Of a DNA stretch of 64,000 bases, positions 1 to 64,000 are shown piece by piece. Positions within the stretch are counted from its first letter, which is position 1; every line of letters starts with the position of its first letter. The notes beneath the pieces were generated by a model that worked only from the letters and a program-made list of their open reading frames with translations, was not told where the DNA came from and ran no database searches. The DNA is from Pseudomonadota bacterium (GTDB taxonomy: Bacteria > Pseudomonadota > Gammaproteobacteria > Burkholderiales > JAJZUU01), in NCBI GenBank assembly GCA_021848325.1, contig JAJZUU010000004.1, positions 8,720 to 72,719 of the forward strand. Reading direction: 5' to 3'. The position numbers and the translations under genes are program-made.

Positions 1-934
1 CGCCGCCGCCGCGCAGGCGGGCTACGGGGAGCGAGAGGTGTTTACCGTGGAACCCGGGTTCAGTTGGGAAACCCTGCTGTTTTCCGGCAACAGCCTGTCC
101 CTGTTCGCGGCCAAGCGCCTGCTGGAGATCCGCATTCCCTCCGGCAAGCCGGGCACCGACGGCGCCCGCGCGCTCGAGCGGTTTTGCGCCTCCTTGCCGG
201 CGGACACGATAACTTTGGTCACCCTGCCCGCGCTCCCGCGGCCGGCGCAGGAGTCGGCGTGGTTCAAAACCCTGGAGCGGGCGGGGGTGGCGCTTGCCGT
301 ATACCCGGTGGAGCGGGCCCGCCTGCCCCAGTGGATCCGGCAGCGGCTGATGCAGCAGGGCCAGCGCGCCGACGCCGATACCCTCAAGTTCCTGGCGGAG
401 CGGGTGGAAGGCAACCTCCTGGCCGCCCGGCAGGAGGTCCAGAAGCTGGGCCTGTTGCTGCCCCGGGGCGATCTGCCCTTCCAGAGCGTGAAGGACTCGG
501 TGCTGGATGTGGCGCGCTACGACGTATTCCAGTTGGGCGATGCCATGCTGGCCGGGGATGCGGTGCGCCTGGCGCGGATGGTGGAGGGATTGAAGGGCGA
601 GGGAACGGCGCCGACCCTGGTATTATGGGCCATGAGCCGGGAGATCCGGGCGTTGGCCGGGATCCGGGAAGGGTTGCGCCAGGGCGCGGCCTTGCCGCAG
701 CTCATGCGCTCGGCCAGAATATGGGAATCGCGGCGCGCGCTGGTGGAGCAGGCGCTGCGCCGGCTGCCGGAGGAAATCCTCAGGGCGGCGGCGCGCCGGG
801 CGGCTGCCCTGGACCGGCTGATCAAGGGGCTGCGGGCGGGGGATGCCTGGGACGAATTGCTGCAACTGGGGCTGTTGCTGGCACGGGGCGCGGCCGCCGC
901 GAAGGGTTGTGAAGGGCAGGCGCTGCCTGCATAG
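1..934 (+). CDS. holA: DNA polymerase III subunit delta; N-terminus lies upstream of the window
   Basis: Frame of track ORF 38..934 stays open back to nt 2 ([22 protein letters not shown]...). HolA-like layout ([38 protein letters not shown]). Confidence 0.7.
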
Positions 935-962
935 CGAGAAATCGGGAAGGAGTTATCGAAAC

Positions 963-2219
963 ATGGACGTCAAGGACTACATGCAAGCCGTCGGGCGGGA
1001 GGCGCGGGCTGCCTCGCGCCACATGGCGAAGGCCGATACCCGCAGCAAGAACCAGGCGCTCGATGCCATGGCCGGCGCCATCCGGCGCGACGCCCAGGCC
1101 CTGTTGCAGGCCAATGCCAAAGACCTGGAAGCGGCCCGCGCCGCCGGCCTGGACACCGCCCTGCTGGACCGCCTGGCCCTGACACCGGAGGCGGTGGAGG
1201 GCATGGCCGAAGGGCTGGCGCAAATCGCCCAATTGCCCGATCCGGTGGGGGCGATCAGCGACCTCAATTTCAGGCCGTCCGGCATCCAGGTGGGCAGGAT
1301 GCGGGTCCCCCTGGGGGTGATCGGCATCATTTACGAGGCCCGTCCCAACGTCACCGCGGACGCGGCCGGGCTGTGCCTCAAGGCCGGCAACGCGGCGATC
1401 CTGCGGGGAGGCTCCGAGGCCTTCCATTCCAACCAGGCCATCGCCGCCTGCGTGCGGGAGGGGCTCGCGGCGGCCGGCCTGCCGGCCACGGCGGTGCAGG
1501 TGCTGGAGACCACCGACCGCGCCGCGGTGGGCGAGCTCATCACCATGAAGGAATACGTGGACGTGATTGTGCCCCGGGGCGGCAAGGGCCTGATCGAACG
1601 CATCTCCGAGGAGGCGCGGGTGCCCGTGATCAAGCACCTGCACGGCGTGTGCCACGTCTACATCGACGACCGGGCGGACCTGGACAAGGCGGTGCGCATT
1701 GCCGACAACGCCAAGACCCAGCGCTACGGCACCTGCAACACCATGGAGACCCTGCTGGTGGCGCAAGGGGTGGCGCCGCAGGTGCTGCCCCGGCTGGCCG
1801 CGATCTATCGGGAAAAGGGGGTGGAACTGCGCGGCGACGAGGCGGCCCGGGCGCTGGTCAGGGAAATGGTGCCGGCCCGGGAAGAGGACTGGCACACCGA
1901 ATACCTGGCCCCGATCCTCAGCGTGCGGGTGGTGGCCGACCTCGACCAGGCGATCGAGCACATCAACCGCTACGGCTCGCAGCACACCGACGCCATCGTC
2001 ACCGAGGACTACGGCCGGGCGCGCCGCTTCCTGCGGGAAGTGGACTCCAGTTCGGTGATGGTGAACGCCTCCACCCGCTTCGCCGACGGTTTCGAGTACG
2101 GCCTGGGGGCCGAGATCGGCATCTCCACCGACAAGATCCACGCCCGCGGCCCGGTGGGCCTGGAAGGGCTGACCTCGCAGAAGTTCATCGTGCTGGGCGA
2201 CGGCCAGGTGAGGGGCTAG
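963..2219 (+). CDS. proA: gamma-glutamyl phosphate reductase
   Basis: ATG at 963 inside track ORF 843..2219 gives 418 aa. Aldehyde-dehydrogenase-fold ProA signatures ([41 protein letters not shown]). Confidence 0.92.
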
Positions 2220-2249
2220 GGTCTGTCGGACATCTTCGCGAAGCCCGCC

Positions 2250-2948
2250 GTGGCCGGGAACGGACGGATGCCGGCCGGGGCGGGACCGGACCCCATCGGC
2301 ATCTTCGGGGGCACCTTCGACCCGATCCACTACGGCCACCTGAGGCTCGCTCAGGAGCTTGCCACCGGGCTCCGGCTGCGGCAGATTCGCTTCATCCCCG
2401 CGGGGCATCCGCCGCACCGCTCGGAACCTTGCGTCTCCTCCCTGCACCGCCTGGAGATGGCGCGCCTGGCGATTGCCGGCAACCCATCGTTCGCGCTGGA
2501 CGACCGGGAAATCTCCAGGCCGGGGCCCTGCTACACGGTGGATACCCTCACCGAGTTGCGCCGCGAACTGGGGCCCGATCAGCCCCTGTGCCTGCTGATG
2601 GGGGCGGACGCCTTTCTCGGGCTCACCACCTGGCACCGCTGGCAGGAGTTGTTCGATCTGGCCCATGTCGCGGTGGCGCACCGTCCCGGTTTTCCCCAGG
2701 TGACCTGGGCCGACGGCATGCCCGACGTGCTGCGCCGGGAGCTCAGGCAGCGCCTGCGGGAGAACGGCCATTTGCTGCACCGGAGCGCCGCGGGCTCCAT
2801 CTTCGCCCACACCATCACGCCCCTGGACATCTCTGCCACCCACATCAGGAACGGCCTGGCGGCCGGCCACAGCCCCCGCTATTTGCTACCGGACGCGGTT
2901 CTCGATTATATTCAAAGCAAGGGGTTGTATACGGTGGCGGCCAAGTGA
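2250..2948 (+). CDS. nadD: nicotinate-nucleotide adenylyltransferase (start may be the ATG at 2268)
   Basis: GIFGGTFDPIHYGHLRLA (HxGH nucleotidyltransferase motif) and ISATHIR (ISxTxxR) motif. Conserved proA-nadD-rsfS-rlmH order. Confidence 0.9.
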   Translation: MAGNGRMPAGAGPDPIGIFGGTFDPIHYGHLRLAQELATGLRLRQIRFIPAGHPPHRSEPCVSSLHRLEMARLAIAGNPSFALDDREISRPGPCYTVDTLTELRRELGPDQPLCLLMGADAFLGLTTWHRWQELFDLAHVAVAHRPGFPQVTWADGMPDVLRRELRQRLRENGHLLHRSAAGSIFAHTITPLDISATHIRNGLAAGHSPRYLLPDAVLDYIQSKGLYTVAAK

Positions 2949-3051
2949 CCGGCGCCGGCGGGATATCGCGCCGCAGGGCGCGGACACAGGGAGACGAGCG
3001 CTGCCAGGCAGTGAGCTGTCGCAACGGGATTATCAATACAAAGGCTCGATA

Positions 3052-3432
3052 ATGGATCTTGACCAAATGAAGCAGGCCGTGGTCTCCGCACTGGAGGACA
3101 TCAAGGCGCGGGATATCGTGGTGCTGGACGTGGGCCGTATGACATCCCTGTTCGACTGCATGGTCATCGCCAGCGCCGATTCCAGCCGGCAGGCCAAGGC
3201 CCTGGCCAACAACGTCCAGGAGAAACTGAAGGCGTTGGGGGCCACTGTCTACGGCGTGGAGGGGGAACAGGCCGGGGAGTGGGTGCTGATCGATCTGGGG
3301 GATGTGGTGGTGCACATCATGATCCCCGCCGTGCGCGAATACTACAATCTGGAACAACTGTGGGGAGCGGCCCGGGACAAGAGTCGCGCGGCCCCGGGCG
3401 GGGCCGGGGAGAGCGCCGCAGAGCGCCCGTAG
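3052..3432 (+). CDS. rsfS: ribosomal silencing factor RsfS (iojap/YbeB)
   Basis: 126 aa. DIVVLDV...[22 protein letters not shown]...[14 protein letters not shown]...YYNLEQLW is the typical RsfS pattern. Confidence 0.88.
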
Positions 3433-3463
3433 AGCAGGCGTCTTCCGCCCTTTCCGGTACCCG

Positions 3464-3934
3464 ATGAAGCTTTTGATCCTGGCGGTGGGCGGCAAGATGC
3501 CCGCCTGGGTGAGCGCCGGGTTCGAGGAGTACCGCAGGCGCATGCCGCGGGAGGCCCGGCTGGAACTGGTGGAAATCAAGCCGGAGAAGCGCGCCCCAGG
3601 CAAGACCGCCCGGCAGATCATGGAGGCCGAGCGGGACCGCATCTCGGCGGCGCTGCCGCGGAACTGCCTGAAGGTCGTCCTGGACGAGCGCGGCACGGGC
3701 AGCACCACCGAGCAGCTCGCCCAGGCCCTCGGCGGATGGATGAGCGGCGGGGGTGACGTGGCCTTCGTCATCGGGGGCGCGGACGGGCTCCACGAGGAGG
3801 TGCGGCGCGGGGCGGACCGGCTCCTTTCCCTGTCGCGGATGACGCTGCCCCACGGGCTGGTGCGCGTGCTGCTGGCGGAACAGCTCTACCGCGCGCTGAC
3901 CATCATCCAGCATCACCCCTATCATCGCGCTTAG
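3464..3934 (+). CDS. rlmH: 23S rRNA m3-pseudouridine1915 methyltransferase RlmH
   Basis: 156-aa SPOUT methyltransferase ([33 protein letters not shown]). Its stop TAG (3932-3934) sits on the junction with the MITE. Confidence 0.9.
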
Positions 3935-4199
3935 GGCTCGTTAATGAATAACTTGGACGTACGTTGCCACGTATTCGGGATGGCCGCAAGGCGTGAAGCG
4001 CAGGCAATGGTTATTCCATTGCCAAGCTTTGCAACGCCGCGGCTGCCCGAATACGCGGCAACCCTCCGGGCTGGGGCCGCTTTGGGCGCATCCCGGCGTC
4101 GCGAGCCGCTGGCTGTGAATAACACAACGGCGCGTCTCGCTTCTTGGCCTGCGCCCAAAGCGGCCCCAGCGTACGTCCAAGTTATTCATTAACGAGCCC
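3934..4199. mobile_element. MITE-A: 266-bp non-autonomous element with perfect 30-bp terminal inverted repeats and TTA flanks
   Basis: GGGCTCGTTAATGAATAACTTGGACGTACG at 3934-3963 is the exact reverse complement of 4170-4199. Direct TTA at 3931-3933 and 4200-4202. No plausible CDS inside; the two track ORFs starting MNNLDVR are mirror artefacts of the TIRs. Confidence 0.7.
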
Positions 4200-4247
4200 T
4201 TAGCGACTGCGAGTGCCGAACTTAATAATTACCGGAACGGAGGCACG

Positions 4248-4865
4248 ATGACTCTCGGCTTTCAGCATATCTACCTGGCTTCCGGCAGTCCGCGCCGGCG
4301 CGAACTGCTCAAACAGATCGGGGTGGCCTTCGAACCGCTGCTGCTCAGAACCCAGCCCCCCCGGACTGACGTGGAGGAATTGCCTCATCCCGAGGAAAGC
4401 CCCGAAGACTATGTGGTGCGGGTGGCCCGCGCCAAGGCGGAGGCCGGCTGGCTGCGCCTGTACGACCGCAAACTGCCCAAGTCTCCGGTATTGGCTGCGG
4501 ACACCGCGATATTCCTCGACGGGGAAATCATCGGCAAGCCCGGCGGGCGCGAGCGGGCCGAGGCCACCCTGAGACGCCTTTCCGGCAGGCGCCACCAGGT
4601 GCTCACCGGGGTGGCGCTGGCCTATGAGGATCGGATCGAGGCCGGCCTGTCGGTCACCGCGGTGGATTTCGGGGAGGTGAGCGAGGCGGAGATCCGGCGC
4701 TACGCCGCCGGCGGGGAACCCTGGGACAAGGCCGGCGCCTACGCCATCCAGGGGCGGGCGGGGGCCTTCGTCGCACGCATCGAAGGCAGCTACAGCGGCG
4801 TGATGGGACTGCCTCTCTACGAGACTGCGCAATTGCTGCGGCAGTTCGACGTGAGTCTGCTGTGA
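4248..4865 (+). CDS. maf: Maf-like nucleoside triphosphate pyrophosphatase
   Basis: 205 aa. IYLASGSPRRRELLKQIG, DTAIFLDGEIIGKP, AGAYAIQG are Maf/YhdE motifs. Stop overlaps the rng GTG (GTGA). Confidence 0.88.
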   Translation: MTLGFQHIYLASGSPRRRELLKQIGVAFEPLLLRTQPPRTDVEELPHPEESPEDYVVRVARAKAEAGWLRLYDRKLPKSPVLAADTAIFLDGEIIGKPGGRERAEATLRRLSGRRHQVLTGVALAYEDRIEAGLSVTAVDFGEVSEAEIRRYAAGGEPWDKAGAYAIQGRAGAFVARIEGSYSGVMGLPLYETAQLLRQFDVSLL

Positions 4866-6316
4866 GCGACGAGATCCTGGTCAACGTGACCCCCCAGGAA
4901 ACCCGGGTGGCGGTGATGCAACTGGGGGTGGTCCAGGAACTGCACATCGAGCGCAGCAGCGCCCGCGGCCTGGTGGGCAACATCTATCTGGGACGGGTGT
5001 GCCGGGTGTTGCCGGGGATGCAGTCGGCGTTCGTGGAGATCGGCCTGGAGCGTGCCGCCTTCCTGCACGTGGCCGACATCTGGGAACACCGGCAAAGCCA
5101 GCAGGAACACAAGGCCATCGAGAAATTGCTGTTCGAGGGCCAATCCCTGCTGGTTCAGGTGATCAAGGACCCCATCGGCAGCAAGGGCGCCCGCCTTTCC
5201 ACCCAAATCAGCATCGCGGGCCGGTGCCTGGTGTACCTGCCCCAGGAAAGCCACATCGGCATCTCGCAGCGGATCGGCGACGAGGCCGAGCGCGAGTCCC
5301 TGCGGGAGAAGCTGCAGCAGCTGCTGGCCCCCGGGGAGCCGGGCGGATTCATTATCCGCACCATCGCCGAAAATGCCGGCGAAGACGAAATAAGGGGCGA
5401 CATCGAGTACCTGCGCAAGCTGTGGGCGGACCTTTCCGCCAAGGCCAAGACCGCCCCCCCCAAGACCCTGCTGTACCAGGACCTGAGCCTCGCCCTGCGG
5501 GTGCTGCGGGACTTCGTGAACCAGGAGACCTCGCGCGTGCTGGTGGACTCCCGCGAGACCTTCCAGAACATGCAGGCCTTCGCCCGCGCCTACACCAGCA
5601 ACGTGCTGCCCAAGCTGGAGCACTATTCTGCCGACCGCCCGCTGTTCGATTTCTACGCCATCGAGGACGAGATCGAGCGCGCCCTGTCGCGCAAGGTGCC
5701 GCTGAAATCGGGGGGCTACCTCATCATCGACCAGACCGAGGCGCTCACCACCGCCGACGTCAACACCGGGGGTTTCGTCGGCGTGCGCAATTTCGACGAC
5801 ACCATCTTCAAGACCAACCTGGAGGCGGCCCAGGCCATCGCGCGCCAGTTGCGGCTGCGCAACCTGGGCGGGATCATCATCATCGACTTCATCGACATGG
5901 ACAGCGAGGACCACCGGCAGGCGGTGCTGGCCGAGTTCATGAAGGCCCTGGCGCGGGACCGCACGCGCATGACGGTCAACGGCTTCACCGGGTTGGGACT
6001 GGTGGAAATGACCCGCAAGCGGACCCGGGAAAGCCTCGCCCACATCCTGTGCGAACCGTGCCCGGTGTGCCAGGGCCGCGGCGCGGTGAAGACGGCCCAG
6101 ACCGTATGCTACGAGATCCTGCGGGAGATCCTGCGCGAGGCGCGCCAGTTCAATGCCCGGGAGTACCGCATCCTCGCCGCCCAGCCGGTGGTCGACATGT
6201 TCCTCGACGAGGAGTCCCAGAGCCTGGCGCAGTTGGAGGATTTCATCGGAAAGCCGATCTCGCTCCAGGTGGAAAGCGAATATGCCCAGGAGCAGTACGA
6301 CGTGGTGCTGATGTAG
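4862..6316 (+). CDS. rng: ribonuclease G
   Basis: 484 aa. N-terminal S1-like region (ILVNVTPQETRVAVM...GNIYLGRVCRVLPGMQSAFVEIG) and RNase E/G catalytic core (IIIDFIDM, GLVEMTRKR, CPVCQGRG). Confidence 0.9.
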   Translation: MSDEILVNVTPQETRVAVMQLGVVQELHIERSSARGLVGNIYLGRVCRVLPGMQSAFVEIGLERAAFLHVADIWEHRQSQQEHKAIEKLLFEGQSLLVQVIKDPIGSKGARLSTQISIAGRCLVYLPQESHIGISQRIGDEAERESLREKLQQLLAPGEPGGFIIRTIAENAGEDEIRGDIEYLRKLWADLSAKAKTAPPKTLLYQDLSLALRVLRDFVNQETSRVLVDSRETFQNMQAFARAYTSNVLPKLEHYSADRPLFDFYAIEDEIERALSRKVPLKSGGYLIIDQTEALTTADVNTGGFVGVRNFDDTIFKTNLEAAQAIARQLRLRNLGGIIIIDFIDMDSEDHRQAVLAEFMKALARDRTRMTVNGFTGLGLVEMTRKRTRESLAHILCEPCPVCQGRGAVKTAQTVCYEILREILREARQFNAREYRILAAQPVVDMFLDEESQSLAQLEDFIGKPISLQVESEYAQEQYDVVLM

Positions 6317-6321
6317 GCCGG

Positions 6322-8220
6322 TCAGTCCTCCGACCGAACCGGCAGCTGGGCGCCGATGTCGCCGAGCAGGGCGCTCTGCCGCTCCAGGTCGGCAGTCAGG
6401 ACGTGCAGCGCGCCGAGCCGTTCCTGGAGCGTGTCCGTGTGCTCGTGGATCTTCCTGATGTTCTCCAGGCGGCGCTCCAACTGGACCTTGTATTCCTTGA
6501 TCTGGGTGGCCAGGGGGTCCAGCGAATCGCCGAACCAGGCTTCGGACCTCCGGCGCGCCTCCCTGAACACCCTTTCCGCCAGGGCCGCCAGGGCGAGGTA
6601 GAAGCGGTTGATCAGAAAATGCTTCTCGGTCATGATGTTGACCGGGTCGCGGCAGAACTCGTCGGTCTTCCGGGCCAGATCCAGCAGCCGTTCGCGGTAA
6701 GGCTCGAGGTTCAGGTGCGGCGGGCTCAGCCGCGGGAACTGGTGCTTCTCGTGGAAATCCCGGTAAGTGGCGTGCAGCAGGATGTGGATGCGCCGACTGT
6801 GTTCCAGGGCCTCGTTGAACTGAAGGGTGAGCCCGCGCACCAGGGCGTGCATGCCGCGGGAAAGGCCGGCGGTGGTCCAGCTGCCCTGCATCGCCTCGCG
6901 GCTCTTGTGCAATATCTCCTGCAGCCGCTGTTCGCTCAGGCTGGCGCGCAGGGCTTTTTTCTGGAGCGTCAGCGCGTTGCGGGTGAGGTTGAAGTTCTTG
7001 ACCGATCCGTCGTAGACCACCTTGTCCGACAGCAGCCTGTCGCGCAGATTTCCCATCACCTCCCGGTTCTTCCCGCTCAGGGCGGAAAGCTCCGTCTCCT
7101 CGTGGCGGGCGGCGGCGAGCCGCGTGCGCAAGGTCAGGCGGGAGGTCTCCACCATGCCGCCGATTTCTCTCGCCACCGCATCGCGCACAATGTCCTGCTT
7201 GGCCGGGATGATCTCTTCCGCGAGCGCGATTTCCAGGTCTTCTATGCCGCTTTTCCGGAGCAGGGCCGCATCCCCCCTGATCTTGGCCAGCAGCGCACGC
7301 TGCGCCGACAGGGCGAACACCCGGGACGGCGGCAGGCCGAGCTGTTTGGCGGTTTCCTGTACCTGGTGCCGGATGCCGCTCTGGATCTCCTCCCACGTCT
7401 TGAGATCGTCCCACAGGACGTCGATCTTGTTGAGCACGGCCAAACGGTGCTGGGCGTGGGACTCCAGGTAGCGGTCCCAGATCTCCCGGTCGGACTTGGT
7501 GACCCCGGTGTCCGTGGCCAGCAGGAACAGCACCGCGTGGGCGTTCGGGATCTCGCTCAGGGTCAGCTCCGGCTCGGCGCCCAAGGCGTTCAGCCCGGGG
7601 GTGTCCAGCACCACCAGGCCGCTTTCCAGCAGCGGGTGGGGGTAGTTGAACTGGGCGTAGCGCCAGGCCGGGATTTCCACCGCTGCATCCGCGGCGACCG
7701 GGCGTTCCTCCGTCAAACCCAGGGCGTGCGCCTCGCCGGCCGGCACCGTCTTGGTCTCGGTGAGGCGTCGCATGGCGGCCAGCGTGCCCTCCCGATCGGC
7801 GGGATCAAGCCTGATTCTGCTCCACTCCACCGGCATGCGCTTGAAGGCGGCGATGCTTTCTTCGCGCAGCCGGGTCTCGATGGGCAGCAGGCGCAGGTAG
7901 GGCGCATGCTCCGGGTCGTAGAACACCTCCGTCGGGCACATGGTGGTGCGGCCCACGTCGGAAGGCAGGAGGCGCTGCCTGAAGTCGGCGAAAAACAGGG
8001 CGTTGACGAGTTCCGTCTTGCCCCGGGAGAACTCGGCCACGAAGGCCAGCACCAGGCGCTCCTTTTTCAGGCTCTCCGCCAGATCGTAGATGCGCAACGC
8101 CTGCTGCGCATCGTAACCGCCCGCCTGGTCCATCCAGACACGGTAGGCCTCGATGGCGCCCAGCAGGTCTTTGCGCCATTGGGCGTAATTGCTGAACCGC
8201 TCTCGAAATCGCCCGCTCAT
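6322..8220 (-). CDS. bacterial dynamin-like GTPase
   Basis: 632 aa. G1 AEFSRGKTELVNAL, G3 DTPGLNA, G4 NKID, then a long helical C-terminal half. ATG overlaps the yggU stop (ATGA at 8217-8220). Confidence 0.75.
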   Translation of the reverse strand: MSGRFRERFSNYAQWRKDLLGAIEAYRVWMDQAGGYDAQQALRIYDLAESLKKERLVLAFVAEFSRGKTELVNALFFADFRQRLLPSDVGRTTMCPTEVFYDPEHAPYLRLLPIETRLREESIAAFKRMPVEWSRIRLDPADREGTLAAMRRLTETKTVPAGEAHALGLTEERPVAADAAVEIPAWRYAQFNYPHPLLESGLVVLDTPGLNALGAEPELTLSEIPNAHAVLFLLATDTGVTKSDREIWDRYLESHAQHRLAVLNKIDVLWDDLKTWEEIQSGIRHQVQETAKQLGLPPSRVFALSAQRALLAKIRGDAALLRKSGIEDLEIALAEEIIPAKQDIVRDAVAREIGGMVETSRLTLRTRLAAARHEETELSALSGKNREVMGNLRDRLLSDKVVYDGSVKNFNLTRNALTLQKKALRASLSEQRLQEILHKSREAMQGSWTTAGLSRGMHALVRGLTLQFNEALEHSRRIHILLHATYRDFHEKHQFPRLSPPHLNLEPYRERLLDLARKTDEFCRDPVNIMTEKHFLINRFYLALAALAERVFREARRRSEAWFGDSLDPLATQIKEYKVQLERRLENIRKIHEHTDTLQERLGALHVLTADLERQSALLGDIGAQLPVRSED

Positions 8221-8531
8221 GGCTTCTCCGGCGCGTCTTGCTTCAGCAGGTCATCGGGGGCGATGGCGGAACGGCAGATCTCGACCACCTTGCGCCGGCC
8301 GTGCGCGCCGTGCTTGAGGCTCACCTGCCGGCGCGGCACCGCAAAGGTCCGCGCCAGGAAATCGAGCAATTCGGCGTTCGCCTTGCCGTCCACGGCTGCC
8401 GCCGCCACCTTGACCTTGAGCGCGTCCCCGTGCAGACCCGCCACGCAGTTCGCGCGGGAATTGGGTTGCACATGCACTGTCAGCGACAGGCACTGTCGCT
8501 GCGGATCAAGGCAGTACCAGGGGGCGGGCAT
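8217..8531 (-). CDS. yggU: DUF167 / YggU family protein
   Basis: 104 aa. LTVHVQPNSRAN...GDALKVKVAAAAVDGKANAELLDFLA...V.L..G...R.K is the DUF167 pattern. Confidence 0.8.
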   Translation of the reverse strand: MPAPWYCLDPQRQCLSLTVHVQPNSRANCVAGLHGDALKVKVAAAAVDGKANAELLDFLARTFAVPRRQVSLKHGAHGRRKVVEICRSAIAPDDLLKQDAPEKP

Positions 8532-8543
8532 GGGCCGTCCGGA

Positions 8544-9119
8544 TCACATCAGCCTGAGCGCCAGGGCTTCCAGCCAGGCCACGGGCAACATCAGGAACAG
8601 TTGGCAGGCAATAAAGATAAACAAAGGGGAAAGGTCGATGTTGGCGATCGGCGGGATCAGCCTCTGGAAAAAACGCATGAAGGGACGGGACAGGGCGTAC
8701 AGCACGGGGGAGAGGGGGTTGTAGGGGTTGACCCAACTCAATACGGCCTGCACGAATACCACCCCGATCAGGATGTAGACGCTTGTTTTCAGCAGCTTGA
8801 CCGCGGCCAGCAGGGCCAGCCCCAGATACACGCCTCCTCCCGCCACCAGGAACGGGAAGCCGCTCAGCCAATACAAGGCAAACAACAGCAGGGCCTCCAG
8901 CAGCCAGGCCAGCAACAACGTGCCCAGGTCAAGCCCCCACAGCCCGGGAACCAGGCGCCTTATGGGACGCACGGCGAAATCCGTCACCGCGACGATGAAC
9001 TGGGAAAAGGGGTTGTGAAACGGGACGCGCATGGCCTGCAGATAAAAGCGCAGCAGAAACGCCAGCACCAGCAGGTTGATCAGGGTTTCCAGCAGGAATT
9101 GCAATGCTTGGTTAAACAT
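8544..9119 (-). CDS. yggT: YggT family membrane protein
   Basis: 191-aa polytopic membrane protein with two YGGT-type repeats, in the conserved yggS-proC-yggT order. Confidence 0.85.
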   Translation of the reverse strand: MFNQALQFLLETLINLLVLAFLLRFYLQAMRVPFHNPFSQFIVAVTDFAVRPIRRLVPGLWGLDLGTLLLAWLLEALLLFALYWLSGFPFLVAGGGVYLGLALLAAVKLLKTSVYILIGVVFVQAVLSWVNPYNPLSPVLYALSRPFMRFFQRLIPPIANIDLSPLFIFIACQLFLMLPVAWLEALALRLM

Positions 9120-9198
9120 GGGATTTCGATATGCGGCGCAAAGACTTATACACAGTTTAACAGGATTTTCCGGACCATGGCTTAAACCGGGGCCCGCC

Positions 9199-10029
9199 TC
9201 ATCGCTTCGGCGGCTGGTCCGCCTTGCCGAGCGCTTCCCCCAGTTCCCGGGAGCGCTCCGCCGCGGCGCGCACCGCTGCGACGATCTGCCGCTTCACCCC
9301 CGTGTCCTCCAGTGCCTGCAGCGCCCGTTCCGTGGTCCCTCCCTTGGAGGTGACGCGGGCGCGCAGGGTGGCCACGTCCTCCCCGCCCTGGCTTGCCAGC
9401 CGGCTTGCCCCGAGAAAGGTCTCCAGGCTCAGCCGCCGCGCCTGGGCGGCGCTGAGTCCGAGGGTGATGGCGGCCTCTTCCAGGGCCTCGATGAAATAGA
9501 ACACGTAGGCCGGGCCGCTGCCCGCCACCGCGGTCACAGCGTCCATCTGGGCCTCTTCCTCCAGCCACAGGGTGGTGCCTACGGCGCCGAGGATGGTGTC
9601 CGCCTGCTGCCGCTGGCCGGCGCTCACCCCGGGCAGGGCGAATAGCCCGGACATCCCGGACAGCACCATGGCCGGGGTGTTGGGCATGACCCGCACCACC
9701 GCGCCGTAGCCCCCGAGCCAGCGGCTCAGGTCGCTGGCGCGCACCCCGGCGGCGATGGAGATCACCAGTTGGCCGCGCAACCAGGGGCGCAGCCGTTCGG
9801 CCACGGCAAACAACTGCTGCGGCTTGACCGCGAGCACGATGGCCCCGGCCGCGGCCGCATCCGCTGCCAGATCGGGATAGGTGGCGACGCCGTATGTTTG
9901 CTCCAGGTACTCCCGCGCCTGTGCGGACAGTTCCACCACCCGGAGCGACCCCGCCGCCAGGCCTTTTTTCAGCAGGCCCGCAATGAGGGCGCCCGCCATG
10001 TTGCCGCCGCCGATAAATGTGATATCCAT
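9199..10029 (-). CDS. proC: pyrroline-5-carboxylate reductase
   Basis: Internal ATG at 10029 (MDITFIGGGNMAGALIAGLL, Rossmann GxGxxG). C-terminal VTSKGGTTERAL ProC signature. The track ORF extends to 10083 across a palindromic element. Confidence 0.9.
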   Translation of the reverse strand: MDITFIGGGNMAGALIAGLLKKGLAAGSLRVVELSAQAREYLEQTYGVATYPDLAADAAAAGAIVLAVKPQQLFAVAERLRPWLRGQLVISIAAGVRASDLSRWLGGYGAVVRVMPNTPAMVLSGMSGLFALPGVSAGQRQQADTILGAVGTTLWLEEEAQMDAVTAVAGSGPAYVFYFIEALEEAAITLGLSAAQARRLSLETFLGASRLASQGGEDVATLRARVTSKGGTTERALQALEDTGVKRQIVAAVRAAAERSRELGEALGKADQPPKR

Positions 10030-10048
10030 AGCCGTTTCCGTATCGTTA

Positions 10049-10102
10049 GGCGTCGAGAAATAATAAGTTGGATATTTGTCCAAGTTATTGTTTCTCGACG
10101 CC
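10049..10102. repeat. 54-bp palindromic mini-element flanked by direct TTA, TIR core related to MITE-A
   Basis: Arms GGCGTCGAGAAATAATAAGTTGGA (10049-10072) and TCCAAGTTATTGTTTCTCGACGCC (10079-10102) pair at 22/24. TTA at 10046-10048 and 10103-10105. Shares AATAACTTGGA with the MITE-A TIR. AT-rich in a GC-rich spacer between yggS and proC. Confidence 0.6.
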
Positions 10103-10128
10103 TTAACCCCCGCTCCGGGGCGAAGGTG

Positions 10129-10827
10129 CTACCCGGTCGCAGCACCTGTCCTGCGCCCGAAAATGGCCGATCCCACGCGCACCACGGTCGCCCCTTCGGC
10201 GACCGCGGCTTCGAGGTCGTCCGACATCCCCATGGAGAGGGTATCCAGCCGCAACCCCTCCCGCCTGAGCTGCTCCAGCAGTTCCCGCAGCACGCCGAAC
10301 TGGGCCCGCTGTTCCCTATAGTCAGCGCTGGCGCGAGGGATCGCCATCAGCCCCCGCAGCCGGACGCGCGGCAGGGCGGCCACCTGGCGCGCCAAGTCCA
10401 CCGCCTGTTCCGGGGCGACGCCGCTCTTGCTGGCCTCCCGGCTGACGTTCACCTGGAGGCAGACGTTGAGGGGGGGCAGACCCTCGGGCCGCGCCAGGGA
10501 CAGCCGCTCCGCGATCTTCCCGCGCTCGACGCTGTGCACCCAGGCGAAGCGCTCGGCGATGGGGCGGGTCTTGTTGCTCTGGATCGGGCCGATGAAATGC
10601 CATTCCAGGGGCAGATCCCCGAGCTGCGCCATCTTGGCCAGCGCCTCCTGCACATAGCTCTCCCCGAACGCCGTTTGCCCCGCCCGGTACGCCGCGCGTA
10701 TCGCGTCCGCCGGCCAGGCCTTGCTCACCGCCAGCAACCGGACCTCCCCGGGGTCGCGGCCGCAGGCCCGCGCCACCTCGGCAATACGCCTGGTCACGGC
10801 TTGCAACGCGCTGGATATTGCGGTCAT
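10129..10827 (-). CDS. yggS: PLP-binding homeostasis protein YggS
   Basis: Start at internal ATG (MTAISSALQAV...). LLAVSKAWP (PLP lysine), WHFIGPIQSNK, LSMGMSDD, VRVGSAIFG are YggS/alanine-racemase-N-fold motifs. Confidence 0.88.
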   Translation of the reverse strand: MTAISSALQAVTRRIAEVARACGRDPGEVRLLAVSKAWPADAIRAAYRAGQTAFGESYVQEALAKMAQLGDLPLEWHFIGPIQSNKTRPIAERFAWVHSVERGKIAERLSLARPEGLPPLNVCLQVNVSREASKSGVAPEQAVDLARQVAALPRVRLRGLMAIPRASADYREQRAQFGVLRELLEQLRREGLRLDTLSMGMSDDLEAAVAEGATVVRVGSAIFGRRTGAATG

Positions 10828-10930
10828 AATGATTCCGACATAATAGGGCAAAACAGCCTCAAGGAGTCCCCCCTCGCGCCGTTATACAAAAGATACTGTG
10901 CCGTTGGACTCACACCCAGAGAGATTATAA

Positions 10931-11974
10931 ATGGAAATCGCGGAACTGCTCGCTTTCACGGTAAAGAACAAGGCTTCCGACCTGCACCTGTCGTCCGGCC
11001 TCCCCCCCATGATCCGGGTCCATGGCGACATCCGCCGCATCAACGTGCCGGCGCTGGACCACAAGGGCGTGCACGCCATGGTGTACGACATCATGAACGA
11101 CGGCCAGCGCAAGCATTACGAGGAGAACCTGGAGGCGGACTTCTCGTTCGAGGTCCCGAACCTGGCCCGCTTCCGGGTGAACGCCTTCGTGCAGCAGCGC
11201 GGCGCCGGGGCGGTGTTCCGTACCATTCCATCCAAGGTGCTCACCCTGGAGGACCTGAACGCCCCGCCCATCTTCAAGGAAATCTCCGATCAGCCGCGGG
11301 GCATCGTGCTGGTCACGGGACCCACCGGCTCCGGCAAGTCGACCACCCTGGCCGCCATGGTCGATTACATCAACGAGATCGAATACGGCCATATCCTCAC
11401 CGTGGAGGACCCCATCGAGTTCGTGCACCAGAGCAAGAAATGCCTGATCAACCAGCGGGAAGTGGGGCCCCACACCCTGAGCTTCAACAACGCCCTGCGC
11501 TCCGCCCTGCGGGAGGACCCGGACGTGATCCTGGTGGGCGAGCTGCGCGACCTGGAGACCATACGCCTGGCGCTCACCGCGGCCGAGACCGGCCACCTGG
11601 TATTCGGCACCCTGCACACCAGTTCCGCCGCCAAGACCATCGACCGGATCATCGACGTGTTCCCGGCGGCGGAAAAGGACATGGTGCGCTCCATGCTGTC
11701 GGAGAGTCTGCGCGCCGTCATCTCCCAGACCCTGCTCAAGACCAAGGACGGCTCCGGCCGGGTGGCGGCCCACGAGATCATGATCGGCACCCCGGCCATC
11801 CGCAACCTGATCCGGGAAAACAAGGTGGCACAGATGTATTCGGCGATCCAGACCGGCCAGAACATGGGCATGCAAACTCTGGACCAATGCCTGATGGACC
11901 TGGTGCGGCGCAATGTGGTGACCAAGGGCGAGGCCCGGGCGCGCGCCGCCAACAAGGATGCCTTTTTGGGCTGA
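10931..11974 (+). CDS. pilT: type IV pilus retraction ATPase PilT
   Basis: 347 aa. ASDLHL, Walker A GPTGSGKST, Asp box/Walker B ILVGELRD, His box TGHLVFGTLHT, and the AIRNLIRE motif typical of PilT. Confidence 0.92.
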   Translation: MEIAELLAFTVKNKASDLHLSSGLPPMIRVHGDIRRINVPALDHKGVHAMVYDIMNDGQRKHYEENLEADFSFEVPNLARFRVNAFVQQRGAGAVFRTIPSKVLTLEDLNAPPIFKEISDQPRGIVLVTGPTGSGKSTTLAAMVDYINEIEYGHILTVEDPIEFVHQSKKCLINQREVGPHTLSFNNALRSALREDPDVILVGELRDLETIRLALTAAETGHLVFGTLHTSSAAKTIDRIIDVFPAAEKDMVRSMLSESLRAVISQTLLKTKDGSGRVAAHEIMIGTPAIRNLIRENKVAQMYSAIQTGQNMGMQTLDQCLMDLVRRNVVTKGEARARAANKDAFLG

Positions 11975-12007
11975 GCGGGCGTTGCCCGGATGTTTCGGAG
12001 ATAAGGG

Positions 12008-13144
12008 ATGGAACGGGACCAAGCAGTAAAATTTATGCACGATCTGCTGCGCCTGATGGTCGGCAAGAAGGCCTCCGACCTGTTTATCACCGCGGGCTTT
12101 CCCCCGGCGGTGAAGATCGACGGCAAGCTCACGCCGGTCTCCAATCAGACCCTGACGCCCCAGCACACCAAGGAGCTGGCGCGCGCCATCATGAACGACA
12201 AGCAGGCGGCGGAGTTCGAGGAGAGCAAGGAGTGCAACTTCGCCATCGCCCCGCCCGAACTGGGGCGTTTTCGTGCCAATGCCTTCATTCAGCAGGGACG
12301 CACCGGGCTGGTGCTGCGCACCATCACCACCAAGATCCCGAAATTCGAGGAACTGGGACTGCCGGAGGTGCTGAAGGACGTGGCCATGACCAAGCGCGGC
12401 CTGGTCATCTTCGTGGGCGGGACCGGCTCCGGCAAGTCCACCTCCCTGGCGGCGATGGTGGGCTATCGCAACGAGCAGAGCTACGGCCATATCATCACCA
12501 TCGAGGACCCGGTGGAGTACGTCCACGAGCACAATAACTGCATCGTCACCCAGCGCGAGGTCGGGGTGGACACGGACAACTGGTTCTCCGCTCTGAAGAA
12601 CACCCTGCGCCAGGCGCCGGACGTAATCCTGATCGGCGAGATCAGGGACCGGGAAACCATGGACTACGCCATCGCCTTCGCCGAGACCGGCCACCTGTGC
12701 CTTTCCACCCTGCACGCCAACAGCGCCAACCAGGCCCTGGACCGGATCATCAACTTCTTTCCGGAGGAACGCCGGCAGCAATTGCTGATGGACCTTTCCC
12801 TCAACCTCAAGGCCTTCATCTCCCAGCGCCTGATGCCGAAGAAAGACGGGCCGGGGCGAGTGGCGGCGGTGGAGGTGATGCTCAACTCCCCGCTGATCTC
12901 CGATCTGATTTTCAAAGGGGAGGTCCACGGCATCAAGGAGATCATGGCCAAGTCGCGGGAACTGGGCATGCAGACCTTCGATCAGGCCCTGTTCGACCTC
13001 TACGAGGGCGGCCTGATCAGCTACGAAGACGCGCTGCGCAACGCCGATTCCCTTAACGATCTGCGCCTGCGCATCAAGCTGCACGGCAAGGACGCCAAGG
13101 AGCGCGACGTGCTGTCCGGGCTCGACCACCTGGATATCGTTTAG
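12008..13144 (+). CDS. pilU: type IV pilus ATPase PilU
   Basis: 378-aa PilT paralogue directly downstream of pilT (GGTGSGKST, ILIGEIRD, TGHLCLSTLHA). Lacks the AIRNLIRE motif (has LISDLIFKGE), as in PilU. Confidence 0.88.
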   Translation: MERDQAVKFMHDLLRLMVGKKASDLFITAGFPPAVKIDGKLTPVSNQTLTPQHTKELARAIMNDKQAAEFEESKECNFAIAPPELGRFRANAFIQQGRTGLVLRTITTKIPKFEELGLPEVLKDVAMTKRGLVIFVGGTGSGKSTSLAAMVGYRNEQSYGHIITIEDPVEYVHEHNNCIVTQREVGVDTDNWFSALKNTLRQAPDVILIGEIRDRETMDYAIAFAETGHLCLSTLHANSANQALDRIINFFPEERRQQLLMDLSLNLKAFISQRLMPKKDGPGRVAAVEVMLNSPLISDLIFKGEVHGIKEIMAKSRELGMQTFDQALFDLYEGGLISYEDALRNADSLNDLRLRIKLHGKDAKERDVLSGLDHLDIV

Positions 13145-14313
13145 GCGTCGGGTTCGGGTTTTTTCCGCCGGGCCGAGCCTTCCACCATCTTGAATTCGAA
13201 CAGCCGACATTCCAGCGGGCCGTTGAACAGGGGGATGCGGCGGGACGGAGCCAGGCGCATCAGCCCCGGCAGGCGCATGTCGGCGGTCAGCAGATACACC
13301 CGCCAGCCGCTGAATTTCTTCTTCAGCACGTCCCCCAAGCGGGGGTAGAATTCGGCCAGTTCCTGCTGTTCTCCCAGACGCACCCCGTATGGCGGGTTGG
13401 TCACGATGATCCCGGTGTCGGCCGGTGCGCTGATTTCCAGCACGTTGGCCTGGTTCAGGCGGAGCACCTGGGACAGGCCGGCAGCCTCGAGGTTGGTCCT
13501 CGCCGCGGCCAGGGTATTCCCGGAAAGGTCGCTGCCATAGATGGGCTGCGGCGTCTTTGGCAGTTGCCGCGCCAGGCTGGCGCCGCGTATCGTATCCCAG
13601 GTCCGGGCGCAGAAGTTGTTGAGCTTTTCGAAGCCGAAGCCGCGGTCCATGCCGGGGGCGATATTGAGCGCCATCTGCGCCGCCTCCAGCAGGATCGTGC
13701 CGCCGCCGCACATGGGGTCCAGCAAGGGAATCCCCGGCGACCAGCCCGCGAGCTTGAGGATGCCCGCCGCCAGGTTTTCCCGCAGCGGCGCCTCCGTGCC
13801 TGCCTGGCGCAAGCCGCGCTGGAACAGCGCCGGGCCGGAGGTGTCCAGGTACAGGGTGAAGCGCTCGGCGTCCAGGAAGGCGTAAACGCGCACGTCCGGG
13901 GCGTGAGTCTCCACGCTCGGCCGGGAGCCGGTGGCGCGGCGGAATGCGTCGCACAGCGCGTCCTTGATGCGCAGGGTGAGGAAGTCCAGGCTGCGCAAGG
14001 GGCATTTCCGCGCGCTCACCTTGACCATGACGGTGCGGCCCGCATCGAACCAGTTCGTCCAAGGGAGGCCGTAGGCGGCGCGGTAGATGTCCTCCTCGCT
14101 GCCATAGCGGCCGCCCGCGATCTGCCAAAGCACGCGGCTGGCGATGCGGCTTTCCAGATTGACCTGGTAACATAGCGGAAATTCTCCGCGGAAGGCGACC
14201 CCGCCCTGGGTCGCCTCCGGTGCCCGCGCTCCCAGCCCTTCCAGTTCGGAGGCGAGAACGCCCTCCAGCCCGCGCGGACAGGGGGAAAAAAAGCGGTGGA
14301 TCGTGGCGTCCAT
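13141..14313 (-). CDS. THUMP-domain class I SAM-dependent RNA methyltransferase (RlmL N-half-like)
   Basis: Start at internal ATG (MDATIHRFFSPCPRGLEGVLASEL). DPMCGGGTILLEAA SAM site and catalytic NPPYG (IIVTNPPYGVRLG). Its stop overlaps the pilU stop in the palindromic-like TTAG. Confidence 0.8.
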   Translation of the reverse strand: MDATIHRFFSPCPRGLEGVLASELEGLGARAPEATQGGVAFRGEFPLCYQVNLESRIASRVLWQIAGGRYGSEEDIYRAAYGLPWTNWFDAGRTVMVKVSARKCPLRSLDFLTLRIKDALCDAFRRATGSRPSVETHAPDVRVYAFLDAERFTLYLDTSGPALFQRGLRQAGTEAPLRENLAAGILKLAGWSPGIPLLDPMCGGGTILLEAAQMALNIAPGMDRGFGFEKLNNFCARTWDTIRGASLARQLPKTPQPIYGSDLSGNTLAAARTNLEAAGLSQVLRLNQANVLEISAPADTGIIVTNPPYGVRLGEQQELAEFYPRLGDVLKKKFSGWRVYLLTADMRLPGLMRLAPSRRIPLFNGPLECRLFEFKMVEGSARRKKPEPDA

Positions 14314-14398
14314 CCCGTTGCCTATAGCCAATTGATCGAATGACCCGAATGGTACACCAATCGGCGCCAAATGAACTCCCGGGAGGGACGGCGGAAAG

Positions 14399-16057
14399 AT
14401 GAACCTGGCGTCCCTGCTGCAGCGGCACTTGGCCTCGGCGCAAAAAATTCTCTATTGCGAATACCAGGAAGACCGGTGGCGCGACTTCTCGGCACGGGAA
14501 GTGGCGGACTTGGCCGCGCGCTGGCAGCAGGCCTTCCGCGACCACGGTTTCGAGCGGGGCGACCGGGTCGCGCTGTGCCTGAAAAACAGCGTGCACTGGG
14601 CGGCCATCGACCAGGCCGCCTTGGGCCTGGGCCTCGTGGTGGTGCCCCTGTACGTGAACGACAACCCGGAAAACGTCGCCTGGTGCGTCGCCAATGCCGA
14701 TGCACGCCTGTTGGTGCTGGAGAACCCGCGCATGCTGGAAGCGCCGCGCCTGGCCGGCCTGCCGCACATCGTCTGCCTGCAGGGGGAACCGGCGGCCCCG
14801 GCCGCAAGCGCAGACGCCTGGCTGCCGGAAAGGGCGGACGAGTTTACCGTGGCGGATCTGGAACCGGACGCCCTGGCCACCATCGTGTATACCTCCGGTA
14901 CCGCCGGCCGGCCCAAAGGGGTGAAATTGTCCCACCGGAACATCCTGAGCAATGTGGAGGGGGTGCTGCAAGTGGTGGGGGTGAGCGACCGGGACGTGTT
15001 GATCTCGGTGTTGCCCCTGTCCCACATGTTCGAGCGTACCTGCGGCTACTATACGCCGCTCAGTATCGGCGCCAAGGTGGTCTTTTCCCGCGGCGTCAAC
15101 CAATTGGCGGAGGATCTCAGGATCCATCGGCCGACCATTCTGATCGCGGTGCCGCGGGTATTCGAGCGTTTTCTCGCAAGAATCGAGCAGACTCTGACCG
15201 CTTCCTACCTCAAGCGGCAGCTGTTCCACCTCACCGTCGAGCAGGGTTGGCATTGCTTCCAGCGGCGCGCCGGGGTGGCGCACCGGGCCCTGCGCAGGGT
15301 ACTGCGCCATTTGGTGGCCAGGCCGGTGCTGGAAAAACTGGGCGGCCGACTGCGCCTGACCGTGGTCGGGGGGGCGGCGGTGGAGGCGCGGATTGTCAAG
15401 ACCTTCATCGCCCTCGGCCTGAACATGATCCAGGGCTATGGGCTCACCGAGGCCTCGCCGGTGGTCGCCGCCAACCGCGAGGACGACAATGATCCCGTTG
15501 CGGTGGGCAAGCCCCTGGCCGGGGTCGAGGTGCGCCTGAACGAGGCCCATGAGCTGCTGGTGCGCGGGCCCTCGGTGATGCGGGGGTACTGGCGCGATCC
15601 CGAGGCCACCGCCCGGGTGCTGGCCCCGGACGGCTGGCTCAATACGGGGGACCTGGCGGACATCCGTTACGGCAGGATCTACATCAAGGGCAGAAGCAAG
15701 GACATCATGGTGTTGTCCAACGGCGAGAAATTTCCGCCGGAGGAGGTGGAGACCGCCATCCTCAACGACGAACTGTTCGACCAGGTGATGCTGGTGGGAG
15801 AGGGCCGCCCCTACCTGTCGCTGCTCGCGGTTACCGGGGAAGGCGACGAAAAGAAGCTGGTAAGACACGCCAACGCCCGCCTGAAGGGGTTTCCGCGCTA
15901 CGTCAGGGTGCGCCGGGTGATCGTCTGCAAGGAGCCGTGGACGGTGGACAACGGATTGCTCACCCCGACCCTGAAGGTCAAGCGCCAAGCGGTCTACCAG
16001 CGTTTCCTGGAGAGGATCGACAAGCTGTACGGGGTGTCTGGCGATCCGTCGCTATAG
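14399..16057 (+). CDS. AMP-dependent acyl-CoA synthetase / long-chain fatty acid-CoA ligase family
   Basis: 552 aa. AMP-binding motif IVYTSGTAGRPKGVKLSHRN, plus GYGLTEASP and TGDLADI. Confidence 0.85.
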   Translation: MNLASLLQRHLASAQKILYCEYQEDRWRDFSAREVADLAARWQQAFRDHGFERGDRVALCLKNSVHWAAIDQAALGLGLVVVPLYVNDNPENVAWCVANADARLLVLENPRMLEAPRLAGLPHIVCLQGEPAAPAASADAWLPERADEFTVADLEPDALATIVYTSGTAGRPKGVKLSHRNILSNVEGVLQVVGVSDRDVLISVLPLSHMFERTCGYYTPLSIGAKVVFSRGVNQLAEDLRIHRPTILIAVPRVFERFLARIEQTLTASYLKRQLFHLTVEQGWHCFQRRAGVAHRALRRVLRHLVARPVLEKLGGRLRLTVVGGAAVEARIVKTFIALGLNMIQGYGLTEASPVVAANREDDNDPVAVGKPLAGVEVRLNEAHELLVRGPSVMRGYWRDPEATARVLAPDGWLNTGDLADIRYGRIYIKGRSKDIMVLSNGEKFPPEEVETAILNDELFDQVMLVGEGRPYLSLLAVTGEGDEKKLVRHANARLKGFPRYVRVRRVIVCKEPWTVDNGLLTPTLKVKRQAVYQRFLERIDKLYGVSGDPSL

Positions 16058-16158
16058 AAGCCGCCCCGGAACATGGGAATGCCTTACGCGGCCATGAATC
16101 CCCCTCTCTCCTAGCTCTTCCCCCGGGGGGAGAGGGACGATGGCGCTGCGCGTTTCTA

Positions 16159-16569
16159 TTAAAACGGCTTGACCACCACCAGGATCACGTCGGCGATCAG
16201 GATCAGCCCGGGGAACTCGTTGTACCAGCGGTAGAACACATGGCCATGGCGGTTGCGGTCGTGCTTGAAGTCCTGCACCAGCTTGGCGCAGTGCGCGTGG
16301 TAGACCACCAGGAGGGAGGTCAGGGCGACCTTGAGGTGCAGCCAGCCGCCGTGGAAGCCGTAGCCCAGCCATAGCCAAAGCCCCAGCGCCAGGGCGGCCA
16401 CGCCCCCCAACGTCATGATGTAGAGCAGTTTCTTCTCCATGACCTTGAACCGCTCGTTGGTGTTGGCGTCGTCACTCATGGCATGGTAGACGAACAGGCG
16501 CGGCAGATAGAACAGTCCGGCGAACCAGGTCACCATGAAGATGATGTGAAACGATTTCACCCAAAGCAT
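16159..16569 (-). CDS. hemJ: protoporphyrinogen IX oxidase HemJ
   Basis: 136-aa membrane protein. MLWVKSFHIIFMVTWFAGLFYLPRLFVYH is the characteristic HemJ N-terminus. Confidence 0.85.
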   Translation of the reverse strand: MLWVKSFHIIFMVTWFAGLFYLPRLFVYHAMSDDANTNERFKVMEKKLLYIMTLGGVAALALGLWLWLGYGFHGGWLHLKVALTSLLVVYHAHCAKLVQDFKHDRNRHGHVFYRWYNEFPGLILIADVILVVVKPF

Positions 16570-16671
16570 GTCTGTGTCCTTGGTTGGAGAACGCGGGAAG
16601 CGCCCCCGGTGTCTTCAGAAACCGGGCACACTATACCCCATCCACGCCGATTGCGGAAGCACAAGGAACCG

Positions 16672-17199
16672 ATGCCGAACCTGCCCGAACGCTTGAAAAG
16701 GCTGCGCCCCAGCCCCCTCACCCTGATCCTGATCGCCCTGATCGCCTATTTCTGGTTCCGCCCCCCGGCGCGGATCAGCGACCAGGACAGGCCTGTACCC
16801 AACGTACAGGCCGTCTCCCTTGCGGGCAAGCCGCTCGACCTGGCCGACTGGCGCGGCAAGGTGGTGCTGGTCAACTTCTGGGCCACGTGGTGTCCCTATT
16901 GCCGGCACGAAATGCCCGCCATGGAGAAGTTCTACCGGGACTATCGCGGCAAAGGGTTCGAAATGGTGGCCTTCAGCATCGACGACGACCCGGCCAAGGT
17001 CAGGCAGTTCATGACCGCCGAGGGCTACCGTTTCCCGGTGGCCATGAGTTCTCCTCAGATCAGCGCGGCGTTCGGCGGTGTCAGCCTGGTGCCCGCCTCG
17101 TTCGTGATCGACAAGCAGGGAAGGATACGCAAGAAGGTCAGCGGGCAGGTCTACTACGGCAGGCTGGAGGACCTGGTGGCACCGCTGCTGAAGGAATAA
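16672..17199 (+). CDS. TlpA/ResA-like periplasmic thiol:disulfide oxidoreductase
   Basis: ATG at 16672 inside track ORF 16483..17199. Signal anchor, then GKVVLVNFWATWCPYCRHEMP (WCxxC thioredoxin motif). Confidence 0.8.
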   Translation: MPNLPERLKRLRPSPLTLILIALIAYFWFRPPARISDQDRPVPNVQAVSLAGKPLDLADWRGKVVLVNFWATWCPYCRHEMPAMEKFYRDYRGKGFEMVAFSIDDDPAKVRQFMTAEGYRFPVAMSSPQISAAFGGVSLVPASFVIDKQGRIRKKVSGQVYYGRLEDLVAPLLKE

Positions 17200-17206
17200 G
17201 GCGCCG

Positions 17207-17734
17207 CTACTGCTGCTGCCTGATGTGTTCCAGGTGCTCTCCCATCTCCCGCCGGTAGGTGATGAAGTCCATCTCCGGCATCGGCGCCCCCAGCCGGGTG
17301 GCGACCGCGGACAATTGGCCGCGATGGTGGGCCATGTGGGTCATGATGTGGGTCAGGATGTCGCGCACCCAGGCGCTGTGGGACTGGTTGTTGGTGGCCA
17401 GGTACGACAGCCGCTGGTCGAAGAAGCTGTCCGGTTGCGCGTCCAGCCACCGCTGCATGTCGCGCATGTCGAGACGCAGGGCATTCTTCAGGTCCTTCCA
17501 TTCCCCGTCCCGCGCCCTGTCCTGTGCCGGCGGCGGCTCCTGCCTGAGGCGGGCCATCCAGTTGCGGTTCGCCAGCAGCAGGTGCTCCACCGTCTTGTGG
17601 ACATTCTCGAAAAACAGCCCCTGCGGGCTTCTGCGCGCGGCGTCGTCCAGGTGATCGAGGGAGGCGAACAGGATGTCGTTGGCCCAGTGCTGGTAATCCA
17701 CCTGGTACAGGAAGTGCTTTTTCCACGTGATCAT
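17207..17734 (-). CDS. DinB-family (damage-inducible, four-helix bundle) protein
   Basis: 175 aa. YQHWANDILFASL... and C-terminal HIMTHMAHHRGQLS His-triad pattern of the DinB/YfiT superfamily. Confidence 0.75.
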   Translation of the reverse strand: MITWKKHFLYQVDYQHWANDILFASLDHLDDAARRSPQGLFFENVHKTVEHLLLANRNWMARLRQEPPPAQDRARDGEWKDLKNALRLDMRDMQRWLDAQPDSFFDQRLSYLATNNQSHSAWVRDILTHIMTHMAHHRGQLSAVATRLGAPMPEMDFITYRREMGEHLEHIRQQQ

Positions 17735-18243
17735 GTATCCTCCCTCAGTTCTCGTTCGATCAGCGCCTGAAGCTTGCCGAAATCCATGTTGCCGACGGTG
17801 CGCTGAACCACATGGCCGCTCTTGTCGATGACGAACGTGGTCGGGGTCAGTTGGATGTCCCCGAAGGCCTTGGCGACGCTGCCGTTCGCGTCGATGGCGA
17901 CGACGAAAGGCAAGCCGCTCTTGTGAGTATAGTTCAGCACGTACTGGGGGGTGTCGTAACTCATCGCCACCGCCACCGTTTCCAGTCCGCGCCCGTGGAA
18001 TTTGCGGTACACCCGGGCCAGTTCTGGCATCTCCTCAACGCAGCCGGGGCAACTGGTGGCCCAGAAGTTGACCAGCACCACCTTGCCGCGCAGGGCGGTC
18101 AACGGGATCTTTTCTCCGCTCAGGGACGTGAAGGTCACGGCCGGCGCGGCGGGTTTTTCCATCAATACGGCGGCCAGCCCGCCCACCAGGGCGAGGGCGA
18201 GCGCCGCAACGGCGATGCGTTTTCCAAGGGGGGAGAGGTTCAC
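17731..18243 (-). CDS. TlpA-like thiol:disulfide oxidoreductase (track start is a TTG at 18273; GTG at 18243 with a GGAAG SD looks better)
   Basis: GKVVLVNFWATSCPGCVEEMP thioredoxin motif preceded by a signal anchor. Stop/start overlap with the DinB gene (17731-17734). Confidence 0.75.
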   Translation of the reverse strand: MNLSPLGKRIAVAALALALVGGLAAVLMEKPAAPAVTFTSLSGEKIPLTALRGKVVLVNFWATSCPGCVEEMPELARVYRKFHGRGLETVAVAMSYDTPQYVLNYTHKSGLPFVVAIDANGSVAKAFGDIQLTPTTFVIDKSGHVVQRTVGNMDFGKLQALIERELREDT

Positions 18244-18279
18244 GTTGGACTTCCAGGATAAGGTTGTGGCCAATGGTGG

Positions 18280-18447
18280 CTAGGAGCCTGTCGGACTTGA
18301 AGAATCGAAGCGAAAATTCGGCTGGTCGAGGACAGATTTTGTCGATTTTGCAGGTCAATAGTCGTTCTATTGACCAAAAAAGCGGCGAAATATGGACCGG
18401 TCAGGCGGATTTGCAGCCGATTTCCTTTAAGTCCGACAGGCTCCTAG
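18280..18447 (+). mobile_element. MITE-B copy 1 (168 bp) with CTAGGAGCCTGTCGGACTT terminal inverted repeats
   Basis: 19-bp perfect TIR (18280-18298 vs 18429-18447). Internal 9-bp stem GGTCAATAG/CTATTGACC. Identical to the reverse complement of 32609-32815 apart from a 39-bp indel. Confidence 0.75.
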
Positions 18448-18571
18448 TATTGTGGGTTTTTTTCGCCCGCTTGTCATCCGCTTCGCCCCTCGGGCTACGG
18501 GGCACGTCCGGTTTGAGGCGGGCTTCAGGGCAAAGTTCCGCGCCCCCGGGGCCCGGCCTGCCGGATCCGGG

Positions 18572-18787
18572 ATGATGGAAAACGCGGGTCTCGCCGCCCT
18601 GTTCCTCAGCAGCTTCCTGTCCGCCACACTGCTGCCGGACAGGCTATCGCCTCGCGGATTGCGCTGGGCGAGCCGCTATGGCCCCCCTGCCCTGCTGTTC
18701 GCCTGGGCGCCGATCATCGGGGATGCCTTATGCGCGGCGGCCGGCAAGTTCCTCCGGTACTGGGCGGTGGCGCACTTTTCCGTTTAG
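18572..18787 (+). pseudogene. probable internally deleted YqaA/DedA-type membrane protein remnant
   Basis: 71 aa. The N-terminal AALFLSSFLSATLLP and C-terminal ALLFAWAPIIGDALCAAAGK..RY resemble the two ends of ~140-aa YqaA proteins, with the middle missing. Flanked by MITE-B and a palindromic element. Confidence 0.45.
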
Positions 18788-18823
18788 CGCGTTGCCTCGA
18801 ACGAAGACCATGCGTCGAACTAA

Positions 18824-18868
18824 GGACCTGTTAAGCCTTAAGTATTACACTTAATGCTTAACAGGTCC
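18824..18868. repeat. 45-bp AT-rich near-perfect palindrome flanked by direct TAA
   Basis: GGACCTGTTAAGC (18824-18836) and GCTTAACAGGTCC (18856-18868) are exact complements. Inner TTAAGT/ACTTAA extends the stem. TAA at 18821-18823 and 18869-18871. Confidence 0.5.
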
Positions 18869-18952
18869 TAAGCTATTATTTTACATACATATTGTGTGTT
18901 GGGCGAGGTCGCCTGTGCTATCATTTGGCTTTGCCCTACGCCATCGAGCCCT

Positions 18953-21900
18953 ATGACCGCGCGCCTGAGGGAGATTCCCTACAATTACACCTCTTTTTCC
19001 GACCGGGAGATCATTATCCGGCTGCTGGGCGCGGAGGCCTGGAGCGTCCTCAACGAATTGCGGGCGGAGCGCAGGACCGGACGTTCGGCACGCATGCTGT
19101 TCGAGGTGCTGGGCGACATCTGGGTAGTGTCGCGCAACCCCTACCTGCAGGACGACCTGCTGGCCAACAGCAAGCGTCGTGCGGCGCTGGTGGGGGCGCT
19201 GCGCCACCGGCTGGGGGCCATCGAGGAGCGGCGCCAGGACAACCGGAAGGTGGCCGTGCTCCTGGCCGCCGCCCACAAGGCGGTGGATGGGTTCGAGGCG
19301 GATTTCGCCCATACCGCCCGGCTGCGCCGGCAAGTGCTGCGAAAGCTGGCGCCCATTACCCGCCGCGACAACATCCAGTTCGATGGCCTGAGCCGGGTTT
19401 CCCACGTGACGGACGCTACCGACTGGCGGGTGGAATACCCGTTCGTGGTGCTGAACCCCGACACCGAGGCGGAGATAGCCCGCCTGGTGAAGGCCTGCAT
19501 CGACCTGGGGCTGACCATCATCCCCCGCGGCGGGGGCACCGGATACACCGGAGGCGCGATTCCCCTGGACCGCTTCGCCGCCGTGATCAACACCGAAAAG
19601 CTGGACGCCCTGGACCCGGTGGAAGCCCTTGTCCTGCCGGGCCTGAGCGAAGCGGTGGCGACCATCCGCTGCGGCGCCGGGGTGGTCACCCGGCGGGTGA
19701 TGGAAGCGGCGGAGGCGGGAGGCTACGTGTTCGCGGTCGACCCCACCTCCGCCGACGCCTCCTGCATCGGCGGCAACGTGGCCATGAACGCAGGCGGCAA
19801 GAAGGCGGTGCTGTGGGGCACCGCCCTGGACAACCTGGCTTCGTGGCGCATGGTCACCCCGGATGCCCAGTGGCTCACCGTGGAACGGCTGGATCACAGC
19901 CGGGGCAAGATCCACGAGGTCGGGCTGGCGCGCTTTCGCATCACCCGCTACGGTCTCGACGGCAAGACCCCGGCGGGCGCGCCGGAGATCCTGGAGATTC
20001 CCGGCGCAAGCTTCCGCAAGACCGGGCTGGGCAAGGACGTCACCGACAAGTTCCTGAGCGGGCTGCCGGGCATCCAGAAGGAAGGCTGCGACGGGATCAT
20101 CACCTCCGCCCGCTTCATTCTGCACCGGATGCCCCGGCACACCCGCACCGTGTGCCTGGAGTTCTTCAGCCAAGTGCGCGACGCGGTGCCCGCCATCGTG
20201 GAGATCAAGTCCTTTCTCGATGCGCATCCCCTGGCGCAGTTGGCCGGGCTGGAACACCTGGACGCCCGCTACGTGAAGGCGGTGGGTTATGCCACCAAGG
20301 CCGACCGGCCGGACCTCCCCAACATGCTGCTCCTGGCCGACATCGTGAGCGACGACGAGGACGCCGCGGCGCAGGCCGCATCCCACGTGGTCCGGCTGGC
20401 CAATGCCCGGGGCGGCGAGGGATTTATCGCCGTGAGCCCGGAGGCGCGCAAGAAGTTCTGGCTGGACCGGGCGCGCACCGCCGCCATCGCGGCCCATACC
20501 AACGCCTTCAAGATCAACGAGGACGTGGTGATCCCCCTGGATCGCCTGGGAGATTACTCGGACGGGGTGGAACGCATCAACATCGAACTGTCCATCCGCA
20601 ACAAGCTCAAGCTGCTGGGGGCGTTGGAGGCCTTTTTCCGCGGGGAGCTGCCGTTGCAGCGCGATGTGGAGGCGGCGCCCGACCCGGAGCTGCTGGGCAA
20701 CCGGCGGGAGCGGGCGCTCGCCCTGATCGCCGCGGCGCGGCAGCGCTGGCACTGGCTGCTGGACAACCTGGATTCTCCGCTGGCCGAATTTGCCCGCGGC
20801 TTCGCCGCCGAGGAAATGGAAGACGAGGCCGGCGAACCGGCTCATACCGTATTCCACGGGCTGCAGGAGCATGGGGTCAGGGTGTCGTGGAAACGGGAGG
20901 TCCGCAGGGAACTGCACCAGTTGTTCACCGGCCGGGCGTTCCAGCCGATCCTGGAGCGCTGCGACGAGATCCACCGCAACGTGCTGAAGAGTCGCGTGTT
21001 CGTGGCCCTGCACATGCACGCCGGGGACGGCAATGTGCATACCAACATTCCCGTCAATTCGGACGACTACACCATGCTGCAGGAGGCCAACCAGGCGGTG
21101 GCCCGCATCATGGACCTGGCGCGGAAACTGGGGGGCGTGATCTCGGGGGAGCACGGCATCGGCATCACCAAGCTCGAATTCCTCGAGCCCCAGGCCGTCG
21201 CCGTCTTCGCTGCCTACAAGGAGAAGGCCGATCCCCGAGGCCATTTCAACCGGGGCAAGCTGTTGGCGGGCGGTGATCTGCGCAATGCCTACACCCCCAG
21301 CTTCGGCCTGCTGGGAACCGAGAGCCTGATCATGGAGCAGAGCGAGATCGGGCGGATCTCCGCTTCCATCAAGGACTGCCTGCGCTGCGGCAAGTGCAAG
21401 CCGGTGTGCAGCACCCACGTGCCCCGGGCCAATCTGCTCTACAGCCCGCGCAACAAGATCCTGGGCACTAGCCTGCTGATCGAGGCCTTTCTGTACGAGG
21501 AGCAGACCCGGCGCGGGGTCTCGTTGCGGCATTTCGACGAGTTCGGCGACGTGGCGGCCCATTGTACGGTCTGCCACAAGTGCCTCAACCCGTGCCCGGT
21601 GAACATCGACTTCGGCGACGTGTCGGTGGCCATGCGCAATTTCCTGCGCCAGCGCGGCAAGGCCAAGTTCAATCCCGGCAGCTTCGCCTCCATGCTGTTC
21701 CTGAACGCCACCGACCCGTCCTGGGTCAAGCTGACGCGCAAGCTGATGATCGAGTGGGGCTACCGGTTGCAGCGCGGGGCCCATCGGGCCGCCCGCAACC
21801 TGGGCCTGCTCAAGCCCCAGCAACAGCACCCGCCGGCCACCGTGGGCAAGGCGCCGCTCTCCGCCCAGGTGATCCATTTCATCAACAAGCCGATGCCGGC

Positions 21901-22783
21901 GGGTCTGCCCAAGAAGACCTCGCGGGCGCTGCTGGGGCTTGAGGACCATACCATCGTCCCGGTCATCCGCGACCCCCGCAAGGTCACCGAGGAGTCCGAC
22001 GCGGTGTTCTATTTCCCGGGCTGCGGGTCGGAGCGCCTGTTCAGCCAGGTGGCGCTCGCCACCCAGGCCATGCTGTACGAACTGGGCGCGCAGACCGTCC
22101 TGCCGCCGGGTTACCTCTGCTGCGGTTACCCGCAGACCGCTTCCGGCAACCGGGACCGGGGGGAGGAGATCATCACCGCCAACCGGGTACTGTTCCATCG
22201 GGTGGCCAATACCCTCAACTACCTCGACATCAAGACAGTGATCGTCTCCTGCGGGACCTGCATGGACCAGTTGCTGCAGTATCAATTCGACAAGATATTC
22301 CCCGGCTGCCGCCTGCTGGACATCCACGAATACCTGCTGGAAAAGGGGGTGACCCTGAACGGGGCGGACGGGATGCGTTACCTGTACCACGACCCGTGCC
22401 ACACCCCGATGAAGACCCACGACCCGCTGCGGACGGTGAACCGGCTGATGGGGACGGAGGTCGCGCTGTCCGACCGCTGTTGCGGCGAGTCCGGCACCTT
22501 CGCGGTGGTGCGTCCGGACATCGCCACCCAGGTGCGTTTCCGCAAGCTGGAAGAGATCCGGAAGGGGACGCAGGAGATTCGGCAGGCACAGCCGGGGGCG
22601 CCGCTCAGGATTCTGTCGTCCTGCCCCTCTTGCCTGCAAGGGTTGTCGCGCTATAACGATGATGCGGGCATCACGGCGGATTATGTGGTGGTGGAAATGG
22701 CGCGCCGCCTGCTGGGCGAGAACTGGCAGGCGGAGCACCTGGAGAAGGTGGCCCAGGGAGGGATCGAGCGGGTCCTGCTGTAA
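18953..22783 (+). CDS. DUF3683 / FAD-linked oxidase (GlcD-like) / 2x[4Fe-4S] / CCG-domain fusion oxidoreductase (YdiJ-like, extended)
   Basis: ATG at 18953 ([20 protein letters not shown]). FAD-binding region [16 protein letters not shown]. Ferredoxin motifs [14 protein letters not shown] and [15 protein letters not shown]. Two CCG motifs (LCCGYPQ, RCCGESG). Confidence 0.85.
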
Positions 22784-22798
22784 CATAAGGAAACATAG

Positions 22799-23212
22799 AT
22801 GCCTTGCGAACTGTGCGTCCAGAGCGGAGACGAGGTGCTGTGGCAGGATGAGCGGTGCCGCGTGGTGCTGGTGGACGACGCGGACTATCCCGGGTTCTGC
22901 CGGGTGATCTGGGCCGCCCATGTGGCGGAGATGACGGACCTCGCGCCGAACGAGCGCAATCGTCTGATGGAAGTGGTGTTCGCGGTGGAGGAGGCGCTGC
23001 GGCAGGTGTTGTCGCCCCACAAGATCAACCTGGCGAGCCTGGGCAACCTCACTCCCCACCTCCATTGGCACGTCATCCCCCGCTACCCCCACGACCGCCA
23101 TTTCCCCAACCCGATCTGGGGCGCGCCGCTGCGCGTCTCCCGGACGATCTTGCCGCCGGAACTGGGCCGGCGCCTGCAACGGGCATTGGACTCCCTGTTG
23201 GCGCGCCCATGA
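22799..23212 (+). CDS. HIT-family hydrolase
   Basis: 137 aa. Histidine triad HLHWHVIPR; N-terminal CxxC (CELC). Confidence 0.85.
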   Translation: MPCELCVQSGDEVLWQDERCRVVLVDDADYPGFCRVIWAAHVAEMTDLAPNERNRLMEVVFAVEEALRQVLSPHKINLASLGNLTPHLHWHVIPRYPHDRHFPNPIWGAPLRVSRTILPPELGRRLQRALDSLLARP

Positions 23213-23247
23213 GCGAAAGGCCTGCCGCAGCGAGGACCCGACTTCGA

Positions 23248-25539
23248 TCAGGCCACTTTATAGCGACGGATGATCTCGCTCAGGGACGCCGCCCGCCCGA
23301 TCAGGTAGCCCTGGGCATAGCGGATGCCGATGCGCCTGATGACCTCCAGTTTTTCCTCGCTGTCGACGTGCTCGGCCACGGTAGGGATGTTCAAGGCGTC
23401 GGCCAGGCCTTGCACCGCCATCAGCAATGCGGTGTTTTCGCTATGCAGGGTCTTCAGCAGGCTGCCGTCGATCTTGAGATAATCCACATCCAGTTGCGAC
23501 AGACTCTGCAGGGAGCCGTATCCCACCCCGAAATCGTCGATGGCGAAGCGGCAGCCGTTTTCCTTGGCGCGGTGGATGAACGACTTGGCGTCGTCGATCT
23601 CCCCGATGGCGGTCGATTCGGTGATCTCCAGGATCAGCCGGGGAGCGGCATCCCGGTGCTGCTCCAGGATTTCGAACAGGCGTTTTTGCAGGTGCCGGTT
23701 GTTCAGGCTGTAGCCCGAGAGGTTGGAGGCGATCACCAGTTCGGGATGGACGGAAAGGGTGCGCATCACCTCCCGCAGCATCAGCACATCGATTTCCCCC
23801 ACCAGGCCGAGCCGCTCGGCGTGGCTGATGAAGTGGGCGGCGTCCAGGCAGCCCCCGTCCGACTGCATCCTTGCCAGCGCCTCGTAATGGCTGACGGTGT
23901 CATCGGCCAGATGCAGGATGGGCTGGAACATGGGCACGATGCTGTGGTCTTCCAGCGCGCTGGTAAGGCGGCTCATCCACTCCTGATCCACCCTTATGCG
24001 GGCCATGCCGGGCATGGCGTGCTCGAAGATCGCCAGGCGGTTGCGCCCGCCCTGCTTGGCCTCGAACAGGGTGGCGTCGGTATGGCTGATCAGCATCTCG
24101 GCCGACAGTTGGGTGTGGCCGTCGAAATAGATGCCGCCTATGCTGCAGGTGACGTGCAGCAACTGGCCCTGATGCAGCAGTTTCATATTCGGGACCCGGT
24201 GCAGCAGTCGCTCGGCAAAGCGGGTGCCGGATTCAAGACTGTGGTTTTTCAGCAGCACCAGGAACTCGTCGCCGCCTGGATGCGCCAGCAGATCGCCCTC
24301 GTCGATTTCGGCGCGCAGCAGACCGGCCAGATGCGCGAGGAACTGGTCCCCCGCCGAGTGGCCGTATCCCTCGTTGATGCGCTTGAAGTGATCCAGGTCG
24401 ACAAACAGCAGCATCCCGGGCTGCCCTGCGGCGATATGCTCGTTGAGACGGCGCGTGAACTCCAGGCGGTTCAGGGTGCCGGTGAGGATATCGTGGGTGG
24501 CCTCCCAGGCGAGCTGCGCTTTCTGCTTGCGCTCCTCCGTGATGTCGCGCACCACGATCACGTAGTATGAGGCCTCGCTGTCCGGAAGCCGCACGCCGCT
24601 GATCAGGATGTCCAGGGTGCGTTTCTGGTCTCCGCCCACGGCAGGAAGATCGGTCACCAGGTGCAGGCTGGCGTCGGCACTGTGGCTGAGATGCCTGTCC
24701 AGGATGTCCCCGAGCGATTCGGTCAGGCCCGGCGTGCCCTGCCGCAGCCGTTCGGCGAAAGGGTTGTAGTATTTGACGCTGAGGTCCTGGTTCAGGATCA
24801 CCACGCCCTCGCTCAGGGACTCTATGGCCTGGGCGGATATCCGCAGGTCGGTGTGTTTTTCCGTAAGCTCGGCGATCAGCCGCGTAATCTCCCCCGACAT
24901 CTGATTGAAGGCCTGGATGGGCAGCCTGAGTTCCGGCATCACATGCTCGTCGATCGGCTCCCGTATCCCCCTGGCCAGCTTTTCCGCCGCCTGCTGCAGC
25001 AACTCCAGGGGGCGAAAGCCGTGGCGCAGGATCCACCACACGCTGACGTTCAGGGTGGCGTAGGCCAACAGCGCCAGCAGGCTCATTTGGCCGGCCACGT
25101 GCCATAGGGAGAGATAGAGGTTTTCGGTGCTGCCGGACAGGGCGAGCTCGCCGTATTTCACCCCTCCCACCGAGATCGTCGCGTGGCTGCGGGGCATCGA
25201 AATGCCGAACCAGCGCGTGAACCAGTCCGGCACCCCCGTGCTGTGCTCGGACTCCCTCAGGCGGGTAATGGGGTGATTGTCGCCGTCGCTGAGATCGAGG
25301 CCGGTAAGATTGGAACCGGCGAACACGGCGCGGCAGATGGTGTCGATGGTGGCGTAGTCCCGGGTAATGAGGGACGTCTTCAATGCCTGGTCGAGCGCCG
25401 TAGCGGTGGCGTTCAGGTAGATTTGCTGTTCCTGCAGCGATTGCTGGCTCTGGCGCCAGGTGGACAGATACAGCATGGAAAGCAGCATCAGGAGCAGGAT
25501 GCCGGATACCAACAGGTCAAGGCGGGTGCGCAGGCTCAT
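23248..25539 (-). CDS. membrane sensor diguanylate cyclase/phosphodiesterase (periplasmic domain-HAMP-PAS-GGDEF-EAL)
   Basis: Start at ATG 25539 (MSLRTRLDLLVSGILLL...), overlapping the upstream stop as ATGA. GGDEF intact (HPGGDEFLVLL). EAL-domain motifs (LILEITES, DDFGVGYGSLQSL, LKIDGSLL). Confidence 0.88.
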   Translation of the reverse strand: MSLRTRLDLLVSGILLLMLLSMLYLSTWRQSQQSLQEQQIYLNATATALDQALKTSLITRDYATIDTICRAVFAGSNLTGLDLSDGDNHPITRLRESEHSTGVPDWFTRWFGISMPRSHATISVGGVKYGELALSGSTENLYLSLWHVAGQMSLLALLAYATLNVSVWWILRHGFRPLELLQQAAEKLARGIREPIDEHVMPELRLPIQAFNQMSGEITRLIAELTEKHTDLRISAQAIESLSEGVVILNQDLSVKYYNPFAERLRQGTPGLTESLGDILDRHLSHSADASLHLVTDLPAVGGDQKRTLDILISGVRLPDSEASYYVIVVRDITEERKQKAQLAWEATHDILTGTLNRLEFTRRLNEHIAAGQPGMLLFVDLDHFKRINEGYGHSAGDQFLAHLAGLLRAEIDEGDLLAHPGGDEFLVLLKNHSLESGTRFAERLLHRVPNMKLLHQGQLLHVTCSIGGIYFDGHTQLSAEMLISHTDATLFEAKQGGRNRLAIFEHAMPGMARIRVDQEWMSRLTSALEDHSIVPMFQPILHLADDTVSHYEALARMQSDGGCLDAAHFISHAERLGLVGEIDVLMLREVMRTLSVHPELVIASNLSGYSLNNRHLQKRLFEILEQHRDAAPRLILEITESTAIGEIDDAKSFIHRAKENGCRFAIDDFGVGYGSLQSLSQLDVDYLKIDGSLLKTLHSENTALLMAVQGLADALNIPTVAEHVDSEEKLEVIRRIGIRYAQGYLIGRAASLSEIIRRYKVA

Positions 25540-26384
25540 CGGGATTCCGCGGCCGCTGCTCGGTGCCGCCACCGGGAGTAGACTTCCCGGGTGCCTGCAT
25601 AGAGCGCATCGTCAGCGGGCTCGAAGGGGGGCATGTCTAAGTTCGCCAAGAGCTCCTTACCTTCCTCGTCTTGCGGCATATTCAGCAGCACGGCCCTGAT
25701 ACGCTCGGCCAGCCCGTCCGGGACCCGTGTCGTGTGGATCAGCAGGGGAATCTGCGGAAAGGGCGCGGACCGGTAGATGACGTGAATGTCGAGACCGTGC
25801 CTCCTGGCATAGGGCGTTGCGAAGCGGGTTGTGACGCCGGCGGCGTCGACCAGTCTCTTGGCCAGCGCCGCCATGCATGCCTGCTGGCTCCCGGTAAAGA
25901 GCGGCCGGAAGCGGATTTGTTCCCGCTCGAGCTGGGTCCAGGTCAGAACCGTGGCGGCGAACGCCTGTGGGGAGGGAAAGGCGATGGTCTTGCCTGCCAG
26001 GTCTTCGAGACGCCAGGGTTTCAGGCTGACCAGCAGCCCCCTCAGGGAACCACGGCCCCAGCGCACAATGGGGCGGTATTCGCGCTGAATGGGCATGTAG
26101 AAGATGTGATTGGTGTACGCCAAATCGAACTCTCCCTTGGCCGTGCGGGCATCGGTTTCCTGCACCGTGCCGCCAATGGCGAGTGTGAAGCGCGCTCCGG
26201 TCTTCCTGCCCAGGTACAGCAACAGCGGATTCCACAGTCTGGCGGTGGCCACGACCGACTGCTGGTTCAGCACGCCGACGGTATAGACTTTCTCATCGGC
26301 GCAGGCCTTGTTGTTGAAAAGCGTGCCGGAAAAAAGCAAAAAGAAGAGGACGAGTTTCCCGTAAAGGGAGGGGATGGGCATCAT
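25536..26384 (-). CDS. PhnD-like periplasmic phosphate/phosphonate-type substrate-binding protein
   Basis: 282 aa. Signal peptide, then YTVGVLNQQS...RFTLAIGGTVQETDARTAKGEFDLAYTNH, typical of the PhnD/PBP-like family. No cognate ABC permease or ATPase nearby. Confidence 0.8.
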   Translation of the reverse strand: MMPIPSLYGKLVLFFLLFSGTLFNNKACADEKVYTVGVLNQQSVVATARLWNPLLLYLGRKTGARFTLAIGGTVQETDARTAKGEFDLAYTNHIFYMPIQREYRPIVRWGRGSLRGLLVSLKPWRLEDLAGKTIAFPSPQAFAATVLTWTQLEREQIRFRPLFTGSQQACMAALAKRLVDAAGVTTRFATPYARRHGLDIHVIYRSAPFPQIPLLIHTTRVPDGLAERIRAVLLNMPQDEEGKELLANLDMPPFEPADDALYAGTREVYSRWRHRAAAAESR

Positions 26385-26545
26385 TTCAGGGCGGTTTTGT
26401 CCCGAATTTCCTGTTATTTTTAAATAAATTTCATTAAATACAATGCGCTAGAATGAACTCCTGAGCCAATATCTTTTGGATGATAGCCAACAACCACCGG
26501 ATTTGCAATGGCTGCGGGGCGCGGCGGGGCCGAGGCAACAGCGGT

Positions 26546-27850
26546 TCAGGCGCCCTGTTCCAGTAGCCGGCGGGCGGGGAAGCACACGCTGAAGGTGCTG
26601 CCTTCGCCGGGTTTGCTCGAAATCTCCAGCCGCGCCTGGTGGCGGGAAAGGACGTGTTTGACGATGGCCAGGCCCAGGCCGGTCCCGCCGGTTTCCCGCG
26701 AGCGGCTGCGGTCGACCCGGTAGAAGCGCTCCGTGAGGCGAGGGATATGGTGCGGTTCGATCCCTTCCCCGGTGTCCTGGACGCTGAATACGCCCTCTCC
26801 CCCCTTTTTCTCCCAGCGCAGGGTGATTTCGCCCCCTTCCGGGGTATAGCGCACGGCGTTGCTGAGCAGATTGCCGAATGCGCTGCGTAGTTCGTGCTCG
26901 CTGCCCAGCACCCCCGACGCGGAAGTCAGCATGAGCCGAATTTCGTGTCTGCCGGCGCTCAGCGTTTGCGCCTCGTTGGCCAGGGTGCTTACCAGCTGGG
27001 GCACGTTGACCCGCTCATCCTTCAGGGCGTCCTGGGCGCTTTCCAGTTTCGACAGGGTGAGCAGATCTTCCACCAGACGCTGCATGCGGTGGGTCTGGTC
27101 CAGCATCAACTGCAAATGTTTGCGCGTCTGCTGGACCTCCCAGCGGTCCATGTGCAGCAGCGTCTCCAGGAACCCCCCCACCACGGTGAGGGGGGTGCGC
27201 ATCTCGTGGGAGACATTGGCCACGAAATCCCTGCGCACGGCCTCCACTCGTTCCAGTTGGGTGATGTCCCGGCTGATCAGCAGTTTTTGCTTATCGCCGT
27301 AGGGAACCATCTGAATGGAGAGGGTGGTGTCGCGGTTGCGCGCCGACTTCAGCAACAAAGGTTCGCTGTAGTTGCGGGCGTTCAGGTAATCGGCGAACTG
27401 GGGTTGGCGCAGCAGATAGGAAATGTGCTGCCCGCGGTCGCGTTCGTTGTCGAGACCGAAATGGACCTCGGCCATGGAGTTGCACCATTCGATCCGGTCC
27501 ACCTCATCCAGCACGACAATGCCGTCCGGCATGGCCTTGGCGGCGTCCTGGAAGCGTTCCAAGGTAACGCTCAACCGGCGCTGGCTGCGGCTTTGCAGAC
27601 GCATCAAGTGGTACAGGGAAGAGAAGGTCTGCTCCCATAGCCCGGAGCCGTGGGGAACGGCGCTCGGCTCGGGCTGCTGAAGCCAGATGTCAAGCTCCCG
27701 CAACTGCCGCAGATGAAAAAACAGAAGCAGCAGCAAGGAGCCGCACAACACGGCCAGCGCCGTTGCCAGGCCGAAGATCCCCCACAGAGGCAACGCGAGA
27801 AGGAGCAGCAGAGCGAGCGTGGTGAGCGGGCGCCACCAGAAATCAGACAC
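26546..27850 (-). CDS. phoR: phosphate regulon sensor histidine kinase PhoR
   Basis: 434 aa. Two N-terminal TM segments, PAS, H-box FVANVSHEMRTPLT, N/G boxes (NAVRYTP, DTGEGI, GGTGLGLAIVKH). Adjacent to phoB. Confidence 0.88.
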   Translation of the reverse strand: MSDFWWRPLTTLALLLLLALPLWGIFGLATALAVLCGSLLLLLFFHLRQLRELDIWLQQPEPSAVPHGSGLWEQTFSSLYHLMRLQSRSQRRLSVTLERFQDAAKAMPDGIVVLDEVDRIEWCNSMAEVHFGLDNERDRGQHISYLLRQPQFADYLNARNYSEPLLLKSARNRDTTLSIQMVPYGDKQKLLISRDITQLERVEAVRRDFVANVSHEMRTPLTVVGGFLETLLHMDRWEVQQTRKHLQLMLDQTHRMQRLVEDLLTLSKLESAQDALKDERVNVPQLVSTLANEAQTLSAGRHEIRLMLTSASGVLGSEHELRSAFGNLLSNAVRYTPEGGEITLRWEKKGGEGVFSVQDTGEGIEPHHIPRLTERFYRVDRSRSRETGGTGLGLAIVKHVLSRHQARLEISSKPGEGSTFSVCFPARRLLEQGA

Positions 27851-27957
27851 GCGGAAATTTCCCGATCATCGAGCCCAACTAGGCGAAGCCCCCATTATCG
27901 CATAACCCCAAATCCGGCAGCGCGCTAACCGCACAGGCGCCGGGATAACGTAAACAG

Positions 27958-28647
27958 TCAGCGCTTCGTGGAGAACCTGTATCCGGCCCCGCGCACGGTC
28001 TGAATCAGGTAATCGTGCCTGGTGGGCTCCAGCGCCCGCCGCAGCCGGCGGATGTGCACGTCCACGGTGCGTTCTTCCACGAACACATGGTCGCCCCATA
28101 CCTGGTCCAGCAGTTGTGCGCGGGAGTAGACCCGTTCCGGATGGGTCATCAGATAATGCAGCAGGCGGAACTCGGTGGGACCCAACTGGAGCGGCTGATC
28201 GTTGCCGGTGACCCGGTGACTCACCGGGTCCAGCCGCAATCCGCCGGTCTCCACCGCGTCTTCGGTCATTTGCGGCGCCCGGCGGCGCAGCAGCGCCTTG
28301 ATGCGGGCGATCAGCTCCCGCGGCGAAAACGGCTTGGTGACGTAGTCGTCGGCGCCGGTGTCCAGGCCGGCGATCTTGTCCTGTTCCTCCCCGCGTGCCG
28401 TCAGCATAATGATGGGAACCGACGACGTGCGGCTGTCGGCGCGGATGCGTTTGGCCAGTTCGATGCCGCTCATCCCCGGCAGCATCCAGTCCAGCAGGAT
28501 GAGGTCGGGCAGCGTTTCCCGGATGGTGGACAAGGCCTGCTCGGCGTTAAGTGCGCCGATCACCGCGTGCCCCGCCTGTTGCAGGTTGAACTTGACCAGT
28601 TCCTGGATCCCGGGCTCGTCCTCTACCAAGAGAATCGTTGCAGACAT
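27958..28647 (-). CDS. phoB: phosphate regulon response regulator PhoB
   Basis: Start at internal ATG 28647 ([18 protein letters not shown]). Receiver [11 protein letters not shown]. OmpR-type winged helix [14 protein letters not shown]...[11 protein letters not shown]. Confidence 0.92.
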
Positions 28648-28685
28648 TCTGACCTCGCTAGAAAAACTAGGGTAGTAGCCATAAT

Positions 28686-28703
28686 ATGTCACAAATATTG
28701 CAG
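28686..28703 (-). promoter_or_regulatory. candidate Pho box upstream of phoB
   Basis: The minus strand reads CTGCAAT-ATTT-GTGACAT. That is two 7-bp direct repeats, each 2 mismatches from CTGTCAT, with a 4-bp AT spacer, 39-56 nt upstream of the phoB ATG. Confidence 0.35.
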
Positions 28704-28899
28704 TTGGGTTACATCCGCGACCCGGCCCGGCGCGCGCCCTGCCCGAAGATGGCCGGACAGCCCGCAAAAAGGGCGCTCCCCGCCCCTACGGGCAGCGCGG
28801 TTTATGTTTTGCCGCAACTCGGTTATGATTCCAGCTTTCCGGTCTCGGCGCCGTCGGCGCGGCCGGGATGTGTCGCAGAATACGAGCAAGGATGTCAAT

Positions 28900-29310
28900 A
28901 TGGCTGGTTTGGACAAGAACGCTCCCCATCCGACGGAGATCAAGCTGCACCAGAAATCCCGGCAGTTGGAGATTTCGTTCAGCGACGGCAGCAACTTCAG
29001 GCTTCCGGGCGAGCTCCTGCGCGTGTATTCGCCTTCCGCCGAGGTGCGCGGCCACGGACCGGGGCAGGAGGTGCTGCAGGTGGGCAAGCAGGACGTGGAA
29101 ATCACCCACATCGAGCCAGTGGGCAGCTACGCCGTCCAACTCGTTTTTTCCGACGGGCACGATACAGGTATCTACTCCTGGGATTATCTGTACGATCTGG
29201 GGGCCAATCAAGAGGCCCTATGGCAGCGTTACCTGCAGCGCATGGACGAGGCCGGCGCAAGCCGGGAGCCGGTCCCGGGCGCGTTCGAGGCGCGTCCCAA
29301 GTCCAAGTGA
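28900..29310 (+). CDS. DUF971 (gamma-butyrobetaine hydroxylase-like N-terminal domain) protein
   Basis: ATG at 28900 inside long track ORF 28015..29310. LEISFSDGSNFRLPGELLRVYSPSAEV...YAVQLVFSDGHDTGIYSWDYL is the DUF971 pattern. Confidence 0.75.
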   Translation: MAGLDKNAPHPTEIKLHQKSRQLEISFSDGSNFRLPGELLRVYSPSAEVRGHGPGQEVLQVGKQDVEITHIEPVGSYAVQLVFSDGHDTGIYSWDYLYDLGANQEALWQRYLQRMDEAGASREPVPGAFEARPKSK

Positions 29311-29465
29311 GGTTTGCCCGTAGCGGGGCCTTTCCCCCCGCCGGCGGCGGCGGGGTGCCAGGCGCGAACGACGGGACATATCAAACGCATAGGCGAGGGG
29401 TGAGCGAGTGAGCAACGAATCAATGCGGTCGCGCGCCAGGTTCATTTACGATCACTGAGCGCACC

Positions 29466-30200
29466 ATGGACAAAACCACCCATTTCGGTTTCGAGACCGT
29501 AGAGGAGTCGCAGAAGGCGCAAAAGGTCGCGGAGGTTTTTCACTCCGTGGCGCAACGCTACGACTTGATGAACGACCTGATGTCCGCCGGCCTGCATCGG
29601 CTGTGGAAGGCGTTCACCATTGCCCAAAGCGGGGTGAAGACCGGCTCGCGAGTGCTCGACGTGGCCGGCGGCACCGCCGATCTGACTTTGCAGTTCGCCA
29701 GACGGGTGGGTGCGACCGGCCAGGTGGTGTTGTCGGACATCAACAGTTCCATGCTGACGGTGGGGCGCGACCGGCTCATGGACGAGGGGTTCGTGGTGCC
29801 CGCGGTGCAGTGCGACGCGGAAAGGATCCCGTTTCCCGCGAATTACTTCGATTGCGTAACCGTGGCCTTCGGCCTGCGCAACATGACCCACAAGGAGGGC
29901 GCCCTGGGCGAGATGTTCCGCGTCCTGCGGCCCGGAGGCAGGCTCCTGGTGCTGGAGTTCTCCAAGGTGTGGAAGCCCCTGCAGCCGCTGTACGACGCCT
30001 ATTCCTTCAAGGTATTGCCGCTGATGGGCAAGCTGGTGACGGACGACCCCGACAGCTACCGCTACCTGGCCGAATCCATACGCATGCACCCCTCCCAGGA
30101 GGAGCTGAAGCGGATGATGGAACAGGCCGGGTTCGAGCGCGTGGACTACTACAATCTCGCCGCAGGGGTGGTGGCGCTGCACAAGGGGTTCAAGTTCTAG
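29466..30200 (+). CDS. ubiE: ubiquinone/menaquinone C-methyltransferase UbiE
   Basis: 244 aa. THFGF...[44 protein letters not shown]. Confidence 0.92.
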
Positions 30201-30251
30201 AACCCCCTTCGGCCCCGCGGCTGCGACCCGGGCGACCGGGCTGGACTGGGC

Positions 30252-30857
30252 ATGTGGAACGAGAAACCTTACGATGCGGGTGCTTTGGCGCAACTTCCGG
30301 CGCTCGCCTTCGCCAACCACCTGCTGCGCGCCCAGCCCTGGGCGCGCACGCGGCTCGGGCCTTTTTCCGGCAAGACCGTCCTGTTGCATGCGCTCCCTTT
30401 CGCCGTCGCCGCCACCATCCAGGATGACGGCACCCTGACGGCGGCCGCCCGCCAGGTCCCGCCCGATGCCACCCTGTCAGCGGCCCCCGGGGTGCTGTTG
30501 CGCATCCTGGCGTCCGACCCCTCGGCCCAGGCGGAGGTGGCGGCGACGGGGGAGACCGCGCTGGCCAGCGAGCTCGCCTATGTGGCCCGGAACCTGCGCT
30601 GGGACCTGGAGGAAGACCTGAGCCGCTGGCTGGGAGACATCCCGGCGCACCGCCTGGCGCGGGCCGCGCAACAGGCGCTGGCGTGGCCCGGGGGCTCCCT
30701 TTCCGGGCTGGCCCGGACCTGGCTGGAATACTGGACGGAAGAACAGCCGGTGCTGGCGAAGGCGACGCAGGTAAGGGGCTTCGTGCGGGAAGTGGACGAC
30801 CTGCGCGACCGGACGGAACGGCTGGAAAAGCGGCTGGAACGGCTGGCTTCCAAGTAA
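30252..30857 (+). CDS. ubiJ: SCP2-domain ubiquinone biosynthesis accessory factor UbiJ-like
   Basis: 201 aa directly after ubiE. N-terminal SCP2-like region and C-terminal charged coiled tail (VDDLRDRTERLEKRLERL), as in UbiJ/YigP. Confidence 0.7.
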   Translation: MWNEKPYDAGALAQLPALAFANHLLRAQPWARTRLGPFSGKTVLLHALPFAVAATIQDDGTLTAAARQVPPDATLSAAPGVLLRILASDPSAQAEVAATGETALASELAYVARNLRWDLEEDLSRWLGDIPAHRLARAAQQALAWPGGSLSGLARTWLEYWTEEQPVLAKATQVRGFVREVDDLRDRTERLEKRLERLASK

Positions 30858-30888
30858 CCTCCCGCGGGACCGCGAGAAGAGCGGGCGC

Positions 30889-32133
30889 TTACTCCAAGGT
30901 CTTTTCCAAGGCGAATAGCTGTTCCACCTGTTCCCGTTCGCGGATCAGGTGCACCCGGTCCCCGTCCACCATCACTTCCGCTGCCCGGGGGCGGCAGTTG
31001 TAGTTGGAGCTCATGCTCATGCCGTAGGCGCCGGCGGACATGACCGCCAGCAGGTCGCCCTCGGCGAGGCCGAGCAGCCGGTCGTGACCAAGGAAATCCC
31101 CGCTCTCGCACACCGGTCCCACGATCTCGTAGTCTTTCGGGGTGCGCTCGGAGGCGCGCACCGGCACGATTTCGTGGTAGGCGTCGTACAGGGCGGGGCG
31201 CATCAGGTCGTTCATGGCGGCATCGACGATGGCGAAGTCCTTGTGGGGGCCGTGTTTCAGGTACTCGACCCGGGTCAGCAGCACGCCGGCATTCCCCACC
31301 AGGGCGCGCCCGGGCTCGAGGAGGATTTTTTGGCTGCGGCCCTTTAATCCGGCCAGCAGGGTGTCGGCGTAGGCAGCGATGTCGGGCGGCGTCTCGTCCC
31401 GGTAACGGATGCCGATGCCGCCCCCCAGGTCCAGGTGGGATATCTCGATCCCCTCTTCCTCCAGTTGCGCAAGCAGCAGCAGGACCCGGTCCAGGGCGTC
31501 CGCGAAGGGGGCGAGCTCGGTCAGCTGCGAGCCGATATGGCAATCGATGCCGCGGATGCGCAGGTTGGGCAGCGCCCTGGCGTTGCGATAGAGCGCCAGG
31601 GCATCCCCGTAGGCCACGCCGAACTTGTTTTCCTTGAGTCCGGTGGCGATGTAGGGGTGGGTCCTGGCGTCCACGTCCGGGTTGACGCGCAGGGAAATGG
31701 GCGCGACCTTCCCCGCCTCGGCGGCGATCCTGTTCAGGCGGGCGAGCTCGCTCTCCGACTCCACGTTGAAGCACATGATCCCGCACGCCAGGGCGAAGCG
31801 GATCTCCTGTTCGCTCTTGCCCACCCCGGAAAAGACCACCTTCCCGGCGTCCCCGCCGGCCGCCAGCACCCGCTTGAGCTCTCCCCCGGACACGATATCG
31901 AAGCCGCTGCCCATGCGGGCGAACAGATTCAGGATGGCCAGGTTGCCGTTGGCCTTCACCGCATAGCACAACAAATGGTCATGGGCGGCGAATGCCTGTT
32001 CGAACGCCTGATAGGCGGCGGTCAGCGCCGCCCGGGAGTAGACGTAGCACGGGGTGCCGAACTGGGCGGCGATGCCGGACAGGGGCACGGACTCGGCATG
32101 GAGTTCCGCCCCCTTGGCGGCGAATGCGTTCAC
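30889..32133 (-). CDS. lysA: diaminopimelate decarboxylase
   Basis: GTG start at 32133 (VNAFAAKGAELHAESVPL...FGTPCYVYS) gives 414 aa. YAVKAN PLP lysine, GGGIGI, and CESGD motifs. The track ORF is over-extended to 32361. Confidence 0.9.
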   Translation of the reverse strand: MNAFAAKGAELHAESVPLSGIAAQFGTPCYVYSRAALTAAYQAFEQAFAAHDHLLCYAVKANGNLAILNLFARMGSGFDIVSGGELKRVLAAGGDAGKVVFSGVGKSEQEIRFALACGIMCFNVESESELARLNRIAAEAGKVAPISLRVNPDVDARTHPYIATGLKENKFGVAYGDALALYRNARALPNLRIRGIDCHIGSQLTELAPFADALDRVLLLLAQLEEEGIEISHLDLGGGIGIRYRDETPPDIAAYADTLLAGLKGRSQKILLEPGRALVGNAGVLLTRVEYLKHGPHKDFAIVDAAMNDLMRPALYDAYHEIVPVRASERTPKDYEIVGPVCESGDFLGHDRLLGLAEGDLLAVMSAGAYGMSMSSNYNCRPRAAEVMVDGDRVHLIREREQVEQLFALEKTLE

Positions 32134-32243
32134 TTGTGGTCCTGTTGCGTCGCGGCGGGTTTTTCGGGCAGTCGGAGCGGCCCCTTGTAGCCGCAGCCGG
32201 CCAGCAGGAGCGCAGCCAACGCTAGCAAAGCGACCAACCGCAT
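32130..32243 (-). CDS. lptM: small lipoprotein LptM (YifL family)
   Basis: Below the track cut-off, found by hand: MRLVALLALAALLLAGCGYKGPLRLPEKPAATQQDHK (37 aa). Lipobox LLAGC followed by GYKGPL.LP. Its TGA overlaps the lysA GTG. Conserved lptM-lysA pairing. Confidence 0.7.
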   Translation of the reverse strand: MRLVALLALAALLLAGCGYKGPLRLPEKPAATQQDHK

Positions 32244-32291
32244 AGTATGCTCTCCCCAGGGAAATTGGGCATCTTATCATAAAGGCCGGAC

Positions 32292-32612
32292 ATGACCGAA
32301 AGCGAGTACAGCCAACGGATCGAGCAAGCGTTCGGGCGCATCGAACAGGCGCTGGACGCAAGCGACGCGGACATCGATTACGAGACCGTAGCGGGCGGGG
32401 TGCTGGAACTGGAATGCGCCGACGGCAGCAAGATCGTGGTCAACCGCCAGGCCGCGGCCCAGGAGATCTGGGTGGCGGCGAAATCCGGCGGCTATCATTT
32501 CACGTGGCGGGACGGCGCCTGGCGCAACACCCGCGACGGCAGCGACCTGTACGCCGTCTTGGCGCGGGTCGTTTTCGAGCAGTCGGGGGAAAGGCTGGCG
32601 CTGGGCGCCTAG
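32292..32612 (+). CDS. cyaY: frataxin-like iron-sulfur cluster assembly protein CyaY
   Basis: 106 aa. DIDYETVAGGVLELECADGSKIVVNRQAAAQEIWVAAKSGGYHF is the CyaY pattern. Stop TAG lies in the terminal CTAG of MITE-B copy 2. Confidence 0.88.
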   Translation: MTESEYSQRIEQAFGRIEQALDASDADIDYETVAGGVLELECADGSKIVVNRQAAAQEIWVAAKSGGYHFTWRDGAWRNTRDGSDLYAVLARVVFEQSGERLALGA

Positions 32613-32815
32613 GAGCCTGTCGGACTTAAAGGAAATCGGCTGCAAATCCGCCTGACCGGTCCATATTTCGCCGCTTTTTTGGTCAATAGAACGACTATTG
32701 ACCTGCAAAATCGACAAAATCTGTCCTCGACCAGCCGAATTTTGCGAGCAGCCGCTACGCGGCTTGCCTGCCTGACCCGCTTCGCTTCGATTCTTCAAGT
32801 CCGACAGGCTCCTAG
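32609..32815 (-). mobile_element. MITE-B copy 2 (207 bp), inverted relative to copy 1
   Basis: Reverse complement equals 18280-18447 base for base, except for an extra 39 bp (32744-32782). Same 19-bp TIRs. Its two terminal CTAGs contain the stop codons of cyaY (32610-32612) and argH (32812-32814). Confidence 0.75.
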
Positions 32816-34209
32816 GCCAACTCCTGCCGCCCCCGGGCCACCGCCGCCCGCACCTGGGCCGGGGCGGTGCCGCCGATGTGGTCGCGGCTCTTGAGGGAAC
32901 CCTCCAGGGTGAGCACGCCGAACACGTCCGCCGCGATCAGGTCCGAAAAGCCCTGCAATTCCGCCAGCGGCAGGTCGGGCAGGTCGCAGCGCCGGCCCTC
33001 GGCATGGCGCACGGCCCTGGCCACCACCTCGTGGGCGTCGCGAAAGGGCAGGCCCTTCTTGACCAGGTAGTCGGCCAGGTCGGTGGCGGTGGCGAAGCCC
33101 TGGGCCGCCGCCGCGCGCATGGCCTCCGGGTGCACCGTGATGCCCCCCAGCATGTCCGCCAGGATGGTCAGGGTGACGGCCAGGGTGTCCGCGGTGTCGA
33201 ACAGGGGCTCTTTGTCCTCCTGGTTGTCCTTGTTGTAGGCCAGGGGCTGGGACTTCATCAGGGTGAGCAGCGCCACCAGGTGGCCGTTCACCCGCCCGGT
33301 CTTGCCGCGGATCAGCTCCGGCACGTCCGGGTTCTTCTTTTGCGGCATGATGGAGGAGCCGGTGCAGAAGCGGTCGGCGATGGTGATAAAGCCGAAGCGC
33401 GGGTTCATCCACAGGATGAGTTCCTCCGACAGCCGCGACAAATGGGTCATGACGAGGGCGGCGCAGGCCGCGAATTCGATGGCGAAGTCGCGGTCGGAGA
33501 CGGCGTCCAGGGAATTCTCGCACACCCCGGCGAAGCCCAGTTCCCGTGCCACCATTTCCCGGTCGATGGGGTAGCTGGTGCCGGCCAGGGCGGCGGCCCC
33601 CAGGGGCAGGCGGTTGACCCGCTTGCGGCAGTCCGCGAACCGCTCGGCGTCCCGTTTCAGCATCTCGAAGTAGGCCATCAGGTGATGGCCGAAGCTCACC
33701 GGCTGCGCCACCTGGAGGTGGGTAAATCCGGGCATGATGGTGTCGGCGTGACGCTCGGCCAGGTCCAGCAGGGCGACCTGGGCGTTCCTGATCAGGGCGA
33801 GCAGGTCGTCGATGGCGCTGCGCAGGTAGAGGCGCACGTCGGTGGCGACCTGGTCGTTGCGCGAGCGGCCGGTGTGCAGGCGCTTGCCGGCATCGCCGAT
33901 GCGCTCGGTCAGGCGCTTCTCGATGTTCAGGTGCACGTCCTCCAGGTCCAGCGACCATGGGAAGCGCCCCGCGCGGATTTCCTCGGCGATGGCGGCCAGG
34001 CCCTTCTCTATGGCGGCCAGGTCCGCGGCGCTCAAAACCCCCACCGCGTGCAGCATGCGGGCATGGGCGAGGGAGCCCTGGATGTCGAACGGCGCCAGGC
34101 GGCGGTCGAATTCCACCGAGGCGGTATAGCGCTTGACCAGTTCGGCCACCGGTTCGGCGAACCTGCCAGACCATGGCTTTTCCGTCCCGGATTCCTTTTT
34201 GTCTTGCAT
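32812..34209 (-). CDS. argH: argininosuccinate lyase
   Basis: 465 aa. [28 protein letters not shown] (fumarate-lyase signature). Confidence 0.93.
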
Positions 34210-34289
34210 AGTAGTGCCGCCTTAGTTCAAAATAAAAACAATGTGTTAGTGGAGCCCATGGCGCGGCGGCAAGCGCCGGAACCCGAATC

Positions 34290-35306
34290 ATGGCCATTAT
34301 AAATCAAAACCCTTCTTCCCCCTCACTGCCAAACTGCTGCAACATGGGGACCGGCTTGCGCATCCTGGTCATGGTGGACGGGTTGAGCGTGCTGGGCGCG
34401 ATCCTGAAGGCCGACACCGCGGCGGCGGTGTGGCCCGAGCTCATGGCCATGTCCGCCGCCGTGCAGCCGGTGCTGTTGACGAGCTTGGTGGGGCTGTGTC
34501 TCGGGCGCAAAGTGCTGGCCCGCCTGTCCTACCGCCTGGGGGCGGCAGTGGTGTTGGTGGTGGTGCTCGCGCTCGCCACTCTGGTGCATGCCGCCAACCG
34601 ACATTTTTTTGCGGGCTACGACGAGATGTCTCATCTGTGGCGCTGGTGGGTATTTTCTGCGGCGGTCACCGGCCTCCTGCTGGCCTATTTTCACTTGCGC
34701 AGCCGCGCCCTTTCGCCGGCGCTGAGCGAAGCGCGGCTGCAGGCGCTGCAGGCGCGCATCCGCCCCCATTTTCTGTTCAACAGCATCAACGCCGTGCTGA
34801 GCCTGATCCGGAGCGACCCGCAGCGGGCGGAACGGGCGCTGGAGGACATGGCAGACCTGTTTCGGGTGCTGATGGCGGACAACCGGCAACTGACCACCCT
34901 GGAACGGGAGATCGAGCTATGCCGGGAATACCTGAACCTGGAGCAACTGCGCCTGGGGGACCGCCTGCGAGTGACCTGGCACTGCGAGAAGATGCCGAAG
35001 GATGCGCTGGTCCCCCCCCTGGTGCTGCAACCGTTGGTGGAAAACGCGGTGTATCACGGCATCGAGCCCTCCAGCCAGCCGGGCGAGATCACCATCAACA
35101 TCTACCGCAACCGCAGCCGGGTGCATATGGTGCTGCGCAATCCCTATCAACGGGAAGGCAGCCACCACGGCGGCAACAAGATGGCCCTACAAAACATCCG
35201 CGAGCGGCTGGCGCTGCATTTCGACGCCGAGGCGAGCCTTAACACCCAGATCAGCGGCAATTTCTATCAGGTGCACATCATCATTCCCTACGTGACGGAA
35301 AAATGA
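34290..35306 (+). CDS. algZ: LytS/YehU-type sensor histidine kinase (AlgZ/FimS-like); the true start may be the ATG at 34344
   Basis: Four N-terminal TM segments, then RIRPHFLFNSINAV (His_kinase domain) and LVLQPLVENAVYHGI (HATPase). Overlaps algR by 4 nt. argH-algZ-algR-hemC order as in Pseudomonas. Confidence 0.8.
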   Translation: MAIINQNPSSPSLPNCCNMGTGLRILVMVDGLSVLGAILKADTAAAVWPELMAMSAAVQPVLLTSLVGLCLGRKVLARLSYRLGAAVVLVVVLALATLVHAANRHFFAGYDEMSHLWRWWVFSAAVTGLLLAYFHLRSRALSPALSEARLQALQARIRPHFLFNSINAVLSLIRSDPQRAERALEDMADLFRVLMADNRQLTTLEREIELCREYLNLEQLRLGDRLRVTWHCEKMPKDALVPPLVLQPLVENAVYHGIEPSSQPGEITINIYRNRSRVHMVLRNPYQREGSHHGGNKMALQNIRERLALHFDAEASLNTQISGNFYQVHIIIPYVTEK

Positions 35307-36076
35307 CCGCCGCCGCCCCTTTGCGCGTACTGATCGTGGACGACGAGGCGCCGGCCCGCAACCGGCTGCGGGAATTGTTGGCGGATTGCGCCCGCGAACT
35401 CGCCGTGGAGGTCGCGGGCGAAGCGGCCAGCGGGGTGGAGGCGCTGGCCCTGCTGTCGCGGCAGGCGACGGACGTGGTGCTGCTGGATATCCGCATGCCG
35501 CAGATGGACGGCATCGAATTCGCCCAGCACGTGCAGAAGCTGCCGCAGCCGCCGGCCGTCGTGTTCACCACGGCGTACGACAGCTATGCCATCCGGGCCT
35601 TCGAGTTGAACGCCGTGGATTACTTGCTGAAGCCGATTCGCAGCGAGCGGCTCGCTTCCGCCCTGAGGAAGGCCCGCGCCCTGACCCCGGCGGGCGTGGA
35701 GGCGCTGCGGCAGGAGGTGGGACGGGCGCGCAGCCACCTCAGTGTATACGAGCGCGGCAAGATCCTGTTGGTGCCCATCGGCGACGTGGTCTACCTCAAG
35801 GCCGAACTGAAGTACATCACGGTGCGTACGCAAGAACGCGACTACCTGCTGGAGGAATCCCTGACCCACCTGGAGCAGGAGTACGCCGAGCACTTTGTGC
35901 GCATCCACCGCAACTGCCTGGTGGCGCGGGCCTATATTGCCGGGTTCGAAAAAGCGGACAGCGCCGCCGAGACGGGGGAGCCCCAGTCGATCTGGGCGGT
36001 GTTGCTCAGGGGCGTGGACGAGACGCTTCCGCTGAGCCGGCGCCAGCACCACGTCATGAAGGAATTCAAGCTGTAA
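35303..36076 (+). CDS. algR: LytR/AlgR-family response regulator
   Basis: 257 aa. Receiver (LRVLIVDDE, VVLLDIRMPQMDG) plus a C-terminal LytTR DNA-binding domain (VYLKAELKYITVRT..., FVRIHRNCLV). Confidence 0.85.
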   Translation: MTAAAPLRVLIVDDEAPARNRLRELLADCARELAVEVAGEAASGVEALALLSRQATDVVLLDIRMPQMDGIEFAQHVQKLPQPPAVVFTTAYDSYAIRAFELNAVDYLLKPIRSERLASALRKARALTPAGVEALRQEVGRARSHLSVYERGKILLVPIGDVVYLKAELKYITVRTQERDYLLEESLTHLEQEYAEHFVRIHRNCLVARAYIAGFEKADSAAETGEPQSIWAVLLRGVDETLPLSRRQHHVMKEFKL

Positions 36077-36097
36077 CAGGTCCCGCGGTGCGGCGCT

Positions 36098-36598
36098 TCA
36101 CTGGCCGGTCCCATCCGGCTGGGCGCGTACCTTGGTCAGGGCGCCGTCGATGGCGGTGTCCAGAACGCCGCCGTAGAAATCGGGGGTCAGGAGGCCGATT
36201 ATCGGGCTGGTCAACTCGCGGCCCCGGGCGTCGAACAGCTTTATGGTCGGCGTGACCTGAATCCGGTTCCCGCGGGCGAATTCGCGCTGGGTGGTCATCT
36301 TGCCCGAGAAGTCGCGCAGCCTGGCGCTGCTGTCTATGTCGACCTGACGCATCAAGACCTTGGAGTGGTATTCGGCGTTGCGTTGCATGGGCACCAGGAA
36401 TTCCCGCAGCACCCGCTCGCAATACGGGCAGTGGGGGCTCATGAACAAGACCAGGATGGGCACCTGTTTGGCCTGGGCGGCCTGGCCCACGGCGGTGAAA
36501 TCGTCCACATAGGCAAGCTCCTCCGCCCGTGCCGTGAGCATCCAGCTTGCGGCCATCCATGCTAGAATAACCACTATCCCTTTGGTCACCCGTATCAT
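36098..36598 (-). CDS. exported thioredoxin-fold protein (CPYC)
   Basis: 166 aa. Signal peptide, then VPILVLFMSPHCPYCERV thioredoxin-like CxxC. Confidence 0.7.
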   Translation of the reverse strand: MIRVTKGIVVILAWMAASWMLTARAEELAYVDDFTAVGQAAQAKQVPILVLFMSPHCPYCERVLREFLVPMQRNAEYHSKVLMRQVDIDSSARLRDFSGKMTTQREFARGNRIQVTPTIKLFDARGRELTSPIIGLLTPDFYGGVLDTAIDGALTKVRAQPDGTGQ

Positions 36599-36643
36599 GC
36601 CTTGTACCCCGCTTGATTCAGCGCTTGCGCAGCAGGAGCCGTC

Positions 36644-37603
36644 TTGAAAACCAGTTCACCCCTTTCCCCCGCGGCCGCCAAACTCGAAAAGCTGGCCATC
36701 GCGTCGCGCGAGAGCGCGCTCGCCATGTGGCAAGCCGAGCACATCCAACAGAGGTTGCGTGCATTATATCCCGGACTGGCGGTGAGCATAGTGGGGATGA
36801 CTACCCAGGGGGACCAGATTCTCGATTCCCCGCTGAGCCAGATCGGCGGCAAGGGCCTGTTCGTCAAGGAATTGGAGCAGGCCTTGGCGGAAGGCCGGGC
36901 GGATATTGCGGTGCATTCCATGAAGGATGTGCCCATGACCTTGCCCGAGGGCTTCAGCCTGGTGGCGATCGCGCAGCGGGAGGACCCGCGCGACGCCTTC
37001 GTGTCGAACCGTTTCGCCAGCCTGGAGGAATTGCCCGCGGGCAGCGTGGTGGGAACCTCCAGCCTGCGGCGTCAGAGCCAGTTGCTGGCCCGCTTTCCGC
37101 ACCTCAAGGTAGCCATGTTGCGCGGCAACGTCGGCACCCGCCTGCGCAAGCTCGACGAAGGGCAGTTCAGCGCCATCATCCTGGCGGCGGCGGGCCTGAA
37201 ACGGCTGGGCTTGGGGCAGCGCATCACCAAATGGCTCGAACCCGAGCAAAGCCTGCCGGCGGTGGGTCAGGGCGCCCTGGGCATCGAGTGCCGCGCAGAA
37301 CGCGGCGATCTGCTGGAACTGATGAAACCGTTCAACCATCCCGAAACGGCCGCCTGCGTGCAGGCGGAGCGCGCCATGAGCCGCGCCCTTGCCGGCAGTT
37401 GCCAGGTGCCCCTGGGGGGGTTCGCGCAGATCGAGCAGGGGACCCTGAGGTTGCGCGGCTTCGTGGCAGCGCCGGACGGCAGCCGGATGCTGGAGGCGGA
37501 GGTGCAGGGTAGCCCGGGGCAGGCGGAGGCGTTGGGTCTTGAGTTGGCCGAGCGGTTGCGCGGCCGGGGCGCGGACGAGATCCTCGCCGCCCTGGGATCA
37601 TGA
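36644..37603 (+). CDS. hemC: hydroxymethylbilane synthase (porphobilinogen deaminase)
   Basis: 319 aa. [44 protein letters not shown]. Confidence 0.92.
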
Positions 37604-38424
37604 ATCCGGTGGCGCGGGACGCCGTCCGCGGCGCGTCCCCTGGCCGGCGCGGGGCGCTCGCCGACCGCGCCATCGTGGTGACCAGGCCGGCGGATCAGGC
37701 CGGACCGCTGGTGGAGCTGATCCGCCGCCACGGCGGCACACCGATCCTGTTCCCCGTGCTGGAGATCGTGGAAGCGGAAGACCTGCGCCCCATCAATGGG
37801 CTGATCGACCGCCTGGACGAGGTCGACCTGGCGATCTTCATCAGCCCGACCGCCGTCGCCAAGGCGATGAACCTGATCAGGGCCAGACGCGACCTCCCCC
37901 GGGGCCTGGCAATCGCCGCCATCGGCCAGGGCAGCAGGCGGGAGCTGCGGCGCTTCGGTGTGACCGAGGTCGTCGCGCCGGCCACCCGCTTCGACAGCGA
38001 GGGCCTGCTGGCCTTGCCCGAGTTGCGGGATGTGGCCGGAAAGCGCATTGCGATCTTTCGCGGCGAGGGCGGACGCGAACTGCTCGGCGACACCTTGCTG
38101 GGCCGTGGCGCGACGGTAGAGTACGCCGAGTGCTACCGCCGCAGAAGGCCCGACGCGGACGCCGCCCCGCTGCTGCACCGCTGGGCGCGCAACGAGCTGG
38201 ATGCGGTTACCGTCACCAGTGGAGAAGGGGTGCACAACCTGTACGAGATGGTGGGCAAGCTGGGCCGGAAATGGCTCAGCCAGACGCCGCTGTTCGCGCC
38301 TCACGAACGGATAGGCCAAATCGCGAGGGGCCTGGGGCTCAGGCAGGTGATCGTCACCGCGTCCGGGGACGAAGGTTTGCTGCAGGGATTGATCGAGTGG
38401 TTTGGCGACAAGAGGGGTACATGA
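37600..38424 (+). CDS. hemD: uroporphyrinogen-III synthase
   Basis: 274 aa. ATGA overlap with hemC, HemD-like layout (IVVTRP..Q...L...I...G). Part of the hemCDXY order. Confidence 0.85.
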
Positions 38425-39488
38425 GCGAGAATCAGGAGCATCAGGCCGGACAGCCGGAGGAGGTCCCGGCCGAAGGCAAGGAGGCCGGGCCGTCCGGCTG
38501 GAAATTTTTCAACTCCGCTCTGGTGATCGCCTTGATCGCCCTCGCCCTGGCCGGTTGGCAGTGGGTGGATTCGCGGCACCGGGTGAGCCAGTTGGAGCAG
38601 ACGCTGGGCAAGCGGCTGGCGGATTTCGACACCTACAACAAGGAGAGCCGTATCCTGGCCACCCAGGCCCAGGAAAACACTCGCGAGGCGCTGGTGAAGC
38701 TGGGGCTGCTGGAGAGCAAGGTGGCCGATTCGCAAAACCAGCAGGTGGCGCTGGAGGCGCTGTACCAGGAGTTGTCGCGCAACCGGGACGAATGGGCGCT
38801 GGCCGATATTGACCAAATCCTGTCCATCGCCAGCCAGCAGTTGCAGCTGTCCGGTAACGTCAAGGCGGCGCTGATCGCCATGGAAGCCGCCGACAGCCGC
38901 TTGCAGCGGCTGGACAAGCCACAGTTCATCGGGTTGCGCAAGGCGATAAACAAGGACATCGAGCGGCTCAAGGCCTTGCCTTTCGTGGACACCGTGGGCA
39001 TCAGCCTGCGTCTGGACGAGCTGATCGGCGAGGTGGACGGACTGCCCCTCGCGTTCGAGGCCAAACCCAAGGCCGAGCAGGCGGCGCCCAAGGAAAAGGC
39101 CGCGGGCGGCTGGTGGGCGCAGTTGGGCTGGGAAACCTGGCAGGATATCAAGCAGTTGATCCAGGTGCGCAGGATGGATCAGCCGGACGCGCCGCCCCTG
39201 TTACCGCCCTCTCAGGCCTACTTTCTGCGGGAGAACCTCAAGCTGCGTCTGCTCACCGCGCGCATCGCCCTGCTGCAGCGCGACGAGGCGAGCTACAAGG
39301 CCGACCTCAAGGCGGCCCAGGAATGGCTCACCCGCTATTTCGATACCGACAGCAAGGCCACCCAGGCTGCCCTGGCCACGTTGCGCCAGTTGGCCGGAAG
39401 CCCGATCAGCATCGATCTGCCGGATATATCAGGCAGTCTGGATGCCGTGCGCGACTACAGGCTGACCCATGAAAGGGGCACGCATTGA
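38421..39488 (+). CDS. hemX: HemX-family membrane protein
   Basis: ATG at 38421 in the frame of track ORF 37539..39488. Charged N-terminus, one TM segment (FFNSALVIALIALALAGW), long coiled periplasmic region. Overlaps the hemD stop. Confidence 0.75.
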   Translation: MSENQEHQAGQPEEVPAEGKEAGPSGWKFFNSALVIALIALALAGWQWVDSRHRVSQLEQTLGKRLADFDTYNKESRILATQAQENTREALVKLGLLESKVADSQNQQVALEALYQELSRNRDEWALADIDQILSIASQQLQLSGNVKAALIAMEAADSRLQRLDKPQFIGLRKAINKDIERLKALPFVDTVGISLRLDELIGEVDGLPLAFEAKPKAEQAAPKEKAAGGWWAQLGWETWQDIKQLIQVRRMDQPDAPPLLPPSQAYFLRENLKLRLLTARIALLQRDEASYKADLKAAQEWLTRYFDTDSKATQAALATLRQLAGSPISIDLPDISGSLDAVRDYRLTHERGTH

Positions 39489-40666
39489 AAGGGCTGTTCT
39501 GGGTCCTGGTCCTCTCTGCCCTGGCGGTGGCGTTTACCCTCGCCGGAAAGAACGATACCGCCTATGTGGTGCTGGTCTACCCGCCCTACCGGGTGGAACT
39601 GGCGCTGAACCTCCTGATTGCCTTGCTGGCGCTGTCTTTTTTCCTGGGCTACGGGCTGCTGCGTTTCGCCATCCATACCCTGCGATTGCCGGCCTACGTG
39701 CGCGCCTACCGCCTGGAGCGGAAGCGCAAGAAGGGCAGAAAGGCCATGCTGGACGGCCTGTTGGCGTTTTTTGAAGGACGCTACGGCAAGGCGGAGAAAT
39801 TCGCCAAGAAAGCCATGGAGATGCACGAATTTCCGGTGGTGACCGCCTCCGTGGCGGCGCGCGCCGCCCACGAACTCAAGGCCTATGACCGGCGCGATGC
39901 CTACATCGACGAGGCGGAGCGTCTGGCGCCGGGGTATCCCGTCGCGCGCCTGATGACCCAGGCGGAATTGCTCCTTGAACAGCGCCGTTCGCAAGAGGCG
40001 CTGGCCGTTCTGAAGCAGTTGCACCAGGCGGCGCCCAAGCACATCCCCGCCCTCGCGCTGGAACTGCGGGCCCAGCAACAGGCCAAGAACTGGGATCAGG
40101 TGATCGCCCTCGTCAGTCAGTTGGAAAAGCGCGAGGCCATCGACGCGAGCCAGGCGGAACAACTGAAGATCAATGCCCATCTGGAGATCCTGAAGCGCAA
40201 GGCCCTGGACGGACAGGCCCTGAAGGAGCACTGGCAGAAAATTCCGGCCGACGTCAGGCTGAACGGCAAGATCGCCCTCAACGCCGCACGCTACTTCGCC
40301 GGTCTCGGGGCCGATCCGGTCGCCAACGAGATCATCGAGCAAAGCCTGGGGCGGCAGTGGGACAGCGACCTGGTGAAACTCTACGGCAATTGCCCGGGGA
40401 AGGACCCGTTGAAGCAGATCGAGTGCGCCGAGAGATGGCTCCCGGCACATCCCCGGGACGCCGGGCTGCTGCTCACCCTGGGCACCCTATGCGCTCGCCA
40501 GGAGCTGTGGGGCAAGGCTCAAAGCTATCTGGAAGCCAGCCTCGCCGTGGAACCCGGTTACGAGGCCCACGTGGCGCTGGCGCATCTGCTGGAAAAGATG
40601 CACCACCCGGACGAGGCTTGCCGGCACTACCGGCTCGGCATGGAGTTCGCCCTGGGCGCGAAGTGA
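39485..40666 (+). CDS. hemY: HemY-family membrane/TPR protein (TTG start per track)
   Basis: 393 aa. Two N-terminal TM segments (HemY_N), then TPR-like helical repeats. Follows hemX. Confidence 0.8.
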   Translation: MKGLFWVLVLSALAVAFTLAGKNDTAYVVLVYPPYRVELALNLLIALLALSFFLGYGLLRFAIHTLRLPAYVRAYRLERKRKKGRKAMLDGLLAFFEGRYGKAEKFAKKAMEMHEFPVVTASVAARAAHELKAYDRRDAYIDEAERLAPGYPVARLMTQAELLLEQRRSQEALAVLKQLHQAAPKHIPALALELRAQQQAKNWDQVIALVSQLEKREAIDASQAEQLKINAHLEILKRKALDGQALKEHWQKIPADVRLNGKIALNAARYFAGLGADPVANEIIEQSLGRQWDSDLVKLYGNCPGKDPLKQIECAERWLPAHPRDAGLLLTLGTLCARQELWGKAQSYLEASLAVEPGYEAHVALAHLLEKMHHPDEACRHYRLGMEFALGAK

Positions 40667-40682
40667 GGCGCCGCAGGGGCGG

Positions 40683-41711
40683 CTACGCAGCCGGCCTGGG
40701 ATCGTTGGAAAACAGAAAGGCGTCGGAGAAGAATTCCGTTTCCGGCAGCCCCCTCTCCAGGAAGTTCTTGTGGGCCGCCTCCACCATTAGCGGCGAGCCG
40801 CTGGCGTAGACCTGGTAGCCGCTCAAATCCGCTACATCCTGAAGGACCGCCTGGTGAACGAGGCCGGTGCGCCCTTGCCACCGGTCTTCCGGCCTGGGCT
40901 CGGACAGCACCGGCACAAAGCTGAAGTTCGGGTGCTCCTCCTGCCATTTCCGCGGCAGCTCGGGCATATACAGGTCTTTCAGCGAGCGCGCGCCCCAGTA
41001 CAGGCTCATTTGGCGCTGAAGACCGAGATGGAAGGCATGTTCCAGCATCCCCTTGATCGGGGCGAAGCCCGTCCCGCCGGCTACGAAGAGGATCGGCCTG
41101 GTGCCGTCTTCCCGCAGGAAGAAGGTGCCCAGCGGGCCTTCGAAGCGCAGGATTTCCTTTTCCTGCATTTTGGTGAATACATGTTCGGTGAAAGTCCCGC
41201 CCGGGATATTGCGGATGTGGAGCAGCAGCAATTCGTCGTCGTGGGGGGCGTTGGCAATGGAAAAGCTGCGCCGCTTGCCGTCCTTCATGAGGACGTCCAG
41301 GTACTGGCCGGCCAGAAATTGCAGCCGTTCGTTGGCCGGCAGCTTCAGGTACAGGGCCATGACGTCGGGCGCCAGCCGCTCCATCCGGTCTACCCGGCAC
41401 GGCATGGCCTTGATCTGGATATCCTTGGCGGCGCCGATCTCGCGGCATTCGATAATCAAGTCCGACTGGGGCCGGGCACAGCAGAACAGGGCCATGCCGG
41501 CCAGCTTCTCGGTCTCGCTGAGGGCGCTGTCCTGGTAGGTCCCGTAGTCCACCGATCCCTCCAGGACCTTGCCCTTGCAGGTGCCGCAGGCGCCGTTGCG
41601 GCAGCCGTAGGGCAGCGCGAACCCGTCGCGCAAGGCCGCCTCCAGAATGGTCTCGTCGTCCTGTGCGGTATAGCGGTGGCCACTGGGCTTGATGGTGATT
41701 TGGTGAGACAT
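40683..41711 (-). CDS. [2Fe-2S] ferredoxin-FAD/NAD(P)H oxidoreductase (AscD / CDP-6-deoxy-delta-3,4-glucoseen reductase-like)
   Basis: 342 aa. N-terminal plant-type ferredoxin CRNGACGTCKGKV...C, then an FNR-like module (RSFSIAN, GGTGFAPIKGML). Confidence 0.8.
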   Translation of the reverse strand: MSHQITIKPSGHRYTAQDDETILEAALRDGFALPYGCRNGACGTCKGKVLEGSVDYGTYQDSALSETEKLAGMALFCCARPQSDLIIECREIGAAKDIQIKAMPCRVDRMERLAPDVMALYLKLPANERLQFLAGQYLDVLMKDGKRRSFSIANAPHDDELLLLHIRNIPGGTFTEHVFTKMQEKEILRFEGPLGTFFLREDGTRPILFVAGGTGFAPIKGMLEHAFHLGLQRQMSLYWGARSLKDLYMPELPRKWQEEHPNFSFVPVLSEPRPEDRWQGRTGLVHQAVLQDVADLSGYQVYASGSPLMVEAAHKNFLERGLPETEFFSDAFLFSNDPRPAA

Positions 41712-41922
41712 TAAGAAATCCTCTTCTAATTACCCGCAACCGCGGACACCAGGAAAACGGCCGTTCCCGAACCCGGGCCGGACGGCGCCATCCCCAGCGG
41801 GCACGGGGCCTGTCGGGCAAAGATGTAAAGTGTACCACAGGGTTCGATAGGTATCAGCCGGGGCAGGCGGGCCGCTCATGGAGCGGGGCTCAAACCGGGA
41901 ATTCGGGAAGTCCGGCGGACGT

Positions 41923-42354
41923 CTATTGGCGATGCTTGCCCTGCAAGGCGCTTGGGGGCGGCGGCGCGCCGTCCACCTCGTGCCACTCGCCCTCGATCAC
42001 CCCCGGTTCCGGCGGCATGCCGCCCCCTGTGCCGACCCCCCTGCGGCGCACCAGCAACAGAAGTACGGCCAGGGCATCGCTCAATAGGCCGGGGAACATC
42101 AGCAACAGCCCGGCAATCAGCATGCGGCTGCTTTCAAGCAAGGCGGAGAACGGGGATTGTCCGCTGTGCAGTGCGCCCAATATCCTGCCGAATACCGCAA
42201 GCCTTTCCTCCTGGATCAAGGTCCAGCCCACAACCGTGGTAAACACCAGCCAGGGCACGAGCCACCAGCCCACGAATTGCCAGGCCCAGATCAGGGTGTA
42301 AATCTCCAATGCCGGAAAACCGAGTAGAATAAATAAAATTGCTATTGCGCGCAT
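41923..42354 (-). CDS. fxsA: FxsA family membrane protein
   Basis: 143 aa. MRAIAILFILLGFPALEIYTLIWAWQFVGWW... and LLLMFPGLLSDALAVLLLL are FxsA patterns. Confidence 0.75.
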   Translation of the reverse strand: MRAIAILFILLGFPALEIYTLIWAWQFVGWWLVPWLVFTTVVGWTLIQEERLAVFGRILGALHSGQSPFSALLESSRMLIAGLLLMFPGLLSDALAVLLLLVRRRGVGTGGGMPPEPGVIEGEWHEVDGAPPPPSALQGKHRQ

Positions 42355-42371
42355 AAGTTTAGGGATCGTTA

Positions 42372-42686
42372 ATGGAAGCCGTACTGATAATCACCAACCT
42401 GCCGGATCGGGAAAGTGCCGCAGCCTTGGCCCAAAGGCTGATCGAGGAACGCGTGGCCGCCTGTGTCAACATTCTGTCCCCCTGCACTTCAGTGTATCAT
42501 TGGCAGGGCAAGGTCGAAAACACGGCGGAGACGCCCCTGTTCATCAAGACGCTGCGCCGCCACTACGCCGCGGTGGAGCGGATCATCAGGGAATGCCATC
42601 CCTATGAACTTCCCGAGATCATCGCGGTCGCAATCGCTGCGGGACTGCCGGCGTATCTGGAGTGGATCGCGGCGGAAACGAAATAA
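42372..42686 (+). CDS. cutA: divalent-cation tolerance protein CutA
   Basis: 104 aa. ...LAACVNILSPCTSVYHWQGKVE...E..L.IKT....Y..VE..I...HPYE.PEI; precedes dsbD as in E. coli cutA1-cutA2. Confidence 0.88.
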   Translation: MEAVLIITNLPDRESAAALAQRLIEERVAACVNILSPCTSVYHWQGKVENTAETPLFIKTLRRHYAAVERIIRECHPYELPEIIAVAIAAGLPAYLEWIAAETK

Positions 42687-42713
42687 CGATATCCGTCTTT
42701 TTGGGACTGCACC

Positions 42714-44978
42714 ATGCGCATTTTGTTCACTTTGTTGTTGTTATTCCCGCTCTACGCCCAGGCCCTGGTGGAAGGCGATCTGCTGGCGCCGGAACAGGCA
42801 TTCAAGCTTTCCGCGCGCCTGGTGGACGCGGGCCATGTGGAAGTCCGCTACCAGATCGCCGATGGCTACTACCTCTACCGCAGCAAGTTCAAATTCTCGG
42901 CCGAGCCTGCCGGGGTATCGTTGGGAACGCCCCAGTTTCCGGCGGGAAAGGTGAAGCAGGACGACTTTTTCGGCGCGGTGGAAACCTATCGCCATGAAGT
43001 CAAGATCGACCTCCCGCTCCAGGTAAGCGACAGTTCCGTCCGCACCATAACCCTCAAGGCCACCGCCCAGGGCTGCGCCGACGCCGGCGTGTGCTATCCG
43101 CCGGTGCAGGAGACGGCGCAGTTGAAGCTGCCGGCCCCGCCTGCCGCCAACGCCGGCCCGGGCGGCCAGGCCGCCCTAACCTCGCTCGGCGACGACGGGG
43201 CGAGCGCAGGGGGCGGGTTTCTGCCCCCCGACCTGGCCTTCGGCCTGAAGGTGTCGGTCAAGGACGGGGACACCCTGGCGGCGGACTTCAAGCCCGCCGC
43301 AAGCTACTACCTGTACCGGGACAAGATCCATTTTTCCCTGCGGGACAGCGCGGGAATCAGCATCGCCAAGGTCGCCCTGCCCGCCGGCGACGTCGAGACC
43401 GACCCGACCTTCGGCAAGCTCGTGGTGTACCACCAGCCGTTCCGCGCGGAGATCGGCCTGAAACGCGATGACCCGGCGCGCACCGGGCTGACGCTGTTGG
43501 CGAGCTACCAGGGATGCAGCGAGAAAGGGGTGTGCTATCCCCCCATCGAAAAGGCGTTTACCCTTACCCTGCCCCAGTTGTCTCAGACGTCTCAGGCGGC
43601 CCCGGCGGTGCCCGCTTCCGCCCAGCCGCAGGCCGGGCCCGTCCTCGCCCAGCAACAGCCCGCCGCGGCAGAGTCATCCGAATCGTCAAAGATCGCCGCC
43701 CTGTTCAAGGGAGGAAACTTCGCGCTGATCGTGGCCTTTTTCTTCGGTGCGGGGCTGTTGCTCGCCTTCACCCCCTGCGTGTTCCCCATGATTCCGATCC
43801 TGTCCGGGATCATCGCCGGCCAGGGCCGCCACCTCACCAAGAGCCGCTCCCTGGTGCTCTCGCTGTCCTATGTGCTCGGCATGGCGATCACCTATGCCGC
43901 CGCCGGCGTGGCCGCCGGGCTGTCGGGCACGCTGCTGTCGGCCGCCATGCAGAATCCCTGGGTATTGGGCGGGTTCGCCCTGGTGTTCGTGGCCCTGTCC
44001 CTGTCCATGTTCGGGTTTTATGAACTGCAGTTGCCCAATTTTTTGCAAAGCAAGTTCTCCAACGCCAGCAACCGGATGAAGGGAGGCAGCACGGTGGGCG
44101 TGCTGGTCATGGGCGCACTGTCCGCCCTGATCGTAGGGCCCTGCGTGGCGGCTCCGCTGGCCGGCGCCCTGCTCTATATCGGCCAGACCCACAACGTCTG
44201 GCTGGGCGGCTCGGCCCTGTTCGCCATGGCGTTGGGCATGGGCGTTCCACTGATCCTGGTGGGGGTGTCCGCGGGGGCCCTGCTGCCCAAGGCAGGAGCG
44301 TGGATGAATGCGGTGAAGGGTTTCTTCGGGGTACTTCTGCTTGGGGTGGCCATCTGGCTCATTTCCCCGGTAATCGCGCCGTTGGCCGTAATGCTGCTAT
44401 GGGCCTCCCTGTTGATCATTTCCGCCATGTACCTGCGGGCCCTCGATCCGTTGCCCCCCGCGGCCCACGGTTTTGCCAGGCTGTGGAAGGGCGTGGGGGT
44501 GATCGCCCTGGTTGCGGGGGTGGCGCTGCTGATCGGCGCCTTGAGCGGGGGGCGCGACGTGCTGCAACCGCTGGCCGGTCTGCGCGCTTCAGCCAGTACC
44601 CAGGGTGCCGCCGCGGCGCCTTTGAAGTTTGAACGGGTGGGCAGTGTGGCCGAGCTGGAGCAGCGTCTGGCCGCTGCCCGCGGCCGCTACGTCATGCTTG
44701 ATTTCTACGCCGACTGGTGCGTCTCCTGCAAGGAATTCGAACGCTTCACCTTTGCCGACCCGCGGGTGGCGGAGAGGCTTAAGGACGCGGTACTGCTCCA
44801 GGTCGACGTGACCGCCGACAACGCCGGGGACAAGGCCTTGCTGCAGAAATTCGGGCTGTTCGGGCCGCCGGGGATCATTTTCTTTGACCGGAACGGGCGC
44901 GAGATCAAGTCGGCCCGCACCATCGGCTATACTCCCCCGGAACGGTTTCTGACCACCCTTGATACGGCGTTCCGTTAG
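42714..44978 (+). CDS. dsbD: thiol:disulfide interchange protein DsbD with a duplicated N-terminal alpha domain
   Basis: 754 aa. Two tandem DsbD-alpha-like domains (each with YYLYR and GC.....CYPP), a central 8-TM beta domain ([18 protein letters not shown]), and a C-terminal thioredoxin gamma domain ([13 protein letters not shown]). Confidence 0.88.
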
Positions 44979-45199
44979 CCGCCCTGCGGTCGCCGTGCTC
45001 CCGGCGGAGTCCTTTCCGGCGCCCTCGCCGTTTTTCCGCCCGTGTCCCGCCGTTGCCGCGCCCAGCGCAGGGCCGCATCACGCGGGCGGGGCCTCCGCTA
45101 AAATCGGCAAAAAGCTGGACAAAATTACGTAATTTGCGGCAAACTTGCAGCCATGCAAAGAGATGCTCGCGGTCCATCTGGAATAGGCAGGGTAGCTTC

Positions 45200-45673
45200 G
45201 TGAGCGATGCGCCTAACGTTGCCGACCACCAGAAAAAGATACTGGTGTTGCACGGCCCCAACCTGAATCTGCTGGGTACCCGCGAGCCGACCCATTACGG
45301 GACCGATACGCTGTCCGATATCGACAGCCGCTTGGCCGCACGCGCCGTCGAGGCGCGGGTTGCGCTGGAGGGCTTCCAGAGCAACGCCGAGGCTGACCTG
45401 ATCGCACGCATCCATCAGGCCGGCGCGGACGGCGTCGATTTCATCCTGATCAACCCGGCGGCCTTCACGCACACCAGTATCGCGCTGCGCGACGCGTTGG
45501 CGGCGGTGCGCATCCCGTTCGTGGAGGTGCACTTGTCAAACGTGTTCGCCCGGGAGCCGTTCCGGCATCATTCCTATTTTTCCGATCTGGCGATGGGGGT
45601 CATCAGCGGTTTCGGCGGCAAGGGGTACGAATTGGCGCTGGAGTTCGCGTTACACCATCTTGTTAAAGGCTAA
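45200..45673 (+). CDS. aroQ: type II 3-dehydroquinate dehydratase
   Basis: GTG at 45200 gives 157 aa. [39 protein letters not shown]....E.FR. The track ORF start at 45053 is over-extended. Confidence 0.9.
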
Positions 45674-45675
45674 TC

Positions 45676-46137
45676 ATGGATCTCAGAAAACTCAAGAAGC
45701 TGATCGATTTGGTCGAGGAATCCGGCATTGCCGAATTGGAGATCACCGAGGGTGAGGAAAAGGTCCGCATCACGCGGCAGACGCAGACCGCCCAGGCCGC
45801 TCATTTCATGCTGCCGCCGTACGGCATGCCGATGCCCGGCGCCGTGCCTGCACCCGCTCCGGCAGGGGCCGCGGCGGCCGAGGCGGAACCGGCCGCGCCG
45901 GAGGGCCACATCGTGCGTTCGCCCATGGTGGGTACGTTTTACCGCTCCTCTTCCCCCGGGGCCAAAGCCTTCGTGGACGTGGGGCAGCCGGTGGCCGCGG
46001 GCGACACCCTGTGCATCATCGAGGCCATGAAGCTGCTCAACGAGATAGAGGCGGACCAGGACGGCGTGATCAAGGCCATCCTGGTGGAAAACGGCCAGCC
46101 GGTGGAATACGGCGAGCCCCTGTTCGTGATCGGATAG
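45676..46137 (+). CDS. accB: acetyl-CoA carboxylase biotin carboxyl carrier protein
   Basis: 153 aa. Ala/Pro-rich linker and biotinylation motif [15 protein letters not shown]. Confidence 0.92.
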
Positions 46138-46223
46138 GGCCTTGCGCGGCGAAGCGGGGCCGGCTGGCCCATTTTGCGCCGGCCTTCCCGGTAATCCCTC
46201 CCGTCATACTGACTAGGTAGTCC

Positions 46224-47579
46224 ATGTTCGAAAAAATCCTCATCGCCAACCGCGGCGAGATCGCCCTGAGAATCCAGCGTGCCTGCCGCGAAATGGGCAT
46301 CAAGACGGTCGCGGTGCACTCGGTGGCCGACGCCGACGCAAAATATGTGAAGCTCGCCGACGAGTCAGTGTGCATCGGACCGGCGCAATCCAACCTCAGC
46401 TATTTGAACGTCCCTGCCATCATCAGCGCCGCGGAGGTAACCGACGCGGAGGCCATCCACCCGGGCTACGGCTTCCTCTCGGAAAACGCCGATTTTGCCG
46501 AGCGGGTGGAACAAAGCGGCTTTGTCTTCATCGGGCCGCGGCCGGACACCATCCGCCTCATGGGCGACAAGGTGAGCGCCAAGAACGCCATGAAGGCGGC
46601 CGGCGTCCCGTGCGTGCCCGGTTCGGACGGCGCCTTGCCGGAGGACCCCCAGGAAATTATCAGGATCGCCAACGGCATCGGGTTCCCGGTGATCATCAAG
46701 GCCGCCGGCGGCGGCGGCGGACGCGGCATGCGCGTGGTGCATACCGAGGCGGCCTTGCCGAACGCGGTGAGTATGACCCAGGCAGAGGCCCAGAGCGCCT
46801 TCGGCAACCCCACGGTATACATGGAGAAATACCTGGAGAATCCGCGCCATATCGAGATCCAGGTGCTGGCGGACGAGCACGGCGATGCGGTGCACCTGGG
46901 GGAGCGCGACTGCTCCATGCAGCGGCGTCATCAGAAGATCCTGGAAGAGGCCCCCGCGCCCGGCCTGCCTGCCAAGCTGAGGGACAAGATCGGGGCGCGC
47001 TGTGCCGAGGCCTGCCGGACCATCGGATACCGCGGAGCGGGGACATTCGAGTTCCTGTACGAGAACGGCGAGTTCTGTTTCATCGAAATGAACACCCGGG
47101 TGCAGGTGGAGCATCCGGTGACCGAACAGATCACCGGCATCGACATCGTGCAGGAGCAGATTCGCGTCGCCGGCGGTGAGAAACTGCGCTTCAGGCAAAA
47201 GGATATCCAGTTCCGGGGGCACGCCATCGAGTGCCGTATCAATGCGGAAAACCCCTACACCTTCGTGCCGTCCCCGGGACGGATCAGCTTGTACCATACG
47301 CCGGGGGGGCCCGGGATCCGCGTCGACTCCCATGTCTACCAGAACTATCTGGTGCCGCCCTATTACGACTCCATGATCGGCAAGCTGATCGCCCACGGCG
47401 ATACGCGGGAGCAGGCGATCGCGCGGATGAGAACGGCCCTGAGCGAGATGGTGGTGGAGGGTATCCAGACCAACATCCCGCTGCATCAGGATCTGATGAC
47501 CGACGCTGCCTTCCTGCAAGGCGGCACCAGCATCCACTATCTTGAACAGAAGCTCGCGAATCTCAAGAAGGCGGAGTAG
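46224..47579 (+). CDS. accC: acetyl-CoA carboxylase biotin carboxylase subunit
   Basis: 451 aa. [41 protein letters not shown]. Confidence 0.95.
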
Positions 47580-47628
47580 TCCCGTTTTGTTGCCGCGGCA
47601 TTCTCTGTGAACGCAAGGGGAGAAAGGG

Positions 47629-48519
47629 GTGACCTGGCAATCGCTAAGCGTTGAGGTCGGCGCAAGGGATGCGGAGGTCCTGAGCGACGCCCTGCTGGAG
47701 CAGGGGGCGCTTTCGGCCGCCATCGAAGACGCGAATGCCGGCAGCGAGCGCGAGCAGCCCCTGTTCGGCGAGCCGGGTGAGCCGGCGGCGGGCGTCTGGT
47801 ACAGCAGCATGGTCACCGCCCTGTTTCCGGAAGACGCGGACCTTCCCGCCATCGTTGCGGCCATCGCCGCTGCGGCAGGGTGGCCCGAGATGCCGCGCTT
47901 TGCGGTCGAGCGGCTGGAAGAACAGGACTGGGTGCGCCTTACCCAGGCCCAGTTCGGCCCCATCGAGGTCTCCCCGCGGCTCTGGATCGTGCCCAGCTGG
48001 CATATTCCGCCGGTTGCCGAGGCGATCAACCTGATGCTGGACCCGGGGCTTGCCTTCGGCACCGGCAGTCATCCTACCACCCACCTTTGTCTGCAATGGC
48101 TGGACGAAAATATCCGGGGCGGAGAACGGGTGCTGGATTACGGCTGCGGCTCCGGCATATTGGCGATCGCGGCGTTGAAGCTCGGGGCGGGATGCGCCGC
48201 AGGGGTGGACATCGATCCCCAGGCCATCGCGGCGAGCCGGGCCAACGCCGCGCAAAACCGGGTCGCAGCGGAATTCCATGTGGCGGGCCACGCGCCGCCC
48301 TTCGAGGCGGACGTCTTGGTCGCCAACATCCTGACCAACCCCCTCAAGGTGCTGGCGCCCGCCTTGGCGGCTTCACTGGCAAGCGGCGGGCGCATGGTGC
48401 TGTCCGGCATCCTGGAGGAGCAGGCGGACGACGTGCTGGGGGTCTATGGCGAGTGGTGCGAGATGGAGGTGAGCGGCCGCGCCGAGGGATGGGTTCGGCT
48501 TTCCGGAGTGAAGCGCTAG
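47629..48519 (+). CDS. prmA: ribosomal protein L11 methyltransferase (GTG start)
   Basis: 296 aa. FGTGSHPTT..CL.WL, VLDYGCGSGILAIAALKLGA, NIL. Conserved accBC-prmA order. Confidence 0.88.
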   Translation: MTWQSLSVEVGARDAEVLSDALLEQGALSAAIEDANAGSEREQPLFGEPGEPAAGVWYSSMVTALFPEDADLPAIVAAIAAAAGWPEMPRFAVERLEEQDWVRLTQAQFGPIEVSPRLWIVPSWHIPPVAEAINLMLDPGLAFGTGSHPTTHLCLQWLDENIRGGERVLDYGCGSGILAIAALKLGAGCAAGVDIDPQAIAASRANAAQNRVAAEFHVAGHAPPFEADVLVANILTNPLKVLAPALAASLASGGRMVLSGILEEQADDVLGVYGEWCEMEVSGRAEGWVRLSGVKR

Positions 48520-48521
48520 CC

Positions 48522-49811
48522 ATGGATATGGTGACCACGTGTCCGGGGTGCGGCACCGGTTTCAGGATAGGGGCCGAGCAGCTCAACGCGCGCCAGGGCG
48601 ATGTGCGCTGCGGCCGCTGCGGCCGGGTATTCAACGCTTTCGATACCTTGACCACGCTGGAGGCGCCCCCGTCTCCGGTGCAGGCAGAGGCGCCGCAAGA
48701 GGTCTTTGCCGCCCCTGTTGCCGAACCTTCCTTTCCCCCCGGAAAAAGTGAGACGGCACCCGATAGGTCTGCCCAGTGGCCGCTCGAAGAGCCCTCTGCC
48801 GCATCCCCGGCGGGACCTGTTGCTGCCGCGGAACAGGGCGCACCGGCTGATGCGCTCCTCCCCCCCGCGGAAAGCGGGGAGGAGGTCGAAACGGCGGCCG
48901 CCGCAGAATACCCCTCCCTTGACGAGGCCGGTGTGCCGCGCCAGGACACTGCCGGCGAAGCGGAACTAGCGCAGGAGGTCTTTCCAGCCCTGCTTGCGGA
49001 ACCTGCCATCCCCGCGGAAGAGGGTCCCGTGGCTCCCGCCATGGCTGGTGCGGGGCCGCCCGAAGAAGCCCCCGGACAAGAAGGCGTGCCCGCCCCGGAC
49101 GCGGGTGCGGCCCGGGCGGTCGAAGAGGTCGATGCCGTTGCGCTCATGGAGCCGCCCCCCTTGGCGGAAGCCGCGCCGCCCCCCGGCTATGCTGCCATAC
49201 CGATGGAGCCGGACGATGGGTGGGGCGCCGCACCGGGCGGCAAGCCTTCCCATGCCGCGTGGCGGCGCACGCGGCGCACCGCGGGCTGGGAACTGCGGGA
49301 GGGCAGGCGCGGCGGGGCCGCGGCACGGCGCTGGCCGGCTTGGGTTTTCGCTACGGGCTCCGTGTTGCTGGTGCTCGGGCTCGGCCTGCAGGCCGCCTAT
49401 TTCTACCGCACCGAATTGGCGGCCCGCTATCCCGCATCGAAACCCTATCTCGGCCGTGCCTGCGAGTTGCTGAAATGCGACATCCCCTTGCCCAGAAACG
49501 CGGATCTTCTGGGTATCGAGTCCTCCGAGCTGGAGACCGTCGACCCCGCGCGCCCCGCTATGATTCTGCTGCGCGCCACGCTGCGCAACCGGGCCAGGTT
49601 CGTGCAGGGCTATCCGTCCCTGGAACTGAGCCTGACCGATGCCGCGGACCGGATCATCGCCCGCCGGATTTTCGCCCCGGTGGAGTATCTGCCGCAGGGA
49701 ACCGATCCCAAGGCCGGCCTGCAAGGGGAGGGCGAAGTGGCGATCAAGCTCTACATGGATCTCGGCGACCTGAACGCGGTGGGCTACCGCCTGTACGTGT
49801 TCTACCCCTGA
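48522..49811 (+). CDS. MJ0042-type zinc-ribbon / DUF3426 membrane protein
   Basis: ATG at 48522 in the frame of track ORF 47880..49811. TTCPGCGTGFRIGAEQL...VRCGRCGRVFNA zinc ribbon, a long Pro/Ala/Glu-rich linker, one TM segment, and a C-terminal DUF3426-like domain. Confidence 0.7.
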   Translation: MDMVTTCPGCGTGFRIGAEQLNARQGDVRCGRCGRVFNAFDTLTTLEAPPSPVQAEAPQEVFAAPVAEPSFPPGKSETAPDRSAQWPLEEPSAASPAGPVAAAEQGAPADALLPPAESGEEVETAAAAEYPSLDEAGVPRQDTAGEAELAQEVFPALLAEPAIPAEEGPVAPAMAGAGPPEEAPGQEGVPAPDAGAARAVEEVDAVALMEPPPLAEAAPPPGYAAIPMEPDDGWGAAPGGKPSHAAWRRTRRTAGWELREGRRGGAAARRWPAWVFATGSVLLVLGLGLQAAYFYRTELAARYPASKPYLGRACELLKCDIPLPRNADLLGIESSELETVDPARPAMILLRATLRNRARFVQGYPSLELSLTDAADRIIARRIFAPVEYLPQGTDPKAGLQGEGEVAIKLYMDLGDLNAVGYRLYVFYP

Positions 49812-50593
49812 GGTGGGCTCCCCGTCTCAATCTCCACCTCTGCCACCAGCGGGGCGTGGTCGGAAGGGCGCTCCAGCCCGCGCATGTCCTTGTGGATGAG
49901 GCACGAGGCGCAGCCTCCGGCCAGTTCCGCGCTCAGCAGGATGTGGTCGATGCGCAGCCCCATGTTGCGGCGGAAGGCGTTCATCCGATAGTCCCACCAG
50001 GTGAATGACCCTTGCGGCTGGTCGAACAGGCGGAAGCTATCCGCCAGTCCGAGCTTGAGCAATTGCCGGAATGCGGCCCTTTCCGGCGGGCTGAACAGAA
50101 TGCGGCCCTGCCATAGCTCGGGGTCGTACACGTCCCGTTCCTCGGGAGCGATGTTGTAGTCCCCCAGCAAGGCCAGCCTGGGATGTTGCGCCAACCCCTG
50201 CCCCAGCCATTTTTCCAGGGCGGCAAGCCATTCCAGCTTGTAACGGTATTTCTCGGAGCCGACGCTTTCCCCGTTGGGGGCGTAGATGCAAATCACCCGC
50301 ACCCCGTCGACCGTCGCAGCCAGCACCCGCTTTTGCGGGTCCGGGAAACCGGGGATGGCGCTGGCTACCTGCCCGGGAGGGTGTTTGCCGAGGATGGCCA
50401 CCCCGTTGTAGGTCTTCTGGCCCGAGAACACCGCGTGGTAGCCGGCGGCAAGAATCGCCTCTGCCGGAAAATCGGCGTCCGCCAGCTTGGTTTCCTGCAG
50501 GCACACCACGTCGGGTCGCTGCCTGCCCAGCCACTCCAGCAGTTGCGGCAGGCGCACCCTGAGGGAGTTGACGTTCCAGGTGGCTAGCTTCAT
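49802..50593 (-). CDS. xthA: exodeoxyribonuclease III
   Basis: 263 aa. MKLATWNVNSLRVRL, CLQETK, GDYNIAP, SDHAP. Confidence 0.9.
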   Translation of the reverse strand: MKLATWNVNSLRVRLPQLLEWLGRQRPDVVCLQETKLADADFPAEAILAAGYHAVFSGQKTYNGVAILGKHPPGQVASAIPGFPDPQKRVLAATVDGVRVICIYAPNGESVGSEKYRYKLEWLAALEKWLGQGLAQHPRLALLGDYNIAPEERDVYDPELWQGRILFSPPERAAFRQLLKLGLADSFRLFDQPQGSFTWWDYRMNAFRRNMGLRIDHILLSAELAGGCASCLIHKDMRGLERPSDHAPLVAEVEIETGSPPQG

Positions 50594-50857
50594 AAAATGA
50601 ATTATATTATTGATTTAACAATGTTTTATTTAAAATTGCGGTGCGTATTTTTAGTCTAGCTACCTATTTAGCTACCCATATTGGGAATGGTAGATTTTCG
50701 ACCTGCATGATGTGGACTACACCTCTGTAGGATTTTACCGCAGCCGCCACGTTGCTTGAACCGATTTGCGCTGACACTTGAGCTTTTTTACTCAAAAGTC
50801 AGTAATTTAGACGACACTTGATGCCTGTGGAGCCTCGTAAATACTAGCCTTATGGAA

Positions 50858-52688
50858 ATCGGCATAGGGGGCGGCCATTATAGGCCGCGCCCCTGCCACA
50901 CCACCCGGCATGCGGGTCCGCACCGGGCGGTTCGAGAAGTTGAGGTCATGAGAGGCGGGGTACACCCAGATGATCGAAGTAGGCAATGGTCAGCACCCGT
51001 TTGATGTCGCCATCGCTGTTGCGCCACCAACTCCGCGAGTTTCCTGCTACCCGCTGCGCTACAGCCTCGGATGCGCCGAGCCTACGCAGTTCCCTGTGTA
51101 TGGTTGATCCGTGCTTCCAGTGCTTGAGATGGATCGCCCGGAGCCGGTGCCTCAACCATTCGTCCAGCGTGAGCCAGACTCGTGGCGTTTGCGCCAGCCC
51201 GAAATAGGCTTTCCCTCCCAAGAGGTAAGGCCGTAGTCGTTCGATGACCTCCGCCATGCTGCGTCCGCCCGAGCGCCGGGTCAGTTCTCGCGCCCGTTGC
51301 TTGAACGTCGCCAGCGCTTTAGCTGCCACGCCCCGTCTGACCTCGTCCCGATAGAACCAGAAGCTGTAGCCCAAGAACTTGCGTCCTCGGATGCTCGCTA
51401 CCGCGCTCTTGGTCTCATTGACCTTGAGCTGGAGCTTGTCATAGCACTGCCGCAGCATGGCCATTACTCGCTCACCCGCCCGCCGACTGCGCACATACAC
51501 GTTGCAGTCATCGGCGTAGCGCGCAAAGCAATGGCCCCGCCGTTCCAATTCCTTATCCACTTCGTCCAGCAGAACATTGGCCAGCAGCGGCGACAGCGGG
51601 CCGCCTTGCGGTGTCCCCTGATACCGCTCTTGCACCACGCCATCGCTCATGATCCCGCTGTTCAGGTACGCCCGTATCAGCCGAATCACTCCGGTATCCG
51701 GGATGCGCCTGCGCAGGCGGTCGATGAGAATGTCGTGATTGACCCGGTCAAAGAACTTCTCCAGGTCAACATCAACCACGATCCGCCGACCCGACTTCAC
51801 GTACGCCTGCGCGGCCAAGACCGCATCACGCGCCCGCCGTCCGGGCCGGAAACCGTAGCTGTGTTCGCTGAATGTGGGATCAAGTATCGGTTGCAGTACT
51901 TGCAGCAGTGCCTGCTGGTTCAACCGATCCGTCACCGTCGGAATGCCCAGCTCGCGCTCGCCTCCGTCCGGCTTCGGTATCGTCACCCGTCGTACCGGAC
52001 TGGGCCGGTACATCCCCCGCAGCAGTTGTTCTCGTAGCGCTGGCCATGTGGTGACGAGTTGCCGGGCGGTCTGGTCTATGTCCAGTCCGTCCACGCCCGC
52101 CGCTCCCTTGTTGGCCCGCACGCGCTTGAATGCCTGCTGCAGGTTCTCTCTCGTCAGCGCCGCAGCGAGCAGCGCCGACCCCGTGCTCTCGGTGTCTTGT
52201 CGCGGGCTGTTCGCTTCGTCGCTGGCAGGATCGCGCCCGGCTTCACCGTGCGTTACGCCCACCCGCTCCGCGGGTGCGGACTTCTGACGCGTTGCGTTCA
52301 ACATCGACATGGCCTTAAACACTTCTCCTCGTTCGGCCCTTCGCTCCATCTTGGCAGTTACTACGGCCTCGGCTGACTCCTCGCTCCGTGTTTCCACGTC
52401 GGCCTTTCAGCCATCAGGCGAGGTCTCCCCGGGTAAGAACGCATTCCTTCGCTGCACAACCGCCGGATTTACGCCGCTCCGCCTTGATCACGAGAGCTTC
52501 GCGGAATCATGCCCGCTCGCCCTGCTCGGCAACGCCTTCTATCCGATTCTTGTTCATCGGCTCGCAACTTCGCTCCACGCTTCCTCCCCACATTCGGTCG
52601 CCCTCATGCAGTTGCGCTTCGCTTCGTTCGCTGTGATCAACTTACGGCGGGACTTCCACCCGCAAGAATGCGCCCGTGCCGGGCGCAC
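50858..52688 (-). mobile_element. ORF-containing bacterial group II intron, compact (about 1.83 kb), class C-like; 3' boundary approximate
   Basis: The minus strand begins GTGCGCCCGGCACGGG at 52688 (GUGYG consensus). A domain V-like 34-nt helix lies at 50901-50933 (ACCGCCCGG/UGCG..CGCA/UG bulge/CCGGGUGGU), 12 nt after the RT stop. A domain VI-like helix with bulged UA lies at ~50860-50898. The RT/maturase ORF sits in domain IV. Confidence 0.8.
50946..52310 (-). CDS. group II intron reverse transcriptase/maturase (no endonuclease domain)
   Basis: RT domains including FARYADDCNVYV (YADD). The maturase/X domain follows, and the protein ends without an HNH/En module. ATG at 52310 preferred; the track ORF begins at a GTG at 52397. 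Confidence 0.85.
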   Translation of the reverse strand: MSMLNATRQKSAPAERVGVTHGEAGRDPASDEANSPRQDTESTGSALLAAALTRENLQQAFKRVRANKGAAGVDGLDIDQTARQLVTTWPALREQLLRGMYRPSPVRRVTIPKPDGGERELGIPTVTDRLNQQALLQVLQPILDPTFSEHSYGFRPGRRARDAVLAAQAYVKSGRRIVVDVDLEKFFDRVNHDILIDRLRRRIPDTGVIRLIRAYLNSGIMSDGVVQERYQGTPQGGPLSPLLANVLLDEVDKELERRGHCFARYADDCNVYVRSRRAGERVMAMLRQCYDKLQLKVNETKSAVASIRGRKFLGYSFWFYRDEVRRGVAAKALATFKQRARELTRRSGGRSMAEVIERLRPYLLGGKAYFGLAQTPRVWLTLDEWLRHRLRAIHLKHWKHGSTIHRELRRLGASEAVAQRVAGNSRSWWRNSDGDIKRVLTIAYFDHLGVPRLS

Positions 52689-52716
52689 ATAAACAACCCC
52701 GCAGCAAGCTGCGGGG
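52689..52716 (-). terminator. Rho-independent terminator-like hairpin immediately 5' of the intron insertion point
   Basis: The minus strand reads CCCCGCAG-CTTG-CTGCGGGG (52716-52697), followed by TTGTTTAT, then the intron GTGCG. It lies downstream of the minus-strand ArsR-SHOCT-methyltransferase unit. Confidence 0.6.
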
Positions 52717-52931
52717 TATTCGGGTTGAATGGGGTTATTTTTACGCCGTAAGCGGCGGGGAATCGCACCCAAAGAAATTAAACTGCGTAAATACGTTGGC
52801 TTGGATAATTTTCCACACCAAGGGGCTCGTGCGCTATACCACCATGTTCATTTGGCCTCGGGGACGCGCTCAAGTACCTCGGCTTCATTGAGGGCATTGA
52901 TTTCAATGCTCATCGGCCTCACCATTAAATA

Positions 52932-53045
52932 CTAAGATAAATCCCGCATCTTTTTCACCATGTCCATCATCATCGGGTTGGAACAACTGCCTTGTTCGGC
53001 CTGCGATTCGCTGCTCTCTTTGGTGTCTTGGTTTTTCGGTTCCAT
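52932..53045 (-). CDS. hypothetical 37-aa Met-rich peptide (below track cut-off)
   Basis: AAGGAG Shine-Dalgarno 7 nt before the ATG at 53045. Translation is MEPKNQDTKESSESQAEQGSCSNPMMMDMVKKMRDLS. No homology recognised. Confidence 0.3.
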   Translation of the reverse strand: MEPKNQDTKESSESQAEQGSCSNPMMMDMVKKMRDLS

Positions 53046-53210
53046 GTCGAATCTCCTTTGCATTGGATTACGTGAAATAGGGGAACGGCGTCAGGCCACC
53101 TATTCCCCTGGCCTTTCGTGTCGTGCTGCCTTCATGAAAATCGCCCCGTAGTGATAGGGCGGCAGCTCGACCAGCGCTTCCAGTTCGAAGCCAGCCGGTT
53201 CAACCACCGC

Positions 53211-53723
53211 CTAGGTCTGCTCCGGGGACATTCGAAGCTCGGTGCGCGGCCCTCTGGGCTGAGCCAGAACAGGCGTCTCTTCGCGCGCAATGGGATACCA
53301 ATTGACGATGGCGAGGCGCCCGGCGGGGGCCAGGACGGCAGCGATCTCGCGTGCCAATGCCGTCTTGTCCGGTGCGCCGTGGAAGATGTTGGCGATCAGG
53401 ACATAGTCCACCGGCGCGCCAATCAGACGGCTCAACTCCATCGCATTACCAAGCAGCCAGCCACAGTTCACCATCCCGTCACAAGCGGCTTTCGCTTGTT
53501 CCAGCATCGCTGGATCAAGGTCGAATCCGATGACGCGACCCGGGCCAAGCTGCCGGGCAATGGCGGCGGTGAAATAACCGTCCCCACAACCCAGGTCAAC
53601 CACCGTCATTTCTGGCTCAATGCGCAAAGCCTTGACGACGCCATCCGGATCGGGCCACAAGGCGCGCCACCAGTTCTGGTCCGGCATTACCGTGGCCGGG
53701 AATAATCGGTCTTGAAGCATCAT
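53211..53723 (-). CDS. class I SAM-dependent methyltransferase, apparently truncated by an in-frame TAG (the frame continues to 53103)
   Basis: VVDLGCGDGYF SAM motif and a Methyltransf_11/25-like core. After the TAG at 53208-53210 the same frame reads AVVEPAGFELEALVELPPYHYGAIFMKAARHERPGE, which looks like the normal C-terminus of this family. Confidence 0.8.
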   Translation of the reverse strand: MMLQDRLFPATVMPDQNWWRALWPDPDGVVKALRIEPEMTVVDLGCGDGYFTAAIARQLGPGRVIGFDLDPAMLEQAKAACDGMVNCGWLLGNAMELSRLIGAPVDYVLIANIFHGAPDKTALAREIAAVLAPAGRLAIVNWYPIAREETPVLAQPRGPRTELRMSPEQT

Positions 53724-53741
53724 TCGATAATTCCCTTGATG

Positions 53742-53972
53742 TTATTCCAAATCTTTTTTTATCTGCTGATATTCCTCGCGGCTGATTTCCCCACGGGCGT
53801 AGCGCTGGTCAAGAAGTTCACGTGCGTTTTCTTCTCTCTTGTGCGTTCCATGGTTGCCGCACATGGGCAAGCCGCCGCTGCGGAAGAGGAAGACCAGTAT
53901 CACGATGAGAAAGATCAGCGGAAATATCCACATCAACGGAAACATGCCCCACGGTCCATAGTTCCACATCAT
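53742..53972 (-). CDS. SHOCT-domain small membrane protein
   Basis: 76 aa. One TM segment, then ELLDQRYARGEISREEYQQIKKDL (SHOCT). Strong AAGGAGG SD. Its ATG shares one base with the ArsR stop (TAATG). Confidence 0.7.
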   Translation of the reverse strand: MMWNYGPWGMFPLMWIFPLIFLIVILVFLFRSGGLPMCGNHGTHKREENARELLDQRYARGEISREEYQQIKKDLE

Positions 53973-54346
53973 TAAGTTACCTCCTTGGTTTTCGCCGCCG
54001 CCGAATTGTGCCCAATTGGACGGCTATGCTGTTTGACCTCGCTTGCGACCGCGGCTGGGTGTGCGTCCAGCCAATGTTTCAAGTCGTGCAGAATGCGCAA
54101 CAACTCGGTGTCGGCGAGGCAGTAATAGATAAAAGCTCCGCGACGTTTGGCCCGGACGAATCCCGCCTCACGCAACACGCGCAGGTGGAATGACACATTG
54201 GTTTGCCCCAAGCCCGTTGCATTGATGATGTCTGTCACCGGACGGCATTCCAGTCCTAAACCACACAAGATGCGTAACCGGTTCGGTTCTCCGAGCACTT
54301 TGAGTGCCGGAATAATCTGCTCTTGATCGTGTTCGGGAAATTTCAT
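53972..54346 (-). CDS. ArsR/SmtB-family metalloregulator
   Basis: 124 aa. LKVLGEPNRLRILCGL....PVTDIINATGLGQTNVSFHLRVLREAGFV winged helix-turn-helix. Confidence 0.85.
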   Translation of the reverse strand: MKFPEHDQEQIIPALKVLGEPNRLRILCGLGLECRPVTDIINATGLGQTNVSFHLRVLREAGFVRAKRRGAFIYYCLADTELLRILHDLKHWLDAHPAAVASEVKQHSRPIGHNSAAAKTKEVT

Positions 54347-54366
54347 AATTAAATATTAGTCTATAC

Positions 54367-54390
54367 TTATATGAGTGGAAACTCATATAA
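54367..54390. promoter_or_regulatory. candidate ArsR/SmtB operator (10-4-10 perfect palindrome)
   Basis: TTATATGAGT-GGAA-ACTCATATAA lies 21-44 nt upstream of the ArsR ATG (54346), inside an AT-rich promoter-like stretch. Confidence 0.5.
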
Positions 54391-54631
54391 TACCCGACTC
54401 GGTGTCAAACGTATCAGTGTGTTCAAGAGCTGCTGACTTAGCGCTGTGGATGGGGGGTCTGGGAGCGGATGGGTTCCGCACTCTGAGGGGGTCATGCGTC
54501 TCGTGCCTTCCGTATGACGTTACCCAGGTGTGCCTTCCTTCCCTATCGTCAAAGGGCCCCGAATACTTCTTGCACTGCCAGCTACGCTCAGTTTATCATT
54601 ATCGCAATCGTTTAAATGATGAGCGCTCGCG

Positions 54632-55012
54632 ATGCCCACCGCCGAAATTATTACCAGCCCAACCTGTAACGTCACCTGCTTCGACCAGGAGAAGGTGACC
54701 CGGATCAAGTCCGATCTGGCGAAGGATGAGCAGTTACTGCCGCAACTGGCCGAGCTGTACAAGCTGCTGGGCAACGTCACGCGCCTGAAGATACTGCTCT
54801 CGCTCGCCCATGGCGAGTTGTGCGTCTGCGACGTGTCCCATGTGCTGGGACTGACCGTCGCCGCCACCTCACACCAGCTCAAGCTGCTGCGCAGCCAGGG
54901 CTGGCTCACCATGCGCAACGACGGCAAGATGGTCTATTACCAGGTGCACAGCGAGGGCCTGCTCAGGGCACTCAAGGGCGACTTGCGTCTCTTGGAGAAG
55001 CGCCTGGCCTGA
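54632..55012 (+). CDS. ArsR/SmtB-family regulator, CadC-like (Cd/Pb/Zn type)
   Basis: 126 aa. N-terminal Cys pair (SPTCNVTC) and alpha3 ELCVCDV metal site. LKLLGNVTRLKILLSL...SHQLKLLR HTH. Confidence 0.85.
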   Translation: MPTAEIITSPTCNVTCFDQEKVTRIKSDLAKDEQLLPQLAELYKLLGNVTRLKILLSLAHGELCVCDVSHVLGLTVAATSHQLKLLRSQGWLTMRNDGKMVYYQVHSEGLLRALKGDLRLLEKRLA

Positions 55013-55026
55013 CCCGGGTGAAAGCC

Positions 55027-57192
55027 ATGAGTGCGGACATGGGCAAAAAGACGCTTGAGTTGGAAGTCGAAGGACTCTGCTGCACGGAGTGCGCAGTAGC
55101 CGTCGAAAAAACCCTCTCCCACCGGGCAGGCGTGGATCAGGTGAAGATCCTCTCGGCCGCCGAGAAGGTGCGACTCAACTACGACGAGAGCAAGACCAGC
55201 AAAGAGGAACTGGCGGATTCGATTGCGGCCTTGGGCTACAAGGTCCGGTACAAGGGCGAGGACGTTGCGGCCACGGCCAAAGCAGGAGGGTCGCGAGTGA
55301 GCCGCGAGGTCGTTCGATTCGGGTTCGTGGCCCTGGTTGCGCTCATCGCGTTGCTCGAAATCGGCGGGGAGTATCTGGGCTGGTTCGAGAAGGCGCAGGA
55401 GAGGATTCCGGTGCCGGTTCTGCTCGCGACCATAGCCATCGGAGGCTACCCCATCTTCAAGCGCGCCGTGCTCGGCGCGATCAGCAAACAGATCAACGTC
55501 GACTCCATGATGAGCGTGGGGATTCTGAGCGCCGCCGCCATCGGCCAATATACTTCCTCCATGCTCATCGTTTTCTTCATGGGGATCGCGCACTTCCTGG
55601 AGGAATTCACCACCAGAAAATCCCGGAAAGCCATTCAAGAGCTGGTCAAGTTCTCCCCCAAAACGGCCCACGTCAAGTTAAACGGGCAAGAGCGGGAGAT
55701 CGCCGTGGAGGCATTACGGGTCGGCGACATCGTTGCGGTGCGCCCGGGCGAACAAATCCCTGCGGACGGCGCAGTCGTAGCCGGTGTGAGTTCCGTGAAT
55801 CAGGCCTCCATCACCGGCGAGAGCATGCCTGTGGCGAAACAGGCGGGAAGCGAGGTCTTCGCCGCGACGATGAACGAACGCGGCTATCTGGAAGTGAAGG
55901 TGAGCCGAATCGGCGCCGACACGACCTTTGGCAAGATTATCAAGCTCGTCGAAGAGGCCGAAGCGGTCAAGGCGCCTGTGCAGAAGTTCGCCGACCGGTT
56001 TACCACCTATTTCCTGCCCGCTGCGATCGGGGTTGCCGTCCTCACTTATCTCATTTCTGGCGAGCTCATCTACGCGATCTCGGTCCTCGTCGCCGCATGC
56101 CCGTGCGCCGTGGGATTGGCGACGCCGCTGTCCGTGATTGCCAGTGTCGGAAGCGGCGCCAGGAGAGGACTCCTGATCAAGGGCGGTCTTTACCTCGAAC
56201 GGCTGGCAAAGGTCGATTGCGTGGTCATGGATAAAACCGGAACCGTGACGCTTGGCAAGCCCCAGGTCACCGACGTGGTGTCGTTGAACGGATTACCGGC
56301 GGAGGGTCTGCTCAAGCACGCGGCGAGCCTCGAAAAAAATTCCGAGCATCCGATCGCCTCGGCGATCCTGTCGTATGCCGGGGCGCAAAACGTTCTTGCG
56401 CCGGATGCCGAGCACTTCGAATACACCGTAGGGCGAGGGCTTCGTGGCATCGTGGAAGGGAAAGCGGTTGTGCTGGGGAACGTTCGCTTGCTGCAAGGCT
56501 TGAGGATATCGCTTTCCCCGCACGCCGAATCGGTCATCAGCGCGCTCGGAAACGAGGGCAAGACCGCTCTCCTGTTGGCCATCAACGGCGTGGCCGAGGG
56601 AATTGTCGGCGTCGCGGACGTGATGCGCGAGGAAGTGCCCGCGGTGATCGAAGCACTGCGGCAGCTCGGTATCAAGCGTCTCATGCTGCTGACCGGCGAC
56701 AACGAGCGGGTGGCGGCAGCAATCGCCAACAAGCTCGGCATCACGGATTACCGATCCGGCCTGTTGCCGGAAGACAAGATTGAAATCGTCAAAGCACTAC
56801 AGCGCGCGGGGTTAACGGTGGCTATGGTTGGCGACGGCGTCAACGACGCGCCTGCCTTGGCGCAAGCCGACGTGGGGATCGCCATGGGCGTGGTGGGCAG
56901 CGACGTCGCGTTGGAGGCTGCCCATGTGGCACTGATGCGAGACGATTGGAGCCAGATTCCACAGGCTATCCAGGTGGGCCGCCGGACCTACCGGGTGATT
57001 CGGCAGAATATTTTTCTCGGCATCACCTGGGACATTGTCACGATGGGGCTTGCCTCGGTGGGGATTATCGGCCCCGTCCTGGCCGCAGCAACCGAGGTGG
57101 TCCCGGATGTGTTCGTATCACTCAACTCGGCCCGGCTTCTCAAAGCACCCGAAAGACTGTTCAGTAGAACGGCAGTTGCCGATGGATCCTAA
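55027..57192 (+). CDS. heavy-metal translocating P1B-type ATPase
   Basis: ATG at 55027 gives 721 aa. N-terminal HMA domain with GLCCTECA, TGES, TM CPC (VAACPCAVGLATP), DKTGT, SEHPIA, GDGVNDAP. Confidence 0.9.
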   Translation: MSADMGKKTLELEVEGLCCTECAVAVEKTLSHRAGVDQVKILSAAEKVRLNYDESKTSKEELADSIAALGYKVRYKGEDVAATAKAGGSRVSREVVRFGFVALVALIALLEIGGEYLGWFEKAQERIPVPVLLATIAIGGYPIFKRAVLGAISKQINVDSMMSVGILSAAAIGQYTSSMLIVFFMGIAHFLEEFTTRKSRKAIQELVKFSPKTAHVKLNGQEREIAVEALRVGDIVAVRPGEQIPADGAVVAGVSSVNQASITGESMPVAKQAGSEVFAATMNERGYLEVKVSRIGADTTFGKIIKLVEEAEAVKAPVQKFADRFTTYFLPAAIGVAVLTYLISGELIYAISVLVAACPCAVGLATPLSVIASVGSGARRGLLIKGGLYLERLAKVDCVVMDKTGTVTLGKPQVTDVVSLNGLPAEGLLKHAASLEKNSEHPIASAILSYAGAQNVLAPDAEHFEYTVGRGLRGIVEGKAVVLGNVRLLQGLRISLSPHAESVISALGNEGKTALLLAINGVAEGIVGVADVMREEVPAVIEALRQLGIKRLMLLTGDNERVAAAIANKLGITDYRSGLLPEDKIEIVKALQRAGLTVAMVGDGVNDAPALAQADVGIAMGVVGSDVALEAAHVALMRDDWSQIPQAIQVGRRTYRVIRQNIFLGITWDIVTMGLASVGIIGPVLAAATEVVPDVFVSLNSARLLKAPERLFSRTAVADGS

Positions 57193-57221
57193 GCTGCTGG
57201 GCTCGTCACCGGAGCAAGAAC

Positions 57222-57743
57222 ATGAAAGGAGATATGGAAATGAAGAAATCAATCAAGACCGTTACGCGAAGAACCACATCAAGCAGTACCACCAGGAAGC
57301 GCGGATTCTGGATTGCAGGCGCACTCGCGTTAGGCGCTGCACTTGCGACGGGGACGGCGCTATTGGCCGGCGGCGGAGTCGCCAACGCTGGCTTACCCGA
57401 CCTGCTGGGCAAGGCGCAGCCGTCGCTGCCCAAGGGAGCGTTGCAGGTGCAAGACCTGGAGGCCGATCCAAAAGGCTATACCGGCAAGATTCTCGTGCGC
57501 GGCGTCGTCGCGAAAGTTTCTCCCAATGATCCACAGCTCTTCGCATTGATCGACTCGCGCGAGGCCCGTGTCTGCCAGGACCTGCATTGCGCCAAGTTCT
57601 ACCTGCCGATCAAGGTCAAGGATACGAATCTCAAACCCTGGGATGAGGTGAACGTGCGCGGGATCATGACGGAGGACACGGACAAAAAAATGGTTTATCT
57701 CCGCGCCGACTCGGTAGAGAACCTGGGCTCGATCAAGAAATGA
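57222..57743 (+). CDS. hypothetical exported protein with C-x4-C/His motif
   Basis: 173 aa. Basic N-region and Ala/Gly-rich hydrophobic segment, then a ~110-aa beta-rich-looking domain containing RVCQDLHC. Its stop overlaps the next ATG (ATGA). No family recognised. Confidence 0.55.
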   Translation: MKGDMEMKKSIKTVTRRTTSSSTTRKRGFWIAGALALGAALATGTALLAGGGVANAGLPDLLGKAQPSLPKGALQVQDLEADPKGYTGKILVRGVVAKVSPNDPQLFALIDSREARVCQDLHCAKFYLPIKVKDTNLKPWDEVNVRGIMTEDTDKKMVYLRADSVENLGSIKK

Positions 57744-58903
57744 ACCTCGGCAAACTGGTGTGGCGCAACCTGCTGCGCCGGCGCGGGCGCTTTGTCTTCA
57801 CCTTGGCGGGCGTGAGCGTGGGCATGGCGGCGTTCGTCGCGCTTATGACCATTGGGCAAGGCCTGACCACGGAAATCAAGAAGCAGGCGCAAGGACTTGG
57901 CGCCAATCTGGTGGTCACGCCCAAGGGCTGGTGCGCCTATGAACAAATCTCGGTGCTCACCGGAGAGCAACTGCCCGAGGCGATCCCCATGTCCGAGCTG
58001 GAGAAAATTCGAGCCGTGCCGGGTGTCAAGAGCGCCGTTCCCTACCTCAACGAGAAGACTGCGTTCCGCAACCAGCCGGTGCCGGTAATCGGCGTGTGGC
58101 CTGAAGAGATGCGCGCGTTGCAGAAGTGGAGTATCGATTCCGGGCGCTACTTCAACTCTCTGGATGAGCGTGGGATCGTGGTCGGGTCGGCAATCGCCAA
58201 ACAGTTCAAGCTCCGGCCGGGCGACGAATTCACCGTGCGCGGCAAGACGATTCCCGTGATAGGTATTCTTCGGGAAGCGGGCAGCAAGGACGACATCGCC
58301 ACCTTCATTCCGCTCGCTCTTGCGCAGCAAATTTATGACGTGCAGGACAAGGTGTCGTTCATCGCCGTCCAGGTGAGTGACCTCGAAAAAATCGAGGCAA
58401 CTAGCCTTAAAATCCAGGAAGTTGCCAATGTCGCCGTCGTCACCGACAAGCAACTGCTGTCTTCGGTCCTGTCCATCGTGGGTTCGGTCGGTGCGGCCAT
58501 GCAGGCGGTGGCGGCAGTCGGCGTACTTGCTGCGGCGTTCGGTATCGTCAATACCCTGCTCACCGCAGTGCATGAACGCCGGCGCGAGATCGGCATTCTG
58601 CAGGCGCTCGGCAGCACCCGACGTACATTGTTCCTGGCATTCATGCTCGAATCCGGGCTCTACGGCTTGCTCGGCGGGATTCTGGGCGTGACGATTGGCG
58701 TTCTCGCTGCTTACCTGTTCGGCTCTTACCTCACCGACAATGCGTTCACAGCGTCACTGCATCAGTCACAGACGGTGGCGATCGACTATGGGACCATCCT
58801 TCTCACTTTGGGCTTTTCCGTGTGTCTCGCACTCTTCGCTGGTCTTTACCCGGCGTACCGGGCGACCAAGCTCTCTCCGGTGGAGGCCATGCGCTATGTC
58901 TAA
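57740..58903 (+). CDS. FtsX/MacB-type ABC transporter permease
   Basis: 387 aa. TM1, then a ~210-aa periplasmic domain, then three C-terminal TM segments (FtsX domain). RRREIGILQALGSTR linker motif. Confidence 0.85.
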   Translation: MNLGKLVWRNLLRRRGRFVFTLAGVSVGMAAFVALMTIGQGLTTEIKKQAQGLGANLVVTPKGWCAYEQISVLTGEQLPEAIPMSELEKIRAVPGVKSAVPYLNEKTAFRNQPVPVIGVWPEEMRALQKWSIDSGRYFNSLDERGIVVGSAIAKQFKLRPGDEFTVRGKTIPVIGILREAGSKDDIATFIPLALAQQIYDVQDKVSFIAVQVSDLEKIEATSLKIQEVANVAVVTDKQLLSSVLSIVGSVGAAMQAVAAVGVLAAAFGIVNTLLTAVHERRREIGILQALGSTRRTLFLAFMLESGLYGLLGGILGVTIGVLAAYLFGSYLTDNAFTASLHQSQTVAIDYGTILLTLGFSVCLALFAGLYPAYRATKLSPVEAMRYV

Positions 58904-59585
58904 CACTGTCATCGAACTGGAGAAAGTGAGCAAAACTTACGGCAGTGGCGCCGCTGAGGCGAAGGCGGTCTCGGAGGTGTCGATGACCGTGGAGCGCGGC
59001 GGCTGGGTCGCGATCATGGGGCCTTCCGGGCATGGCAAAAGTACGCTGCTGCAACTCATCGGCGGCCTGGACCGCGCCAGCGCCGGCCGCATTGTGCTGG
59101 ACGGCGCGGAGCTTGGCACCCTCGATGCCGCGGAACTGGCGGCTGTGCGCGGCAAAAAAATCGGTTTCGTGTTCCAGTTCTTCAACCTGATGCCGCACCT
59201 TACGGCGCTGGAAAATGTCGAGATCGCGCTGTGGCTCGGCGGCGGAACCCACAACAACGGGCGCGCCATGGAGCTGCTGGAACGCTTTGGCTTGGGAGAC
59301 AAGGCCCACCACCTACCGAGCATGCTCTCCGGTGGCCAGCAGCAGCGCGTTGCGATTGCGCGCGCCTTGGCCAACGAGCCCGATATTCTTCTCATGGACG
59401 AGCCCACCGGCAACCTGGACTCCGGCTCCGAGGTGGAGCTGCTGACCTTACTCGGAGAGCTAAACAAGGCAGGCAAAACACTGCTGATGGTCACCCACAA
59501 CCCGGCGGTGGCGCAATGTGCCGAACGCGTGCTGCAAGTCAAAGACGGCAGGATCGTTGGGGATGCACGGAATGGAAAACATTAG
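58896..59585 (+). CDS. ABC transporter ATP-binding protein (LolD/MacB ATPase family)
   Basis: 229 aa. Walker A GPSGHGKST, Q-loop, signature LSGGQQQRVAIARAL, Walker B ILLMDEPTGNLD. 8-nt overlap with the permease. Confidence 0.9.
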   Translation: MSNTVIELEKVSKTYGSGAAEAKAVSEVSMTVERGGWVAIMGPSGHGKSTLLQLIGGLDRASAGRIVLDGAELGTLDAAELAAVRGKKIGFVFQFFNLMPHLTALENVEIALWLGGGTHNNGRAMELLERFGLGDKAHHLPSMLSGGQQQRVAIARALANEPDILLMDEPTGNLDSGSEVELLTLLGELNKAGKTLLMVTHNPAVAQCAERVLQVKDGRIVGDARNGKH

Positions 59586-60078
59586 CATGCTTTACAACGG
59601 ACTACGTTGGGCTGTGTTGGTCATCGCCCTGAGCGCTCCTTTAAGTACGCAGGCGGTAGCCCCACCAGTGCCCACGTTCACGACCATGGAAGGGAAGCAG
59701 ATCCGTTTGAGCGATCTGCGCGGCAAGATCGTACTCATCCATTTCTGGGCGACGAGCTGCGGGATTTGCCTTGTGGAAATGCCTGATCTCATCCAAACCT
59801 ATCAGCAGTTTCGCAAGCGGGGATTCGAAGTGATCGCGGTGGCCATGCACTACGACCAGCCCGGCGACATCAAGGCGTATGTCCGCAAACAAGGGCTGCC
59901 GTTTCCTGTCGTCTTCGACCAGGAAGGCAAGCTCGCGAGTGAGTTCAACCAGGTCGGCGTGACGCCGACGACGTTCCTCATCGACGCGTCGGGCAGACGG
60001 ATATCGAAGACGGTGGGGATCATCGACTTCGGCAAGCTGCGTGCCTTCCTGAAATCGGCGGACGTGGAAGGACGCTAA
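59572..60078 (+). CDS. TlpA-like periplasmic thioredoxin (start 59563, 59572 or 59587)
   Basis: Signal peptide (LRWAVLVIALSAPLSTQA), then GKIVLIHFWATSCGICLVEMP. Confidence 0.8.
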   Translation: MENISMLYNGLRWAVLVIALSAPLSTQAVAPPVPTFTTMEGKQIRLSDLRGKIVLIHFWATSCGICLVEMPDLIQTYQQFRKRGFEVIAVAMHYDQPGDIKAYVRKQGLPFPVVFDQEGKLASEFNQVGVTPTTFLIDASGRRISKTVGIIDFGKLRAFLKSADVEGR

Positions 60079-60095
60079 TCCTCTGGAAATCAATT

Positions 60096-61523
60096 ATGAA
60101 AAATCACTTCGTTCCATTCGCCGGCTTTTTTCTCCTCGCCGCCGCGCTTGCCGGATGCGCAAGTTTCCAATCGCATCCCATCGTGCCAGCCGATACGGCG
60201 GCTGCATTTGAAGCACGCACGCTACATAGCGCGGGTCTCAAACAGTTCCTGGAACGTAATCTCGGGCGAGAAGCCATTCCATGGCCATCCGGCTCATTAA
60301 ATCTTGAGACGCTCACTCTTGCGGCCTTTTATTACAGCCCCGATCTGGATGTGGAGCGCGCCAAATGGGGCGTGGCGGAAGCCGGGATGATCACGGCCGG
60401 TGCACGCCCCAACCCTAACCTCGGCATCTCCGCAAAGCACAATAACGATGCGCCTAACGGCGTCTCGCCCTGGACCCTGGGCTGGAATCTGGATATCACG
60501 ATCGAAACCGCCGGCAAGCGGGGGTATCGCTTAGAACATGCCCAACACCTGTCCGAGGCGGCCCGTTTCAACATTGCGAGTGTCGCGTGGCAAGTGCGAA
60601 GCCGGGTACGAGCTAATCTGGTAGAGCTTTATGGGGCGCGCGAATCCGAGGCGCTGCTGGGCCAGGAGGAAGCAGTTCAGAAACACCTGGTCGGTCTGCT
60701 TGAGCGGCGCCTCGCGTTAGGCGACATTTCCCTGCCGATCGTCACGCAAGCCCACATCGCTCTGGAGCAAACGCGATTGGCCCTGCGGGACGCGCAAATG
60801 CGCAGCAGCGAAGCGCTTGCACGTCTGGCTGCGGCGATCGGGCTTCCGGCCAGCGCCTTGGAGGGGGTCAGCCTATCGCTTGAGGATGTCACCCGCATTC
60901 CCGCAGATGCCAATCTCACCTCCTCCGATGTGCGCCGCCAAGCCCTCTTGAATCGGGCCGACATTTTGGCCGCACTCGCCGAATACGAGGCAAGCCAGTC
61001 CGCCCTGCGCACCGAGATCGCCAAACAGTATCCGGACATCGGTTTGGGGCCGGGCTACCTCTGGGACGCGGGCCAAGTCAAATGGTCCTTGGGATTGTCC
61101 CTGGTGCCGCCGATCTTGAACCGCAACGAGGGCCCCATCGCCGAGACAGAGGCGCGCCGCAAGCAAGCTGCCGCGACCTTTATTGCGCTGCAGGCAAAAG
61201 TGATCGGCGAAATTGACCTGGCACTGAGGAGTTATCGGGCCGCCCTGGAGAAAACCACTGCCGCGGAAACCGTGCTCGCCTCCCAGAAGCGATACCAACA
61301 ATCCGTCGGCGCCCAATTCAACGCCGGGGAAGCGGATCGGCTGTCGCTCTTAAGCGCCCGGCTGGAGCTTTCGGCGGCCGAGCTTGCGCGGCTCCAAGCC
61401 GTGATGACCGCACAGCAGGCATTGGGACGGCTGGAAGACGCGATGCAACGTCCGGCCGCGTCCGAGCCGCCCCTTTCGGCAATGATCGAGAAAACCCCAA
61501 GAACAGAGGAAAACAAGCCATGA
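60096..61523 (+). CDS. outer-membrane efflux lipoprotein (TolC/CzcC/NodT family)
   Basis: 475 aa. Lipobox LAGC. Two OEP repeats with coiled segments. Confidence 0.85.
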   Translation: MKNHFVPFAGFFLLAAALAGCASFQSHPIVPADTAAAFEARTLHSAGLKQFLERNLGREAIPWPSGSLNLETLTLAAFYYSPDLDVERAKWGVAEAGMITAGARPNPNLGISAKHNNDAPNGVSPWTLGWNLDITIETAGKRGYRLEHAQHLSEAARFNIASVAWQVRSRVRANLVELYGARESEALLGQEEAVQKHLVGLLERRLALGDISLPIVTQAHIALEQTRLALRDAQMRSSEALARLAAAIGLPASALEGVSLSLEDVTRIPADANLTSSDVRRQALLNRADILAALAEYEASQSALRTEIAKQYPDIGLGPGYLWDAGQVKWSLGLSLVPPILNRNEGPIAETEARRKQAAATFIALQAKVIGEIDLALRSYRAALEKTTAAETVLASQKRYQQSVGAQFNAGEADRLSLLSARLELSAAELARLQAVMTAQQALGRLEDAMQRPAASEPPLSAMIEKTPRTEENKP

Positions 61524-62602
61524 AGCTCAAGCCTATGGTCGCAATGACCGCCGTGGCGGCCATCCTTGCCTTCTCGGCCTGGCATCTGACGCAAGGGCGG
61601 GAAGAGGCCGCCGAATCGAAGCCCGAGCAACCAGCGGAGGCGCCTGCGTCATCCGGGAAAGCCGGCGAGCAGGTCGTCGTGCTCGACCAGGCCGCAGAAA
61701 TGAAGAGCGGAGTGGCCGCCGCGCCGCTTCAGCCTATTTCCTATCACCGGCAGGTTCAGGCTTATGGAGCGGTTCTGCCCCTCCAGGGGCTCATCGATCT
61801 GCGCAATAGTATTGAGACGGCGCGCTCCCAACGGGAGAAGGCGGCGGCAATGCTCGAAACATCCCGCAGGGAATATGAACGGCTCAAGGTGTTGCATGCC
61901 GATGACCGAAACGTATCCGACAAAGCCCTGCAAACTGCGGAGGCTGCGTGGAAAACCGACGAAGCGAACGTGCGTGCCGCCCGTGCGGCGTTGAACGCGA
62001 TCGAGCAAAATGCGCGGCAGCAGTGGGGCGGGGTGCTCGCCAAGGCAGCTTCGGATGGATCGCCGCTGTTCAAGCGTCTGGTAGAACAGCAGGAGGTGCT
62101 GCTCCAGATTACGGCGCCTTCCGGGGTACACATTCCGCAACCGCCCCGAACCGCCGGGATTCGCCTGGCTGACGAAGCGTTCGGCACCGCCACCCTGATT
62201 TCCCCCGCCCCGCGCACCGATGCACGCCTTCAGGGAACGAGCTACTTCTATTCCTCCGCCGCACCCAGCCTGCTGCCCGGCATGAACATCACGGCGTACC
62301 TTCCGTACGGAGAAAAAACTCAAGGCGTGGTCATCCCCGCTTCCGCCGTCGTTTGGTGGCAGGGAAAGGCCTGGATTTATGTTCAAGAGGGTGCGCAGCA
62401 CTACGTCCGCCAGGAAATTCCCACGGACAACCCCATCGAGGATGGCTGGTTCGCATCCAGGGCGTTCAAGGCGGGTGAAAAAATCGTCGTGACCGGTGCG
62501 CAGATGCTGCTTTCACAGGAATTCCGCTCGCAAATCCAGTCGGGAGAGGAAGGTGAAAGTGGCGAAAAAGGCGAGGCGGGCGAGAAAGGCAAAAAAGAAT
62601 GA
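61520..62602 (+). CDS. efflux RND periplasmic adaptor (membrane fusion protein)
   Basis: 360 aa. Signal anchor, coiled-coil hairpin region, beta-barrel C-terminal domain. ATGA overlaps on both sides. Gly/Glu/Lys-rich tail. Confidence 0.8.
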   Translation: MKLKPMVAMTAVAAILAFSAWHLTQGREEAAESKPEQPAEAPASSGKAGEQVVVLDQAAEMKSGVAAAPLQPISYHRQVQAYGAVLPLQGLIDLRNSIETARSQREKAAAMLETSRREYERLKVLHADDRNVSDKALQTAEAAWKTDEANVRAARAALNAIEQNARQQWGGVLAKAASDGSPLFKRLVEQQEVLLQITAPSGVHIPQPPRTAGIRLADEAFGTATLISPAPRTDARLQGTSYFYSSAAPSLLPGMNITAYLPYGEKTQGVVIPASAVVWWQGKAWIYVQEGAQHYVRQEIPTDNPIEDGWFASRAFKAGEKIVVTGAQMLLSQEFRSQIQSGEEGESGEKGEAGEKGKKE

Positions 62603-64000
62603 CGCACACCGACACCGGCATGCTCGCCGCAATCGTTCGTTTCTCGCTGCGCTTCCGGGGCGTGGTCATCGCCCTGGCCTGCATTGTTGCCGGATACGGG
62701 ATCTACACCCTGTCCGGCGCGAAGTATGACGTGTTTCCCGAATTCGCCCCGCCCCAAGTCGTAATACAGACCGAAGCTGTCGGCTTGTCGCCGGAGCAGG
62801 TGGAAGTCCTCGTCACCCAGCCGATCGAAAACGCCGTCAACGGAACGCCGGGCGTCGAATCGATGCGCTCCAGCTCGATTCAGGGTCTGTCGGTCATCAC
62901 CGCGGTATTCAAAGTCAGCAGCGATATCTATCGCGACCGGCAACTCCTCGCCGAGCGGCTGGCCCCCCTGGCGTCCCAATTGCCCCAGGGCGTTCAGGCT
63001 CCCGCCATGTCGGCTTTGACCTCGTCCACGAGCGTCGTCATGGCAGTCGGTCTCACTTCCGACAGGCGCTCCATGATGGAACTGCGGACCATCGCCGATT
63101 GGACGTTGAAGCCTCGTCTGCTGGCGGTGCCGGGCGTGGCGAAGGTGGCCGTATTCGGTGGCGAGGTCAAGCAACTGCAAATCCAGGTCAGGCCCGAGCG
63201 GCTGGCCAAATACAAGCTTTCCGTCGAGGATGTCCTCGTCGCAGCGCGCCAGGCAACGGGCGTGCGAGGCGCGGGGTTCATCGACAACGCAAATCAGCGC
63301 ATCGTCTTGCAAAGCGAGGGGCAAGCGCTCGCCGCCGAGCAGATCGCCCGGACCGTCCTCATCCACCAGGATGGCGGCAGCGTCACATTGGGCGACGTTG
63401 CGCGCGTTGGCGCCGCTCCCGCTCCCCCGGTGGGCGCTGCGGCCGTCATGGGCAAGCCAGCCGTGCAGTTGGTCATATCGGATCAGTACGGCGCGAATAC
63501 GCTGGAAGTGACGCAGCGGATCGAGCAGGCACTGGTTGACATGCGGCCCGGCCTGGCGGCGCAGGGTGTCGGGCTGGACACAGTTTTCCGCCCAGCCGAT
63601 TTCATCCAGATCGCCACCCGCAACATGCAGTCCTCCCTCATGATCGGCGCCGTGCTGGTAGTCGCCGTGCTGGCGTTGTTCCTGTTCAACCTGCGCACCG
63701 CGGCCATTTCGCTCCTCGCGATTCCCCTATCCTTGCTTACCGCGTCGACAGTCCTGGATTATCTCGGGTTCAGCCTCAATACCATGACACTGGGCGGGCT
63801 AGCCATCGCCATCGGCTTGCTGGTCGACGACGCGGTCATCGTGGTGGAAAACATTTATCGGCGACTGCAGGAGAACCGTCATCTGGAAGCGCCCCGCGCC
63901 CCCCTGACCGTGATACTCGGGGCCGCCTTGGAAGTGCGTAGCGCCGTGGTCTATGCCACTTTCGCCATCGCCATGGTGTTCGTGCCGGTGCTCACCATGT
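62599..64000 (+). CDS. RND efflux permease, CusA/CzcA (heavy-metal efflux) family; 3' end beyond the window
   Basis: Not in the track (no stop in the window). ATG at 62599, translating as [28 protein letters not shown]...[15 protein letters not shown]...[26 protein letters not shown] overlap with the adaptor. Confidence 0.88.

Follow-up and report, generated by a model that had tools for sequence, protein, structure and literature searches.

Insertion sequences of the IS1182 family are 1330-1950 bp long and carry one transposase ORF (ISfinder range). Members of this family have been reported to target palindromes (PMC5678879, citing Siguier et al.), and one of them, ISPsy36, lies at GGCC with GGCC repeats (PMC8027508). 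For the IS630 family, the target quoted in the same paper is NTAN (PMC5678879). The MITE MITEPsy1 has terminal inverted repeats of about 18 nt (PMC3189936). The window analyzed here (the whole stretch of DNA, 64,000 nt) contains two copies of a short element, of which copy 2, located between cyaY and argH, is confirmed to be a MITE (a non-autonomous DDE transposon) occupying positions 32613-32811.

Copy 2 separates two convergent genes. The cyaY gene (32292..32612, + strand) encodes a 106-aa frataxin-like iron donor (Pfam Frataxin_Cyay, 4.5e-27) and ends with the stop codon TAG at 32610-32612. The argH gene (32812..34209, - strand) encodes a 465-aa argininosuccinate lyase (Pfam Lyase_1, 1.3e-77; ASL_C2, 2e-27), and its stop codon TAG is the complement of 32812-32814. 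Between them lies the 199-bp body of the element, a member of the long subfamily that is non-coding, without Pfam-supported coding capacity, and that can fold on itself as a nearly full-length hairpin. By direct reading, this body is flanked on either side by CTAG (32609-32612 and 32812-32815), and the junction reads ...ctgggcgc CTAG GAGCCTGTCGGACTTAAAG ... CTTCAAGTCCGACAGGCTC CTAG gccaactc.... The left terminal inverted repeat, GAGCCTGTCGGACTTAAAG (32613..32631, + strand), is the same terminus that is carried by the IS1182-family elements L052 and L154. Its right-hand counterpart (32793..32811) reads GAGCCTGTCGGACTTGAAG on the - strand. These repeats are perfect over 15 nt and extend to 19 nt with one mismatch; with the flanks included, the inverted repeat spans 25 nt (32607-32631 and 32793-32817) with 96% complementarity.

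Copy 1 lies in the opposite orientation in a redoxin/membrane-protein intergenic region (18280..18447 with its flanking CTAGs; 160-bp body at 18284-18443). Alignment of the two copies found them to be the same apart from a 39-nt internal module of copy 2 (32744..32782, boundaries ambiguous by a few bases), which is missing from the 160-bp form and contains the hairpin GCAGCCGC-TAC-GCGGCTTGC. The module is common to copies of ~199-203 bp at five other loci (L027, L226, L082, L110 and L057), and copy 2 is 93% identical to the 197-bp copy of the Gallionellales MAG L027. The only entries for either copy in the ORF list were spurious frames running across the element. The 15-nt terminus occurs four times without mismatch in the window, at both ends of both copies; with up to three mismatches allowed, there were 8 matches as compared with 2.0 expected, a number reached in 0 of 100 shuffles. 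CTAG itself is scarce in the window, with 23 sites as compared with 54 expected under a Markov model and 211 expected from base composition. Because CTAG is this rare, the finding that all four element ends abut CTAG is not due to chance (about 1.7e-14). The element is smaller than ~300 bp, lacks a transposase gene, and is bounded by terminal inverted repeats. It is also dispersed in copies with differing flanks, is polymorphic for its presence, with exact empty alleles and duplication of the target, and is accompanied by autonomous elements with matching termini.

Contigs from the same population revealed empty sites for both copies. The original prediction placed copy 2 exactly within a single CTAG formed by the overlapping stop codons of cyaY and argH, and its coordinates agreed with ours base for base. 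When related cyaY-argH junctions were compared, the predicted single shared CTAG was present in 4 of the 10 population contigs as GGCGC-CTAG-GCCAAC (ctgggcgcCTAGgccaactcc). The site was filled in six contigs, and the flanks of filled and empty contigs were about 99% identical. The insertion was a simple addition of the element and 4 bases, with nothing deleted, and before it occurred cyaY and argH overlapped by 4 bp. The expectation that both reading frames had been kept was also borne out: the CyaY protein is identical on filled and empty contigs, and ArgH of the empty allele differs only at residues 68-69, with an unchanged C-terminus. For copy 1, the empty site CAATA-CTAG-CCACC was found exactly in seven contigs, and one contig was filled for copy 2 and empty for copy 1. 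The exact empty sites for both copies indicate that both insertions are recent, and the copy 2 insertion is still polymorphic in a natural population, being absent from 4 of 10 contigs. Because CTAG was rebuilt on both sides, both genes keep a TAG stop codon and an unchanged protein, which suggests that the insertion was neutral or nearly so.

Beyond the window, 147 unique complete copies were found in other genomes and metagenomes, and the family is widespread in Betaproteobacteria. The modal length is 160 bp, and 67 of the 147 copies have exactly this length. As had been anticipated for other copies, CTAG flanks predominate: 84 of the 147 complete copies are flanked by CTAG/CTAG, and most of the others are one transition away. 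Copies remain 95-98% identical between genera that have only about 65% identity in their housekeeping proteins. None of the catalogued loci belongs to the species of the window, and the best nucleotide match is 83% over 2 kb, to a Sulfuricella MAG. The longer copies, inspected for nested insertions of the same family, hold unrelated internal modules, and L116 holds a different MITE.

Ten elements of 1525-1639 bp, a length within the IS1182-family range, have the same termini as the MITE, and all ten are flanked by CTAG/CTAG. The transposases of four of these ten partners were checked, L054 and L052 with Pfam, L054 also with NCBIfam, L154 from its ORF, and L123 from its PGAP annotation. The checked partners carry a single ORF of 445-459 aa, and the Pfam domains found were DDE_Tnp_1, DDE_Tnp_1_6 and DUF772. 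The L054 transposase matched the NCBIfam model for IS1182 (NF033551) with 371.3 bits against a cut-off of 270, and the L123 protein is named by PGAP as an "IS1182-like element ISAzo2 family transposase." The MITE and its partners have only CTAG and 19-23 nt in common; in L154, the terminal inverted repeat matches that of the MITE at 23 of 23 nt, flanking CTAG included. By tblastn, no IS1182-family transposase gene was found in the 64-kb window or in the fetched population contigs.

The common termini and the common CTAG target suggest that the MITE is mobilized in trans by an IS1182-family transposase. In the proposed model, the MITE would carry only the terminal inverted repeats, (G/C)AGCCTGTCGGACTT, of ISAzo2-like IS1182-family insertion sequences, and an ISAzo2-like DDE transposase would mobilize it in trans and integrate it almost exclusively at CTAG, a rare palindrome. 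The convergent cyaY and argH genes of the ancestral strain would have shared one CTAG, in which TAG ended cyaY on the + strand and argH on the - strand. The element would have inserted into this shared CTAG, and integration would have regenerated CTAG at each flank. A 4-bp duplication could have done so, but duplication of TA combined with a terminal G and C of the element is more likely. Collectively, we consider it very likely that copy 2 is an IS1182-mobilized MITE that entered the CTAG of the shared cyaY/argH stop codons and rebuilt both stops at little or no cost.

Since CTAG is palindromic, the size of the duplication cannot be read from CTAG sites. Among 313 ends with an intact central TA, the outer flank base was other than C 27 times and the inner base other than G 8 times (p = 0.0009), and the excess of outer-base changes was present at ends of both kinds, which led to the rejection of a duplication of 3 bp (TAG) placed asymmetrically. 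Among complete copies, the flank pairs included seven TTAG/CTAG and one TTAG/CTAA, with no TTAG/TTAG or CTAA/CTAA pairs, and left flanks of TTAG, GTAG or ATAG were never paired with the same tetramer on the right. The counts of TTAG and CTAA, which should be equal under a 4-bp duplication, were 17 and 4 (p = 0.007). The asymmetry of 27 to 8, together with the absence of TTAG/TTAG and CTAA/CTAA pairs, favors a duplication of TA by an element with the tips G...C. The left CTAG of copy 2 would then consist of C, the duplicated TA and the element tip G, and the right CTAG of the element tip C, the duplicated TA and G; otherwise, the two are simply copies of the target CTAG seen in the empty alleles.

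The earlier interpretation of CTAG as a 4-bp duplication of the YTAR type is compatible with CTAG/CTAG flanks, but the missing TTAG/TTAG and CTAA/CTAA pairs and the asymmetry of outer and inner bases speak against it. One form of this alternative keeps the IS1182-family partner and invokes a 4-bp staggered cut, by which the whole CTAG would be duplicated and the element would start at (G/C)AGCC. Such a cut agrees fully with the filled and empty alleles of the window site, and one copy (L060) is flanked by CTGG/CTGG. There are also precedents: ISPse1, of the IS1182 family, was captured in trap plasmids with 4-bp repeats (PMC3281130), GGCC is the repeat of ISPsy36 (PMC8027508), and MITEs derived from ISMac2 have been described with a direct repeat of 4 (PMC3852290). 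Against it, in addition to the flank statistics above, a 4-bp duplication would mean that the outermost base of the transposon itself varies between G and C. We therefore regard a 4-bp duplication as possible, though improbable, and a TA duplication with element tips G...C as more likely, the 2-bp stagger being deduced from flank statistics only. The size of the duplication was also sought at two copies with variant flanks. For L030 (TTAG...CTAA), the nearest homologues reach only about 80% identity, and the one inspected, P0122, is followed by a different gene and thus offers no empty site. The L117 copy, from Nitrosovibrio Nv4, is flanked by TTAG...CTAG and lies on the stop codon of a phosphoribosyltransferase gene; a 99%-identical relative, L255, lacks the element and has a 13-nt/1-nt indel exactly on the informative side.

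Stop codons were recurrent landing sites of the family. Between 14 and 22% of element ends close long open frames; for free CTAG sites, the proportion is 5-11%, which corresponds to an odds ratio of 2.2-5.1 (p 4e-6 to 2e-8). This enrichment supports the landing-pad suggestion, and the related observation that pilU and the THUMP methyltransferase share a TTAG at 13141-13144 was correct. Landings on the stop codons of real genes were verified for glnE (L062), a cheB-family methylesterase (L030), the phosphoribosyltransferase (L117) and a 188-aa gene (L018). Further landings on two stop codons at once were not found among the candidates: L018, L062 and L115 each have one verified gene end, and the second "ORF" is spurious or unsupported. 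So far, therefore, the configuration of two convergent stop codons is unique to this window.

If only TA is duplicated and the tips are G...C, any stop codon TAA or TAG that is entered at its TA, whichever its strand, would be restored as TAG with no change to the protein. Frames of 200 codons or more are closed by 9 of 25 ends with an outer base other than C, as compared with 33 of 276 ends with an outer C (p = 0.003). At L030, the TAG stop codon of the cheB-family gene takes its G from the element side, beside a probable TTAA target. These observations raise the tentative idea, which we are inclined to doubt, that the family is built to use stop codons as safe harbors. If this were true, gene ends, including shared convergent stop codons, would be its natural niche in GC-rich genomes in which TA and CTAG are scarce, and the habit would explain the spread of the family across genera at 95-98% identity.

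An alternative to neutrality is that copy 2 was kept because it is functional, either as a bidirectional terminator or as an mRNA-stabilizing 3' hairpin. Before the insertion, the 4-bp overlap of the two genes left no room for a terminator, and the element forms a very stable hairpin in both directions, with minimum free energies of -83.8 kcal/mol (+ strand) and -109.6 kcal/mol (- strand) and z-scores of -7.3 and -10.0. A comparison of 98 unique copies showed the full-length hairpin to be 97% paired, with 14 compensatory pairs as compared with 3-10 in shifted controls, although these covariation counts are inflated by kinship among copies. Conservation of the hairpin is, however, expected because the two halves of the transposon are inverted repeats. 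A terminator scan of 32200-33200 detected no site with a stem and U-tract on either strand, and the only T-run of the element (32675-32680) is not preceded by a strong stem. The same interval contained no promoter-like site, and there was no Rfam family match, the best scores being 20 bits against a gathering threshold of 98 and 14.6 bits against 45. The insertion is, moreover, absent from 4 of the 10 population contigs, and the family inserts in all kinds of contexts. Retention of copy 2 for a function is thus unlikely, and a neutral or nearly neutral insertion is the reading that we retain.

Two other transposase families could be considered as mobilizers. A MITE of the IS630/Tc1-mariner type, with classic CTAG/NTAN insertion and TA duplication, would match exactly the N-TA-N flanks, the strong CTAG preference and the probable TA duplication seen here; it is nevertheless very improbable, given that the four same-ended full-length elements checked out of ten were all of the IS1182 family (DDE_Tnp_1) and not IS630, and that no IS630-family transposase gene bounded by GAGCCTGTCGGACTT termini was found among the loci examined. 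Equally hard to sustain is the original prediction of an IS5-group (IS5 family) transposase with the 4-bp YTAR target that is typical for IS5: CTAG belongs to the YTAR tetramers, DDE_Tnp_1 is also an IS5-family domain, and an IS5-family MITE that duplicates 4 nt at CTAG/YTAA does exist in MITEPsy1 (PMC3189936), yet the same-ended 1.5-1.6-kb elements encode 445-459-aa IS1182-family enzymes with DUF772 and DDE_Tnp_1_6, the IS5 models scored 62, 28 and 23 bits with the L054 transposase, all under their cut-offs of 140-275, the closest catalogued element (ISAzo2) is assigned to IS1182 by PGAP, no YTAR direct-repeat pairs other than CTAG occur among the copies, and no IS5-group element with these termini was present in the roughly 230 loci examined.

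With an IS1182-family mobilizer as the preferred reading, the locus represents an unusually complete natural experiment, in which an empty allele with a shared palindromic stop codon and a filled allele coexist in one population. It shows that an uncultured lineage of Betaproteobacteria harbors an active MITE, identifies the likely family of its mobilizer, and provides a concrete case of how a CTAG-specific element can occupy stop codons, probably at no cost. Annotation benefits from this knowledge, since metagenome assemblies are broken by such elements where genes end, as in 6 of the 10 contigs. The elements also bear on estimates of how far mobile DNA has recently spread by horizontal transfer among nitrifiers and sulfur or iron oxidizers.

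Among known systems, the IS630 family follows the same flank logic as the window family, with a CTAG-preferring target and a probable TA duplication. Correia-type elements, with TA duplication at CTAG/NTAN targets, can be likened to it in the same way. Both differ from the window family in their transposase family and have no sequence similarity to it. The staphylococcal IS1272 also belongs to the IS1182 family and is reported to choose targets that are palindromic or inverted repeats (PMC5678879), but it is reported to replace stem-loops with no duplication, whereas the window element was simply added into a 4-bp palindrome with no deletion. The ISMac2-derived MITEs of Methanosarcina acetivorans offer a precedent for MITEs of 160-169 bp arising from an IS1182-family element (PMC3852290); unlike the window element, they are archaeal, unrelated in sequence, and reported with direct repeats of 4 or 0. 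The Pseudomonas syringae element MITEPsy1, which stems from the IS5-family element ISPsy2, is likewise a short MITE that inserts at CTAG and has it on both sides (PMC3189936). However, its termini, GGAAGGTCTGAAAAAGCC, and its transposase family are different, and its 4-nt duplication is documented to include YTAA sites, whereas no non-CTAG YTAR direct repeats were found in the window family.

The closest catalogued element is ISAzo2, of the IS1182 family, on plasmid 2 of Aromatoleum aromaticum EbN1, whose terminus, CAGCCTGTCGG(G/A)CTT, and CTAG flanks are the same as those of the window element. Unnamed relatives of ISAzo2 in Polaromonas and other MAGs have the same ends and the same CTAG flanks, and the transposases of ISAzo2 and the L054 element share 68% identity. 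ISAzo2 is autonomous and 1545 bp long, whereas the window element is non-coding, measures 160-199 bp and has about 19-23 terminal nt in common with it. Like L052 and L154, both copies in the window belong to the "G" type (CTAG-G-AGCC), in contrast to ISAzo2, which belongs to the "C" type. Collectively, the element is an unnamed new member of an already known kind and not a new kind of system, and its insertion at the cyaY-argH junction, though very clean, is in essence ordinary transposon biology.

The junction between cyaY and argH reads ...GGGCGC-CTAG-GAGCCTGTCGGACTTAAAG...CTTCAAGTCCGACAGGCTC-CTAG-GCCAAC... in the window, with the two CTAG tetramers at 32609-32612 and 32812-32815. The open reading frames of cyaY (32292-32612, + strand; Pfam Frataxin_Cyay, 4.5e-27) and of the convergent argH (32812-34209, - strand; Lyase_1, 1.3e-77, and ASL_C2, 2e-27) end at these positions, so that the TAG stop of cyaY (32610-32612, + strand) lies inside the left CTAG and the stop of argH (complement of 32812-32814) inside the right one. 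The inverted repeat of the intervening 199-bp element, copy 2 (32613-32811), extends across both tetramers, with 25-nt arms at 32607-32631 and 32793-32817 that are 96% complementary. Its 15-nt terminus, GAGCCTGTCGGACTT, had four perfect occurrences in the window, corresponding to both ends of two elements; at three or fewer mismatches there were 8 matches against 2.0 expected, a number reached by none of 100 shuffles. Because the window contains far fewer CTAG sites than expected (23, against 54 from a Markov model and 211 from base composition, a 2- to 9-fold deficit), the abutment of all four element ends on CTAG is not due to chance.

Contigs encoding an identical CyaY, or one of 98% identity, were used for allele comparison. 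Four of them (L006, L007, L010 and L011) carried an empty allele reading ctgggcgcCTAGgccaactcc, where the ends of cyaY and argH have the four bases CTAG in common. Six (L001-L004, L008 and L009) carried the filled allele, and most of these end within the MITE, since assemblies break at repeats. The flanks of filled and empty alleles were ~99% identical (mismatches 10/1004 and 6/1000), and ArgH differed only at residues 68-69; therefore, neither the CyaY nor the ArgH C terminus was altered. The original prediction of an exact insertion into a CTAG shared as overlapping stops, with a single CTAG at the empty site and both reading frames preserved, thus agreed with the window base for base and with the related contigs. 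In a more distant relative (L005; CyaY 76% identity), a different gene lies downstream.

The second element in the window, copy 1, is 160 bp long (18284-18443), runs opposite to copy 2, and is likewise flanked by CTAG at each end. The sole difference between the copies is an additional 39-nt internal module in copy 2 (~32744-32782), which is a hairpin module. The copy 1 locus was element-free in 7/7 related contigs (L124-L130), where it reads CCCACAATA-CTAG-CCACCATTGG. One contig, recovered as both L009 and L129, is filled at the copy 2 locus and empty at the copy 1 locus; copy 2 is therefore the older or more widespread insertion, and copy 1 a later gain in the window strain. Both are recent insertions, and the MITE family has been mobile in this population. 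A promoter-like site (ATGACA-17-CACAAT, 18449-18477, - strand) ends a single base away from copy 1's right CTAG and is directed at the redoxin-DinB genes (redoxin start, 18243), and copy 1 may therefore be located in the 5' leader of a redoxin-DinB operon.

Insertion into a palindromic CTAG leaves a filled allele that is equally compatible, in the window, with a 4-bp duplication of the target (CTAG + 199 bp + CTAG), a 2-bp duplication (C-TA + 201 bp (G...C) + TA-G), or no duplication. Among the matches listed, 84 of 147 complete copies had CTAG on both sides, and most others were one transition off. These matches include 313 unique ends that retain the central TA; among them, a base other than C stood at the outer position in 27 (TTAG 17, GTAG 7, ATAG 1, TTAA 2) and a base other than G at the inner position in 8 (p = 0.0009), an asymmetry seen at both kinds of end; TTAG exceeded CTAA by 17 to 4 (p = 0.007). 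Paired flanks included seven TTAG/CTAG and one TTAG/CTAA, with no TTAG/TTAG or CTAA/CTAA pair among the listed complete copies. The simplest reading of these sequences is an N-TA-N target, with CTAG strongly preferred (~89%), in which TA would be duplicated and the element tips would be G(G/C)AGCC. A G/C polymorphism near the tip was always identical at both ends of an element, and with TA duplication and G...C tips it would be subterminal. Under a 4-bp duplication of NTAN, each outer variant should have its inner mirror at the opposite end, but the pairs say otherwise; decay of strict CTAG duplications should be symmetric, because both positions stand in the same palindromic context, yet asymmetry was observed. 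However, 4-bp repeats are listed for the IS1182-family elements ISPse1 (PMC3281130), ISPsy36, at GGCC (PMC8027508), and the ISMac2 MITEs (PMC3852290), and for this reason the 2-bp duplication appears only about twice as probable as the less favored 4-bp duplication, and no more. IS1272 has been reported without duplication at palindromic targets (PMC5678879). CTAG/CTAG flanks are compatible with the originally proposed 4-bp duplication at YTAR, but the asymmetry and the pairing of variants speak against its size, and that reading should be revised.

Two further observations concern these flanks. An element-free Nitrosovibrio relative (L255) reads GGGCTAG-AGCTCAGCC, and the filled genome (L117) reads GGGCTAG[element]CTAACTGTCCCCATCC-AGCTCAGCC; this 13-nt/1-nt difference lies exactly at the MITE border (L117 300-560, L255 1290-1560) and may represent either the footprint of an excision that also deleted flanking bases or an indel of other origin. 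VSP-type T:G repair bias is the usual explanation of CTAG depletion. Decayed flanking CTAGs of older copies were mostly CTGG (46) and CCAG (31) of 407 ends (L012-L254, among the matches listed), which, with the depletion in the window, fits such a bias. The MITE keeps re-creating CTAG, and the host erodes the tetramer.

The proposal that stop codons serve as landing pads was examined by comparing how often an open frame terminates in the flanking TAG at MITE ends and at unoccupied CTAG sites of the same contigs. Frames of at least 100 codons were closed at 21.6% of MITE ends and 11.0% of free sites (p = 4e-6), with corresponding values of 17.9% and 7.1% for at least 150 codons (p = 4e-8), 14.0% and 4.7% for at least 200 (p = 7e-8), and 9.3% and 2.0% for at least 300 (p = 2e-8); odds ratios ranged from 2.2 to 5.1. 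Gene-end insertions were verified at glnE (L062), a cheB-family methylesterase gene (L030), a phosphoribosyltransferase gene (L117), and a 188-aa gene (L018), and many of the ~21 pre-insertion CTAGs of the window are gene ends. A mundane explanation suffices for this enrichment: the target holds TAG on both strands, coding frames are purged of CTAG, each integration restores CTAG at either side, and selection removes intragenic insertions. A double-stop insertion of the cyaY/argH type was not found again among the loci recovered, and L018, L062, and L115 each had one verified gene end. The enrichment at stop codons supports the landing-pad idea.

The pilU-like ATPase gene (T2SSE; 12008-13144, + strand) and the convergent THUMP/UPF0020 methyltransferase gene (13141-14370, - strand) do overlap, as had been noted, in a TTAG that supplies the TAG stop of one and the TAA stop of the other. 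This junction is unoccupied and could be a usable site if the MITE accepts NTAN targets. Repeat blocks at 11296-11669 and 12394-12767 (~71-72% identity, 1098-bp spacing) are unrelated to the MITE and suggest adjacent paralogous pilT/pilU-type ATPase genes, of which the frame at 12008-13144 alone was checked.

Copy 2 was predicted to form a near-full-length hairpin of -83.8 kcal/mol on the + strand (z-score, -7.3) and -109.6 kcal/mol on the - strand (z-score, -10.0). A 45-pair hairpin was 97% paired over 98 unique 160-bp copies, whose mean identity is 83%; compensatory changes occurred at 14 pairs, against 3-10 in shifted controls, and these counts are inflated by the kinship of the copies. Such conservation is expected for an element of two inverted halves. 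Neither a stem and U-tract terminator nor a sigma-70-like promoter was found in or beside copy 2, and the MITE had no Rfam match. Since cyaY and argH had no spacer before the insertion, a role as terminator, insulator, or mRNA stabilizer is possible, but it is unsupported and unnecessary for explaining the presence of copy 2. The insertion was absent from 4/10 population contigs.

Scans of one genome per species and then of JGI metagenomes with AGCCTGTCGGACTTRAAG, a pattern that does not constrain the tip base or flanks, gave at least 111 and at least 120 stretches, respectively, and at least 147 unique complete elements after duplicates were removed. Among the matches listed, the modal length was 160 bp, found in 67 copies; another 25 measured 159 or 161 bp, and a subfamily of 196-205 bp was present. 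Copy 2 falls in this long subfamily; over 197 bp it matches a Gallionellales copy (L027) at 93% identity, and its internal module is common to L226, L082, L110, and L057. Family members have gained 40-80-nt G+C-rich palindromic inserts at various positions (L016, L101, L204, L208), and acquisition of internal modules, including that of copy 2, accounts for length subfamilies of 196-242 bp. Hosts among the matches listed were chiefly Betaproteobacteria (Nitrosospira, Nitrosovibrio, Sulfuricella, Sulfurirhabdus, Nitrotoga, Gallionella, Thiobacillus, Thiomonas, Methylophilaceae, Polaromonas, Telluria/Massilia, and Rhodocyclales), with a few Lysobacteraceae. In a cross-genus comparison (L057 770-929, L037, L031), copy 1 shared 98.1% identity with a Sulfuricella sp. 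nzgw577 copy and ~97% with copies from a Telluria (Oxalobacteraceae) MAG. Because CyaY of the window and of Sulfuricella are only ~65% identical, these sequences suggest that the family has recently moved horizontally between genera.

Some copies stand head to tail with exactly one CTAG between them (L026 1481-1795, L048 ~1373-1379, L057 ~2199-2205); the CTAG regenerated by one insertion served as the next target. At L116 (2833-3157), a different MITE with termini CAGGGTGTTGAAAAAC...GTTTTTCAACACCCTG and TTAA/TTAA flanks is nested in a family member at TTAA; it is a further mini-element of these hosts that targets a palindrome. Terminal matches also occurred in MAGs labeled as distant phyla (L013, L036, L039, and L066, Streptomycetaceae; L024, Akkermansia; L051, Chlorobiaceae; L055, Methanomassiliicoccales). 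Typical family flanks (CTAG and CTGG) at several of these ends suggest that betaproteobacterial contigs contaminated the bins; the L055 and L022 matches look like chance.

Among the matches listed, ten elements of 1525-1639 bp carried the termini of the MITE, all flanked by CTAG/CTAG. The proteins of L054 (a Polaromonas MAG) and L052 are 457-459 aa long and contain DDE_Tnp_1, DDE_Tnp_1_6, and DUF772. In NCBIfam, the L054 protein scored 371 bits against the IS1182 family (cut-off 270); its nearest named relative in PLSDB, at 68% identity, was the "IS1182-like element ISAzo2 family transposase" of Aromatoleum aromaticum EbN1 plasmid 2. The 445-aa transposase of L154 shows the same sequence signatures at its N and C termini, and the ends of L154 match the window MITE at 23/23 nt; similarity of the MITE to these insertion sequences is confined to CTAG and the 19-23 terminal nt. 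The partner elements have the defining features of the IS1182 family. Since the checked elements with these termini encode IS1182-type transposases, the MITE is an IS1182-family (ISAzo2-like) derivative. No IS1182-type transposase gene was found in the window or the population contigs, and any mobilizer in this organism is putative. The originally proposed IS5-group origin fails on transposase family, as the L054 protein reached at most 62 bits against the IS5 models, under their cut-offs. An IS630 derivation fails on the same test for the partners checked.

Every MITE feature tested was found: the element is small, has terminal inverted repeats, occurs in many copies, leaves precise empty sites in related contigs, and is matched by an autonomous partner. 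A limited search of the searchable literature found no description of the family. Biologically, this is an unnamed MITE family of a sort already known; what makes it valuable is the clean polymorphism between filled and empty alleles, its spread across genera, and a quantified association with stop codons. Three named elements come closest. MITEPsy1 (PMC3189936) is an IS5-family MITE that duplicates 4 nt at CTAG/YTAA. ISAzo2 (CTAG-CAGCCTGTCGGGCTT...AGTCCGACAGGCTG-CTAG) shares its ends and its CTAG flanks with the MITE described here, and the ISMac2-derived MITEs provide a precedent for a MITE arising from an IS1182-family element.

Follow-up and report, generated by a model that had tools for sequence, protein, structure and literature searches.

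Do nine genes that place a P-type ATPase, an ABC engine and an RND pump behind one metal sensor make up a single exporter, or an assembly of parts with separate histories? The question is raised by the window analysed here, a 64,000-nt stretch of a Burkholderiales contig (JAJZUU010000004.1), whose + strand carries nine co-directional genes from 54632 to the window end according to the ORF listing, translations and junction sequences. An earlier note on this DNA had proposed one composite export operon, with a single adaptor (MFP) and outer-membrane channel (OMF) possibly shared between the ABC and RND engines. We consider it rather probable that the array is instead a chimeric, horizontally mobile metal-resistance operon of separable units. 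It is a recent patchwork, in which an RND pump has been grafted onto an old metal-linked unit of P1B ATPase, exported protein (hereafter X) and ABC engine in one small lineage.

Layout and expression of the array

Pfam and NCBIfam domain assignments agree with the nine gene identities first proposed, with the qualification that the MFP has no Pfam match and only sub-threshold matches to TIGR01730 and TIGR00999. All junctions in the array are overlaps or gaps of 47 nt or less, and their sequences bear out the tight coupling of the genes: 14 nt between the cadC-like and P1B ATPase genes (26 nt with the second ATG), ATGA between X and the permease, an 8-nt overlap between permease and ABC ATPase, a 14-23 nt overlap or 1-nt gap between ABC ATPase and tlpA depending on the start chosen, 17 nt between tlpA and OMF, and ATGA at both the OMF-MFP and MFP-RND junctions. 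Most junction lengths given in the earlier note hold; the exception is the 29-nt gap between P1B ATPase and X, for which 47 nt is more likely since homologues of X begin with MKKSIK and an AAGGAG lies 8 nt before the ATG at 57240.

The first gene, cadC (54632-55012, + strand), encodes a CadC-type ArsR/SmtB repressor of 126 aa with a winged-helix fold (HTH_5, 46 bits; NF033788, 74.7 bits over a cutoff of 55), and the PDB entries that match it best are CadC proteins, Listeria Lmo1102 and pI258 CadC. C12 and C16 align with the N-terminal cysteine pair of CadC, as does ELCVCD with the CVC motif, giving an alpha3N site whose four cysteines (C12, C16, C64 and C66) do not vary among 25 homologues. 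The sensor type originally named is therefore upheld by both the cysteines and the closest solved structures. Directly 5' of cadC lies a conserved promoter/operator (54570-54621, + strand) composed of a -35 TTGCAC (54570-54575), an 18-nt spacer and a -10 TATCAT (54594-54599), with an operator-like conserved block, TCATTATCGCAATCGTTTAAATGA, overlapping the -10. These elements recur within 100 nt 5' of cadC in ~25 distinct loci, and in loci L026 and L029 they form a near-perfect palindrome, CATTTTCGAAAATG. Given the sensor type and the conservation of the promoter, this sigma-70-like, operator-overlapped promoter would drive the repressor gene, and thiophilic divalent metals (Cd, Pb, Zn class) would induce by releasing the repressor.

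A single transcript, as had been suggested, is made probable by this conserved promoter and by the start of the OMF gene, which falls where dsbD_N starts in relatives, behind a 17-nt leader without room for a promoter. The intergenic gaps of the array are each too short for a promoter and terminator together. Consensus scans inside the array returned promoter- and terminator-like sites at counts not above those in shuffled sequence; the scan missed the conserved cadC promoter and is not counted as evidence either way. On these sequence features the nine genes are probably one co-transcribed operon. The statement that the array continues beyond the window is only weakly borne out: the RND gene of contig L002, which is near-identical, is 1036 codons long, and after it come a 223-nt gap, an ORF for a Cys/His-rich protein of 135 aa and an IS110 transposase.

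A second ArsR-family regulator of 124 aa (53972-54346, - strand; Pfam HTH_5, HTH_20), overlooked in the first reading, is divergent from the array. It belongs to a block common to contigs L001 and L002, where it is 100% identical, and homologues of 87-89% identity occupy the same divergent position in L027-L029. A repeat search of the sequence found a perfect inverted repeat, TTATATGAGT-N4-ACTCATATAA (10-4-10), at 54367-54390, 21 nt upstream of this gene, and it is probably the divergent regulator's own operator.

A non-canonical P1B ATPase in a variable slot

The second gene (55027 or 55039 to 57192, + strand) encodes a P1B-type ATPase of 721 aa, as judged from Pfam and NCBIfam matches (E1-E2_ATPase, Hydrolase, HMA; TIGR01525, 583 bits) and from a motif alignment with controls; its sequence has DKTGT, a TM4 CPC and an N-terminal HMA domain. 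The HMA motif reads GLCCTECA, and TM5 and TM6 carry 'WD' and 'TE..P'. P1B-2 pumps (ZntA/CadA; Zn/Cd/Pb) are marked by a Lys in TM5 and an Asp in TM6, both conserved. The window ATPase has WD and TE at these places, whereas a PbrA-like control in L005 has the canonical K and D. Nor does it carry the P1B-1 (CopA, Cu+) signature of TM5 YN and TM6 MxxSS; in the alignment with CopA, YN stands opposite WD and MALSS opposite TEVVP. The absence of the TM5 Lys and TM6 Asp argues against a standard Cd/Zn/Pb pump, and on the signature motifs a ZntA/CadA orthologue was rejected. By its motifs the window ATPase is classed as a non-canonical P1B subtype.

This subtype is also found far from the Proteobacteria. 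In a locus of candidate division WOR-3 (L058), an ATPase 59% identical to that of the window occupies the same position and has CCTEC, CPCAVGLATP, WD and TE. In other cassettes the slot after cadC varies, with a CSC-type ATPase or a MtrA/DUF4346 protein in its place, or the ATPase is deleted with stubs left in L036 and L014. Since the slot ATPase can be replaced or deleted, X and the ABC engine are presumably able to function without it.

Protein X, the ABC engine and the TlpA-like reductase

X (57240-57743, + strand; 57222 as alternative start), with 167 aa counted from M7, found no family model in Pfam and NCBIfam searches, and structure prediction points to an exported or membrane-tethered OB-fold protein. 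Its AlphaFold2 model has a pLDDT of ~88 over residues 60-173, and Foldseek returned OB-fold matches, YgiW among them. On this model X is predicted to be a periplasmic OB-fold protein. It has a conserved CxxxxC motif (C118 and C123 in 173-aa numbering), kept in 119/120, 142/149 and 117/117 relatives in three sets. Instead of providing a metal site, the two cysteines could be joined in a structural disulfide. Of 149 distant cluster representatives of X, 30 are predicted to be lipoproteins and others are anchor-like. X of the window has no lipobox, on which ground a role as lipoprotein cargo of a Lol-like system was rejected for the window, though some distant relatives do have one. In Paraburkholderia gardini an orphan X gene sits beside a transposase and was taken as a remnant.

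The next two genes encode a MacB/FtsX-fold permease of 387 aa (57740-58903, + strand) and, from Pfam and NCBIfam, a MacB/LolD/FtsE-type ABC ATPase of 229 aa (58896-59585, + strand). We took a Type VII ABC system to combine a cognate ATPase with a four-TM permease whose TM1 and TM2 are separated by a large periplasmic domain; in the window permease, MacB_PCD covers residues 19-227 and FtsX residues 257-380, and PDB matches are Spr0695, LolE, MacB, LolC and FtsX. Proteobacterial homologues of the permease are 75-97% identical to it and those of Nitrospirae and WOR-3 56-58%, with an invariant periplasmic motif, VTPKGWCAYEQ, that contains C65, and gene coordinates in L056 and L058 reveal that the 8-nt overlap of the permease and ABC ATPase genes is kept across phyla. 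The engine belongs neither with LolCDE (TIGR02212, 122 bits against a cutoff of 362) nor, by its gene neighbourhood, with MacAB-TolC, as 24/24 species-level loci have no MFP or OMF gene beside X-FtsX-ABC, and the same holds for the Nitrospirae and WOR-3 loci. A dedicated periplasmic partner is a feature of each Type VII ABC system known so far (PMC12646458, PMC5985334).

The sixth gene (59572-60078, + strand; alternative starts 59563 and 59587) encodes a TlpA/ResA-like periplasmic thiol-disulfide oxidoreductase of the TlpA/ResA/CcmG group (AhpC-TSA, Redoxin, ResA), with a thioredoxin fold, a hydrophobic N-terminal export signal in its sequence and the active site CGIC, whose CxxC is invariant in 21 homologues; the ResA subfamily match of 93 bits is under the cutoff of 170. 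The thioredoxin-fold accessory genes of the trio X-FtsX-ABC vary (TlpA, SCO1, DsbD_N, Thioredoxin_3), and the WOR-3 and Nitrospirae loci have no TlpA. The host chromosome encodes a DsbD at 42714-44978.

A conserved mobile cassette

Comparison of loci defines a conserved mobile cassette of cadC, a variable slot, X, ftsX-like, abc, tlpA and usually dsbD_N, the last of these following tlpA in 16/25 species-level loci. X-FtsX-ABC is kept in 24 of the 25, and tlpA in all that could be assessed. The functional link between P-type ATPase and MacB-type ABC engine that the earlier note had drawn is strengthened by the recurrence in WOR-3 of both the unusual ATPase motifs and the order ArsR-P1B-X-FtsX-ABC (in L058, X is 45% and permease 56% identical). 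In the Nitrospirae locus L056 the trio adjoins MerR, MerT and HMA genes, and in L057 it lies beside a fragment of an LGT gene.

The cassette occurs on ICE backbones (L001, L040), beside an integrase (L008) and, on a Vibrio plasmid, within a Tn3 element. Its GC3 is below that of flanking chromosomal genes. A search of a plasmid collection gave a single match, Vibrio campbellii pIFL1_1, so the cassette is rare on sequenced plasmids. Culturable carriers are Ralstonia pickettii, Dechloromonas hortensis MA-1, Burkholderia sp. SRS-46 and Vibrio campbellii IFL1. A literature search found no paper on the cassette, and DUF4346 occurred in no searchable paper.

An RND module grafted in place of dsbD_N

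The last three genes encode an OMF lipoprotein of 475 aa (60096-61523, + strand; Pfam OEP), a divergent periplasmic adaptor of 360 aa (MFP; 61520-62602, + strand), identified by position and the sub-threshold TIGR01730 and TIGR00999 matches, and an RND permease (62599 to beyond 64000, the window end, + strand; ACR_tran, TIGR00914) with 1036 aa in L002. With OMF, MFP and a 12-TM RND permease encoded together as the defining set, these genes form a generic RND tripartite pump: the OMF matches OEP, the full-length RND protein matches ACR_tran with 821 bits, and the MFP is assigned by position and sub-threshold TIGR01730. The best NCBIfam match of the RND protein is TIGR00914, the CusA/CzcA family, with multidrug RND models scoring close. 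Its TM4 motif is AIG-DDA-VEN. In the classification that Nies is said to have set out in 2003, HME-RND pumps of the CzcA type have the TM4 signature DFG-DGA-VEN, and an adjacent Asp-Asp is reportedly typical of HAE1 multidrug pumps rather than of CzcA. The TM4 motif thus speaks against a CzcA-type pump, and on it a CzcA orthologue was rejected.

Alignment with relatives that have dsbD_N after tlpA locates the graft junction at the 17-nt leader (60079-60095, + strand). The leader is common to the dsbD_N-bearing relatives and homology stops at the next start codon, so that the OMF start codon stands in the exact place of the dsbD_N start. None of the 25 species-level loci has the RND module after tlpA; this arrangement was found only in near-identical metagenome copies and one 1.9-kb fragment. 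The more diverged fragment L053 keeps the order Tlp-OMF-MFP (Tlp 83% and OMF 91% identical) and has a graft junction identical to that of the window. Against L001, the window has 0 differences over 7 kb (53.9-61.0 kb) and then ~5% divergence, a mismatch profile that places a recombination breakpoint relative to L001 near 61000, inside the OMF gene. Only one narrow lineage has the nine-gene order, which comes close to the strain-unique order that the earlier note had named as counting against its proposal, and with 0/25 loci sharing the RND module after tlpA a conserved composite system is not supported.

Relatives of the module (L045-L052) keep its gene order, always with the MFP between OMF and RND, and stand alone with their own regulators and no ABC genes nearby; upstream lie a MerR regulator and a CDF metal transporter in L049, and a two-component system and an MFS transporter in L048. 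The MFP clade thus pairs elsewhere with its RND pump alone, and the ABC trio occurs almost everywhere without OMF or MFP. An adaptor and outer-membrane channel common to the ABC and RND engines are not supported.

Proposed mechanism and alternative explanations

The ancient core would be the non-canonical CPC-type P1B ATPase, X and the Type VII ABC engine, whose synteny extends across phyla. In the mechanism that we propose, the ATPase would expel metal to the periplasmic face, where the thiols of X would capture it. The ABC engine, like every characterised Type VII system, would act by mechanotransmission on a dedicated periplasmic partner, spending ATP to strip or pass on tightly bound metal so that X is recycled; the invariant periplasmic Cys65 of the permease may participate. 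The TlpA-like reductase, joined in most relatives by an nDsbD-like protein, would keep periplasmic thiols reduced, with electrons that may come here from the chromosomal DsbD. In this lineage only, an independent OMF-MFP-RND module replaced dsbD_N precisely at its start codon, which would put the module on the same transcript and add an exit from periplasm to outside. The module would use its own adaptor and channel, and nothing points to their use by the ABC engine. Several observations weigh against this reading. The slot ATPase is replaced or deleted in some cassettes and here lacks the ligand signatures of both P1B-1 and P1B-2, the cysteines of X could serve a structural disulfide, and the WOR-3 and Nitrospirae loci are without TlpA. 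We also know of no route out of the periplasm for metal that a Type VII ABC engine without an adaptor has set free. Tentatively, and as a possibility we would not yet call probable, the P1B ATPase, X and MacB-fold ABC could be an unrecognised Type VII class that serves as an ATP-driven second stage of soft-metal detoxification, acting on periplasmic thiol-bound metal, conserved from Betaproteobacteria to Nitrospirae and WOR-3, combined repeatedly with thiol reductases by mobile elements and here plugged into an RND exit.

It is quite improbable that the nine genes act as a single three-tier exporter, integrated as a relay of P-type ATPase, ABC and RND with one MFP and OMF serving both of the latter. 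Tight junctions throughout, the single conserved upstream promoter, the in-operon graft of OMF at the dsbD_N start and the persistence of Tlp-OMF-MFP in the more diverged L053 are what such a relay would lead one to expect, and MacB-type engines can use MFP/OMF partners (PMC5985334). However, the trio has no adjacent MFP or OMF in 24/24 species-level loci and across phyla, relatives of the MFP always lie between OMF and RND genes with no ABC close by, and the order is limited to one narrow lineage. Of the earlier interpretation as a whole, the identities, the coupling, the transcript, CadC and the ATPase-ABC link have stood, and the shared OMF and MFP and the conserved nine-gene order have found no support; nor is a P1B-2 ATPase or a CzcA-type pump supported. 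The opposite extreme, a fortuitous juxtaposition in which a functionally unrelated RND module (e.g. an organic-compound pump) landed during island shuffling, also appears unlikely. The Asp-Asp pair in TM4, said to be of HAE1 type, the close CusA/CzcA and multidrug NCBIfam scores, the two-component system and MFS transporter upstream in L048 and the breakpoint within the OMF gene would fit it; yet CusA/CzcA is the best NCBIfam match, MerR and CDF genes precede the L049 module, the replacement is precise at the start codon with the leader retained, and the arrangement has been kept through 5-17% sequence divergence.

A further alternative, which we regard as rather unlikely, concerns the core: X-FtsX-ABC-TlpA could be an envelope repair or protection system and not a metal mover, for example by freeing periplasmic or lipid-linked thiols (prolipoprotein cysteines) from soft metals or by releasing X from the membrane, as LolCDE does with lipoproteins and CcmABCD with CcmE. 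Type VII ABC systems are known that extract or activate partners instead of transporting across the membrane (PMC12646458, PMC7668044), some of the distant X representatives counted above are lipoprotein- or anchor-like, the thioredoxin-fold accessory genes are variable, and an LGT gene fragment adjoins the trio in L057. Against this, the coupling of the unit to the gene of a dedicated P1B subtype is tight and ancient, and its sole invariant potential ligands are thiols in X and the permease. The chimeric operon of separable units is the reading that we retain.

Significance

Accounts of metal resistance in bacteria usually invoke P-type ATPases, CDF transporters and RND pumps, and MacB-fold ABC engines are, to our knowledge, no part of that picture. 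What the window indicates is a conserved, widely mobile unit that ties an engine of this kind to a dedicated P1B subtype and a small, unannotated two-Cys periplasmic protein, and this unstudied ATPase-X-ABC unit is of main interest here. Should the unit act on periplasmic Cd, Pb or Hg that is bound to thiols, this would be a new task for Type VII ABC systems, would define a new family of periplasmic metallochaperones and would explain why thiol reductases travel with metal-resistance islands. As culturable carriers exist, the metal-handling idea is directly testable. The nine-gene array is also a clean example of operon building via precise gene replacement on ICEs and transposons.

Comparison with known systems

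The beginning of the array resembles CadC-CadA (pI258, Listeria) and ZntA systems, with a CadC alpha3N four-Cys repressor followed by a P1B ATPase with CPC and HMA. It differs in having WD and TE in place of the P1B-2 TM5 Lys and TM6 Asp, an HMA motif of CCTEC and seven more genes on its promoter. The end resembles CzcCBA and CusCBA in OMF-MFP-RND order, ATGA coupling, the CusA/CzcA best NCBIfam match and a relative beside MerR and CDF genes, whereas the TM4 motif AIG-DDA-VEN, an MFP without Pfam CzcB-type matches and the absence of CusF-like or CzcI/N/D accessory genes set it apart.

In the CopA-CusF-CusCBA relay and in NosDFY-NosL, which hand over periplasmic copper at the expense of ATP, a P1B ATPase or chaperone supplies a carrier in the periplasm with metal, and the ABC engine works there instead of transporting across the membrane. 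These systems are alike in concept only, as an analogy with no sequence relationship, and NosFY is an ABC-2 type transporter, unlike the MacB-fold engine of the window; NosL has been reviewed (PMC8457098, PMC7558416). CcmABCDE with CcmG and DsbD (System I of cytochrome c maturation) likewise combines an ABC engine, an N-terminally anchored OB-fold carrier, a TlpA/DsbE-like reductase and DsbD-derived electrons, and one distant X relative has a weak CcmE-domain resemblance; the ABC fold differs, a heme-binding His motif is missing from X and the context here is metal resistance. Comparable too are the Type VII systems FtsEX-EnvC, LolCDE-LolA, MacAB-TolC and YbbAP-TesA, which share a MacB_PCD and FtsX permease with a separate LolD/FtsE/MacB-like ATPase and a small periplasmic protein, here encoded directly upstream and conserved with permease and ATPase across phyla. 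In contrast to these systems, and without the MacA-type adaptor of MacAB-TolC, the conserved unit of the window has as its partner an OB-fold CxxxxC protein of no described family, and it lies within metal-resistance operons, adjoined by ArsR/MerR regulators and P1B ATPases.

Gene layout and transcription of the array

Six-frame ORFs, translations and junction sequences bear out nine genes, all in one direction, between 54632 and the end of the window. Pfam and NCBIfam identify their products as an ArsR/SmtB regulator (CadC-like), a P1B ATPase with an HMA domain, a MacB_PCD+FtsX permease, an ABC ATPase of the MacB/LolD/FtsE type, a TlpA/ResA-like redoxin, an outer-membrane factor (OMF) of the OEP family, a divergent adaptor (MFP) with only a sub-threshold match to TIGR01730, and an RND permease of the AcrB family; the third product, the exported protein X (57240-57743), and its distant relatives have no match in either database. 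The cadC-ATPase junction is 14 nt, or 26 nt with the second-ATG ATPase start (55039) chosen by the gene callers on the identical contig L001. For the ATPase-X gap, the 29 nt reported earlier is possible, but 47 nt is more probable because X homologues begin MKKSIK and the ATG at 57240 has an AAGGAG 8 nt ahead of it. The later junctions are an ATGA overlap (X-permease), an 8-nt overlap (permease-ABC ATPase), a 14-23-nt overlap or 1-nt gap (ABC ATPase-tlpA), 17 nt (tlpA-OMF), and ATGA overlaps at both OMF-MFP and MFP-RND.

The 100 nt 5' of cadC are kept across about 25 distinct loci and contain TTGCAC or TTGAC, a 17-18-nt spacer and TATCAT, overlapped by a block CATT(a/t)TCG(c/a)AA..G..TAAATGA; in some loci this block forms a perfect palindrome. 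All these elements lie at 54570-54621 in the window. Judged by its conservation, this layout is as expected for an ArsR-type repressor that would block its own operon. Because all downstream junctions are too short for an intergenic promoter, and a dsbD_N leader is all that the OMF gene retained, co-transcription of all nine genes is quite probable; together with the conserved, predicted cadC promoter, this makes the single CadC-controlled operon of the earlier note likely. The top solved-structure matches of the regulator are Listeria Lmo1102 and S. aureus pI258 CadC, its N-terminal Cys pair and CVC motif align with CadC proteins, and 25 homologues all keep its four cysteines, so the label of CadC-like sensor is justified by sequence, with a predicted response to Cd/Pb/Zn. 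A second ArsR-family gene (53972-54346, minus strand) lies in the same mobile block, divergent from the array and with a perfect 10-4-10 palindrome (54367-54390) before its start; this regulator is broken into two pieces in loci L040-L042.

A conserved cassette and a rare nine-gene order

Relatives of X were gathered from a protein database and their loci were sampled with a single genome representing each GTDB species (25 loci); further loci came from contigs with individual homologues, and the nine window proteins were mapped on all loci by tblastn. X, the FtsX-type permease and the ABC ATPase occur in the same order in 24 of the 25 species-level loci, the sole exception being an orphan X adjoining a transposase in Paraburkholderia gardini. 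Within this set a TlpA-like gene comes next after the ABC ATPase in every locus long enough to tell, a cadC-like gene lies upstream in 22/25, and a DsbD_N-domain gene (146-151 aa) lies 3' of tlpA in 16/25. Loci without dsbD_N have variable genes after tlpA (NMT1 and SCO1/SenC; MtrA-DUF4346 and a CDF transporter; another ArsR and P1B ATPase). With tblastn, OMF-MFP-RND homologues followed tlpA in none of the 25 loci, and the nine-gene order was seen only in three metagenome contigs (L001-L003, 95-100% identical to the window) and in L053, a fragment of 1.9 kb where Tlp, OMF and MFP likewise follow one another (Tlp 83% and OMF 91% identical). Rather than a conserved system, the nine-gene composite is a rare, derived arrangement on mobile elements. 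Mobile carriers are ICE backbones (L001, L040), a Tn3 element on a Vibrio plasmid, and integrase-adjacent islands.

How the RND module (60096 to the window end) was joined can be read from its borders. In aligned tlpA 3' ends, homology with dsbD_N-carrying relatives extends 17 nt beyond the tlpA stop, to the next start codon; therefore the OMF ATG sits exactly at the usual dsbD_N ATG position. The junction after tlpA in L053 is identical. Window and L001 show zero differences over 7 kb (~53.9 to 61.0 kb) and ~5% divergence thereafter, so the two parts have separate histories, with a recombination breakpoint at ~61000, inside the OMF gene and off a gene boundary. Relatives of the RND module (MFP 37-55%, RND 57-71% identical) are stand-alone OMF-MFP-RND units with none of array genes 1-6 within 8-10 kb; one has a divergent MerR regulator and a CDF transporter upstream, another a two-component system and an MFS transporter. 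Since these relatives stand alone, the idea that one adaptor and channel are common to the ABC and RND engines finds no support. Beyond the window, L002 continues from an RND gene of 1036 codons through a 223-nt gap to an ORF for an exported Cys/His-rich protein (12019-12426; 135 aa, motif PALCHAHCQ, no Pfam match) and an IS110 element (transposase 13316-14338).

Several genes recur around the cassette, namely ArsR, an APC/HE-type P1B ATPase, DUF302, a small ORF, Zn_ribbon_TFIIB and SHOCT (L008 7833-12546; L036 5776-11468; L009 634-4317), and in L008 and L036 this set lies 5' of a separate CzcB-type OMF/MFP pair. The left edge of the low-GC island in the window holds a group II intron (50700-53000) with an RVT_1 + GIIM maturase (RT ORF 50946-52397, minus strand; Rfam group-II-D1D4-3 at 52336-52607, minus strand, 109.6 bits), and a 170-aa SAM-dependent methyltransferase (53211-53723, minus strand) is divergent from the array. 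In L041, too, the cassette has this small methyltransferase and an intron RT at its flanks.

The ATPase and its variable slot

The cadC-X interval is a variable slot. The window ATPase has DKTGT, a TM4 CPC and an HMA domain whose motif, CCTEC, is unusual. P1B-2 ATPases carry a canonical Lys in TM5 and Asp in TM6, and CopA proteins the signature motifs YN and MxxSS. A motif alignment places WD and TE at the P1B-2 positions of the window ATPase, where the PbrA-like ATPase of a Ralstonia locus has the canonical Lys and Asp, and YN and MxxSS are both absent, so neither assignment holds. The same subtype fills the slot at 93% identity in several loci and at 73-75% in others. Ralstonia pickettii and Burkholderia sp. 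SRS-46 have a CSC-type ATPase without an HMA domain. In Ralstonia pickettii and relatives (L005 7950-10004; L022 1624-3387) this is a different unusual P1B subtype with CSC in TM4, YN in TM5 and AAAQAGPD in TM6, its gene translationally coupled to X by an ATGA overlap. The Ralstonia pickettii cassette directly adjoins a pbrR-pbrA-pbrBC-like lead-resistance cluster (L005 13905-17903: MerR; P1B-2 ATPase; PAP2 + signal peptidase II fusion), with CzcE and CusF genes nearby.

An alternative occupant is a 386-aa MtrA+DUF4346 protein. Corrinoid-binding MtrA fused to PterinBD-DUF4346 appears repeatedly in the slot or 3' of tlpA (L040 8788-9948; L039 1086-2246; L031 3601-4560), which hints at corrinoid-dependent methyl transfer tied to metal handling; DUF4346 is absent from the searchable literature. 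Other slots are empty, and the cadC-X spacers of L036 (2301-2470) and L014 (9947-10012) hold 5' and 3' ATPase-gene stubs, so in these cassettes the ATPase was deleted and X-ABC-TlpA kept.

A core shared across phyla

An X profile search found 234 related clusters among 1.84 billion cluster representatives, and a search started with a distant member gave 213 proteins, from Nitrospirae, Nitrospinae, Deltaproteobacteria, WOR-3 and Planctomycetota. In all three distant contexts examined, X is accompanied by an FtsX-type permease of 387 aa (265 aa in L057, where the gene call shortens it) and an ABC ATPase, and the permease and ATPase genes again overlap by 8 nt. This trio adjoins MerR, Thioredoxin_3, MerR, MerT and an HMA protein in Nitrospirae, and MerR, an MtrA/DUF4346 fragment (10134-10322) and SHOCT in L057. 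The WOR-3 order is ArsR, P1B ATPase, X, FtsX, ABC; its ATPase matches the window ATPase at 59% identity over the full length and shares CCTEC, CPCAVGLATPLSVIASVGS, WD and E..P, its permease is 56% identical, and its X 45% over the OB domain. The permease motif VTPKGWCAYEQ(I/V)SVL just after TM1 is invariant, and TlpA is absent from the distant loci. These contexts and identities make ATPase-X-FtsX-ABC either an old syntenic unit or a widely transferred one. Cooperation of the ATPase and ABC engines is well supported by this synteny. The proposed composite system is thereby supported in part, with a likely single operon and without support for a shared adaptor.

An AlphaFold2 model of X is confident at residues 60-173 (block pLDDT 87-94), a region predicted to be an OB fold, with Foldseek matches that include tRNA-synthetase anticodon domains, RPA and E. 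coli YgiW. Its N-terminus has a long basic stretch and then a hydrophobic segment, which could be either an anchor or a signal peptide; lipobox-like N-termini occur in 30/149 distant cluster representatives. The hallmark of X is CxxxxC (119/120, 142/149 and 117/117 sequences in three sets). Relatives have a median of two cysteines per protein, and the pair might form a structural disulfide.

Proposed mechanism and comparison with known systems

We propose that the ATPase would bring a thiophilic divalent metal across to the periplasmic side, where the Cys pair of X would bind it; the ABC engine would then spend ATP so that the metal is unloaded or handed on and X is reset, possibly with the permease's invariant Cys65 taking part. 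TlpA, with nDsbD in relatives, would hold thiols reduced, and in this lineage the grafted RND pump would provide exit across the outer membrane. Some 10 kb upstream of this cassette, which has lost its own dsbD_N, the chromosome encodes a full-length DsbD (42714-44978, plus strand; DsbD_N, DsbD_TM and thioredoxin domain) that might supply the TlpA-like protein with electrons. The weak points of this mechanism are that X-ABC persists where the ATPase was lost, that TlpA is absent in distant loci, that the Cys pair may instead be structural, and that, where an outer-membrane partner is lacking, released metal would have no known way out of the periplasm.

The conserved ATPase-X-ABC unit, which is in no paper found by literature search and has no curated family model, is of more interest for follow-up than the nine-gene count. 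Individually, the array components are members of known superfamilies. Characterised Type VII ABC systems, such as FtsEX-EnvC, LolCDE-LolA, MacAB-TolC and YbbAP-TesA, all work by mechanotransmission, each on its own dedicated partner in the periplasm (PMC12646458, PMC5985334, PMC7668044), and by analogy X is the obvious candidate for the periplasmic partner of the window's ABC engine.

Follow-up and report, generated by a model that had tools for sequence, protein, structure and literature searches.

Why should a metal island hold a small exported cysteine-containing protein, an ABC transporter of the MacB type and a thioredoxin-like reductase side by side, and do these genes act together? The question arises from a stretch of 64,000 nucleotides from a Pseudomonadota bacterium (the window, analysed at its full length), in which an earlier note had described four overlapping or abutting genes between a P-type ATPase and an RND pump. 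That layout is borne out, since all four open reading frames are present on the plus strand between positions 57222 and 60078, with a P1B ATPase gene upstream and an OMF-MFP-RND set downstream (Table 1). The genes for the small protein and the permease overlap by 4 nt (57740-57743), those for the permease and the ATPase by 8 nt (58896-58903), and those for the ATPase and the redoxin overlap or abut. No prominent terminator-like site was seen on the plus strand.

Table 1. Features of the cassette and its surroundings (positions counted from the first letter of the window).
Feature	Position	Strand	Basis or remark
SAM methyltransferase, 170 aa	53211-53723	-	Pfam
SHOCT small membrane protein	53742-53972	-	Pfam
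Divergent ArsR	53972-54346	-	Pfam
Inverted repeat TTATATGAGT-N4-ACTCATATAA	54367-54390		By the divergent ArsR unit
Cassette promoter and putative operator	54570-54621	+	Conserved upstream of cadC-like gene
CadC-type ArsR/SmtB metalloregulator, 126 aa	54632-55012	+	HTH_5, NF033788
P1B heavy-metal ATPase, optional cassette member	55027-57192	+	TIGR01525 (584 bits); HMA, E1-E2_ATPase, Hydrolase
Exported protein, predicted OB fold	57240-57743 (ORF from 57222)	+	Homologs, AF2 pLDDT, Foldseek
Type VII (MacB/LolCE/FtsX-fold) ABC permease, 387 aa	57740-58903	+	MacB_PCD and FtsX, AF2 model
ABC ATPase (LolD/MacB-NBD-like), 229 aa	58896-59585	+	ABC_tran (127 bits)
Exported TlpA/ResA-like thiol:disulfide reductase	59572-60078	+	Redoxin/AhpC-TSA
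OMF, neighbour only	60096-61523	+	OEP
MFP, neighbour only	61520-62602	+	RND_mfp
RND pump, incomplete at window end	62602-64000	+	ACR_tran

The plainest answer would be that the four genes are mere neighbours in a crowded island and share no joint function. Metal islands are mosaics, and the RND set next door is indeed no conserved companion of the module: OMF-MFP-RND genes follow the redoxin gene in none of the related loci and are unique to this window, where the pump is a neighbour outside the conserved unit. Synteny nevertheless refutes this answer, to which we attach next to no probability, as gene order and overlapping junctions are kept in dozens of loci, in several taxa and on different mobile elements. 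The order OB-permease-ATPase-redoxin occurs in 23 of 24 informative species-level loci, which answers the call of the earlier note for a co-occurrence analysis, and it is found again in further genomes, a plasmid and metagenomes, a recurrence well beyond chance. Throughout, the OB gene lies immediately before the permease gene, its stop codon overlapping the start codon of the latter, and the ATPase gene always comes after the permease gene. The spread takes in Burkholderiales, Rhodocyclales, Vibrio and Pseudomonas, and Thermodesulfovibrionales too have a homolog of the permease; one copy lies in a Tn3 transposon on a Vibrio plasmid and others in a widely spread mer-linked island whose hosts include P. 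aeruginosa. The metal-island setting also proved general, the neighbourhoods of related loci always holding metal genes (pbrRABC, mer, CDF, RND, SMR and further P1B ATPases). The four genes are a conserved, mobile and so far unnamed cassette, and no description of a system with this composition was found in the searchable literature, in keeping with what the earlier note had said.

The proposal of a four-gene module thus stands as regards a functional unit, given the strongly conserved synteny, and fails as regards its extent. A CadC-type repressor gene with a conserved promoter/operator stands at the head of the unit. Most versions further carry a gene for a P1B ATPase or for an MtrA/DUF4346 protein, and many have one for a stand-alone DsbD N-domain; the cassette as a whole comprises five to seven genes. 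Distant members (OB identity of about 30-40%; L034, L035 and L066) present OB-FtsX-ABC behind ArsR or MerR and a P1B ATPase, and the P0130-like metagenome loci all do likewise wherever there is downstream sequence. The evolutionary core consists of three genes, those for the OB protein, the permease and the ATPase. The redoxin is an accessory: its gene lies upstream in L035 and L066 and is missing from the P0130-like group.

What controls the cassette? The 126-aa regulator exceeds the NF033788 cut-off (74.7 against 55 bits), also matches HTH_5, and carries an N-terminal C-x3-C pair (residues 11-15) together with a CVC in helix 3 (LCVCD). Its best solved relatives are the CadC proteins of Listeria (Lmo1102) and of S. 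aureus pI258 (1U2W/3F72), with which both Cys pairs align. It is, by these features, a CadC-type protein, of the alpha3N class of ArsR/SmtB sensors of Cd/Pb/Zn, and a response to metal is predicted; metal would be expected to induce the operon. A promoter (-35 TTGCAC at 54570-54575, -10 TATCAT at 54594-54599) overlaps an imperfect palindrome, ATCATTATCGCAATCGTTTAAATGAT, at 54596-54621, with TCATT...AATGA arms, which is a putative CadC operator. In each of the 21 loci that were compared, the Vibrio plasmid and the mobile version in Pseudomonadota among them, the same element (consensus TATCATTTTCGCAAATGTCTAAATGA) precedes the cadC-like gene at a distance of 10-25 nt. Wherever a locus extends far enough, the cadC-like gene itself stands upstream of the module, and in some lineages MerR control replaces CadC.

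A P1B ATPase like that of the window, which displays a GLCCTEC motif in its HMA domain, a transmembrane CPC and DKTGT, is encoded between the cadC and OB genes in 11 of 22 related loci; elsewhere this slot holds an ATPase with a CSC motif, an MtrA/DUF4346 protein, or nothing. The ATPases linked to the cassette are atypical, with either the CSC motif or a CPC with a non-canonical last helix, and for this reason the metal that is handled is uncertain.

The small exported protein comes first in the module. Its reading frame (57222-57743) encodes 173 aa, or 167 aa from the ATG at 57240, which is probably the true start because a ribosome-binding site (AAAGGAG) lies at 57225-57231 and most homologs have 167 aa. 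It had been noted as a 173-aa protein of no recognisable family, and Pfam and NCBIfam profile searches indeed gave no match, nor did the sequences in the PDB, though PA4063 and ZrgA are among them; its homologs (166 close, 221 at representative level) are every one annotated as "hypothetical". A signal peptide with an A-N-A cleavage site is followed by a conserved LPDLLGKAQP tail and then by a domain (residues 72-173) modelled by AF2 with a pLDDT of 85-94. The Foldseek comparison that had been suggested for this protein returned the OB domains of RPA14, Ten1 and aminoacyl-tRNA synthetases, and the model, a confident one, predicts an OB fold. A CusF- or BOF (YgiW)-type identity was rejected, with no Pfam match and hhalign probabilities below 1% against YgiW and CusF; the general OB fold is all that they have in common.

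The hallmark of the family, across about 220 representatives, is D-x2-E-x3-C-x4-C (D111, E114, C118 and C123). Among 63 diverse members E114, C118, C123 and a Gly are invariant and D111 is kept in at least 90%; in the homolog alignment C118 is invariant and C123 nearly so, and CxxxxC is found in 142 of 149 distant representatives. The RVCQDLHC motif described beforehand as a C-x4-C with His is therefore real in its cysteines and not in its histidine: residue 122 varies between His, Asn and Ser, so that "Cys2 (+Asp/Glu) protein" is a better label than "Cys/His protein". A helix is predicted at 112-117, with D111 just before it and C118 just after; an i, i+3, i+7 spacing would place D111, E114 and C118 on the same face. 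Such a conserved periplasmic C-x4-C could simply be a structural disulfide. Cys-less OB paralogs (L061-65, L067 and L068) have no adjoining ABC genes, which ties the Cys motif to the ABC genes.

The ABC pair was recognised correctly as to type. The permease contains PF12704 MacB_PCD (residues 19-227, 104.8 bits) and PF02687 FtsX (residues 257-380, 86 bits), as expected of an FtsX/MacB-type permease with a large periplasmic domain, and it has the type VII arrangement of a four-TM FtsX domain with the MacB_PCD (Porter and Sabre) between TM1 and TM2. Its AF2 model aligns to LolE, MacB, Spr0694 and HrtB at E values of 1e-13 to 1e-19 and also to YtrF; among the structural neighbours (LolCDE, FtsEX-EnvC and YbbAP-TesA) it is closest to LolE. 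What the MacB-type description overlooked is an invariant periplasmic cysteine. The longest invariant block, T60-P83 (TPKGWCAYEQISVLTGEQLP, opening with TPKGWC), is periplasmic and missing in LolE and MacB, and it contains Cys65, the sole conserved periplasmic Cys, which is 100% conserved down to 54-59% identity; at this position LolE and MacB have a gap and no Cys. The partner ATPase, called LolD-like in the earlier note, is indeed LolD/MacB-NBD-like (PF00005, 127 bits; of the NCBIfam models MacB NBD and LolD come nearest, though the ATPase stays below the cut-off of each), and its Walker A (GPSGHGKST), signature (LSGGQQQR), Walker B (LLMDEPT) and H-loop are all intact.

Two narrower identities do not apply. 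As for LolCDE, TIGR02212 scores 122 bits against a cut-off of 362, the LolE/LolC models fall far below cut-off, and there is a single permease gene with no lolA nearby. As for MacAB-TolC, the MacB equivalog scores 54 bits against 966 and no adaptor or OMF is conserved, there being no MacA-type adaptor or OMF gene kept with the module in more than 50 related loci. The resemblance to LolE does invite the idea that the OB protein is cargo, a sacrificial metal binder, signal-anchored or a lipoprotein in many lineages, whose loaded form a Lol-like ABC machine pulls from the inner membrane towards the outer membrane, vesicles or turnover, the metal being carried away with it. A lipobox is present in about a quarter of distant members, the others having a hydrophobic N-terminal anchor or signal, and the constant position of the OB gene immediately 5' of the permease gene, stop over start, would suit such a pairing. 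Yet the beta-proteobacterial forms have a good signal-peptidase I site (A-x-A before LPDLL) and no lipobox, no LolA/LolB-like acceptor is encoded, and spending one protein per few metal ions would be costly; we consider the idea improbable.

The fourth gene had been described as encoding a signal-bearing TlpA-like thioredoxin with a WATSCGIC active site, a description with which the searches agree. The frame spans 59518-60078, with a probable start at 59572 or 59587, a signal-like N-terminal segment, matches to Redoxin (77 bits) and AhpC-TSA (89 bits), and ResA, TlpA and CcmG as PDB relatives; across related loci the active site reads WATSC[SPG]IC. No equivalog identity as TlpA, ResA or CcmG is reached (NF047696 63 against 230 bits, NF002854 93 against 170, dsbE 45 against 123), and the StoA model also matches below cut-off; the protein represents a distinct subfamily of TlpA/ResA-type reductases. 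TlpA-like enzymes accompany the beta- and gamma-proteobacterial versions, and CcmG-like enzymes, encoded upstream, those of L035 and L066. In 16 of 23 loci the TlpA gene is followed by one for a stand-alone DsbD_N, and in the mobile version of the cassette a full DsbD is encoded divergently. As the P0130-like subgroup has no redoxin and still keeps the Cys pair, the redoxin is dispensable in some hosts, or it may have a different target.

A private reductase chain raises the alternative of thiol-damage control in the envelope, whereby, during metal stress, the ABC machine and an OB adaptor extract or remodel metal-poisoned or mis-oxidised Cys-containing envelope proteins or lipoproteins, TlpA/DsbD re-reduces them, and the cysteines of the OB protein and permease are redox-active and not ligands. 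The closeness of the permease to LolE fits this, as does the fact that type VII systems such as LolCDE, FtsEX-EnvC and YbbAP-TesA act on proteins or lipids and not on ions. However, the invariant Asp/Glu beside the Cys pair suits a metal site better than a redox site, the operon is tightly coupled to metal sensors and P1B ATPases, the cassette includes no conserved protein that could be a candidate client, and some subgroups manage with no redoxin. On balance this alternative is unlikely, if still to be taken seriously.

A thiol-based periplasmic metal function is the best-supported reading. In its fuller form the cassette would be a CadC-repressed (in some lineages MerR-controlled) type VII ABC envelope system that has a reducing arm of its own and handles thiophilic divalent metals, Cd/Pb/Zn being the likeliest, a proposal to which we give an even chance. 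The core machine would be a permease dimer with an ATPase dimer, a mechanotransducer working with the exported or membrane-tethered OB protein. Metal, entering the periplasm from outside or via the co-encoded P1B ATPase, would be captured at the D111/E114/C118/C123 site and then swapped with Cys65 of the permease and the neighbouring Glu/Gln; hydrolysis of ATP in the cytoplasm would move the periplasmic domain and so force loading or release, with the outcome that metal is kept off envelope thiols and the membrane surface. The TlpA-like reductase, fed by DsbD, in many versions via the cassette-encoded DsbD N-domain, would keep the cysteines of the OB protein and permease reduced in the oxidising periplasm. 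The cassette encodes neither a periplasmic adaptor nor an outer-membrane channel, and so this reading does not explain how metal would be expelled across the outer membrane. Of the roles put forward in the earlier note, reduction of a metal(loid) and maturation of a periplasmic metalloprotein gained no specific support.

There are precedents. MerP to MerT is a Cys-pair relay, metal passes from CopA to the OB-fold protein CusF and on to CusCBA, HrtBA extracts heme, ScsABCD keeps CueP reduced and TlpA reduces ScoI and CoxB. With MerP-MerT the cassette may share, by analogy, the idea of Cys-pair to Cys-pair hand-over at the membrane. With CusF it shares a small periplasmic OB protein encoded among metal efflux genes, which may accept metal from a P1B ATPase; unlike CusF, to which it has no sequence relationship, the cassette protein offers Cys/Asp/Glu as candidate ligands instead of Met/His/Trp and has an ABC machine as partner instead of an RND pump. 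The ScsABCD-CueP and TlpA-ScoI/CoxB systems offer a further analogy, as they encode a TlpA-/DsbD-like reductive branch with a Cys-containing periplasmic metal protein; here, though, the components are not orthologous, with scores short of the TlpA/ResA cut-offs, and the acceptor would be an ABC permease domain. As in the cadCA operons of S. aureus pI258 and Listeria, a CadC repressor with N-terminal and helix-3 Cys pairs is followed in many loci by a P1B ATPase, but the cassette operon has four to five more envelope genes, and its ATPase is optional and of atypical subtypes.

Among type VII ABC systems (MacAB-TolC, LolCDE-LolA, FtsEX-EnvC, HrtBA and YbbAP-TesA) the cassette has in common a separate or fused LolD-like ATPase, a dedicated extracytoplasmic partner and an expectation of mechanotransmission rather than transmembrane transport. 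It differs in that (i) the partner is a new OB-fold Cys2 protein and not MacA, LolA, EnvC or TesA, (ii) no adaptor or outer-membrane channel is present and control is by metal sensors, and (iii) an invariant insertion with a Cys, unique to this permease, follows its first Porter strand, and its NCBIfam LolCE/LolE/MacB scores lie far below cut-off. Also close in plan are PA4063-PA4066 of P. aeruginosa and ZrgABCDE of V. cholerae, whose role is still debated (PMC11481552), and the cassette might accordingly serve metal acquisition or sparing, through metal supply or metallophore export. The common plan is a split ATPase and FtsX-type permease, encoded together with small periplasmic proteins under metal control (PMC11481552, PMC8561739). 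Those operons, however, are Zur-regulated, induced by zinc starvation and proposed to export pyochelin-Co, whereas CadC/MerR-type sensors of excess metal control the cassette, which is associated with efflux ATPases and transposon-borne mer/pbr/czc islands. The partners are unrelated as well, PA4063 being ferredoxin-like and His-rich (PMC8561739) and the cassette protein a predicted OB fold, and the Zur-regulated systems have no redoxin arm. An acquisition role is thus highly improbable, and membership of this group was rejected on the CadC-type regulator with its own operator and an OB partner unmatched in the PDB.

What would follow if the thiol-based metal reading holds? The boldest version makes this the first MacB-fold ABC machine to act on an inorganic thiophilic metal ion, with ATP-driven mechanotransmission moving Cd/Pb/Zn between the Cys2-Asp-Glu site of the OB protein and a pair of invariant cysteines at the permease dimer, a self-encoded DsbD/nDsbD/TlpA chain reducing the site, and Tn3/mer elements spreading the whole to Pseudomonas and Vibrio; we advance it tentatively, as a version that may well be wrong. 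Periplasmic handling of Cd/Pb/Zn in Gram-negative bacteria is currently ascribed to RND (Czc) pumps, P1B ATPases and phosphate precipitation (Pbr). To these a conserved, transposon-borne cassette would add an ATP-driven MacB-type machine, a new family of Cys2 OB proteins that Pfam lacks and a reducing pathway of its own, which together would be a new principle of resistance. The cassette would also widen the substrate range of type VII ABC systems and give orphan TlpA-like reductases and stand-alone DsbD N-domains a physiological client. The cassette is relevant to co-selection of metal and antibiotic resistance because it moves with mer operons into P. aeruginosa and Vibrio plasmids, and it is invisible to resistance-gene annotation because each of its genes is named "hypothetical" or "ABC transporter".

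A simple ion-handling model does not account for frequent partners such as MtrA/DUF4346 and a SAM methyltransferase. The slot after cadC holds a protein combining MtrA (PF04208) with PterinBD-DUF4346 in 5 of the 22 species loci as well as in the mobile version that has spread most widely; in the distant group its gene follows that of the ATPase. The gene for one OB homolog shares an ArsR operon with those for a methyltransferase and for a fused HgcAB-like corrinoid/ferredoxin protein. Could the substrate then be an organometallic or methylated species, or the product of a corrinoid-dependent metal(loid) transformation, modified in the cytoplasm by MtrA/DUF4346 or a methyltransferase and handled at the membrane by the OB protein and ABC machine? 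We think this improbable: the MtrA-like gene is missing from the window and from many related loci, the core occurs with no methyl-transfer gene at all in L001, L005, L006, L008, L034 and L069, CadC-type sensors answer to ions, and corrinoid binding or a methyl donor is hypothetical for these proteins. In the boldest version, the MtrA/DUF4346 partner may further tie the cassette to corrinoid-dependent metal chemistry. The small SAM methyltransferase also recurs near the module, within a divergent ArsR/SHOCT/methyltransferase trio that is a loosely associated accessory unit; the trio lies beside the module in L018-L020 as well, and in L066 a 53%-identical methyltransferase and a SHOCT protein come after it.

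The gene row described in the earlier note as a four-gene envelope module is real, and it belongs to a larger unit, a conserved, mobile and unnamed metal cassette of five to eight genes that centres on a new protein partner of a MacB-type machine. The description of the row was accurate: the ORFs are present, Pfam and NCBIfam bear out the domains of permease, ATPase and redoxin, and the junctions overlap or abut, the small gene overlapping the permease gene by 4 nt and the permease gene overlapping the ATPase gene by 8 nt. The redoxin start candidates, 59572 and 59587, overlap or abut the ATPase stop at 59583-59585. Translation of the small gene probably starts at ATG 57240, since an AAAGGAG ribosome-binding site is present and most homologs are 167 aa long.

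Features of the cassette and its surroundings in the window, with positions of the MtrA/DUF4346 protein in related loci (L numbers) from other genomes or metagenomes
Feature	Position	Strand	Remark
Promoter/operator element	54570-54621		-35, -10 and palindrome common to 21/21 loci
ArsR-family gene	54632-55012	+	ORF in tight gene row
P1B ATPase	55027-57192	+	ORF in tight gene row
Small (OB) protein, 173-aa ORF	57222-57743	+	no Pfam/NCBIfam match
Permease, 387 aa	57740-58903	+	MacB_PCD+FtsX (Pfam, NCBIfam)
ABC ATPase, 229 aa	58896-59585	+	ABC_tran; nearest models MacB NBD, LolD
Redoxin (ORF)	59518-60078	+	Redoxin/AhpC-TSA; ResA/StoA/TlpA matches sub-threshold
OMF	60096-61523	+	after redoxin
MFP	61520-62602	+	after OMF
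RND pump		+	after MFP; extends past window end
MtrA/DUF4346 protein, L007	6794-7996
MtrA/DUF4346 protein, L030	8241-9353
MtrA/DUF4346 protein, L070-L075	about 7366-8541
MtrA/DUF4346 protein, further loci			L003, L004, L015, L021, L022, L045, L047, L052

The region to the left of about 50.6 kb is occupied by the core genes aroQ, accB, accC and prmA, and between these and the metal island lies a minus-strand group II intron (RT/maturase, 50946-52397; Rfam intron RNA domains D1-D4, 52336-52607), located at the left edge of the low-GC island. Here the G+C content falls from about 0.65 to about 0.59, and the cassette therefore lies within an acquired island. The intron domains were the sole matches in an Rfam scan of 49.5-64 kb, which returned no riboswitch in the cassette. 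The OMF-MFP-RND set was rejected as part of the system because none of the related loci conserves its genes alongside the module. The MFP gave no Pfam match at E<=0.01 and only weak NCBIfam adaptor matches, and its C-terminal end is a Gly/Glu/Lys-rich tail.

Could the genes be neighbours by chance? Against this rival stands the co-occurrence of the four genes across genomes, since the order small protein-permease-ATPase-redoxin is kept in 23 of the 25 loci returned by a scan in which each species was represented by a single genome, with gene order read from tblastn maps; one of the remaining two ends at a contig edge and the other, in Paraburkholderia gardini, is an orphan adjoining an IS element. 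Wherever the sequence reaches, these maps also place a homolog of the window's ArsR gene upstream of the module, and the slot between ArsR and the small gene holds a P1B ATPase in 11 loci, an MtrA+PterinBD-DUF4346 protein in 5 and nothing in 6. The cassette adjoins pbrR-pbrA-pbrBC in Ralstonia pickettii, and merR and a Tn3 transposase in Dechloromonas hortensis. On a Vibrio campbellii plasmid, the one plasmid found in a protein-level search, ArsR-hypothetical-permease-ATPase-TlpA lies within a Tn3-family element, its genes carrying generic PGAP names only. A mobile, mer-linked version is annotated as 'MULTISPECIES Pseudomonadota', P. aeruginosa included; from its resolvase side it runs resolvase, ArsR-SMR-SMR-P1B, a divergent full-length DsbD, CadC-MtrA/DUF4346-OB-permease-ATPase-TlpA-nDsbD (nDsbD being a stand-alone DsbD N-domain), LysR, and then a mer operon or integrase. 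Megablast of the window cassette and of this version against plasmids gave trivial matches only, and complete E. coli genomes gave no match.

More distant members reveal which genes form the core. Three loci with such OB members read ArsR-P1B-OB-FtsX-ABC (L034), ArsR-P1B-redoxin-OB-FtsX-ABC (L035) and MerR-P1B(CSC)-CcmG-like-OB-FtsX-ABC-TauE-methyltransferase-SHOCT (L066). In a metagenome scan with a closer OB subgroup, that of family member P0130, the permease and ATPase follow every OB gene that has downstream sequence, MtrA/DUF4346 comes after the ATPase in four loci and a redoxin is found in none. OB paralogs without the Cys pair (L061-L065, L067 and L068), a lipoprotein subgroup that serves as a natural negative control (for instance L063 5992-6354, without C-x4-C), have no adjoining ABC genes. 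Thus the conserved core is OB protein, permease and ATPase, with the redoxin arm as a frequent accessory.

The small protein had been placed in no recognisable family, and searches of Pfam, NCBIfam and PDB sequences were indeed all empty; neither Pfam nor NCBIfam has a model for the family, none of its relatives has a solved structure, and its 166 cluster-level homologs, mostly from Burkholderiales and Rhodocyclales, are all 'hypothetical'. Profile comparison was negative for kinship with YgiW/BOF or CusF, which was rejected. The structural comparison proposed in the earlier note did yield a fold, with no solved sequence relative behind it: in an AlphaFold2 model built with 58 homologs, residues 72-173 form a confident domain (pLDDT 85-94) after a disordered N-terminus, and Foldseek against the PDB matches this domain to OB folds, among them those of RPA14, Ten1/Stn1 and the anticodon-binding domains of aaRS (E ~1e-4, target-normalised TM ~0.6). 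The protein begins with an apparent Sec signal whose last residues are A-x-A, and a conserved LPDLLGKAQP tail comes next; a Tat signal was rejected because the twin Arg varies among homologs, and a lipoprotein was rejected for the window's lineage, which is without a lipobox. A profile search of 1.8 billion representatives returned 221 small proteins of 120-170 aa, many with a lipobox.

The Cys/His motif noticed earlier survives in its cysteines and fails in its histidine. CxxxxC is present in 142 of 149 representatives, the exceptions being mostly fragments, and E114, C118, C123 and G147 are invariant in 63 diverse members, with D111 at least 90% conserved; His122 is not conserved and was therefore rejected as a ligand. 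D111, E114 and C118 follow an i, i+3, i+7 pattern, with D111 just before and C118 just after a predicted helix (112-117), and this spacing would put the three on one face with C123 in the next loop. We read the D/E/C/C set as a probable site for metal and not as a simple disulfide. The Cys pair could instead be structural, a weak point of the mechanism set out below, and a rival explanation makes the OB protein the cargo. P0241, a member of 229 aa, has a C-terminal extension of about 100 aa that matches nothing in Pfam and contains the motif QCCRFLTF. P0397 (541 aa, in the cluster of L072 8564-9004) has about the length of OB protein plus permease, which probably reflects a frameshift or read-through at the ATGA overlap and not a genuine fusion.

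Both permease and ATPase belong to the type VII ABC superfamily, and the earlier assignments as FtsX/MacB-type and LolD-like agree with their domain matches. The permease fold matches LolE, MacB, Spr0694, HrtB, YtrF and YbbP. The pair are not MacB, LolCDE or FtsEX equivalogs and, unlike MacAB-TolC, have no MacA or TolC partner conserved with the module. The longest invariant permease block is T60-P83, TPKGWCAYEQISVLTGEQLPEAIP (34 sequences, down to 59% identity), which holds Cys65, the only conserved periplasmic cysteine in these sequences. The AF2 model puts TM1 with its stalk at residues 15-49 and the first Porter strand at 57-61, and it shows Cys65 capping a short helix (66-74); when LolE and MacB are aligned, gaps fall here and neither has a Cys. 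Because the periplasmic domain is homodimeric and has one invariant Cys, this residue may act as a ligand or in redox chemistry. An analogue of Zur-type acquisition is a further rival. The nearest metal-related analogue, PA4063-PA4066/ZrgABCDE, is Zur-regulated, and the cassette differs from it in regulator, partners and physiology (PMC11481552, PMC8561739). Full-text literature searches, with most subscription journals beyond reach, gave no description of the cassette, a result that amounts to absence of evidence and no more. A paper on the Cd/Cu transcriptome of Nitratiruptor was rejected as such a description, its subject being an ars cluster.

The window's ArsR protein aligns best with the CadC of Listeria (Lmo1102) and that of S. 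aureus pI258, keeping the N-terminal C-x3-C and the helix-3 CVC. Upstream of the cadC-like gene, all 21 loci examined share an element in which a -35 resembling TTGCAC and a -10 of TATCAT are accompanied by an imperfect palindrome, consensus ATCATTTTCGCAAATGTCTAAATGA; the element is read as a putative CadC-repressed promoter for the whole gene row; we infer that the cassette is metal-induced. The L066 regulator is of the MerR family, with three Cys presumably positioned as in CadR/PbrR/ZntR-type regulators. A divergent minus-strand unit (53211-54390) encodes a second ArsR, a small membrane protein with a SHOCT domain and a SAM methyltransferase of 170 aa, and carries a perfect 10-4-10 inverted repeat (54367-54390). 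These three genes also lie next to the cassette in L018-L020, and in L066 the cassette is followed by a SHOCT protein and by a methyltransferase with 53% identity.

How might these parts work together? The best reading, which we consider about evenly balanced between right and wrong, is of a cassette under CadC/MerR control that deals with a thiophilic metal in the periplasm by means of a type VII ABC mechanotransducer and an OB protein with a Cys2-Asp-Glu site. The metal would probably arrive downstream of the P1B ATPase and be exchanged between the site on the OB protein and the Cys65 pair of the permease, with ATP hydrolysis powering loading or release and the thiols held reduced by DsbD, then nDsbD, then the TlpA-like protein. 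Precedents are MerP-to-MerT, CopA-to-CusF-to-CusCBA, ScsABCD-CueP, TlpA-ScoI and HrtBA. Among its weak points, the cassette is without an outer-membrane route of its own, and redoxin-less subgroups exist.

The redoxin matches Redoxin/AhpC-TSA and, below threshold, ResA/StoA/TlpA, in keeping with the TlpA-like thioredoxin first proposed. It is followed in 16 loci of the species scan by nDsbD (PF11412, Cys pair present), which the window and its closest relatives lack. Thiol-damage control is a rival reading for a cassette with such an arm. The window's chromosomal DsbD (754 aa, 42714-44978) has two tandem DsbD_N domains (tblastn matches 42777-43130 and 43221-43574) before its TM and thioredoxin domains, and two more TlpA-like redoxins lie at 16483-17199 (+) and 17755-18273 (-).

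The optional partners sit less easily with metal handling of this kind. The P1B ATPases of Ralstonia (L027 7950-10004) and L066 (3071-5173) have no HMA, a Cys-rich N-terminus and CSC replacing CPC; that of the window has an HMA with GLCCTEC, a CPC motif and a last TM region, ATEVVPD, which appears to differ from the ZntA and CopA motifs. Judged by these motifs the cassette-linked ATPases are atypical, through CSC in the Ralstonia type and a non-canonical last helix in the window, which is another weak point. The MtrA/DUF4346 protein (about 390 aa, cytoplasmic, MtrA PF04208 plus PterinBD-DUF4346 PF14251) has a Cys-rich N-terminus, KCHRCGC...CLGCEVC, and either swaps with the P1B ATPase in the cadC-OB slot or comes after the ABC ATPase; no paper mentioning DUF4346 was found. 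The best reading does not explain why an operon of the Cd/Pb type should carry this corrinoid- or pterin-like protein, nor does it explain the methyltransferase partners; organometal handling is the rival to be named beside them. The OB homolog P0161, with its Cys pair kept, belongs to an operon inside a mer island (L031 5609-9281, also L032 and L033) ordered ArsR-OB-4TM protein-SAM methyltransferase-fused HgcAB-like protein-Csp, in which the 4-TM protein (173 aa) has a GCCGSP motif, Csp is a copper storage protein, and the 416-aa HgcAB-like protein has TM helices, two motifs of the 4Fe-4S kind and a CdhD domain, within which NAWCAGGAG resembles a cap helix.
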